Shown: positions 1-54,186, counted from the whole stretch's first letter. The stretch is 54,186 bases of DNA, filler included, from Jimgerdemannia flammicorona (GCA_003990765.1; 2 parts of 2 records of this genome joined end to end with filler, not necessarily neighbours in it); one strand, 5' to 3'. Translations and numbers: made by a program. Notes: generated by a model not told the origin, from the letters alone.

Positions 1-461
1 AAAAAAAAAAAAAAAAAAAAAAAAGGCATGGAGTTGGCAGAGGGAGTGTGCAAAATTTGTGGCCCTCCACTGGCAGCAAAGGGCAGCCTCAAGCCACAAG
101 TGTCTGGGATGAGCAGGGCAGGCAGAGGGAGTGCACAAAATTTGCAGCCCTCTGTCAGCAGCATAGGGGCAGCTCCAAGCTGCCAAGGAGTCCAGGGCGG
201 AGGGTGCTTCTGGCAGTCAGAGGGCATTTCCAGCAGTCAGAGTCACCGGTTCGGGTCTCACGGGCACCCCGGCCCTGCGCCATGGCACTGCACTGGTGGC
301 ACTACAGAGCAGAGCAGAGGGGCTGGTAGGGCCCTCCATAATGGTTAAGTTAGTGCTATATAAGAGGCACCTGGCCCACATAAGACTGCCCAACCTGCAC
401 AAAATAGCTACCTAACCTGCACAAAATGGCTGCCTAACCCTCGCAAAAGATTGCCTAACCC

Positions 462-2549
462 TCACAAAAACTGCTCCACCCGCCAGTCCCAGGCCTTGAT
501 GAGCCTATCATCCATTGTGAGTGTGACAACTGTTGTGTCTGAGCTCTCCTCAAAGGCGACAGTGCCGTGGTGGTCATGTGTTTGGAATAAGATGGCCATG
601 TTGGCTGCAAATGGGACCCCAAAACTGTAGATAAGGTCATACCAGAATCCGCCGCTGTCCTCCCAGGTTGGGCCCTTCCTTTCCGGGATGTAAAACATTA
701 CTGGGATGATATTGTTGTCTGTGTGTGTGGGCAGAGAAAGGTTGCACCTGATGTATTCTGATGTGACGTGAGCATACAGTTGGGTCAACCCTTGGCCCAG
801 GACCTCATACTTCCAGGCTGTGCTGGTGGACACCTGCCCTTGGTCCAGCCCCAGGAGCCCCAGCTTGGAAACTTGCTGAAATAGATGGCAACCAGTCAGT
901 CCTTTTTGCATACAGGGGGGCAGAAACCCCCCAGACTGCAGCACCCCGAAAAAGCAGAGCTCCTCACCTCATATGGCATGCTAAATTGCACCAAGAATGT
1001 ATGTACAGCCATGCCAAGATCACCACCAAGCTGGCCTGCTGTACACTCTACCAATCTGCTCAAAGAACCCCAGATCATAGCCACCATTGCGGCATAGGCC
1101 ATGTCATGCTCGTGCACAGTTTGCTCTTCGATGGCACTTCTAAAGTTCCAGTAGGGGTACAGAATCTTGTGCATCCCTAGAATTGTATCAAAAAGAGTAT
1201 ATCAGCGAAGAGTGTGATTTATCTGAGGAGGGGTTAAAAAAAAAGGGAGATGAGTGCAGGGGATTTCGGAACTCTGGAACCCACCCTTCGCCAGTGTTGC
1301 AGTATACCCAATTTCCATCCAAAACCCCCCTCCTTGCTTTTTTTGCCCCCTCTTTCCTGCCACCTGGTATTTGATGTAATCCTCGCAAATCTCGTTGATG
1401 TGGCAGTAAAGCTCATCACTGTAGAGGTTCCTTACCACCATCACAACCACCTCTCCACATTTGTTAATAAAGATATAATTCTCTTCATTGTTGGTTACTC
1501 CTGCTGGCCAGTGGACCCCTTGGTTGAATACAATTGGCTCTGATTCGAATGTAGACCCCCAAGCCTTGATGATGATGCTGGTACTGCTCATGCTGAACAT
1601 CTTGCCCTTGAATTTCTCTATTTGATCAGATGCTGGATGTGGTTGAACTTGGGTAACTTTGAACTCTCCTTTCCAATGGAACTGAGCCCTGATCTGAGGG
1701 ACCGAGATAAGTATGTGGACAGATTATGTGCAGATGGGTTGCATGTGGGCGGGTTGCGTGCGGGCAGGTTGTGTGCGAGTGGGTTGCATGCAGGCAGGTT
1801 GTGGGCAGGTTGCATGCAGGTGGGTTGCATGCAGGCAGGTTGTGTATGGGCGGGTTGCATGTGGGTGGGTTGTGTGCAGGTGTGGGTGTTTTTTAGGGGG
1901 AGACCATGTAAAAATGAAATTAAATAAAACATAGGGATGGGTATTTTAGGAAAAGAGCATAAGTGAGTGAGTGAGTAAGCTGCATGCTGACAAGTTGCAT
2001 GCCGACAAGTTGCACACTGACGAGTTGTGCAAGTTGCACAAGATTGCTCACAAAGGCTTGCTTCTGTTCCTTTTGAGACCTCTGCCATATGATGCATTGA
2101 CTCAACAGCTCAGCCACCAAAGGTATGCCCTGCAATGTCTGCCAGCCTTTCTTCATCTTGACCAGATGTTGCGAATAAAGTCAGCAGATCTCACCATAGA
2201 GCTGTGGACCCTAAGAAAAGCATGAGGTAAATTGGGTCATGCTGGGGAAGTTTAAATAAACACAAGTAAACAAGTGGTGGCCAAGTGAGCAACCTACATC
2301 TACTATCGGCTGCTCCAAAAAGTCTGCCACATACATAGCTGTGAGGTCTGTGAATTCTGGGGTCTGAAGGGCCGCCATAAGTTGTTGCCAGAATTCTCCC
2401 TTATCTCCGCCATCACCATCACCATTGCCACTGCCATTGCTCCTTTGGCTCTTGATGAGTAGCTTGTGTGCTGTCCATATGAGAAAGAATCTAACATTGT
2501 CAGCAGAGAGTGTGTTTCCACCTCGAATACTCCCTCTTTTGACAATCAT
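462..2549 (-). pseudogene. 5-exon gene (about 480 aa) with a C-terminal 2OG-Fe(II) dioxygenase-like HxD...H domain, possibly TET/JBP-like; one in-frame TGA
   Basis: Exons 2549-2298, 2210-2052, 1693-1285, 1176-968 and 875-462 join in frame through GT-AG introns. Last exon reads NLSLPTHTDNN...SGGFW...AILFQTHDHHGT. Single premature TGA at 2183-2181 (likely from CGA). Confidence 0.5.
1725..2045. repeat. Low-complexity tandem repeats (about 15-20-bp GGGTTGCATG(C/T) units) inside an intron of the dioxygenase-like gene
   Basis: Repeated ggttgcatg/ggttgtgtg and gacaagttgca units between acceptor 1694 and donor 2051. Confidence 0.75.
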
Positions 2550-2775
2550 TGCAAGGTGAAAAATGAGTAGACTGGACCAAAATATAAATTAAGGGCTGCT
2601 GTTTTGTTTGCTCGTGATGCAGTAGGAAAGAACAAAAAAAAAGAACAAAGAAAAAGAATAAAGAAAAGAACAAAAGAAGAGAGGGAGCAAAAGGAAAGAG
2701 TGATGTCACCAAAGTCCAATAGAAAAAAAAAAACAAGAGCAAAATGAATAAAAGAAAGGGTGATATCACCAAAGA

Positions 2776-3011
2776 TTTCAATCCAGATGGATCAATCCGG
2801 ATGGACCAATCCAGATGGATCAATCCAGATGGACCAATCTGGATGGACCAATCCAGATCAATCCAGATGGATCAATCTGGATGGATCAATCCAGATCAAT
2901 CTGGATCAATCTGGATCAGATCACAAGACCAATCCAAGTTGATTTGAATCCATCATATGATGAATCTGAATCAAATCTCATCCGGATCAACTCCATCCGT
3001 TCAGAGCACTA
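2776..3011 (-). mobile_element. Terminus of a hAT-like DNA transposon (TIR plus subterminal repeats)
   Basis: Array of (GG)ATCAATCC(A)GAT repeats ends in CAGAGCACTA, whose reverse complement TAGTGCTCTG equals the first 10 nt of the right TIR of the hAT ending at 24686. The other end is not in the window. Confidence 0.6.
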
Positions 3012-3699
3012 TAAAGGACCAACTTAATAATATCTGCTTAGAAATAAATAAAGACCCAAATACTTTCTATACCTAAATCTATTATCAGGTAATTTGAATG
3101 ATTTTTTTTTTTTTTTTTTTTTTTCAGTTTCAAGATTAAGTAGATAAGAGATCAACTGTTTTTCAAGAGACTGAAACCACCCTTCAGATTCATCACTATT
3201 TGGGGTTTCTCTGATAGTAACCTGACTTTATTTACAGAATATATTTTTAAAAAATAATACTATCACTGTTAGCATATTAGCTGGTACTTGATAGGTATGA
3301 TATGTTGCTTGTTGTATGAACTCCTATATTTGTTATAATAGGTATGAACTCTAGTATTACTCAAGGTATAAACTCATTATATGAACTGCAGACTTGCTTA
3401 GTTGTCCATATTGCTCTGATCATTCTTGGGCAGATGATATATGAGTGATACCATGTGCATGCTGTGTCTTCATTTTTTTTTTTTTTTTTTTTTTAAAAAA
3501 AAAGCTACAATAGGGGGTCTTGGGATGGGATAGGATTGGGGTGGGGGTGGTCAAGGACACACCCAATTATATTCCACCTCCCTGGAGTAGTATATGTTTG
3601 TAAAGAATATATGTGTTGTAAAGAGAGCCCCCTGATATCCTTCTCTCAGTGAATTACCACAGGCACCATACACTTTGGCAGAACTGATAATTTGACTGA

Positions 3700-5150
3700 T
3701 TGTACTAATACTATTAGAAATCAAGTAGCTAAGACAATCTATATAAAAGAAATTTATCTCAAGATATCTATAGCAATCTGATCAATATTAATAGTTCTGA
3801 ACTTAGTATAGAAGATTAATTATGCTTACAAATATTGAATAGCCATACATCCTCAAGACTATATAATAGAGAGTATCATTAGAGTCATAATTGAAGTATT
3901 CAAGATAACTATATAATCTCTATAACTATAATCAATTGAAACACATCTTAACTAAAAGCTATAGAGTCGTAAAGGAACAGTAAACCTATTGAGAAACTTG
4001 TGAAGAAGTTTGTCAAAATAACTATCTATCTGGGAGATATAGTAAAGAAAAGGAAAGGAAGAGATTATTACTCAGTTCAGAAGTTTGCAGTAACTATTGA
4101 TAAGAAGAGAGAAATCTACTATACTATAGAGAAGAAGACCACTACTTCTATAAATATATGAGTGAGACCAAGTGCAAGACCCAGCTGAGCAATGCTACTA
4201 AGAACTATAAATAGACCAATACTATCACCTTTGAAGAGATTGGAGATTCAGAAGAGAAGCAAGAATAGAAAGCTTATCTAACCCTTACCTCTAAGAAGAA
4301 TATCTCTCAGAAATCTATAAAAGACCCTCAGAAAGCCTTAAGAAGAAAGCAGTAGAGTAGTCTATAGAAGAATAGACAGAGATATCTACAGATATTAAAA
4401 CTACTACTATAGAAATAGAACAAGATATAGAGCTTAAATAAGTAGTTAAAGATATTATCTGAGACAATACTCTTGCTATTGAAGGAGAAAAGAAGAAGAA
4501 GCTGTAAAAGAGTAAGATCTTTAAGTATGATATCTTTAAGGATCTCAGTTAGTAAAAAGTCAATGTAATCTTTGAACAGTTAACAGAAATCCCCACCATT
4601 AGATAGCAAATGAGACTGAAACTTACAAAAATAGTTAAAGATCAAAAATAAAAGATATTTGAGATCAATAATATATAGAAGATTTTAGGTAAAAAAAGTG
4701 AAGAAGATATATAACTATAAGACCTCTGTCAATGCTATCTATCAGATTAAGGACAGGATCTTTGAAGTCATTATTGATACTGAAGAAGGAGAATATCTTC
4801 TAAGTAAAAAATCTATAGACTGCCTAGATTGGAAAATTAAAGAAGCTATAAAATTGATATTTATTACAGCAGATAAAACAAGAGCCACCTTACCGGAAAA
4901 GATTCAGGATATTCTCATCAAGTTTGAAGGAGTAACTATTTTTAGTAAATATAATCATCACAAATATCAGCAACCATGATATTCTCATTAGCAACTAATA
5001 GTCTTATAAGACCAAGGCTATAATTGATATAAACTCATACAAGATACAGATTGTCTACTGAGGATGAAAGATATAAATCTTCATCAATATTAACAAAGAA
5101 ATACTTCCAGAGATAGTGAAAAAAGACAGTGAGCAAGAATATATCTATAT
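3700..5150 (+). mobile_element. Degenerate Ty3/Gypsy gag-protease relic
   Basis: Decayed zinc-knuckle-like segment near 4115-4150; protease-like VIIDTEEG...IFITADK in ORF 4698-4979; many stops. Confidence 0.55.
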
Positions 5151-5689
5151 AGTGACTTATAATAATATATATATTATAGAGAACAATTATACTTATTAAA
5201 GTATAAGAGTGATTTAATATAGTTAAAACAGATGAAATCTGAGACTTAGACTATATACATATTAGCAAATATCTAAATAGAAATATATAACTAAATATAT
5301 AGATTAGAACTTGAGAAGTTCAATTTCCTTTAGGAGATTTGAGTAAATATATAGTAACTAACTAGTCTGAGCTTTATTGAAGTATTTCAAAGAGATATTT
5401 ATATAAGAGAAATAGAAGAAAGAAGAAACAGATAGAATATTACTAAGCTAGATATTAATTAATAAGTCATACTTGGTAGAACTTAGTAGAACATTATATA
5501 GAGTTACTAAGTATTAATTAGTAATTAATAAAAACATAATAGAACTATTTAGAAAACAGATTATTAGTAAATGACTAAGTAATTATATATTATTCTAAGC
5601 TATTCTGGAATATTCTACTAAATAATATAATAAAGAAAAAGGTGATAATTTGGTAATAAGAAAATATTGTTCTCAATATTCATATTCAT

Positions 5690-8600
5690 AGAGAGTATTC
5701 TTGAGATTTTCAATAGATTCTCAAGTATTGATATACTCAGGATAGCTTATCCATTTGATAAGATACTCAGTATAATTATAATATATATATTTGTCAAAAC
5801 TTTTCTCAAATTTATACTCAATATAACTATCAACTAAAAGAGTTACTATATAATAGCTGAGAAGTCTGATTTGAGTACTTGTATAGACTATTATAGTATA
5901 GCTTGAGCAGAGAGATATAGAAGATAGAATATGTATAGATAGTCTATAGTAGCATTAACTTGTATGCTTTATTACATATCTCATAGAGACTAATATATTT
6001 TACTTGAAATTTCTTAGAAGAGTAGTTGACTTGAGATACCAGATTGAGATTTGTAGTAGATAAGAGTACTTGATTACCAATCTTAAATTTGATCTTCTGT
6101 CTCCTAGTATTGACATATTTGGCTTGTTGTATCTGGGCCTTAAGCAAGTTATCTTTAGTAACTTAAATTATTATGATTATATCATTAATGAGATCTTAGG
6201 TAGCAAAAACTTTAAAGAGTTCTTTCTCAACTTGAGTAAGTAGGTTTGATGGAGTTTGTACATCTTGATCATATAGTGACTTGAAAGGTATATATAAACT
6301 CTATTGAGGCTTATACTGAGTTATTATAGACAAACTCTACAAAGATAAGATACTATTTCCAGTTGTTTTATTTATAGAAAATATAGTTTATTAGTATCTG
6401 TTTAAGAGTCTGGTTTGCTTGCACAGTTTGAGCATTAGTTTGTAAGTAATATACTATACTTAGAGCTTATTAGAATTCAAGTATCTTAAATAACATCTAT
6501 TAGAAATTATTTAGAAATTTGAGATCTCTATCACTAATTATAAAAGATCATAATTTTGAAAGATTGTCTTAAAGAATGTTTGGACATTATCTGTAGTAGT
6601 AGTATTGGTCTTAATTGGCTCCAACTTGATGGTCTTTATGAGGCAGTCAATGAAGATGATGATAGCGTCACTTTCTTGAGATATTTTGGACAGTTTAATA
6701 ATAAAGTTCATTATAACTTACTTCTATTTAAGAACTATAATAGGTTAGAGTAGACCATATGGCTGTAATCTTTATGTTTTTTTTTTTTTTTTGGCAGTAA
6801 TCATAGATAGATATACATATATTCCTTAATGTCTTAATCCATCTCAGACTAGCAAAAATAATAATAGATATTATAGATAGTTTTCTAATATCCCATATAA
6901 CCAGTAAGAGAAGAGTTATGATTTTTCTTGAGAATCTTAAAGTGAAGGTTATTGGAGTTTGGGATATACATTTTGTCATTCTTATATATAATTCTATTAG
7001 TAATCTTATATTTATCTAGTAGGCTTATAAGGATTTTTTTTGTGACTAGATTCTGGTAGTATCTTTCTTTTAGTTTATCCAAAAGAGTCTTATCTAGGAT
7101 TATCTTAATGGTGCTAATATTGGGCCTTTATAATAAGGCCTCAGCTACTATATTTGACTTATCTGGCTTATAGTTAATCCTGGTATTGAAAGTATATATA
7201 TACTTGATATATTTTATCTAATTTGGAAATAAACATAGACTCAAGTTAAGATAATTAAGTGACTTATAATTAGTGATGATATCAAAGTCTTGGCTTTTAA
7301 GATAGTACTGCCAATTTCATAGGGCCTCATAGATAGTTAGGAGTTCAATTTCATAGATAGTATATTTTTATTCAGTCTCATTCAATTTTTGTAAAGATTA
7401 TATAACTGGCTGAGGTCTTTTGCTTATATATTGAGACAGTACTATATCAATTATATATTCCAATTCATCTGTAGTAACTTTGAACTACAGAGCTGGGTCT
7501 GGGTTATATAGAGTTGGTATAATTATTAGTTTTGTCTTTAGATTTTGGAATACCTCTTGACAAGCAGAGGTCTATTGAAATGGATTACTGATCTTCAACA
7601 ATTTAGTCATAGGCTTGGTATTATAAGAGTAATCTTCAATAAATTTCAAATAGTTTTAGAAAAGTTTAAATATTATAGATCTTTACTGAAATAGTCCAAT
7701 CTGAGACTGCTTGAATCTTCTTGGAATTAGGCTAAATACTATTAGCTAAGATAATATGACCAAGATATGTATTCTATCTTTTTCTTAAAGAATTTGCATT
7801 TACTAAGCTTACAGTAAAGCTTATTTTCTTATAATTCTTAAATACTTGTTGGACGTGCTTAAAGTATTCTCTTTCTGATATATTAAATATCAGAATGTCA
7901 TCTAGATAGATGATGATAAAGATATTAAGATATGGTTGCAGAATATCTTATATCAACCTTTGAAAGATTGGTGGTATATTAGTAAGACTGAAGAATATGA
8001 TCAAGAATTCTCACAAACTATAGTATATCTTGAAAGCAGTTTTGAGAACATCTTCTTCCTTGATACAGATGTGATGATAACCAGTACAAAGGTTTAATTT
8101 GGAAAAGACATTAGCATATAGGAGTCTGTCCAATATTTTATCTATTCTTGGTAATGGATACTAGTTCTTGACTATAATTTTATTAAGGGTATAGTAGTTA
8201 ATACATTCAAATAGTGCTATTCTTTTTCTTAATAAAAAGAATAGATTCATTATAAGGTAATTTGCTTGATTGAATGTATCCTTAAGCTACTAGTCTTCTG
8301 GTTCCTTCTGAAGGAGTTCTAGTTCAAATTGTAATATAGAATATAAGAACTTATTTGGAGGTTTAGAGCTTAAGAGAATTTCAATTTTATGTTCTATACT
8401 CTTTTTGGATAGTAGTCCTATAGATAGGTCATTCAGAAAAATGTCCTTGAATTCTTGAACCAGAGGTTGGACTATCTTTGAGAGATTTTTTTCTATTTCT
8501 GATTTTGAGAGTTATATAATTACGAAGAATACTTACTTGTACTTTTTGAAAAGCTTCTTGAATTGAATTATAGATATAGTTTCTACTAGTACTTTTATAG

Positions 8601-8750
8601 GTTTTTTTACTTCTAGTATAACCTTCTTTTCTTCTATATTTAGCATGAGCTTATTTTCTCTCTAATTAATATTACAAAAATCACAGGAGATATCTGGGTG
8701 ATCTGAGTATATTTGAATATAAATTTCATAGTTATATATAGTAACTCCTG
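5690..8750 (-). mobile_element. Degenerate chromovirus-type Ty3/Gypsy pol (RT-RNaseH-IN-chromodomain)
   Basis: Minus-strand IIYLDDILIF (RT, about 7890-7920); integrase-tail FKIGNQVLLST (ORF 5944-6147); chromodomain EYLIKWISYPEYINT*ESIENL (about 5700-5770). Confidence 0.8.
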
Positions 8751-8751
8751 C

Positions 8752-9965
8752 TGTCCTGAGCTCTCTCCCACAGCTTCCTGTCCATGTGGATATATTCTTA
8801 TCCACAATCTCCAAATGAGTCAACTCCTCATACCTCTTCCAGGTCTTTGCTCTCTGCTTGACTGTGTCACTCAACTCTTCTAAAGCCTCCAATAGATCCT
8901 TCTCCTCTTCCTCACTCCTTTTCACCCTTGACACCTTACAGATGAAGGCCCCACACATCTGTACCAAAGGCCAGTCACTTGACTTCCTAGTAGTCCCTCT
9001 CCCAGCCAGTCTAATTCTGACATCAATGTCCTCTATCCTGAAGATAGTCCCCTCCCATATCTGGAATCCTGTATCAACCACATTGCCATATTCTGCCATT
9101 ACCTCCTCAATCTTCCTCCTAGTTTCTATCTTCATCACTATAGATACTCTCTTCACTAGTAGCTGAACCACTCTAGGATCCTATCTCAGACAGCATACCA
9201 TAGAGACTACTACTTCTCCAATAATGACACCTGCCTTCAATACTTCCTCTAGTGGGCCAGTGGGCCTGCCTCCTCAAAGCCTACCTCAATCCCTTCCAGA
9301 TCCTTCAGGAACTTCACTGAGATAGTCTCAGCCACCTGCTTAGAGATAAGCCCCAGAACCATCCTTACTATCACTGCTAAGATCTAGAAGTACAAGGTTA
9401 CTGTAAACTCCAAGATTGATTTTATGAGTAATAATGCTACCACTAGCCCCATCACACTATTTGCCAGGTCCCCCTTCCTCTTTAGGCCCATCTGCCCAGC
9501 CCTACCATCAACTATCACATCTGGATTTTTTTCTAGATTCCTAGTCATACCAGTATCAGCAGTCTCCTCTCTACTTCTAGCTGCTATTCTACTAGCCCTC
9601 CCATCCACTGGCTGAGGTCCAGCACCTCCCACTCACCTTCCCTCTGCTTTTTCTTCCCTTCTGCCTGCCTGCTATGAGCACCAGCAGGCCATCCTCCAGT
9701 CTTCAGCATATCTGTAAAGCTCCTCTTCCTCTGCCCTCCTGCTCCTCCTCCAGTGCTGCCACTACTTTCAGAACTGCCCTGCCCACTCAGATCACCCAAA
9801 GAACCCATCCCTAGTCCATAACCTCACCCAATATGTTGTCAGTCAAAGGCTCCAGGTCTACCCGGCCTAGTATATATATCAGCTTACTTGTTGGTTGCCA
9901 TGACCTTAGTATCTTTCTCTAATAAATGGTTCAAAAGTGTGTTTTGAAGTTTGTATTACATGAAT
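8752..9965 (-). mobile_element. LINE 5' fragment (5'UTR plus N-terminal ORF1), relative of the 13871 element
   Basis: ORFs 8662-9171 and 9384-9632 align with LINE ORF1 (NLEKNPD, GFQIWEGT, EEEKDLLEALEEL). Confidence 0.8.
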
Positions 9966-10079
9966 AATAGGGGAGAAAGATGTAGTTGTCTGGTACAGAT
10001 GTCAAAGTTCCCAGTCCTAAAGCCAAAGATTATAGAAGTCAAGAAATTTGAGGAATAGAGAGAGAAATAAAATGATTTG

Positions 10080-12530
<2,451 letters not shown>

Positions 12531-12559
12531 ATTAATGTAGCTTACTAAGAAGAGGTGAA

Positions 12560-13190
12560 TAATTTAGATGACTTGGATAATTCAGATAACTCAGATAGCT
12601 CAGATGTCATGGATTCTTTCTGAATCAGCAGGCTTCTTGAATAATAACTCAGATTCTTGATAAAGTTATATCAAAGACTGGCTTCATTTATACAAACAGA
12701 TTACTGTGAAGTTATATCTAATAGACTGGCTTATGGCAAGATTCCTTAAGAGCTCTCTGGGAATACTGTAAATAACTCAGAAATGGCAGATGATATGGCA
12801 TTCTTTCTGAATTGGCAGACTTCTTAAATGGCAGTGAAGTTCTTCACTCGAACTTGGGTGGCAAATCTTCAGGCTTATCTGGTATAAAAAATATAACAGA
12901 CTCTTCTTTGTATCAAAAAGTAGACCAGAGTGAGAATAAGGGGACCAATGCTCAATCTTAAGAGGCTTCTTTGGTTTGTATTTCAATTTAGACTGAGGTT
13001 TATTCTCTCTTATCTCTGGGTTATTTTATATATTATGATTGCTATCTGGTTGCTATTTGGAGAATTATAAATTTACTTTTTCTAGTAATATTTGAGTGTA
13101 TCAATAAGACATAAGTGTGTCCACAGGATATGAGTGTGTCTGCAGGACATGAGTGTATCTGCCAGACACAGGTGTGTCTTTAGGACATAG
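12560..13190 (-). mobile_element. LTR-like relic
   Basis: Minus-strand TATAAAATAACC...GAGAATAAACCTCAGTC resembles the TATA/polyA block of the Gypsy LTR at 35352-35391. Confidence 0.4.
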
Positions 13191-13948
13191 ATAAACAACT
13201 CTGATTCAGTATTCTGACTAATTATAAGTATAATATGTATAAGTAACTATACTATACTAGGAGTTTATATTATCTAGCTATATTATACTATTTGCTTGTT
13301 ATGTATAATACAAATCATACAATATAAGAAGATACAACTTATGGAAGCTTTGGAGTTTAAGTGAATAGAATATTTCACCTATTTAGGAGAAAGATGTAAT
13401 AATTGCTCCAAATTAGAAATATGAATTAAGAGAATAGATATTTGATTATAGTATCTAAATATGATTTCTAAATATAATATAGACTTATAAATAGCAGTTA
13501 TTTTACAAATGTAGAAACTTTAACAAATATTAAAGTTTTGATAAATATTAAAGTTTTTACAAATATTAAGATTTAACCAATATCAAGGATTAATACTTAA
13601 TAACTCATAAAAATATAATTATAATTTAGCCACCTTATAGCTAGTAAACTTATATAAATATTTCCAGTCTCTAGAGTGAATAAACTTCAGAATAAAATAG
13701 TTTCAAACAAAGAAAAGCAAGAGAACTAGTAAGCCTGTAGGCAGATATACTTCAAACTCATACACCCCTATATCATAAGGACTCTATAGAGTCAAAGAAG
13801 ATTAAGGTTTTAAGATATAGAAATCTGATATACTTATATAGTTATATATCTACTATACTATAATAGATATCTTTCACCAGTAAAATTCTGATGACACAAG
13901 ACTCAGACAAAACTTTTACAATGTTTTTGGTGATAGACGATAGTTGAT

Positions 13949-15837
13949 ATGGATGGCAATGATCGAACTAGTGAGCATGCTGGCCAGGGGGAAGGTGGTG
14001 CCTTTGGCTGGTAGGAGGTGGAGAGGAGGGGAGATGGTTTAGGGATGCCAGGGGCCTCAATGGCCAGCTGAGGTACTAGCAGTAGAGGGAGGAGTGGCCT
14101 GAGGCAGCAAGGAGGGGAGAGGTTGACCTTTGCTAATAAGGTCAAGATGGTTGGCTGGACCTGGGGAAGGTGTCGATGACTGCTGCTGGGGATCAGGGAG
14201 GAGTGCCCAGGGGAGTGTCTGGTGGTAGGGGAGGGGGGGGAGTAGGGGCTGGTGATGTGACTGTTGATGGGGCTGTAACTGGGAATCTGGCAAAAAATCC
14301 AGATATGACAGAGGTTGCTGGTTCAGGAAGAGTGGGCACAAGGATCAGGAACTTGGCTGATGGGGTGATGGGCATGGTGTCAGTACCATTACTCAAGAAA
14401 TCAAGGTCAGAATTTGCCATCACACTGTGTTTCAGGGGCTTGGTGGTGACTGTGAGGATGATCTTGGGGCTGGTGGTGCAGGAGGCAAAAGGGGTAGTAT
14501 TAGTGAAGTTTTTGAGGGAGAAAGAAGGAGTTGAGGTGGGGTTTAAGGAAGAAGAAGTGTTGCTGGCTGCCATGGAGAAGGGGGTTGTGGTGGGCAGGGT
14601 TGTGGTCCCGATGGCCAGGTGTATGCACTGGGACCCACACGTAGTACAGTTGATAGTACTGAATCTTCTTATGGTATTGAGGGAGAGGGCTAGAGAGTTG
14701 ATTGTGGAGGCAGTCAAGGAGTATGAGGAGATTGTGGATATTGGGTTTAAAGTCTGGGAGGGTACAGAGGTCTGGACTAGTGATGTCGATGTCTGGGTGA
14801 GGCTGGCTGGAAAGAAGAACACAGGGAAGATGAGGGACTGGCCAGCAACTCTGAGGTGGGGACCAGTAGAGTGTAAGGTCACGAGGGTGAAGGGGACCCA
14901 GAAAGAGGAGGAGGACTTGCTTGAGGCTCTGGAGGATCTTGAAGGAGTGGTCAAGAGGCAGAGGTTGGCTTGGATGGAGTATGAGCCCAGGACGGTGGTG
15001 AAAGTTGTTGATGGGAAGAGGGTCAGGATAAATTGGGTGACCTGAGAGAAGATGTAGGGGAGGAAAGTCCAGAAGGAGCTGCTGGCAAAGTTGGGTGGCA
15101 GTGGGGTAGGTGGCAGCACAGGGGATGGGAAAGCAGGATTGTGGGAGAGTGCCTGGACCAGGGGAAGCAGGATGGCCCAAGGTTGGGCACAGGATAGATT
15201 GAGAGAGGAGAGGGGTGGTGGTGTGGAGGCTGATGCTGAAATGGGTGAAGAAGTATGCCCTCAGTATAGTGTCCTGGGTGGGGCAGTGGGGGAGGAAGAG
15301 TTACTGGATATACTAGATGAGGAGTGGGATGAGTCAGTGAGGAGGAGCACTTTGGTAGACCCAGAGGTAGGGGGTGGTCAGATCACCCAGAGTATGGTGG
15401 AGATGGTGGATGAGGAGAAGTGGCTGTGGAAGATGCTAGAAGGGGTGGCAGCAGAGAAGCTGGGGGGAGAGGACTTCCAGGTTATGGAAGAGAGGCACTG
15501 GGAGGAAATCCTTTGGGGAGAGGAGGTGCTGAGGAAGGTGCCAAATGAGATTCTAGCAGTTCTTTTGGAATCAGTTGAATATCAAGTCAATGATCAGAGA
15601 GAGGAGGAACTTAGGGGGATTGCGAATGACTGGGCAGCATACTTGTGGAACTCAAGGAAGGGATTGGAGAAGTGGCAAGTGGTCTGCACAGATTACCAGT
15701 CGGAGATAGAGGTGGTGGATGGGGTGGAATGTTAGGAAATCTTGGAGGCATTGGATGCTTAGGTTATTGTGGAGGATGACTTGGAAGCAGAGTGGTGCTT
15801 GGATCTAGCTGGGGATGAGATGAGTAAGGAATACTAG
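13949..15837 (+). pseudogene. LINE ORF1 (disrupted)
   Basis: Collinear ORF fragments 14170-15045 and 15091-15735 separated by C-to-T-type stops; homologous to 51490-53405. Confidence 0.75.
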
Positions 15838-18749
15838 GCTGGAGTCTTCAATTCAAACTTTTCCTTCAATATGAATAGTATAACTAGAAATTCACTTTGA
15901 ATGTGAATGGGCTATAGGGGGCAGCTAGGAGGAGGTATATATTTGGATGGCTAAAAGAACTGAATTCAGATCTCTTCTTATTGCAGGATGTCTGTTATGA
16001 GAAGGATGAAAACTTACAGGATTGGACTAAGGAATGGGGGGGGGCTACAGTATGGATGGGGAGGGTGGGCATCCTCATTCAAAAAGGGATATGGGACATT
16101 GGGGACATTGGACATTAGGGGTCTTGGTTGGTGTAGAGAGTGTGGAAGAGGCCTAGATAGAGCCCGTTGATGGTTGGGTCATGTTATTGTCCAGCAGAGA
16201 GAGGGGAATGGGTGGATTGGATTCATAGTTTGAAAGAGGCTGGTGTATTGGGCAAGGCTGGGTTAGACTGCTTGGGGGGGGACTTCAACATGGTATAGAA
16301 TAAGGGACTGGACAGAACAGATAAGGAGAGAGGAATGGGGAGCAGGAGTGGTGGGTTGGATGACTGGTTGGAGATGGAGTAGTTGAGTTCTTTGATTGAT
16401 CAGGGAGACAGTTCTGAGATGAGCATAGAATTTATACTTACTGGGCAGTAGGGCTGGGTTCAAGAATTGACTGGATACTAATGACAGGCTACTGGAGAGC
16501 CGATGTCTGGATGATGCTGGAGGTGGTTTGGTGTCTATGGTCCAATCACTGGGGTCTGCTTGGAGAGTGGAGGTTTGGGGGTAGTGGGGATGGGCCTGGG
16601 TATTGGTAACTAAATTCCTCCTTATTAGAGGATGGGGTTCTGTAGATGGACTGGGAGAAGGAGGTGGTTGGGAATATTGGGATGTAGTGGAACCAGGGCT
16701 TGGAAATTGGGGACTGCTGGAGGAGGTTGAAGGCGAGTACTCAGGGGTACTGAAGGGAAGCAGGGAAAGGAAGGTGTGCTCAATGATGGCAGAGAGTGCA
16801 ATGGGCCATACAGCGATTGGTGGTGCTCATGGAGAGATGGGCTGGGGTGCTAGAAGAGTTAGAGGTGATTGATTGGCATATTGTGAGAATCCAGAAGGAA
16901 GTTGAGGAGCTTAAGGATGTGTTGTGAAGTGAGGTGGAGAATAGGCTGAAGGGGATAGTGGTACAGCTGTGGTGGCAGAGGCTTGAGGAGGATGAGAGAC
17001 CTACTAGGTTTTTATTGTGAATGCTACAAGCAAGATAAACAAGCAGTGGTGAGATGGAGTCCTGGATGTAGATGGAGAGATGGTGGTGGGGACTCCAGTA
17101 ATTCTAGAGTTGCTGAGGATCCATTGGGGGGAGCTGTAGAGCAAGGAGGAAGGGGGGGTGGATGCTTTGGACATTGAGAGACAGCTGGGGGATTGGCACC
17201 CAAACCCTGTATTGGGCCTGGGGACTTTGAGGGACCTGGTGAGAGTTGAGGAAATTTGCAGGGTTTTGGCTATAACAAGTAAGAGGATGGCTCCAGGAGA
17301 GGATGGGCTTCTCTGGGATTTTTGGAAGAAGATGGCTGGAGTGGGTGAGGTATTGGAGGAAATGACCATTATGTGTAGTAAGGTTCTTCAATCTGGAACT
17401 TAGATTGGGGGCCAGCACCTAGGGCTGATCTCCTTGCTCTTTAAGGATAAGGAAAGGCAGGAAGACTGGAAGAACTGGTGGCTGATCATGCTTCTTGACA
17501 TGGACCACAAACTGGTGACAAAGATATTAGTGATGAGATTGTAGGGAATTGCTCAGCAAGTGCTTGGTGTGGAACAAAGAGGGTTTATCAGGGACCAGTT
17601 GATCTGTGATAGGATGGCTTGGGTGCATGGTGTAATTGAAGGGGCTCGGGCTGTAGGAGTGGATGGTTGTTTTGTTTTTTTGGATCAGGAGAAGGCATAT
17701 GATAGAGTGAGGAGGGTCTGGTTGAAGGGAGTGTTGAAATGGATTGGTGTTCCTCTGGGAGTCCACAGGTCATTGATTGGCCTTTTGGAGAACAGTCAGG
17801 CTGTACTGGTAGTCAATGGCCACAGGGGGGTAGTCTTTCCTCTTTGTCAAGGGGTGCCACAAGGTGACCCATTGTCACCAATCCTATATGCCCTCTCCCT
17901 GGAGCCCCTACTGGACAGGATCTGGTGTTGAGTTGGGGGTTTGGACATTCTAGAAATAAATTGGAAGGTGGGGGCCTTTGTGGATAATATGGTGGTTGGA
18001 CTGGGCTTGTTGGTGGATGTGGGGGAATTATGTCAGTCTGTTGAATGATATGAGAGGGGCTCTGGTACTAGACTCAATTGGCACAAATGTGAGACTCTGG
18101 TGCTGGGAGGTGGAATTATTGGTGGTGACATGATAGAGATAGTGGTGCCAGCAGAAGAGCCAGTGTGCTACTTGGGAATCTACTTCTCAGTGTTTGGATC
18201 ACTTCTTCCCCATGCTTGGTGGGACTAATGACTTCTGGAGTGGGAAATGTTCTTCTGTGATAGGGTGGTCAGTATATATCCTTAGCTGGAAGAGTGATGG
18301 TGCTGAATGTATACTGGCTACTGAAACTGTGATATGTAGGGTATCATCTGGACTTCTCAGCTTAGGTGGTCAGGAGATTGTTGAAATTGGCGAGATCATG
18401 GGTCTGGGGAGGGCAGTGAAGTCAGATAGGTTGGGAGATTCTTACTCTATCAGTAGAGAAGGGTGGGCTGGGTTTAGTAGACTTTACTAAATAGCTTCAT
18501 TACTTGAGAGCCTGGTGGCTGAGGAGAGCAAGTGAGCTGCAGGGTCAGGAGTGGGTGCCACTCATGTAGAGGGTGTGGGAGGTCCAGTATTCCCCTCATG
18601 GAGCTTCTGGTGACCTGCTTACAATGGTGGCCATGGATGGGAGCTGAAGGATATGGTATAAGGGCTTTTGGTTGGGGGTGGTGAATGGTACTAAGCAGAT
18701 TGGACTTCGGTGGGGGGTAGTGCATTGCAACCCAAGCCGAGCCATGTAC

Positions 18750-19080
18750 ATATTTAACCCAACCCAGAATTATACGTCATCCGTCTTTAACCCGACCCAG
18801 AATTATATGTCACCCATCTTTAACCCAACCCGGAATAATACATCACCCATCTTTAACCCAACCCAGAATAATACGTCACTCATCTTTAACCCAACCCAGA
18901 ATTATATGTCACCCATCTTTAACCCGACCTGGAAACATACATCACCCGTCTTTAACCTGACCTGGAATTATACATAATCTGTCTTTAACCCAACCTGAGA
19001 AATATACATGACCCAATCTGAGAAATATATGTGACCCAACCCTGACCCGTATTTAACCCAACACAGACCCATCTTTAATC
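18750..19080. repeat. hAT left subterminal 33-bp tandem repeats
   Basis: TTTAACCC(A/G)ACCCAGAAT(T/A)ATA...CACCC(A/G)TC about 8 times; mirrored at about 24440-24630. Confidence 0.9.
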
Positions 19081-19243
19081 TGCCTTTAAGCTACAAGGCA
19101 CCAAAAAAAATATATTGCACATCTAAGATATATATTTAGAATAAACAAATAGAAACATAATTAGGAATCAGAAATCAAAATGAAATCGGAAATAAATAGG
19201 AAGTAAATCAGGAAAATAAAGAACTTATTGGTGTGAACAGATC

Positions 19244-20633
19244 TTACTCTTCATCACTATAAACCAACTGATCCTCCTCTTCATCGCTATAAACCAACTG
19301 ATCCTCCTTCTTCTCATATTCCAAACCATCTTCCTCTATATATTCCGAACCACTTTCCTCTATATCCTCCTCCTCCATATCCTCCTCTGGGCCGACTGCC
19401 TCTGCGCCAACCTCCATTTCATCCTCCATTTCGTCCTCCACACTGACCTCCCCGTGTTCCTCCGCACTGACCTCCCCATATTCCTCCACACTGACCTCCC
19501 CCATACTGACCTCCCCATGTTCCTCCATGCCAACCTCCCCTGTGCCGACCTCCCCATGTTCCTCCACACCGACCTCCTCTACGCCGACCTCCCCCATGCC
19601 AACCTCCCCCGCGCTGACCTCCCCCACACCGACCTCCCCTGCACCGACCTCCCCTGTGCCGACCACCCCTGCACTGACCTCTCCACTGACCTCTCCACCA
19701 GTGCCAACTCCTCCACTGGCACCGACCTCTCTTACCTCTCCATCTCCTCCACCACCACCCCCCTCAACAAAATGCACAAGCCTGCTATCCATCAGTCACA
19801 TATAAAGTGTTTTGTCATTCTTCACCGGTACTCATTCAAATATGGCCAGCAGTTTTTCGTGATCATCCATGATGACAATTCCATCTGGACAATCTCACTT
19901 GTTTCATGCTTTGGCATTCACCTTGAAGCCGGTGTAGTATGACAAATGTTCCACAATTTTCACACAGTTTTCTATTGCTCTTATGACTTCTTGCCTCAGT
20001 TGGTCATCATGTACTTTCTTAATGCGTTTGTTGGCCATAGCGAAAGCATGCCTAATGTCCGATTTGGAAGGCCTTTTCTCTATAAGGTTTGGGGCATCCA
20101 GAAAATTGATTTGGCAATACTTCCAGACAGTGTTTGGGCAAACTTGATGGCAAAAATGGCAATTGTAGCAAGATTTGTGCTCCGGCCCAGGCTTAGAAGC
20201 TGGAGGATATGTATATTTCGAATGTTATTAGAAAAAAATTTTGGACATTGATTTAAAAAGAAAAAAAATAAAAAAACTAACTTTTTCGAGCTGCGTTATT
20301 GGGATCTGGTAGGGGACCTTGTGCTTGCAGACCAGCGGCGAGCTGGCGGTCAAGCTGGAGATTGGGGAGCTGAGGGTCAGCGAGCTGAGAGTCAGTGAGC
20401 TTGGCAACCTGGGTGTTGGCAAGCTCAGCAGGCTGGGTGTTGGCAAACTTGGCAGGCTGGGTATCAGCAAGCTCGGCAGGCTGGGTATCAGCAAGCTCAG
20501 CAGGCTGGGTGTCAGCAAGTTGGGCATCTTTAGGACGCCGAGCTTTGGGACGGCAAGCTGAAGCACGTCGAGCTTGGGGGGGACCAAGTAAATACTTATT
20601 GGCCGGGCGGTCATATCCACATTTTCTCAACAT
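19244..20633 (-). pseudogene. hAT accessory gene of unknown function (about 435 aa, 2 exons, CxxCxxCxxxCP cluster, acidic repeat tail)
   Basis: Exons 20633-20282 and 20199-19244 join in phase 1 across an 82-nt GT-AG intron. The frame has only four TGA stops, consistent with CGA decay. Confidence 0.65.
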
Positions 20634-21028
20634 AGCAGTGAATTAAGTGAGGTGAAGTGAAGGACAAGGCGAAGCGAAGGACAAGGCGAAGCGAAGGACG
20701 AGGCAAAGCGAAGGATGAGGTGAAGTGAAGGATGAGGTGAAGCGAAGGACAAGGTGAAGCAAAGGACGAGGCAAAAAGAACAAGAGGCAAAAGTAAGCTT
20801 TTGATATCTTAAATATTCAAAAGCTATAAAATCTTTCAGAAGCTCTTTCTGAATCTCTCTGAAATCTCTTTCAGAAGCTCTTTCCAAATCTCTTCGAAAT
20901 CTCTTTCGGAATCTCTTCGAAATCTCTTTCAAAACCCATTTCTAAATTGCATGTTGTTTGCAATCTGAGGAATGAGGGTGAGGGGGGTGGAGGAATATGT
21001 GAGGGTTGTGCAAGAGGAGTGAAACACA

Positions 21029-21257
21029 AGAGGAGTGGAACGCAATGAGGAAAGCTCTGGATTGCAAGGGTAAGCGTAAGTGTAAGCGCAAGCGCAAGCT
21101 TTGCTCCACTCAGCTGATAGCTGATATCATGTGATATCAGCTTATTATCAGCTTGTCAGACTGAGCAGAGCAAAGCTTATGCTTATACTTACGCTTACGC
21201 CTATGCTTACACTTACACTTGCAATCTGGAGCTTTCCTCACTGCGTTCCACTCCTCT
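21029..21257. repeat. Long inverted repeat 1 centred on a 24-bp palindrome
   Basis: AGAGGAGTGGAACGCAATGAGGAAAGCTC... pairs with ...GAGCTTTCCTCACTGCGTTCCACTCCTCT; centre AGCTGATATCATGTGATATCAGCT (21119-21142). Confidence 0.85.
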
Positions 21258-21263
21258 CTGCAT

Positions 21264-21629
21264 GATTCAGCGGGTTCTGTGTAAGCCCCGATTGAGCAAG
21301 GTTTGCAATGATGTTTGAGCGAGGTTTGTAGTACATTTGAGCGAGATTTGCAAGCCTTGCACTTGCAAGCTCAGCCAATAGCTGATATCACATGATATCA
21401 GCTTATATACACATCATATCAGCTTGTGACTGAGCTTGTCCAGGCTTGCAAGCACAAGGCTTGCAAAGCCTGACTTATGCAAATCTCACTTTAATCTTAT
21501 GTACAAATCTCGCTTGCAAATCTCACTTGCAAATCTTGCTTGAACCTCGCCGCAAATCTCGCTCAAATTCACCACAAACCTCACTCAAACGTCATTGCAA
21601 ACCTTGCTCAATGCAGAACATGCTGAATC
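21264..21629. repeat. Long inverted repeat 2 containing the same 24-bp palindrome
   Basis: ATTGAGCAAGGTTTGCAATGA pairs with TCATTGCAAACCTTGCTCAAT; internal AGCTGATATCACATGATATCAGCT (21380-21403). Confidence 0.85.
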
Positions 21630-21951
21630 TCTAAAGTATGTTTGCTGTTTGCTGTTTACAGTTGCGTAATGGGTACCAGTTCACCACCTATGCTATTTAT
21701 TCATCCATTCTCTGTCCACAATCGATCATTGGCTATCGCATGCCACCTTGCTGCTCTCTCTCTCACTGCCCCCAACAGTTCCTGGCTTTTCCCACCACTC
21801 ACCACCTCCCCACAACTCCCTGCCCCCTAGTTCACTACCCCCCCAGCTCATTTCCCAGTTCGCCACTCCCTAGCTTGCCACTTCCTAGCCACTTTCCAGC
21901 TCTTGGCCTCCCACTCAAGCTCTCAGTCCCTATGATCATCAAACATTCGAA

Positions 21952-24307
21952 ATGTCTAAAGATCAAGAAGTACATTTAGGAGAAATCTCAGAACCATCAG
22001 ATGATATATCGGAGGATATATCAGAGGATATATCAGATATCTCCACTAGTTCATTATCACCAATAAGCATGAGAATAAAAATAAAAACAAAACCTGGTGA
22101 TAGCTGGGTGTGGAATCATGCCACAAAGGTAGTTTTATACATTATGCTAATGGTTGAATTCATAGGGGTGATGGGTCTCAGTTGTAAGGGTGGGTGGTTG
22201 GTTGTAAGTGGTTGAGGTTCTAATATAGTCTCATATCTCTCTATTCAAATAGAATTTACAAAGTAAGCTCATCAGTTGCAACCATTGTATGACTTGGAGC
22301 TATATATCGAAGGACGGCAATATCAACAATCTTAAATGACATCTCTGGAAGCATCACAATACCATGCTCTTACCTCTCCAGCATGCTGAGAATCCTTGCT
22401 GGTCTAAGAAAGATGATATTGTGAGTATGGATAGAATGGAATTCAGGAAGTACTTAGGAGGTTATTAGAAAAATAATTGATCAAATTTTATTATTACAAA
22501 TAGGAACACACTAGCAAGACTTTAAGTGATGAAAATTTCCGTCGGTTAATTGCCAACTTCATTGTCACTGGATATCAGCCATTCTCCACTATCGAAAATG
22601 CTGGCTTCAAGTATCTCCTTCATATATTATGCCCTGATCTGGCCCTTCCATCAGCTGATATGATTTTGCGAGTTATTCGAAAGGAATTCGAACTATTGCA
22701 GACTCAAGTGAAAGCAAGGCTAGTAGGGCTCAAGTCAAAGATGTCACTTACACTTGATTGTTGGACATCAGACATTAACATCAAGGCTTTCCTTGGAATA
22801 ACAGCCAATTGGATTGACAGTGATTGGAAGATACATGACATTATCTTAGACTTTGTGAATATCAGTGAAATAACACACATGGGTGCCAATCTTGCAAAAA
22901 GTCTGGAGCTGGTAGTAGATGATTTATTGCCTAGTGACAATCAAATCATTGCCATTGTGTATGACAATGCCAGTAACAACAATACTCTGTTTGAGAATCT
23001 CCATCATCTGCTTGCTCATATACACTGTTTCGAGCATGTATTGAATCTCATCATTCATGATGCTCTTGGTTCTCTTAGCGAGCCCATTGGAAAGCTACGG
23101 GAGTTGATAAAGAAGATCAAAAATTCAGCACAACGACAAGCACAACTGGCAAAGATCTGTGAATCCTTCAGAATTCCCATTTTGAAGCCTCTCTTAGATG
23201 TTATGACGAGATGGAGTTCTACATATGAAATGTTAGCATGTGCTCTGGAGATTTGTAAGGTAAGATTTTGAATCTATTTGTATAGATTTTGGAATACAAT
23301 TTGGAAGTATTTTGGTACTAAATAAATTGATATTACATCCAAATAGGGCTTGGATATATTGTGTGCTATGGATAAGCAAATGAGCAATATATCTGAAGAT
23401 GCATGGCAATAATTTGAATTGATTTTCCGATTTCTCGAGCCTTTTGCCAAAGTGACAACTGTGATGTCAGCTTCGAAGTATCCTACAATAGCAGCTGTTA
23501 TCCCACTATTTAATCGGCTATGTAATCACCTTGAAGATGTCATCGATACATATCAAACTGGTGAACATTTTAATCAGGTATATATATGATTTTGAAAGTA
23601 ATTTTATTTGTGAATTTAGGATCTAATTTAGTAAGTAATTGGGAAGTAATATGTGTATATTTTTATTTTTTATAGATAATGCTTACCACTGCTGAGAATG
23701 TACATATGAAACTTCTAAAGTATTACTGCAAGATGACACCATTATACAGCATAGCTTCGGCCTTAGATCCACATATCAATATGCATTATTTCCGTTGTGA
23801 GCAATGGAAAAAATCCTTAATTGATGAATGGAAGAATCAGATGGAACGTATCTGGGAAAAGCAGTATAAGCCTGTTAATGCTATCATTATACCCTCAATA
23901 TCTCATGATGCCAATGATTTTATCAACTCAATATATGAGAAGAAACAGCACGTTGATGTGGATGATGAGCTTGAATGGTGAGTGTTGTTTTTATGTTTTT
24001 TGATTGGCTTGGTTAATGTTCACTCATATTTCTCTGTTTCAGTTATTTGTCAGAGAATCCAGCTGATCCTCATATAGATATACTGGATTGGTGACGGTGA
24101 AATCAGTCAGTATATCCTAATCTTTCACGAATGGCTCATGATTATCTTGCTATTTTGGTGACATCTGTTCCATCTGAACGTATTTTTTCTATTGCTAGTG
24201 AGCTAGTGACTGAATGTCGAAACAGCTTGTGTGTAAATACAATTCGTGCATGCATGTGTTTGGTTTCTTGGTGGTCTTCAGATATTTTTCACTTTCAATT
24301 ACTCTGA
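21952..24307 (+). pseudogene. hAT transposase (BED zinc finger, DDE domain, hATC dimerisation domain), 6 exons, several stops
   Basis: WVWNH...CNHC...HLWKHH BED finger; SLTLDCWTS, YDNASNN, CFEHVLNL, TRWSST, and SVPSERIFS; GT-AG introns at about 22129-22251, 22421-22503, 23260-23346, 23578-23675 and 23979-24041. Confidence 0.92.
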
Positions 24308-26165
24308 ATATTATCCAAATATTTTCTGAATAATTTTTTCAGAGCAGAGTTCAGAGGGTCAGGTTCAGGGTCGGGTTCAGGGGTCAGGTTCAGGGTCAGG
24401 TTCAGGGGTCGGGTTCAGGTTTGGGTTAAGGGTAAATAATGAGTCAGGTGATATACATTTCCAGGTCAGGTTAAAGATGGGTAATGTATCTTTCTTGATC
24501 AGGTTAAAGATAGGTGACATACAATTCTGGGTCAGGTTAAAGATGGGTGACATATAATTCTGGGTCGGGTTAAAGACAGGTGATGTATAATTCCAGGTTA
24601 GGTTAAAGACAGGTGACGTCTAATTCTGGGTTGGCTGTTTTACGAGTTGGGTTTCTGATTAATCGGGTCGGGTTTGCAGAGCACTAGTGGGGGGGGATGA
24701 AGGAGAGGAGGTTTGGGGACTGTGGATGTGATGTTGGGACAGGCTACTGCTGGGAGGTGTTTTGGTGGAGGACTTAAAGCTTAGCGATGGTATGGAGTGT
24801 TTGTGGGGCTTGGGTAGCAATCTTTAGTCTGAAGCCTGGCAGAGAGTTGGGATTGGAGAGGAGTGGAACTGGAATAGTCTCTGGCTTTGGAGCAAGCAGG
24901 TGTCTCAGTAGCTACCTCTCAAGTTCTGGGTGATATGGTGGCAAGTTCTACAGTGGAATATGATGTTGAACTATTGGTCTGGGCACTTGATGGCCAGTAG
25001 CATGTTTGAGTGTAAGGAATGCTTCGATGTTAGACAGGAAGGTGGGTGATACAAATGTCTGAACATTGGCTTAGTGAGTGTGACATTTTGGGGTTGTTTT
25101 GGGGGTATATCACAGACTGGTTAGGGCTGTGAGCCCTGGAGGGAGAGGAAGGGAGGAGATGGGAAGAGCTCCACTGATGGCTGGTTAGAGGGGTTGGGGA
25201 TGAATGGCTGACCCTTGGTTGGGCCCTGGCCATATGGGTGGGGATGGCTGGGCATTGGGTATATGTATTTGAGGAGGGTTGATAGGTTGGGGTTAGGGAT
25301 AGGGTGCTATATTGAGAATGGTTATTACTAGATATTTTGAATGGCTGGTGGCAAGGGTGGGGACCAGGTGGGGGGAGTCATAGAGGTTTGGTACAACATA
25401 TCTCTAAGAAAAGTGATGGGAGGGTTCAGGTGGTGGGTGACTGGGTTGTCCTCCAGTAGGGGAGAGTAGAGAGGGGAAGGAGGAGATCCGAGGGATATTG
25501 GCTGAGAGGATGGAGTGATATTGTATTGTATTATTATTATTATAGATAGCAGTAATAAAGGGAAGTCCAAGTAACTATAAAAAAAAAAAAAAAAAAACTA
25601 TACTATAATAGATATTATCTTCTGATTTTAAATTTTCAAAATACTATCAAAAATAATTAATATATCTAACTATTATTTCATAAATTAAATAATTTTAAAA
25701 AGATATTAAATCTTTGATTATAAAAATAATTAATTTATAAATAACTTAATTATATTTTATATATGATATTATCCAATTATAGATTGTAATTATAAATTGA
25801 ATTAATAAGTAATTTTAAAATAATAAATCTAATATAGAGTATTTAGAAGAGTTGTTTTTGGAGATTTTGATAGGAATAAAATTATTTTAAATATTGATAT
25901 ATGGAAATTTGAATAGACATATTAGAGATGAAAAGACAATTGTTTTAGGAATTAAGATATATATCTCTATAAAGTTAATATATTATAATATATATTTTAA
26001 TAAATTAATTTATATTATAATATTATATAGCAAATTAATTATTAAATTGAAATAATAAAAATAGATAAAGGTAAATAAAATAAACATTTCATTGGACACA
26101 TTATAAATTTAATATTATTACATCTATTTTTTTTTTTTTTTTTATAATTTACTTAAAGGTATTGT

Positions 26166-26175
26166 ATCACGTGAT
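26166..26175. promoter_or_regulatory. Intact palindromic E-box (ATCACGTGAT) at the 5' edge of the structured island
   Basis: Perfect 10-bp palindrome with a CACGTG bHLH/Cbf1-type core; CpG retained. Confidence 0.4.
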
Positions 26176-26178
26176 TTT

Positions 26179-26870
26179 GCCTTTCCACTGACGCTTTGCC
26201 GGTTCCGTCCACACCACACTTCTATTTTCCCCTTCACATTTCCACAGATATAAGACATTGTGAGAATGTGAACACAAGGCGACGGAAGGGCATTAGTTGA
26301 CTGGGATACATGACTAGGATACCTATCCTATGTGTTCTGATTAAGGCTTATTCAACCGAATGGCCCCTGAGGACATTGTCCAAGGGTTTCCCTGCGGTCC
26401 TCGGTAGTGCGTTCCTATCACCGGGAACAATGAAGAGCAATGGTGCCTGCGCTATCCCTTCAACGAGAAGTAGCAGCGTCGGTAACGCCGCCGAATTATA
26501 ATAGGCGCGCTGGGCAGACCTCGCAAGCGGTCTCAAAGGCCTCAAGGCCCGTTCATTCTCACTTGTCGTCCCGGAGATCAGGTATACTGCTTATATCAAC
26601 ACGCGTGAAACGATACTAACTGTCTCGTTCGTCCAATAGAAGGACAGCCACCCTCTAGTTGAGGGTGGCAGATGTGGGTGCAAAACCTACACGAGATAAC
26701 AGTATTCACGCGTGTTGACTGCCAAACAGATGCACTTTTGTTGACCTTATATCCTCGCAAATGAATCGCCTAGTTCATTCCATATGGACGACTATGTCAG
26801 TTTGACATGTCGCCGACTGTCAGTATGGTATTGCCTATTTTGCATAGGAGTTCCTTCGTCTATTTTTATT
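26179..26870 (+). ncRNA. Unidentified highly structured non-coding RNA locus (about 0.7 kb)
   Basis: CpG-rich, no credible ORF. Helices 26179-86/26284-91, 26192-98/26275-81, 26233-46/26259-72, 26304-10/26331-37 capped by TAGGAT-ACCT-ATCCTA, 26403-11/26448-56, a GCAA-tetraloop hairpin 26516-33, 26596-609/26705-18 and 26789-812. G-U pairs favour the + strand; T-tracts follow at 26861. Confidence 0.65.
26622..26698 (+). tRNA. tRNA-like cloverleaf with non-canonical 9-bp anticodon arm (no assignable anticodon)
   Basis: Acceptor GTCTCGT/ACGAGAT plus discriminator A; T8; D-arm GTCC-AATAGAA-GGAC; arm GCCACCCTC-TAGTT-GAGGGTGGC; variable AGAT; T-arm GTGGG-TGCAAAA-CCTAC. Confidence 0.75.
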
Positions 26871-26906
26871 TTTATGTTATTTTATTTTATTTTACTTTTG
26901 ATATAT

Positions 26907-27047
26907 TGTAACAGACCCAAAAAAACGTACCACCTGAATTATAACTTAGCCAGATGACGCGAACAATTAGCATACTTACTCAGCATGATGTGACTTCCAG
27001 TGTATCATAGTTACTCATGCCCGCCACACTTATAATTAGCCAAGACA
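26907..27047. mobile_element. Possible start of a young LTR running into the assembly gap
   Basis: Begins TGTAAC like the LTR at 48026; contig ends shortly after, as is typical at repeats. Confidence 0.3.
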
Positions 27048-27147
27048 NNNNNNNNNNNNNNNNNNNNNNNNNNNNNNNNNNNNNNNNNNNNTTAATTAAT
27101 TAANNNNNNNNNNNNNNNNNNNNNNNNNNNNNNNNNNNNNNNNNNNN
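27048..27147. other. Artificial 100-bp scaffold spacer (44 N + TTAATTAATTAA + 44 N)
   Basis: Six-frame stop linker at 27092-27103 embedded symmetrically in Ns. Confidence 0.95.
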
Positions 27148-27169
27148 AAAAAAAAAAAAAAAAATTAAT

Positions 27170-28012
27170 TTTGAAATAGATTTATAGTGACTAACTGATT
27201 AAGCAAATTTTGAATTTTGAAATTACTTACTAGTACCAATATAATAAAGATTGTCTATCATTGAATAGTATATCTTCAACTTGTCAATAGCTGCTATTAT
27301 TGCCTGGTAAATGGTATCTGGCTCTTTTATCTTTGCTATATATATTATCATTATTCTCTAATATATTTAGTAGAAAGTTGTAAATTGGAATAGCTATATA
27401 AATTATTGTATATTTATACCAAACTACAAGATCTATTACTTTTCAAAAGCTCTTTAGAACAGAAATGATATCTTTTAGTATCTGCCAAATATATTCATCT
27501 TTAATAGTATATTTTTGCAAATCTTTATTAGCTATAACTATTGAGGTTAAGGGCTATTAATAAAAATTAATTCATTAATAAATATAATATAATATAATAA
27601 TATAAAGCTTATCTCTGATAATTCTAAGACTCATTCAATCATAAAATATATTGAGTTCTACTAAGTCTTAACATCCAAAATAAGTTCTTTTAGATTGCTG
27701 ATTCCAAAAGCTTTACATTATACTTTAAATTACTCAAGATATGTACTGTAGTGATGACTGAATTTTAATAATACTTATCCAGAGTCTTGAAGTTATTTCT
27801 CTATCATCATCAGTCTTCATATAGACTAAAAAGGCCTGAGTAGCTAGATTAATGATATGAGTCAGATAGTAAACATATTATATTGGCTAATAGTTGAGGC
27901 CAGTATCAAACTCCATTCTGATTACTTGAAAAAAATGTGTTATTGTTAGATATATTATCTATTATAGCTAATATCTAAAGTGAAAAATCAATAATTTGAA
28001 ATATAAGATAAT

Positions 28013-28046
<34 letters not shown>

Positions 28047-28774
28047 AAAATCCCAACCTTTTTCAAAAATCTCAATCTTTTTAAAATCCTGACCTTTTTT
28101 GAAAATTCCAATCTTTTTCAATTCTGACCTTTTTCAAAAATCTCAATCTTTTTTTGAAAATTCCAACCTTTTTTAAAACTCTGATCTAAAGACTCACTCT
28201 CTCTATATCTTTGTCTATATACCAAAATCTTAAACACATCTTCCAAAGGTATTAGCAAGATTTTCACCTGAATGAGATCCTGATAGCTTGACAAAATTAA
28301 TCAATATACAGTTGAGTTGCTAATTCTAATAGATCTAATATACATTAATTCTAAGAAATATATATATATTTGGTAATATCCATATATTAACAGTGAAGAA
28401 TATTCAATCTGATATATTCTATTTTTAAATAAATTAAATTGAAATAAGGTTAATTCAAATAGATATTTAACTTGGAAATATTCAAATTAGTATTCAATAT
28501 TAAAATATTAGATCTTATTTATAGTATAATTTTGACAGTATTATGGTTCTGTTTAAAGGCTAGTTTAATTTTATTTCATATAGTTCTAGTAGAAGAAATA
28601 GTAATATCTGGTTTCAGAAGGCAAAAGAGATCTTTTAGCTCCAAATTCTCAATAACTGTAAAAGGCTAGCTATTATGGATTATTTAGTAAATAAGCTTTT
28701 CTTGAAATAATAGTATGGAGAATTTTGGCTATTTCAAATAATATAAAGTAGCAATAAATTAATAAGAAAAAAAC

Positions 28775-28834
<60 letters not shown>

Positions 28835-29396
28835 CAGATAAGTTATATAAAAATATACTTATAAAAAAAATAACTCTATCTCTCCTCCTCTTTGATGACT
28901 CTTATGATATTTATCAAAATGCACTTACAAATTCATTGTTAAACCACTAATAGTCTTATGTAATACTTTACAGTAGTTATATTTGATTCAGATATCTTTA
29001 TTTTTCTTATACTCCTTTATAAACTTCTTCTAAATATCAGAGCATTCTTATACTTTTTCTTTTTCTTTCTCAGACTATGATGAGACTGTACTTGTAACTA
29101 TATTTGTTGAAGCTGTATCTGATATTAAGACTATTATTATAGTATTCTCTATAGATAGTAGTATATATAAAAAATATATTGAACATACTTAATTACTTTG
29201 AGAGAATGTATATTATTATGAGTTAAACTATATATATAAATTACTATATTTAGATTTGAATCAAATTAATTTGATTTGAATTGTAACTTGATTCAATTCA
29301 AATCAAATTGAATTAGCACTTGATTTGATTCAAATCAAATTGAATTAATACTTGATTTAAATTAAATAGAATCAAATTGATTCATTGAGAGTACTA
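27170..29396 (-). mobile_element. Degenerate hAT element (transposase relic plus one terminus)
   Basis: Minus-strand LSGSHSGENLA (about 28257-28290) and TIDNISNN (about 27942-27965) motifs; GAATCAAATT subterminal repeats ending in TTGAGAGTACTA at 29396. Confidence 0.7.
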
Positions 29397-29419
29397 CTAT
29401 CTCTATATTATAGCTTAAT

Positions 29420-30530
29420 ATTCTACTATCTCACTCAAGTTTTTCAGTACTTTTAGCAAATTCTCCTCCTCTATCTTACTCCTCTTCATCCTTATTATCT
29501 TACAAATAAAAGCTCTCTACATTATCACTAAAGGCTAGTCTCAGATCTTTCTTATAGTCTCTTTCTCTACAAGTTGAAGACAAATATCCATATCTCCAGT
29601 TCTGAAAGATATCCCCTTCCAGACTTAGAACCCAATATCCACTATATTATTATACTCTACCATTATCTCCTCTACCCTCTGCCTTATCTCAGCAATCATC
29701 ATTGTAGACATCCCTTTCACCAGAAGCTATACCATTCTGGAGTCTCACTATAAGTATTTTACCATTAGTACTATTATCTTACTAAATATCAACCCAGTCT
29801 TCAAAGTTTTCTCCAGTAGTCTCACTTTCTTAAAGCTCATCTCAATTCTCTTCAGCCTATATAGAAACTTCACTGAAGTTACTCTAGATAGCTACTTTGA
29901 GATCAACCCCAGAATTATCTTTGCTATTACTATCAGCCCTCTGAAGTACAATATAATAGTGAATTCTAAGATCAACTTCTTGAGTAATAGTATCACTGCC
30001 AGGTCCATCACTCTATCTACCAGATCTCTTTTCCTTTTTTGGCCCTCTTGCTCAGTCCTGTTATCAGCTATTACATCTGGATTTTTTTCCAGATTCTTAG
30101 TTATACTATCATTAGCAGTTATCTCTCCTCTCTCAGCCCCAGCCCCTTCAGCCTCTATACTCACTCTTCCAGGCAGAGGACCTCCAGCCCTCCCCTGGTC
30201 CAGCTCATCTCTACTGCCAGCCTCATTAGTCTGAGTATCTGCTGACCAATCTCCTATCTTCACCTTATTAGCAAAGCTTACAGACCCTCATCTACCCCTA
30301 CTCTCACCTAATACTAGTCATTATCCAGACTTCCTCTGACCACTTATACTGCTGAAAGAGTCCATTCTCAGGCCATAACCTCTTCCAACATACTGTCACC
30401 CAAAGGTCCCAGATCTACCAGACCCAGTATACTCATCAGAACTCTTACTTGTTGCTATATTATTATGACCTTTTCTCTAAATATTATATTGAAAGTATTA
30501 TCAGAAGTTTATGTAATATGAATAGTAGTA
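29420..30530 (-). mobile_element. LINE 5' fragment (5'UTR plus ORF1 N-terminus), degenerate
   Basis: ORF 29892-30263 (NLEKNPDV...EFTIILYFRGL) matches LINE ORF1; 5' end resembles that at 9965. Confidence 0.75.
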
Positions 30531-30672
30531 GAGAGAGAGTTAGATACTATTCCTTCTCTCTTTAAGACAATCAATAAGATCATTTTTTAAATATTATAGA
30601 AATCTTTGAGAAACCATTATATATATATAGTAAAAATACTCTAAGGAGTTATCTGAACTATATACTATCTAG

Positions 30673-31013
30673 TAGTACTCTCAAATAAATTAAATCAATT
30701 TTAATTGAATTTAATTAGGGGTCATTTGAATTGAATCAAATTGGGGATTTTTCAATTCAAATAAAGTTCAATTTAAATCAAATTGAGAGTCTGATTTGAA
30801 TTTTATTTTTTAAAATATAATAATTTAATGAAATCATGTCCAAATTTAATAATTACTAGCTTGTTAGGTTTCTCTTATATAGAGGAATCTAACAAGCCAA
30901 TAATTATTAAATTTGAATATATTTTCATCAAGTGTTATTACATTTTAAAAAATAGAGTTCAAATTGAATTTTGAATTAAATTAGACCTTTGATTCAATTT
31001 GTTGGGAGCACTA
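30673..31013. mobile_element. hAT-family MITE (341 bp), largely fold-back
   Basis: TIRs TAGTACTCTCAA / TTGGGAGCACTA; 8-bp TSD CTATCTAG / CTATCCAG; long internal inverted repeat. Confidence 0.85.
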
Positions 31014-32610
31014 CTATCCAGTCAACTACTTTAATTATTATATTGTTTGAAAATTCAATCAACAAATACCTGAGTCTCTAGAATTAGAAGAGAAGATACT
31101 TTCAGAAAAAGCTCTTAAGAAATCTTTCTATTCTGAGATCTCTGAGGATAATTATAAATCAGAATCAGAAGAAGATATTTCTATCTCTAGGTTTAGAATC
31201 TATCATCATCTGTTCACCTTTAAGCCTTCCTTGGTTTGGAACTTATATAAAGAATAATTGATATTAGCCTCTTTCTCTGCTACTATACTAATTATAAGAT
31301 TTTGATAAATAACCTTTCAAGTCTCTTTTTTATAACTTTTATCTCCTCTATCTTAGATTGGTTTACTATACCTATTTCAGGGCAGTGAGAGAGAGGTAAT
31401 AGTGATGAGTTATCTCTTTATTAGTATCAGATCAATATTTTCTTTACTTTTTTATAATTTCTAATATCTCTGGCTATGTTTGAGATATATATATTTTAAT
31501 ATAGCACTTTCTTTCTTTTGCTATCATCAATAAGATATTATCTTGATATATTATAGACTATATATAGGAAGTCAGCTGACCTTGGGTATCAAGTATCAGT
31601 GAAGGTTCCAGCAGATTCTTAGTATCTATAATAGGTTCTCTAAGCTTTGACAAACTTCTCAGTAAGTATAGTTCTGATATAAGTAACTACTTTTCAGATA
31701 GTATTAGAATGAAAGAGGAGATAGTTATTATAGATAAGCAGAAGAGCAATTATAGTAGACCAATCAGGTGTCAAGCTAGTAATAGTTATCAGAACTAATA
31801 TATATACTATATTAATGAGACCTTCTAATTGATATAGATAATTATATGGTAGATATTACTCTCAGTAGCTTTTAGTAATATATAAGATTAGGCTTTAGTC
31901 ATTTAAAGTTATATATTAGAGAGCCTAAGATTACCTAGGTCAGATATTTAGACTATACTCAACTGGAACTAAGAACTGATATAGTAATATAATCAATGCC
32001 TATAGACTTGAGTAATGAGATATTGGAGATCTTCTCTTATCTTATATAAGTTCTTCACTTATTCTGCTAGAGAGAACTAGATTCTATCTATTGTTTTATA
32101 TCTTTTAGAGAATTTTTTCTTTATCTATTACTCTATTTGAGATAGTAGGAGCTTTACTATCTGACTTTAGTATAGTTTTACATATATGTTAGAGTTTTAG
32201 ATATATACTTTTAGTTAATAGTATATAGTTATTTTTTTTCTAATAGTAGAGAGAACATAGTGTGCAGAATGAGATATAAGTAAGAGACAAAAATGGGTCA
32301 ATGTTATATAATTTTCACTTTATAAATTTATTATAATTTAAATATAAATATTATTAAATTGATATTTTAACCAATAATAAAGTAATCATTTATCTTTTAG
32401 AAAATATATAATTTATCTATATTTGGTTAATTAATTATATTGTTATTACTATTTAAAGTTAAATTAATCATTGGTCCATTTTTGTCTCTTACCATTGTCT
32501 TGACATTCTTTATACCATAATTCATTTAATAATAATGCTAAATAAATAAAACTTTTTCACATATTTATTTGTATATTCTCTCACTGTTCATACCATTTTT
32601 TTCAAAAAAA

Positions 32611-33654
32611 ATGAAAAAACTCTCTACCAATATCTGTAACTGTATTGTCAAAGAATTAAATTCTGGCAAAACTACCCAAACCATTGCTTGACAAATAGGA
32701 GTCAGTCTAAGAGCTGTAAAACATATACAAAAGGAGTATGTGGACATCAACAATGTCAAGCTTATGAAACGAGGTCATCCATGTAAGCTTTCTGCTTGAG
32801 ATAAGGCATAAGTTGTATGTCAAATAATGACAGACAAGACAGACAATGCTACCCAAGTCATGAAAGTGCTTTAAGAACATGAAGATGATGAAGATAGCAA
32901 AACAGACTTTGACATTAGCCCTAAGATAGTATGCCAAATGCTGCAAAAAGTGGGCCTTTGTGCAATGGTGAAGAAGAAGAAGCCATATTTACTCCTATAC
33001 CATATCAAAGCATAGTACGAATTTGCCGTTTGATATAAGAATTAGATGATCGATGACTGGAAATGGGTTATCTACTTGGACGAGACAAAGATAAACCATT
33101 TGGGATTGGACAGATGTTCCTGGGCCTGGAAAAAGCCAGGAAAAATGCTCAAGCCATATCACATGAGTGGCACTGTCAAATTTGGAGGTAGTTCAGTGAT
33201 GGTTTAGGGATGTATGATATACCATGGTATCAGATATGTATGCTGAATCATCAATCGGATGAATGCAAAGCTCTACATCAGTATCCTTGATGATGAATTA
33301 CAAGAAACCATCAAGTATTATGGCATGAATTAAAAAAAATTGATATTTCAGCAAGATGGTGATTCCAAGCATATATCTAAGATGGCAAAGAAATGGTTTT
33401 CTGATCACAAAATTCATTTATTACAGTGGCCCGCACAATCACCAGATCTTAACCCTATTGAATATCTTTGGTAGCATCTAAAGAGAAGGCTGAATTCTTA
33501 TGAGAAAGCACCCAAAGGAATTGAAGAACTTTGGGAGAGAGTTGAAAAAGAATGGAATGATATTTCAGAAGATGTTTGTATTAATTTAATAGATAGTATG
33601 CCTAGGAGAGTTGTAGGTGTCTATAAGGCAAAAGGTAGTTATGTAAAATATTGA
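32611..33654 (+). pseudogene. Tc1-type DD34E transposase (347 codons, multiple stops)
   Basis: IYLDET, FQQDGDSKH, and WPAQSPDLNPIEYLW with 34 residues between D and E; C-terminal SMPRR. Confidence 0.92.
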
Positions 33655-33759
33655 ATAGTATTAACAAATTGATTTAATAAACAGTGAGAGACAAAAATGA
33701 GCTAATGATTAATTTAACTTTAAATAGTAATAACAATATAATTAATTAACCAAATATAG

Positions 33760-36078
33760 TGTGATGTATGCAATTGACAATGGAGTACCGGTAACTGCTA
33801 AGATCAGATGACATAATGGCATGACAATTGAATAGACAGCCTGACCCATTAGGTGATCACCCCAAAAGGAGCAATGATAATCCGAGCCAAAAGGAAGACT
33901 ATGTTATTTAAAGAACTGTACCCTGCCTCAGGAATCAGCACTAAAGAACAAGTACTCACTACACAATGCCTCCTATCCACTACTCCAACCAGACCTCCCA
34001 CTGCTCTTCCCCCTTGCCTGGCCCAAAGACTCTAATCCTTGAAGCTATCAAGAAGGCTATTTGGCGCCCAGACACCTCTGAACATCTGAACTTCTACACC
34101 AAGGATCTTGGACACTTCATCAATTACCGATACATAATGACCCAACAGCTCAAAGATACCACTGAATGAATGACCCTCTGGCATGATTATGAAATTGGAC
34201 ACTGCCTTCATAATGAAACCCAAGAAGGCAACCAGGAAGACCTCATTGCTGAAATATTAACCACCAGCCGGCTAATCAAGAGAGCCCTCTATGTCCACCA
34301 AATCTTCTGCCATATTCCCTAGGCTATAGCACACTTACAAGGAGTGACTGCTAGAAGTCTTGCCCGTCTCTCAACTGAAGATGCAGACTGGATAGAATCA
34401 GAAGTAGCTGACTCTATTAGTAGTAACTGGGTTGCTGTAGGAAGCCAACAAGCCAAGCCCACTCAACCAGGCTTTCACACCACTCTACTCCAAGATAACC
34501 ATCAAGGTCACCTAATGAGTCTCATGGAAATCTTCGAAGGACCACCCATTACTATTACAACACCTGTTGGAGCAACCCCAACTACTCACCACCCTGTCAG
34601 CTACAATTCGCACCTCATCATTTGGGAACCAAGTCAAGAAGTCCCAGAAGTCCCTACTAACACAGAAACTGAAGGATCTGAGGAAGAAGAAGAAGAGGAA
34701 TAAAGAATCTACCAATCCTCTGTCCGCCTTCAAGCAGTCCAAGGGTTGGAGAATGTCATCAAAGATGATTGGCCACAATTCTACCCCCTCACCTCCTGGT
34801 CGGCGCTCCCACTCTTTGAAGAACAGAATGAAGAAGTCATAACCCAGCAAGATGATTGGTTCACTGACAAAGGGTACTTTACCATTCAGTGATCCAATGT
34901 CCATTTCCTCAGTCTGGTCAGCCAATGTTTGTCAGTGAGTCAGTAACATCCGTTTCCAGTGATACCACCCCCAACAACCGAATCAGGCACTGGCACTCGC
35001 CTTATCCCAATTCAGTGATCCAACATCTGTTTCCTCAGTCCAGTCAGCCAATATTTGTCAGTGAGTTAGTAACATCCGTTTCCAGTGATACCACCCCCAA
35101 CAACTGAATCCGGCACTGGCACTTGCCTTATCCCAATTCAGTGATCCAATGTCCGTTTCCTCAGTCCAGTCAGCCAATGTTTGTCAGCAAGTCAGCAACA
35201 TCTGTTTTCAGCGATACCACCCACAACATCCATATCCAGCACTAGCACTCATCTTATCCCAATTCAGCGCAAACAATTGTCGCACCCATATTCAGCAATT
35301 AAACCACCACAATGTAGTATACCTTAGCCCCCCCCCTAGCTAGCAAATTTGTATAAATAACTCTATATCTTAGAGTGAATAAACCTCAGTCAGTTTGTGT
35401 TTAAAAGTAAAAAGGATTACAAAGAAACCTCACTGCCTCCAAGAGACCAGATAAATTCTGAGAACAAGATAACTAGAGCAATGATCGCTCGAGGTTTGAG
35501 TTAAAGAATTTTCTCTTGCCACGGAAAATGTTCAAGATTTGCCACTAAGGAAAGCCATATGAAAAGCTGTTCAGTTCAGTTTAAAGACCCACTGCTAAAG
35601 GAAAGCTGCACAAAAAACCGCCAACTACCGCCGAGATCCCGCCAGCCCAACCATCGTACATTTGACCCAACCATCATTCATTCGACCTGACTGCCATGCA
35701 TTCAGAACCAACTGCCATTCGAGGTTCAAGACTGCACATTCGAGACCCGCCATTCAAGTATTAAGACCCCAGCCAAGGAACCCAAGGATACTTAGCTTAG
35801 GAAAGCCAGCACTGTCATCATTTACCTAACAAGTCAGACAGACGAGTTCCCCTTTACCCGCTATGCCATGAACCATATATGTTCAAGAAGTAATTCACCA
35901 CTAGGAAAATTCATCAACCACTAAACAACCAAGCCTCCACCATACAAATCAGACAAACTGATCACATGACCATCGACCCGCAACCATCGCAAACGCACTC
36001 AGTCATATACTGCATGCTCCACCAAGTGGTATGTTGAGCTGTGCTTGAAGCAACTAGAGATACAAACCACATACCACA
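33760..36078 (+). repeat. 5' LTR (2319 bp)
   Basis: Direct repeat of 44029-46330; TATAAATA and AATAAA at 35352-35383; three 126-bp tandem units from 34884. Confidence 0.95.
33966..34892 (+). pseudogene. 308-codon ORF of unknown function inside the LTR (second copy 44235-45161)
   Basis: One frame from ATG to TGA; most internal stops are sense codons in the other LTR copy. Confidence 0.7.
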
Positions 36079-36081
36079 TTT

Positions 36082-36099
36082 TGGGGGCTCAACTGGGAA
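36082..36099 (+). other. Primer-binding site, tRNA-Pro-like
   Basis: TGGGGGCTCaactGGGA just after the LTR resembles the complement of the tRNA-Pro 3' end (TGGGGGCTCGTCCGGGA). Confidence 0.6.
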
Positions 36100-36147
36100 A
36101 GTTTTCAAAAGACTTGACCATTTGGCTCAAGAACCCAGCTATCTACA

Positions 36148-39100
36148 GTGGAGAACTTAGCAGGACCAAGTCAGCAACCAAACCAGGGGCAGCAACAGCC
36201 CTCCTCAGCAGAAAAGAAAACCCACACCCTTGTCAGAACAGTAGCCAGGACCCTATTCAACACCAGTAGCCAGAAAACCGAATCAGAAGAAAGAAGTGAC
36301 CCAGATTACGGTTTGACTTCAAGAGAAAGGAGACAACTCAGAGGACAACCAGAACCACCCCTTCAGATCCAAGACTTAGGCCAAGAAGAAGAAGAGGATA
36401 TCCCCGAGGAGTATCAGACCCTTATCCATAGGAAGAACTCAGACAGAAGTGACTATATAACTACTGTTGTTACTTGAGTTACTCCACTAGACCAGGTATA
36501 CTTTGAAACATCAGGAGAAGAGGACTACCATCCATATCAACCAGAGCAAGATGATGATTGGGGATCAGACTATCAAAGGGACAAATTCAACCTACACTAT
36601 TATCCAGACAGCAATACAAACCCACAACAAGGCAAACAAGACCTCACTACTTCACAACAGCAAGGGGCAGACGAACTCACTATCAGTTATATCAGTCCAC
36701 TCCCACCATCAGTTGCTCGAACTTCAGTACCCTGGTCACTCACACCTTGCCACTATCACTAGTCAATCAGAAGATCTCCACCACTACCCAGGACTTCAAC
36801 CCCAGCATTAATTAGAAGAGCCAGATTACCCTCACCCTCACCAAGACACCGCCCTCTGCCAGCACCACTAGTTCATCAAGTACTAGCACCACCACCTTCC
36901 CCATCACCCCAAGGATCTGCCAGATCCCCTACCCCTGAACAATACTCAGATAGTGAAGATGAGCCAGATATGAGCTACCTTCAGAAGTTCCATAGTGCAG
37001 ACAATGAAGATATTGAAGAATTCTTTGGAGAAATTGAAGTTCAAGCAGCTGCCAAACAATGGGATGTTGCAAGAAAACTCAGAATTGTGGAGTCACTCCT
37101 GAGAGGACCAGCCCTATAGAGGTATAATCAAGCCAAGCAAGCTGGAGGAGGAATCCATGCAGAGGAACTGAATGATGGCCTTCAACCTGATAGAAACCAT
37201 GTAGCAAGATACATGATTCACAAAGCCTGGCTCCGTGCCCAGTTCAATGGATTCAAGTGCCAACAAGAAGTACAGAAGGCTTTGACCTATATGAGCCAAG
37301 CTGCCAATGAAACTCCCAAGAGTTTCTACCATCGGATTCAAGCTCAAATGATCAAGGCAAACCTTCAACCAGCAGTCCAACTGGCTCTAGCCTCAACTAC
37401 CTTCCTCAATAGCTTATATACAGAACTCCGAAGGCAAGTTAACAGGATGGGATATCAAAACATTGAACAGCAAGTTGCTGGAGCACAAGGATGTTGGGAA
37501 GCAGATTATAGACCAGTACAACAAGTACAAGGCTATCATGAGCCAATCCGAGCTGAAATCCCAAGGACCCAAGGAACAACCATGGAGCAAGAGAATGCCT
37601 TCCTCAGAGCCCAGATAGCCAACTATAAAAACAGACCAGCACCCACAAATCCGACTCCATTCAGGCAACCACAGCAGCAGCCACCATCAAGAGTTCAAGA
37701 AGACCCCATGACAATACTCACCAAGCAAATGAAGGACCTGGCCATTGTGGTTGCCCAGCTGAAGAACCAAGGTAGAAGACAACAAGACTACCATTGTGAT
37801 AATAGACCAGACTACTGGCAACAAGACAACAGAGGTCCTGCCCCTGCACTACCAGCTGCAACTACAGTCTCATCAGTGACTGGTTCCTATGGTCCCATCT
37901 GCTTCAACTGCGGAAATCAAGGCCACATCCAGAGAAATTGTCCAAGGAATCAGTCCACCCAGTCTAATGACAGAAATGTCAACCTCTTTCAGGTAGATGA
38001 AGAGACTCAGGAGATGGAAGAAGAAGCAGCCTGGTTCCATGGTCAAGAAGATGACATCTACCCATACTTCGAGGCTTTTCCATCCAAGGTGACATGGGAA
38101 GCTGCCCCCACAGAGACCAGAGGATGAGGAAGACCATGAAGGAATCCTCTACCTCAACTGCCAGTAACAATATCCACAGGCAAGCATCTGCAACATGGCC
38201 ATTTTTCTTCAGACACTCCACAAGAACAGGAGAAGCAAGTTAGAAGAGATACTCCTGAACCAGAAGCTGGACCATCTAGGACAACCCCCAGCTCTACCCT
38301 GCCAGACCTTGAAGAAGATGAGCATATGAGCATAGAATCTTTAGCTGATGAAATGCCCATCAGGAATGAGAGACTACACCCCAAGAGACCAAGACACCAA
38401 AGAAGCAGCAAGCCCCATACAGCAGCCTCACTTTGGGAACATATCCGCCTACAGAATACTGGTCTTACAGTTGAGCAAGTCCTCAAGAATGCACCAGAAG
38501 TCAGGCGAAAATTCCTGAAAGAAGCCAAGAAAGATACCAAGAGACTTCTAGTCCAAGGACCACACACTCAAGAACCTAGCACTATCCACATAGCCCATGA
38601 GAGCCAGCAACATGAACATCAATCTACAAGACTCGCTAATGGAAAAGTGCATGGTGAAAATGCCAGAATTCTTGTCGATACTGGAGCAGTAGTATGCATC
38701 ATCACCCAAAGAATGTTGGAGCAAATTGGATGGGAAATAGATGAAGGAACCAAAGCAAGAGTTATCATGGCCGACAGATCAGCTTCCACACTCCTTAGAC
38801 TTGTCAGAGACATCTCCATTCAAGTCAGAAAGGCCTGCCTCAATGTACCCAAAGCTGTTGTGACCCCTGCAACCTCCTATGACCTGATCCTGGGAACTGA
38901 CTGGTTAAGCCGAGTTGGAGCCAATGTAGATATCAAGAAACAACTCCTGGTCTTCTCCATTTATGGACAGAAGCACAAGGTGCCCATTGACTCGAAAGGA
39001 TTATCCAAAAGGACGAATCAAGCCTCAGAAACAGAATGGCAAGGACATGGCGACACCCCCACCACTACCAAGGATGAAAGTGAGGCCAATTTTCTGCAAG

Positions 39101-42100
39101 AACTAGGAAGTGATTTCGATGCCCCAAGGGACCAAGAAAGCAAACAAGAAGACTCTTTCATTAGAGTTATTGGTGTTGAAGGTCTGGAAGAAAGCATTGA
39201 TAGAGCCATTAATGCAAGGGCAGCACTTGAGTTTGCAGGACCATCTGCTCAACCACCACTACCACTGGTAGAAAATCAGATCATACGAGCCTTTCATCAA
39301 GGCATATGTGAACATTTCATCAGCTTCCACTCACCAAGAGATGATTGCAGCAATTGCCGAATTCTGGATCTCAAGAAGGTTCCAATGCCAGAAATTAATG
39401 ATAAGGATGAATTGAAGCAAGCACCATTCTACAGTCGAATACAACCTCCAACCCCGAAGACCTTTAAGAAGACCTATAAGGGAGGACAGAAGATCCTCGC
39501 CCACCAAACATTCGAGTCCCTTACCATCGAAGGAGAAAGCAGCAGCTCTTACACTATCACCCGGGCCCTTCAGATCACACAGCCCACCTATGACAAGTAT
39601 CGGAAGAGATTCCCTACCAGTAGGAAAGTCAAACAGTGAAATGAAGACTTTGTTAAGAAGGGACATTGTGATTGTGGAAAGACCTTTACCTGCCACTGGT
39701 GTGAACATCGAGATGTTCACCTCAGTGAAGATGTCTACAAGAGCTGAGTCAAGAGAAAGGATCCCACTCTGCAAGAACCTCGAATTCACTGGGCCTGTTG
39801 GAAGTGCCCATGAAGGAGATTGCAAGTTCAAGAGCAAGACCTCTATCTGGGACCTACCATTGGAAGTTCTTGCCATCATTCGCTGGTACTGCCGCCCTCA
39901 TCAAGGAAAAGAAGGTATCAATCTTGCCTTCATCCTTATGGAAGCTCTGGACCCTCTAGGAAAGACTGGATTCAATTACACAAGAAACTCAAAGACAGGA
40001 GCTCATTGGCCTTTCTTCAAACTGGAGTGCATGGACTTCTCACCTACAATAGCAATAGCTGAAGCACCATTTCTCAAAGCTCAACCAATTATCCAGGTCA
40101 AGCTGCTTTCACCCTGGGCACAGCCACCTCTTGCACAAACAGAAGGATCAGTTGGTTATGACCTCTGCCTCCCCTACTAAGCAAGAATCTGACCTAGAAG
40201 TACCAGGATTTTTGACCTACAGATTGCACTTGTTATACCACCTAGGCATTATGGACAATTGGCCTCAAGATCCTCATTGGCAACCAAAGGAGTCACAGTA
40301 GAAGGAGGAGTCATTGATCAGGACTACCGAGGTCCCTTGAAGGCCATTATCCGCAATTCTAGTAGAACCAGCTAATTCTTCAGTTCTATGGAAGCCATCT
40401 GCCAAATCCTGTTTATCAAGACATCACAGTCGACCATCCAAGAGGTAGACCAACTAGAAGATACCAACAGAGGACAAGGAGGCTTTGGAAGCACTAATAG
40501 AAATCTACGGACACTACCTATCGAGATTCATTTAGCAATAGTTGCTCAATTCCAACAAATAAGACCCCACATCTGCTGCCCAATCCGAGCAAGAGAAGAC
40601 ATCCTCCTGCAGCCCTACCAGCAAAAAGGCCTAGATGTGCACCTACCAGTAGAAGCAAACAACTTGATATTTGCACCATCACTGGAGCTTCAAAAGGAAT
40701 ACTACATCCTCCTGGCTGAAGAATGAATTCATGACCAGATGTCACTGATCTACATCCCTATCAGAAACTTGGGCTTCGAAGTGATAACTATCCCCAAGGG
40801 AACAACACTGGGATATTTCGAACCACTGATAGACACCTACAAGGAAGAAGTCTTCGAATTCTTGGGAAACAGCAAGCTCTCTCTGGTGAGACTGACAGTA
40901 CCAGGGAGGAAGACTCAGCAAATTCAGCAATCAAAGCCATCAACATCAAGACAACTCTAACCAAGGATCAGCAACAACAGATACAGGAGTTGATAGAGGA
41001 GTATAAAGATATATTTACCACCACATATGATAACTTCCCACCATATCAATATGGAGAACACCCTATACATACTGGAGATGCAAGACCAATCCAACAATGA
41101 CCCTACCAAATACCACATTATCTGATTGAATTTGAACAACAACACATAGATGAAATGCTATAAAATGGAGTCATCAGACCATCATCAAGCCCCTGGGCTT
41201 CACCAGCAATCATAGTACCAAAGAAAGGAGGATGGAGATTAGTCGTGGATTTCAGAAAACTCAACAAAGTCACCACAAAAGATACCTACCCACTGCCAAG
41301 AATTGATGACCTCATCAATGCCCTCGGAAAAGCCAAATACATGACCACTACTGACCAGTTCCAAGGATTCCAAGTAATACTTAATGCCAAAGAAGATATC
41401 TGCAAGACAGCCTTCATCACCAGATGAGGACAGTATGAATACCTACGAATGCCCTTTGGACTCTGCAATGCACCCGCCTCATTCTAATGAATGATGAACT
41501 ATGTCTACCAGGACCTCATTGGAAGAAATGTACTAGTGTACATAGATGATGTAATCATCTACTCTGAGACATTCGAGTAGCATTTGCAAGACCTCCGTGA
41601 AGTATTCAATACCATTTGAAATTCAGGACTCAGACTCAATGCCAAGAAGTGCTTCTTCAGAAAACATCAAGTCGAATATCTGGGATATTTGTCTCAGCTC
41701 AAGGAACATATGCTGACCCCCACAAGGTGGAGAAAGTCAAGAACTACCCAACCCTGACCTCAGCAAAGGAGACCCTATCTTTCCTTATGCTGGCATCCTA
41801 CTATCGACAATTTATCCCAAGGTTTTTAGATAAGGCAGCACCTCTTCGAGATATCTCCAAGAAGGACCAACCATTCTACTGGAAAGAAGAACAACAAAAG
41901 TCATTTGACCTACTCAAGAAGGCCCTTACCAAAGCCCCTATCCTGGTGTGACCAGACTTTGGCAAACCATTTATCTTGGCAACTGATGCCTCAGCCTTAG
42001 GACTTGGATCAATTCTGTCTCAGCAAGATGACCAGAAGAGGGAGCATGTTATCGAATATGCTAGCAAGGCCACAAATGAAACACAAGCGAACTATGGAGC

Positions 42101-43615
42101 CACTAAGTTGGAATGCCTAGCAGTAGTTTGGGCTGTAGACCACTTCTGATACTATCTCTTGGGAAAGAGATTTGCCCTCATCACTGACCATCAAGCTCTA
42201 TAATGGTTGTTCAACAAGCTGGAGCCCTCAGGAATCTTCGCTAGATGGATTATGTCTCTGCAAGAATATCAGTTCACTATTGTCTACAAGAAAGGTGCTA
42301 AAAATTCCAATGTCGATACTCTGTCAAGAATCCCATGAAACCAACAAGAAGAGAAGGAGCCCCCACAAGAGAAGACTGCTTCCTGCTCACCCAAATGAAC
42401 CAAGAATTGCACCTTGCCCTCATCTGGAGTCTGCATCATAGAAGCTTCAAGAAAGGAATCTAACCAGCCCATAAGTTATTTATCCAAAGGAATTTCAAGA
42501 AATTCCAAGAAGGTGATGGCAAACTTTGAAGAGTAGAAAGAGAGCAGTACACCCAAGTTCCAAGAGAGGAAGAAATATTGAAGATCCTGACAACAAATCA
42601 TGACCAAAATGCACACCGAGGAATTGGCGCCACAATCGCAAGAATTAAGAAGCGATACTGGTGGCCCAAGATGAGAAAACAAATTTCAATGTATATTTAA
42701 CAATGTGATACCTGCCAAAGATACCGACAAAAGCCTACTGACAGAGCACTATTAATACTGATTGCAGCACCAGCTAGAGCCTTTCAAAGACTGGGAATAG
42801 ATATTATTAGACCCCTATCAGTAACCAGCCAAGGAAGATGCTACATCCTCACTATTGAAGACTACCTAACAAAATGGCCTGAAGCCTTTGCCATTGAGAC
42901 TGCCGATGCCCAGACAATTATTGGAATCCTGTATGATGAAATTTTCAGCCACCATGGTGTGCCCAAGGAAATCATTACAGACCAAGGCCGAGAATTCGTC
43001 AACCAAGCCATGAAGACCTTTGCGAGTAACTTCAAGATCAAGCTACGACCAACAACAGCCTACCACCCACAGGCAAATGGACTTACTGAACGAATGAACC
43101 AGACCATCAAGCGAGGTCTCAGTAGAACCGGAGATCAACTAAACTGGGATATCTATCTACCAGCAATTCTGTTCAGCATCTGTACCTCTAAGGCAACCAC
43201 TATTCAACAGACCCCCTTCTATTTGGTGTATGGCTGAGAAGTACAAGATCCTACTGAACCAGTCCAGCTAGATCTGTCAAAATGAGTCACAGAAGGGATC
43301 ACCCGGTTACATGACATATGCTAGCAAGCACGAGGATTTATCGCTAAGGCACAAGAATGACAAAAGAGGTACTATGACCGCAAAGCCGACCTCGAACCCC
43401 TGCTCATTGGACAAAAGGTTCTGGTGTACTATACCATCATAGAAGGAAATTGGAGTGCCAAGCTTGAACCAAAATGGGAAGGCCCCTATCTTATACACCA
43501 AGTATTCTCGAACCACACTTATCAACTCAAGACCTTGGATGGAGTTATACTCAAGACCAAGATACACCACAACTGCATAAGACTCTACTACTCAAGAGAA
43601 GTAAAACACATTTGA
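36148..43615 (+). pseudogene. gag-pol polyprotein (CCHC, protease, dUTPase, RT, RNaseH, integrase), disrupted
   Basis: CFNCGNQGHIQRNC; ILVDTGA; GSVGYDL...RSSL...GVIDQDYRG...RGQGGFGST; YIDD; LATDAS; TDQGREF, HPQANGLTERMN and KWEGPY; no chromodomain seen. Confidence 0.92.
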
Positions 43616-43811
43616 ACAATCCTATTCACTCTGTCTGTGTTGTCTCCACTGGAGATATAATGGACATTTCACTCGGAACTCAAGAAAGCCAACAATGTTG
43701 GAACCAGACTCAAGCCCATCCATGTGACAGACATTGTTACTAAGAAATTGCCTCGGATTATAAGAAATACTATTTCCGATGGGTTCGAACCCCCAGCCAT
43801 GACTATGGGAG

Positions 43812-43995
43812 CCCTCGCCCTAGACAAGGATGGCCAGTTCTCACAAATGTACCAACATTCTGCTCATTCCTGGAGTTAAGACCACCCAACTCTGTGTAAC
43901 CCTCACCCTAGACAAGGATGGCCAGTTCTCACAAATGTGCCAACATTCTGCTCGTTCCTGGAGTTAAGACCACCCAACTCTGTGTAACCCTCACC
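43812..43995. repeat. 88-bp tandem duplication upstream of the PPT
   Basis: CCCTC(G/A)CCCTAGACAAGGATGGCC...CTGTGTAA starts at 43812 and 43900. Confidence 0.9.
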
Positions 43996-44028
43996 ACCGA
44001 GGATGGCTCTAATTTTGCAAGAGGCAGA

Positions 44029-46330
44029 TGTGACATACGCAATTGACAATGGAGTACCGGTGACTGCTAAGATCAGATGACATAATGGCATGACAATTGA
44101 ATAGACAGCCTGACCCATTAGGTGATCACCCCAAAAGGAGCAATGATAATCCAAGCCAAAAGGAAGACTACGTTATTTAAAGAACTGTACCCTGCCTCAG
44201 GAATTAGCACCAAAGAACAAGTACCCACCACATAATGCCTCCTATCCACCACCCCAACCAGACCTTCTGCCACTCTTCCCCCTTACCTGGCCCAAAGACT
44301 CTAATCCTTGAAGCTATCAAGAAGGCTATTTGGCACCCAGACACCTCTGAACATCTGAACTTCTACACCGAGGATCTTGGACACTTCATCAATTATCAGT
44401 ACATAATGACCCAACAGCTCAAAGATACCACTGAATGAATGACCCTCTGGCATGATTACAAAATTGGACACCGCCTTCATAATGAAACCCAAGAAGGCGA
44501 CCAGGAAGACCTCATTGCTGAAATGTTAACCACCAGCCGGCTAATCAAGAGAGCCCTCTGTGTCCACCAAATCTTCCACCATATTCCCTGGGCTATAGCA
44601 TACTTACAAGGAGTGACTGCTGGAAGTCTTGCCCGTCTCTCAACTGAAGATGCAGACTGGATAGAATCAGAAGTAGCCGACTCTATTGGTAGTAACTGGG
44701 TCGCTGTAGGAAGCCAACAAACCAAGCCCACTCAACCAGGCTTTCACACTACTCCACTCCGAGACAACCATTAAGGTCACCTAATGAGTCTCATGGAAAT
44801 CTTCGAAGGACTACCTATTACCATTACAACACCTGTTGGAGCAACCCCAACTACTCACCACCCTGTCAGCTACAATTCGCACCTCATTATTTGGGAACCA
44901 AGTCAAGAAGTCCCAGAAGTCCCTACCAATATGGAAACTGAAGGATCTGAGGAAGAAGAAGAGGAGGAACAAAGAATCTATCAATCCTCTGTCTGTCTTC
45001 AAGCAGTCCAAGGGTTGGAGAATGTCATCAAAGATAATTGGCCACAATTCTACTCCCTCACCTCCTGGCCAGTGCTCCCACCCTTTGAAGAATAGAATGA
45101 AGAAGTCATAACCCAGCAAGATGATTGGTTCACTGACAAAGGATACTTTACCATTCAGTGATCCAATGTCCGTTTCCTCAGTCCAGTCAGCCAATGTTTG
45201 TCAGCAAGTCAGTAACATCCATTTCCAGTGATACTACCCCCAACAACTGAATCCGGCACTGGCACTCGCCTTATCCCAATTTAGTGATCCAACATCTGTT
45301 TCCTCAGTCTAGTCAGCCAATGTTTGTCATTGAGTCAGTAACATCCGTTTCCAGTGATACCACCCCCAACAACCGAATCTGGCACTGGCACTCGCCTTAT
45401 CCCAATTCAGTGATCTAATGTCCATTTCCTCAGTCCGATCAGCCAACATTTGTCCGTTTTCAGTGATACCACCCACAACATCCATATCCAGTACTAGCAC
45501 TCATCTTATCCCAATTTGGTGCAAACAATTGTTGCACCCATATTCAGCAATTAAACCACCACAATGTAGTATACCTTAGCCCCCCCCCTAGCTAGCAAAT
45601 TTGTATAAATAACCCTATATCTTAGAGTGAATAAACCTCAGTCAGTTTGTGTTTAAAAGTAAAAAGGATTATAAAGAAACCTCACTGCCTCCAAGAGACC
45701 AGATAAATTCTGAGAACAAGATAACTAGAGTAATGATCACTCAAGATTTGAGTTAAAGAATTTTCTCTTGCCATGGAAAATGTTCAAGATTCGCCACTAA
45801 GGAAAGCCGCATGAAAAGCCATTCAGTTCAGTTTAAAGACCTGCTGCTAAAGGAAAGCCACACAAAAAACCACCAACCACCACCGAGATCCTGCCAGCCC
45901 AACCATCGTGCATTTCGACCCAACCATTGTTTGTTCGACCCGACTGCCGTGCATTCAGAACCAACTGCCATTCAAGATTCAAGACCACGCATTCGAGACC
46001 CGCTATTCAAGTGTTAAGACCCCAGCCAAGGAATCCAAGGATACTTAGCTTAGGAAAGCCAGCACCATTGTCATTCACCTAACAAGTCAGACAGACAAGT
46101 TCTCCTTTACCCACTATGCTATGAACCGTGTATATTTAAGAAGTAATTCACCGCTAGGAAAATTCATAAACCACTAAACAACCGAGCCTCCACCATATGA
46201 ATCAGATGAACCGATCATGTGACCATCGACCTGCAACCATCGCAAATGCACTCAGTCATATACCGGTGCTCCACCAAGTGGCATATTGAGCTATGCTTGA
46301 AGCAACTAGAGATACAAACCATATACCACA
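44029..46330 (+). repeat. 3' LTR (2302 bp)
   Basis: Direct repeat of 33760-36078, with a short deletion in the third 126-bp unit. Confidence 0.95.
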
Positions 46331-47512
46331 ATAGATAAATTATATATTTTCTAAAAAATAAATAATTACTTTATTATTGATTAAAATATCAATTTAATAA
46401 TATTTATATTTAAATTATAATAAATTAATAAAGTGAAAATTATATAACATTGGCTCATTTTTGTCCCTCACTATAGACTAATAGCCCTACTGCATCTGAT
46501 ATAGTAGAGCTACTGGATAATAATAAGCTTAAGTTAATAAGGATATATATAGTATTTAAGAGAAGAGAAGAGAGAGAGAGAGAGAGAGATAGAAGAAGAT
46601 TTTAGCCTATATTATCTAGATTCTCTTCTAATAAAAATCTGTGGAATATAGAGTCTATTTAAAATAACTAGTCCTACTTCTATATATTTGAAGAAGCTCA
46701 AAAATATACTCTTATACTCCTGATATCTATTTTTAATACAGAAGATAACTAAGGATAAAACTATATCTAATTTGATATCAATTTCTCTTTTTATTTACTT
46801 ATATAATTTCTCTTATAGTTTATTTTATATTATATATAATTATCTTATCTCTATACTATATATTATTTTTATTTCTATATTATATACTTATCTACTCTTA
46901 TTTTTATATTATCTATTATTATCTTACATTACTGATACTTGTAGAATACCTATTATCCTTATTCTATAGTATTCTTTACTTTTGTAAGCTACTCTAAATC
47001 TGAGCTACATTTTAGATAAATAATAATATTCTGAGATATAAGAAGATAGCCAGTTAGATAGCTTATAGTATTCATATATAATTATAAATTTATATTCTTA
47101 TCTCAACTATATCTATAATTTGAGTAAATTAATCTCAGTTAGCCATTTATTAGTTATTATAAAGAAAGAGTTCAAAGTGAAAACTTAGTAAAATATATAC
47201 TACTACTACTTCTAAGAGATCAGAATTCTAAAAAATGATACTATTTAGAGTATGAGCTTAGAGTTAAAGTTGATAAATTTCTCTTATTAAGAAAGAAAAA
47301 TAACTATTAGAAAATATCCACTATTGGGAAATAAGATTAAGTAAACTATTATAGTTAAAGAAAATAACTCTAAGGATATTTCAACCTACCAGAGAACTCT
47401 GAGAAACTGCAAAAATAATTACTAGAAACTATATAAATGACTACTTATTCTAAATATCTGATCCTATAATAACTAACTCAAATATCAGATATAAATATTA
47501 TAATAATTTTAT

Positions 47513-47870
47513 AGTTATATTTTAGTCTTAGTATTATTTTTTTTGGCATCTTTCTACTAGTCTTTTCTTGATGCTAAATAGTACTAAGTACATATCTAGT
47601 TATAGAATCTTTTGGAATATTGTAGAATTTTATTAGTCATCTTTACCAAGAACCTATTTCTTAGTCTTTCTCTTCTTTTCTAAGGTTCTTCTAGATCTTT
47701 CTTTCAGATCTTATATAAATATCCTTATTCTCTATTTAAATAAAGCTTAGAATATTTTTTTCTAGAATTCTTCAAGAATACTTAAATCTACAAGAATTTC
47801 TTTGATCTACTTTAGATCTACTAAAACTATCAGATTTAGCTACTTCCTCTTAAAGAAACTAGAACTAATA
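47513..47870 (+). mobile_element. Degenerate LTR related to 48026-48418
   Basis: Collinear similarity (CATCTTT(A/G)CCAAGAAC, TATATAAATATCC, AATAAAG, GAAACTAGAACT). Confidence 0.7.
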
Positions 47871-48025
47871 TAAATATAAATAAATTGAATAGTAAATAAA
47901 CTAAACATTGAGTTAGAAATATTATTGATATATTATAAAAAAAATATTATATAGGTAATTTAATAATATATTAAGCTGTATATTTACAGATAAAAGATAT
48001 AAATTATATACTATATCATCTATAG

Positions 48026-51000
48026 TGTAACATTTTAGTGTAGCTTATTTCTTTTCTTTGTTTTTTCTCAATATTCTATGACCTTCCAGTACTTTCTGAA
48101 TACTTAGAAATCCTCTCTTGGTGCCAAGTATTCATTAGTACTTATTTAGCTAGTTACTGAATATCCTGGAAACTTGTAGAACCTTGTTTATCATCATTTG
48201 TCATCTTTGCCAAGAACTTTTCTCTTGGTATTTTCCTTTGATTTCTCAGATTCTTCCAGACCTTTCTTTCAGATTTTATATAAATATCCATGAATAAAGT
48301 CTCAGAATATTTTCTCTCAGAAATCTTTCGAGAATACTTGAATCCTTAAGTATCTCTTTGAGCTACTTAGAACTATCAGAACTAGTTACTTCCTTATTTA
48401 GAAACTAGAACTGTTATACTTGATAGTAGTAGTTAAGTTATACCTAGCCTTATCAAGACACCTTTCAAGATATTAGTCACAACATTATAGAGGACAATGA
48501 GTGGAACCCTTCATACAGTACCTATGGCCCAGGCAATGCCTCTTACAATCGGCAAGAAGAAGAGAAACAGCAAAACTCTACTCAGTCAACCAGGGCCATC
48601 AAGAGTCTTTTGCAGACCACATTAGCTCAGATTGCTCAACTTCAAGAATACATAGAAAGAAAGGAAAGCAAGGCCTCTGCTCATACCTCTGCATCTCTAC
48701 CAATATTAATATATCTGACAGCAGTTACTATCAAGCCTCAGAAGTCCAACACTTTTGATGGTCAAAGAGGAGGACTGTCTACTGATATCTGGCTTTTCCA
48801 ATTGGAGCAATATAGAGAACTAACTAATTTAGAAGAAGCAACACTAGTCCAATTCACCACTATACTCCTCTGAGGGAATACTGTATCTGGTGGCAAAACT
48901 ATGTCCAGAATATCAGATTTTCTGGTCAGATTAGGACTTGGAATGAATTCTCTGATGCTGTTCAAGGTTAATTCAAACCAGTCAACAGCACCAAGGCTGC
49001 ATGAGACAGTCTGGCAAATGTCAAACAACTCAAGTCTGTGCAAGTATACAATGTACAATTTCTGTCAATCCTGCTAGAATTACCACATGTTACTGAAGAT
49101 GAGAAGGTCAACAAGTACATTCGAGGCCTGAAAGGTCAAACCCAAGTTCATGTTGAACTAGAAGAACCCAAGAACCTAGATACAGCAATGAAAATTGCTG
49201 ATAGATTTGATATCATCACCTATGGTCACTACTTTGAACAGAAGAGACTGTCTTTCAACAACAATCACAAAAGGGAGGAACCCAAAGTCAGAATTGTTGG
49301 ACCTGCCCCCATGGACCTAGATACCATCAACAAGAGCAAGAAAGGCAAGCTTATACCCAAGAAAAAGAAGTGCCTCAAGAAGGCTGGAGCCTGCTTTTTT
49401 TGCTGTCAGCCTAGTCATATTGCAACTAAATGTCCCAAGAAAACTGCTGAACCAAAGAGGATTCTGGTCCTATCCAAAGACACTCAAGGTCAACTAGTTG
49501 AACAAGAAGTTATACTCAATTTTATGTAAGTCAACCCCAAGGCCCAGATCCCTCAAGCACAGTCAGAAGGAGCCATTGGTTTAGACCTTCAAGCAGTACA
49601 ACAAGTCACTATTCCTGCATATGAAAGAAGGCTCATTCCAACTGGCCTTTCAGTTGAAATCCCCAAGGAACATTATGCAAGAATTGCACCAAGATCTGGC
49701 CTCAGTTTCAAGCATTCATTGGATATTGGTGCTGGAGTCATTGACCCTGACTTCCGAGGCAAAATACAAGTCCTGCTAGTCAACTACAAGAACCAACCAT
49801 ATACCATCAATGAAGGTGACAGAATTTCACAGCTCATTCTGGAGTGAGCCACCCTACCAGTCATCAAAGAAGTCACCAAGCTGTCTCCAATTAAGTGAGA
49901 TCAGAAAGGCTTTGGCAGTACAACAAAGTTACAAGCATAGCCGAGAACTGAGCCAATCCAATGCATATTTTCAAAGATCTAGTCAAGAGACAAGAGCTAG
50001 ATGTTCTCATAGACAGTAGAGCTGTTGGGAACTTTATCAACAAGAACCTCATCGATAAGCTCAAGATTCTCACCAAACCAGCTGGCAAGAATGGTAGAGT
50101 TGTCACTGCAGATGGCACCACCTTACCAATTGACTCAATTGCTGCTAAACTCTCTCTCAAGATCCAGAAGTACTGGGAACATTTAGATTTCAAGGTAGTA
50201 CCACTAGGAGACCATGATCTGATCCTAGGCAAACTCTGGCTTACATGACATAACTCTCAGATTGATTGGATCAAGAATGATATCACCTTGATTCAGAATG
50301 GAGCCAATATTACCATCAAACCAGACAAGACTCAGACAAGAATCCCAATTGCTACCCTTTCAGCAATTTAGTTCAAGAAGGCCCTCAAGAAAGCTATCTG
50401 TGTCTTTGTGGCACTGATCTGACTAAAGAAAGAAGACAAGAAGCTATCAATTAGTGAAAGTGTCAAATTACTACTAAATAAATACAAGGATATCATCCTG
50501 GACAAACTATCTGGTCTACCACCTTCAAGAGACCATGACCATGAAATCAAGTTAGTATTTGATGCAGCTATACCTAAGAAGAAAATGTACCACATGTCTT
50601 CACTTGAAATTGAAGCAGTTAAGAAGAAACTCAATGAACTCATTGAGCAAGGAGCCATTCAGCCAAGCAAGTCACCCTTTGGCTCCACAGTCCTATTTGT
50701 CAAGAAAAAGGATGATACTCTGTAAATATGCATAGACTACTGAGCACTCAACAAGATCACAGTCAAGAACTATTATCCACTACTACTCATAGATCAAATC
50801 TTTGATGCTCTCAAAAATGCAAAGTACTTCACCAAGATTGATCTCATCTCTGGGTATTACCAAATTCAAATCAAGCCAGAAGACATACCCAAGACTGCCT
50901 TCATGACACCCTTTGGACTCTACGAATTCCTAGTCATGGCCTTTGGTCTCACCAATATACCAGCAATCTTTCAAGATCTCATGCAAACTGTCTTCAAGGA

Positions 51001-51409
51001 TCAGCTCTATATCTTTGTACTTGTATATATTAATGACATCCTGATCTTTAGTAGCACTGAAGAAGAACACCTCAAGCATATTGAACAAGTCCTCAAGATC
51101 CTCTGTGAGAACAAGTTCTATGTAAAGCTCAAGAAATGTGAATTTTTCAAGGATTAAGTTGAATACCTTGGACACATTGTATCAGCCAAAGGAATTCAAG
51201 TAGATCCAAGAAAAATACAAGTCATTGAACAGTGGCCTGTACCAGCAAATCTCACTGAACTCAGGTCCTTCCTTGGTCTGGCTGGATACTACCATCGATT
51301 TGTCAAGAACTTCTCTGGCATTGCAGAATCTTTGACAAACCTCCTGTGAAAGGAACCCAACTCTGACCTCTATGTCTCCTACATCTGGGATGCTTTCTGT
51401 TGGACTCAT
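48026..51409 (+). mobile_element. Ty3/Gypsy element (5' LTR 48026-48418, gag, dUTPase, protease, RT), interrupted by a LINE
   Basis: TGTAAC...GTTATA LTR; decayed PBS; PMDLD and CFFCCQPSHIATKC in gag; dUTPase 49520-49920 (IAPRSGL, GVIDPDFRG, GFGST); LIDSRAVGNFI protease; VYINDILIF RT. Confidence 0.88.
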
Positions 51410-54186
51410 CTTTCACCAGTACCATTCAGGTGACACAAGACTCAGACAACACTTTTCTCAACATTTTTGGTGATAGATAACTATCAACATAGATGGCAAT
51501 GATTAATCTGGAGAGTATGCTGGCCAGGGGGGCAGTGGTGCCTTTGGCTGGCAATAGGTGGGGAGGAGGGGAGATGGTTTGGGGATGCTGGGGGTCTCAA
51601 TGGCTGGCTGAGGTACTGGTGGTGGAGGGAGGGGCAGCTTGAGGCAGCAAGGAGGAGAGAGGTCAACCTTTGCTGATAAGGTCAAGATGGGGAAGATGGC
51701 CTCAGGGCTGGATGACTGGCTGGGCCTGAGGAAGGTGTTGACAGCTGCTGCTGGGGGTCAGGGAGGAGTGCCCAGGGGAGTGTCTGGTAGTAGGGGAGGG
51801 GGGGAAGTAGGGGCTGATATTGGGACTGCTGATGGGGCTGTATCTGGGGATCTGGAAAAAAATCCAGATGTGACAGCAGTTGATGGATCAGGACAAAGGG
51901 TGGGTATGAGGCCCAGGACCTGGCAGTTGGGGTGATGTGCATGGTGTCGGCACCATTACTCAAGAAATCAAGGTCAGAATTCACCATCATGATATGCTTC
52001 AGGGGCTTGGTGGTGACTGTGAGGATGATCTTGGGGCTGGTGGCACAGGAGGCAAAGGGAGCAGCATCGGTGAAGTTTTTAAAGGGGAAAGAAGGGGTTA
52101 AGATAGGATTTGAGGAGGAGGAAGCTTTGTTGGCTACTATGGAGAAGGGGGGCGATAGTGGGCAGAGTTGTGGTCCCTATAGTCAGGTGCATGCACTGGG
52201 ACCCCTGAGTGGTGCAGTTGATGGTGTTGGATTTGTCTATGGTGTCAAGAGAGAGGGCCAGAAAGTTGATTGTAGGGGTGGTCAAGGAGTATGGGGAGAT
52301 TGTGGACATTGGGTTCAAGATCTGAGAAGGAATGGAGCTTTGGACTGGTGATGTTGATGTCCAGATGAGACTGGCTGGGAAGGAGAACATGGGAAAGATG
52401 AGAGATTGGCCAGCGACTCTGAAGTGGGGACTGGTAGAGTGTAAGGTCATGTGAGTGAAGGGGACTCTGGAAGAGGAGGAAGATTTACTTGAGGCTCTCG
52501 AGGATCTGGAGGGGGCAGTCAAGAGGAGGAGATTAGCTTGGCAGAAGTATGAAGTGAAGACAGTGGTGGAAGTAGTCGAGGAGAAGAGGACCAGAGTGGA
52601 CAAGATGACCTGGGAGAAGATGCAAGGGAGGAGAATTCAGAAAGAGCTACTGGTAAAGTTGGGAGGCAGTGGGGCTGACAGTAGCACAGGGGATGGAAGA
52701 GCAGAATTGTATGTGAGTGACTGGGCAGGGGAAAGTGCGATGGCCCAAGGTGGAGCCCAGGGTGGACCAAGGGAGGAGGAGCAGGGTAGTGTGGAGGTGG
52801 ATGTAGAGATGAGTGAAGGAGCCCAACCTCAGTATAGTGTCCCAGGGGGGGCAGGGGGTGAGGAGGAGCTACTGGATGTCCCAGATGAGGAGTGGGATGA
52901 GTCGGTGAGGAGGAGCACTCTGGTGGACCTGGGGGTGGGAGATGGTCAGATTGCCCAGGGTATGGCAGAGGCAGTAGATGAGGAGAAGTAGCTGTGGAAG
53001 ACTTTGGAAGGGGTGGCAGCAGAGGAGTTGGGGGGAGAGGACTTCCAGGTTATAGAGAAAAGGCATTGGGAGGAAATCCTTCATGGGGAGGAGGTGCTGA
53101 GGAAGATTAGGAATGAGATCCTAGTGGTACTATTGAAATTAGTTAAATATCAGATTGATGATCAGAGAGAGGATGAACTCTGGAAGGTTGCAAATGACAG
53201 AGTGGCTTACTTGTGGGAATCAAGGAAAGGATTGGAGAAGTGGAGAGTGGTCTGTATGGACTATAGGGCAGAGATAGAAGTGGTGGATGGGGTAGAATGT
53301 CAGGAAATCTTGGAGGTATTGGATGCTCAGGCTGTAGCAGAGGAGAACTTGGAAGTAGAGCGGCAATTGGATCTGGCTGGGGATGAGATGAGTATGGAAT
53401 ACTAGGCTGGGTTATCACATTCCAACATTATTTAATATGAATAGTACAACTAGAATATTCTCTTTGAATGTAAATGGGTTGGGGGGGGCAGCTCAGCGAA
53501 AGTTTATATTTGGTTGACTTAAGGGACTGGATGCAGATCTCTTTTTACTACAGGATGTATATTATGAGACAGAAGTGGACTTTCAGGATTGGACTAGAGA
53601 GTGGGGGGGAGCAGTGGTGTGGTTTGAGAGGGTGGGTATCTTAGTGCAGAAGGGGGTCATGTTATTGCCCAGCAGAGAGGGGGGAGCAGTGGACTAGATC
53701 AGGAATTTGCAAGAGGCTGGTGTCATGGTTGAGGCTGAATTTGATTGCCTGAGGGGGGATTTCAATATGATAAGGGATAATGTAGTGGACTGGACTGATG
53801 GTGGGAGAGGGATTGGGGAAGAGTGGATTACTCTAGGCTGGGCATTGGCTATTTGGGTTGGGCTGGCCAGCCACTGGCTATTTGTATTTGAGGAGGAGAA
53901 GCGACTGAGCTTGGGGAGCCGGTTAGCAAGGTGGCAGTTCCTTATAAGGATATCTTGACAGGCTGGTGGCTGGGTTGGGGGCTGCAGGGGAGTTGGAGGC
54001 ACCGCTTAGTAGTGAAAATCTGTGATCAGAGTGGTGGGAGAGTTGGAGTTGTTGGTGAGAGGGTGGTCTTTATATGTAATGAGGTGGGGTGGGGCCACCC
54101 GATGGGGATCGGATAGTGGGTGGTGATATTGTAAATTTATTCATAGACTGGTAATAAAGTCGGAGTCCAAGGGACTATAAAAAAAA
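51410..54186 (+). mobile_element. Internally deleted L1/Tx1-like LINE (5'UTR, ORF1, partial endonuclease, 3' end, poly(A))
   Basis: Same 5' end as 13871. Endonuclease (GDFN) is fused at about 53795 to sequence homologous to 25175-25580; ends AATAAA...GACTAT(A)n. Confidence 0.88.

Follow-up and report, generated by a model that had tools for sequence, protein, structure and literature searches.

A cloverleaf on the plus strand of this DNA, at 26622-26698, is tRNA-derived or an exact tRNA mimic and is unable to decode normally. In our best explanation, which we give an even chance of being right, it is a degenerate tRNA-like gene that reached this site as the passenger of a young retrocopy. The evidence comes from the fold and its homology to tRNA on the one hand and from the non-coding unit around it on the other; positions are counted along the window, that is, the whole stretch of 54,186 nt that was analysed.

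A tRNA-like fold on a long stalk

The cloverleaf and the helices attached to it comprise the following features.

26596-26609, plus strand: 5' arm of a perfect 14-bp inverted repeat, TCAACACGCGTGAA, leader side of the stalk
26613-26617, plus strand: ATACT, forming an inner 5-bp helix with AGTAT at 26701-26705 (MFE fold and pair probabilities)
26622-26698, plus strand: tRNA-derived cloverleaf (Rfam RF00005, 37.3 bits, E 5.8e-7; relaxed ARAGORN), with a 7-bp acceptor stem, a 4-bp D arm with a 7-nt loop, a variable region of 4 nt, a 5-bp T arm with a 7-nt loop, and A as the discriminator
26647-26669, plus strand: anticodon arm, enlarged, with 9 perfect base pairs and TAGTT as its 5-nt loop (fold and pair probabilities)
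26705-26718, plus strand: 3' arm of the inverted repeat, exact reverse complement of the 5' arm, trailer side of the stalk (inverted-repeat search)

The Rfam tRNA family RF00005 matches the cloverleaf over model positions 1-71 with a score of 37.3 bits, the gathering score being 29; this match was obtained with permissive filters and a query restricted to 26600-26715, and its E-value of 5.8e-7 becomes about 3e-4 when rescaled to the whole window by our own arithmetic. With standard filters, Rfam leaves the cloverleaf unreported in the whole window as well as in a 241-nt excerpt, and its permissive mode gives no match on the 1149 nt from 25900 to 27048. ARAGORN, one of the checks proposed in the earlier note, gave a divided answer: at the default threshold it finds 0 tRNA genes in the 54-kb window, while at a threshold of 90% and with no introns allowed the cloverleaf is its sole match in the 54 kb. 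At 80% the program returns 30 matches in the window, and that level is therefore noise. The disagreement among the tRNA detectors is explained by filtering. The signal of tRNA ancestry in RF00005 is limited to the plus strand, the minus strand of 26600-26715 giving no match to this family at E up to 10; at the same cut-off, the Rfam listing for 26600-26715 holds only tRNA, RefA9 (E 1.4) and mir-1910 (E 0.59).

In the Rfam register, the tRNA stem pairs are all intact (21/21), 19 being Watson-Crick and two G-U (26622-26697 and 26676-26688), and a further acceptor pair, U-1:A73, is possible between 26621 and 26698. The RF00005 numbering agrees with the cloverleaf and the core positions that the earlier note had read by inspection; these are U8 (26629), A14 (26635), A15 (26636), A18 (26638), G19 (26639) and A21 (26641) on the D side, and U48 (26673), U54 (26679), G55 (26680), C56 (26681) and A58 (26683) on the T side. 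The same alignment bears out the claim that A18 and G55 stand in place of G18 and U55. Together with a C at position 33, these are the deviations from the tRNA consensus, and the D loop accordingly reads A18-G19 and the T loop U54-G55-C56 instead of the canonical G18-G19 and T54-U55-C56.

The anticodon arm, GCCACCCTC / TAGTT / GAGGGTGGC, folds in the MFE structure as the 9-bp stem and 5-nt loop that had been described, each of its pairs having a probability of at least 0.998. Read with a 5-bp stem it carries a 13-nt loop, and the RF00005 alignment places 10 nt in this arm against 4 in the model. An anticodon arm of 5 bp with a 7-nt loop and U33 is thus absent from the cloverleaf, and with either a 13-nt loop or a 9-bp stem, and with C at position 33, the prediction that it should not decode normally holds.

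Below the acceptor stem, the inverted repeat proves to be an exact reverse complement over 14 bp, with TACT/AGTA between it and the acceptor, as the earlier note had it. The 14-nt arm pattern has two matches in the window, which are the two arms themselves, where 0.09 were expected; allowing 2 mismatches or fewer adds no further copy of the arm there, and CACGCGTG, the palindromic core of both arms, is found at just these two sites in the 54 kb (0.01 expected). The window has 8 perfect 14-mer inverted repeats whose arms lie at most 150 nt apart; of these, the pair 26596/26705 alone has a GC content of at least 0.4, and block shuffles never gave even a 12-mer inverted repeat of such GC content (0/30). 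The inner 5-bp helix is bounded by a 4-nt bulge at 26609-26612 and by an internal loop at 26618-26620 / 26699-26700.

The MFE fold of 26590-26725 is the cloverleaf on its stalk, at -66.3 kcal/mol, compared with -32.4 +/- 3.8 kcal/mol for shuffles of the same segment (z -8.91; 0/200 equally good); 40 of the 45 MFE pairs have a probability of at least 0.9, and the cloverleaf domain persists in both the MFE and the centroid folds of a 751-nt context. Beyond the tRNA scaffold, the fold contains 23 pairs (4 in the anticodon stem, U-1:A73, and 5 + 13 in the stalk), all of which are Watson-Crick (23/23) and are therefore strand-neutral. These extra pairs could have originated at the DNA level, by a palindrome-forming event; template switching in replication is described as making perfect stems (PMC8794818).

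The retention of all stems together with a change at both partners of the G18-U55 contact, which is expected at roughly 1% by a crude count, could reflect selection on the L-shape rather than decay. As to the stems, about 3 changes from a normal tRNA suffice to give the observed sequence and the chance that all of them miss the stems is about 0.09 (own arithmetic), so that intact stems are no significant evidence of selection.

The unit that carries the cloverleaf

The cloverleaf lies inside a block that differs sharply in composition from its surroundings and bears the footprint of retroposition.

26123-26131, no strand assigned: left copy of the putative target-site duplication, TCTATTTTT
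26132-26143, minus strand: A tail of the unit, part of a plus-strand T17 run at 26127-26143
26144-26858, minus strand: non-coding body of the unit, GC 0.49, CpG obs/exp ~0.95, single-copy in the window
26322-26614, no strand assigned: part of the unit present in an RNA library, as two 151-nt contigs from run X1, an unstranded soil metatranscriptome
26859-26867, no strand assigned: right copy of the putative target-site duplication, TCTATTTTT, immediately past the last GC-rich base

Target-primed reverse transcription is the mechanism of LINE-type elements, and there are, in our estimate, about three chances in four that 26144-26858 was inserted in this way. On the minus strand the order is the duplication AAAAATAGA, the 715-nt body, a tail of A12-17 (5 T of the T17 run may belong to the target-site duplication) and the duplication again, with TTTTT/A as the target. 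In the 54,186 nt, the duplicated sequence TCTATTTTT has 4 occurrences on the plus strand, two of which are the copies that adjoin the unit, and 3 on the minus strand. As 5 of the 9 duplicated bases are T beside a T run, few bases of the duplication are informative, and the probability of its occurring by chance is about 1e-3 by a rough estimate rather than a computation. The pre-tail sequence of the unit, AAGTAAATTAT followed by A17, loosely resembles CCAAGTRACTAT, which precedes two other A tails of the window, a weak likeness of 9/11 aligned positions in AT-rich sequence. No paralogous empty site is present in the window (an empty allelic or orthologous site would read ...ACATCTATTTTTATTTTTATG). 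Fungal promoters, too, commonly have a poly(dA:dT) tract ahead of the gene. The window contains further long pure A tails (A123+A44, A58, A31, A19 and more), which show that A-tailed insertions occur in this region; a script recovered no target-site duplications for these other A-tailed elements. With its A tail on the minus strand, the copied RNA would be the minus strand, and because the homology to tRNA lies on the plus strand only, the cloverleaf would be antisense to that RNA.

The GC content is 0.488 in the unit versus 0.127 and 0.096 in its flanks. The CpG obs/exp ratio of the block 26160-26860 is 0.95 (39 CpG), to be compared with 0.20 for the whole window, a median of 0.10 for 700-nt tiles and a maximum of 0.61 among the 39 tiles with a GC content of at least 0.42. 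This ratio may reflect either youth or a distinct history; alternatively, a CpG ratio near 1 could be that of a protected, active locus.

The longest stop-to-stop frame in the unit is 80 aa in the standard code, and Pfam gives no match below E 0.05 in the 6 frames scanned. Frames read in the mitochondrial code are unremarkable, with no ORF of note, and there is no rRNA or other Rfam match, so that the possibility raised in the earlier note as adverse to its reading, a tRNA of mitochondrial origin (NUMT), has left no positive sign. At E up to 10, Rfam returns no match on 26150-26400, 26380-26630 or 26690-26910; neither blastn nor nhmmer finds a second copy of the unit in the 54-kb window; and inspection by eye, a weak form of negative, finds in the unit no telomerase template for TTAGGG, no C/D or H/ACA boxes and no hammerhead. 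An intron was also considered, with TACTAAC at 26614-26620 and a poor 5' site, GTATAC, at 26582; this was dropped because the 3' AG would sit in the D loop and because an RNA contig runs unspliced across 26582-26614.

Seven public sequencing runs were searched, five of which contain part of the stretch and none of which contains half of its words. Run X1 is the only one of the 7 with RNA evidence for the unit; its two contigs (26322-26472 and 26464-26614; 1 mismatch each, depth 5) resemble one read pair and end 7 nt short of the tRNA 5' end. The unit or its source is thus probably transcribed, a hint that is neutral as to strand. Contigs from X2-X4 (DNA or unlabelled) cover essentially only 26922-27040, which is a different, multi-copy element, and the gaps in cover elsewhere carry no information. 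One 134-nt DNA contig of X3 matches 26663-26706 with 6 mismatches; it could come from a relative or else from an ordinary tRNA. Pattern scans for relatives gave 0 matches in a metagenome collection, whether for the D arm and T loop separated by a gap of 20-45 nt or for both 13-nt arm cores separated by 80-110 nt, 0 matches in viral contigs and 0 matches in prokaryote genome contigs.

The window as a whole is eukaryotic, repeat-rich and of mixed composition. An artificial linker (N runs around TTAATTAATTAA) is present at 27048-27147, where contigs were therefore joined. Of the window's 168 stop-to-stop frames with 75 aa or more, the longer ones, 89 in all, were scanned with Pfam; the credible matches among these scanned frames are to degenerate retroelements only (zinc knuckle, aspartyl protease, dUTPase, RVT_1, integrase and Ty3 capsid), and no host gene was recognised among the 89. 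Clusters of proteins that look like the protease ORF have Basidiomycota as their commonest phylum in the protein Atlas, which is a lead only, and homologues of this ORF are absent at E 1e-10 within the length band of the search.

Origin of the unit and alternative explanations

If the cloverleaf is a passenger, its arrival would have begun with a nick at the TTTTT/A site in extremely AT-rich DNA, followed by priming from the poly(A) stretch that ends an RNA, by reverse transcription of this minus-strand, polyadenylated non-coding RNA, and by formation of the 9-bp target-site duplication. At the source locus, a degenerate tRNA-like gene would lie opposite the polyadenylated non-coding transcript, for which an lncRNA, a long 3' UTR or a LINE read-through are candidates; the cloverleaf with its leader-trailer stalk would then be a young, undecayed DNA copy of that locus. 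It is in this sense that we infer the insertion mechanism, the youth of the copy, its source locus and the absence of function at this locus. The earlier note had proposed a processing signal, or a protein-binding mimic, belonging to a larger RNA. What stands of this proposal is that the element is tRNA-shaped and tRNA-derived; the minus-strand A tail and the duplication point away from a sense orientation within a larger RNA, and the functional reading is not supported by the context.

A functional plus-strand element would nevertheless account for several of the observations. Under this explanation, which is possible but unlikely, the cloverleaf is a working tRNA-like structure of a longer non-coding RNA, similar to mascRNA or GUT15, in which cleavage by RNase P at 26621/26622 and by RNase Z just behind A73 would free a small tRNA-like RNA and set the 3' end of the upstream RNA. 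The intact core, with 21/21 stem pairs as well as U8, A14, G19, A21, U54, C56 and A58, is what such a substrate would present, and the internal loop at 26618-20 / 26699-700 interrupts the leader-trailer helix beside the would-be RNase P site. The 14-bp outer helix requires a transcript that starts upstream of 26596, and the RNA contigs do span 26322-26614; these contigs, however, are unstranded and amount to two read-length pieces at a depth of 5 in one run. The unit folds with a z of -5.45 on the plus strand and its CpG are undecayed, yet the tail and the duplication place the mobilised RNA on the opposite strand. The molecule from GUT15 comes from a Pol II lncRNA and is likewise without a canonical anticodon arm (PMC6152437). 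By eye, 26400-26621 holds no A-rich tract or U-rich triple-helix element, and no meaningful non-tRNA Rfam family matches 26600-26715 or the rest of the unit. With 0 relatives in the scans there is no support from covariation, and the extra pairs include no G-U (0/23). A bolder form of this explanation, which we consider distinctly unlikely, would make the element a fungal counterpart of the mascRNA/GUT15 class, non-decoding, on a stalk of ~19 bp, with the tertiary contact re-made as A18-G55, excised by RNase P and RNase Z from an lncRNA, in a unit also spread by retroposition.

Function might instead reside in the minus strand, which is the sense strand of the retroposed RNA, where the hairpin would serve for stability, for recognition by a reverse transcriptase or as a small-RNA precursor, the likeness to tRNA being a relic. 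The non-tRNA pairs, all of them Watson-Crick, are equally good on this strand; the long stem and the 9-bp hairpin still fold there, at -59.7 kcal/mol, and the minus-strand fold of the unit has a z of -4.41. We regard this as quite improbable: the plus-strand fold, at -65.7 kcal/mol, is 6 kcal/mol more stable, both G-U pairs of the cloverleaf turn into A-C mismatches on the minus strand, and blastn and nhmmer give no second copy in the window by which conservation could be judged.

The element could also be read as an autonomous RNA polymerase III gene with degenerate internal A and B boxes. Its product might be a tRNA(CUA) that reads UAG and has either an oversized loop or an intron of 4 nt; relaxed ARAGORN models it in the latter way (C32-U33-CUA-purine plus 4 extra nucleotides, labelled an 'intron'). 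A TATA-like CTTATAT is located about 26-31 nt upstream of 26622, and the B-box region GGTGCAAAACC fits 8/11 positions of the consensus. The promoter is, however, weakened by the change of T55 to G and by a poor A box, and the element is without a close Pol III terminator, the first T4 run (26736-26739) lying 37 nt beyond A73 and the first T5 at 26863. Introns of tRNAs need a bulge-helix-bulge geometry, which an insert of 4 or 6 nt is unable to make here because the arm is a perfect 9-bp helix. The ARAGORN register is shifted and requires the D stem to be separated from the anticodon stem by two nucleotides; in the Rfam register, the base at position 33 is C. A start near -10 would omit the 5' arm of the 14-bp helix, which would be left unexplained. 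Taken as a whole, a Pol III gene seems very improbable.

Finally, the perfect inverted repeat around a 95-nt core would suit a foldback element, a miniature inverted-repeat DNA transposon whose termini would be the 14-bp repeats. This is exceedingly improbable and can be dismissed because no duplication lies outside the repeats (...CTTATA|TCAAC versus GTTGA|CTGCCA) and the metagenome collection has 0 matches to the arm pair with a gap of 80-110 nt; moreover, with 2 mismatches or fewer allowed, the window contains the arm nowhere else, and the interior is a complete tRNA homologue.

If the cloverleaf is indeed a passenger, it is an ordinary by-product of retroposition and a warning that what looks like a perfect tRNA mimic may be no more than a young copy in junk DNA, and one that standard tRNA and Rfam filters miss. 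If instead the plus strand carries a working element, it would be the first tRNA-like processing module described in a fungus-like genome (searches of the literature gave no fungal one) and would offer a natural test of how the contact between D loop and T loop tolerates the A18/G55 swap.

Comparison with known systems

Rfam includes a mascRNA family, and generic tRNA is the sole Rfam match of the cloverleaf. Like mascRNA and menRNA, which belong to MALAT1 and NEAT1 in vertebrates, it is non-decoding and has a non-canonical anticodon arm. For mascRNA to be processed, its acceptor stem must be extended by leader-trailer pairing and leave a nucleotide unpaired where RNase P cuts (PMC8457004); in the cloverleaf, too, leader-trailer pairing extends the acceptor, and unpaired nucleotides lie beside the would-be RNase P site. 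In contrast to these RNAs, its stalk is perfect and much longer (5 + 13-14 bp), no A-rich or triple-helix element is seen upstream by eye, the cloverleaf is apparently antisense to its carrier RNA, and processing is here a candidate only.

The tRNA-like molecule of GUT15 in Arabidopsis is described as having standard acceptor, D and T arms and no canonical 5-bp/7-nt anticodon arm, a deviant A box, and a dependence on its Pol II host transcript instead of being an autonomous Pol III gene; it accumulates with CCA (PMC6152437). The cloverleaf resembles this molecule in its standard acceptor, D and T arms, its odd anticodon arm, its deviant A box and its non-coding surroundings, whereas the T loop of GUT15 is well conserved and that of the cloverleaf has G55; the two are compared by features. 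Membership in the mascRNA or GUT15 families is not supported, because the cloverleaf has no match to such an Rfam family, no triple-helix element and no sign of processing, and is apparently antisense.

The unit itself is closer to LINE-mediated retrocopies (processed retrosequences and orphan 3' transductions), with which it shares a poly(A) tail, a short duplication, a T-rich/A target, an abrupt break in composition and non-coding content; it differs from them in that the copy includes a complete tRNA homologue, which is in antisense and stands on a palindromic stalk. As in tRNA-derived SINEs, a tRNA-related module is found within an A-tailed retroposed unit. The head of a SINE is at the 5' end, in sense, and serves as the Pol III promoter, whereas the module of the unit is antisense and starts some 160 nt in from the 5' end, with one copy in 54 kb; with its strand and position wrong, it is not a SINE head. 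Lastly, like tRNA pseudogenes, the cloverleaf shows homology to tRNA, has lost its decoding features and falls under the default thresholds of the detectors; it differs from them in having kept every stem, in the change of both partners of one tertiary contact, and in the extra perfect helices of its anticodon arm and flanks.

CpG Depletion and the Probable Retrocopy

Across the whole window, the CpG dinucleotide is severely depleted (observed/expected 0.20) whereas GpC stands at a normal 0.90, a combination that suggests methylation-driven or RIP-like decay of repeats. The only part of the window that escapes this depletion is the 715-nt retrocopy, the non-coding unit read as inserted by target-primed reverse transcription. 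Within the retrocopy, an exact TACTAAC, the yeast-type branch-point word, is present at 26614-26620 in the leader of the tRNA-like cloverleaf and lies partly inside its 5-bp helix (26613-26617 paired with 26701-26705); its presence there is probably a coincidence.

To the right of the retrocopy, two features follow:

~26907-27047: element starting TGTAACAGACC..., with an LTR-like TG start
27048-27147: artificial linker, N runs around TTAATTAATTAA, with a six-frame stop

The onset of the element falls about 40 nt from the retrocopy. The element is multi-copy in the soil metagenome runs X2-X4, at a depth of up to 195, and the left flanks differ among the contigs of these runs that carry it. As the linker joins separate contigs, the DNA on its two sides need not be adjacent in the genome.

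Other Repeats of the Window

Positions 33760-46213 are an almost complete LTR element of the Ty3/gypsy type, whose LTRs measure 2.2 kb or more and in which direct repeats of 88-96% identity (33760-35960 and 44029-46213), located ~10.25 kb apart, enclose the first four features below:

37120-38124: gag
38140-39636: protease
41164-41424: RT
42701-43234: integrase
49005-51154: second degenerate copy, with a dUTPase domain

Strongly G-skewed repeats, with a GC content of ~50% and a GC skew of ~+0.5, occupy three further segments, one of them containing a reverse transcriptase fragment:

13914-18000: G-skewed repeat
17545-17928: RVT_1 fragment within it
24660-25597: G-skewed repeat
51454-54000: G-skewed repeat

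The 13.9-14.9 kb and 51.4-52.4 kb stretches share 79-86% identity. The sequence CCAAGTRACTAT closes two A-tailed ends in the window, one at the terminus of the 24660-25597 repeat (25567-25578, A19 tail) and the other outside the G-skewed repeats (11664-11675, A123 tail); together, repeats and A-tailed ends probably represent a non-LTR retroelement family. Unusually long pure A runs are found at 11676-11849 (A123 then A44) and at 28776-28833 (A58).

Finally, two arrays of 33-nt tandem repeats (18749-19028 and 24442-24643), inverted, ~84% complementary and 5.5 kb apart, flank a frame (22504-23268) with weak similarity to DUF659 (hAT-like); arrays and enclosed frame together look like a foldback-type DNA element.
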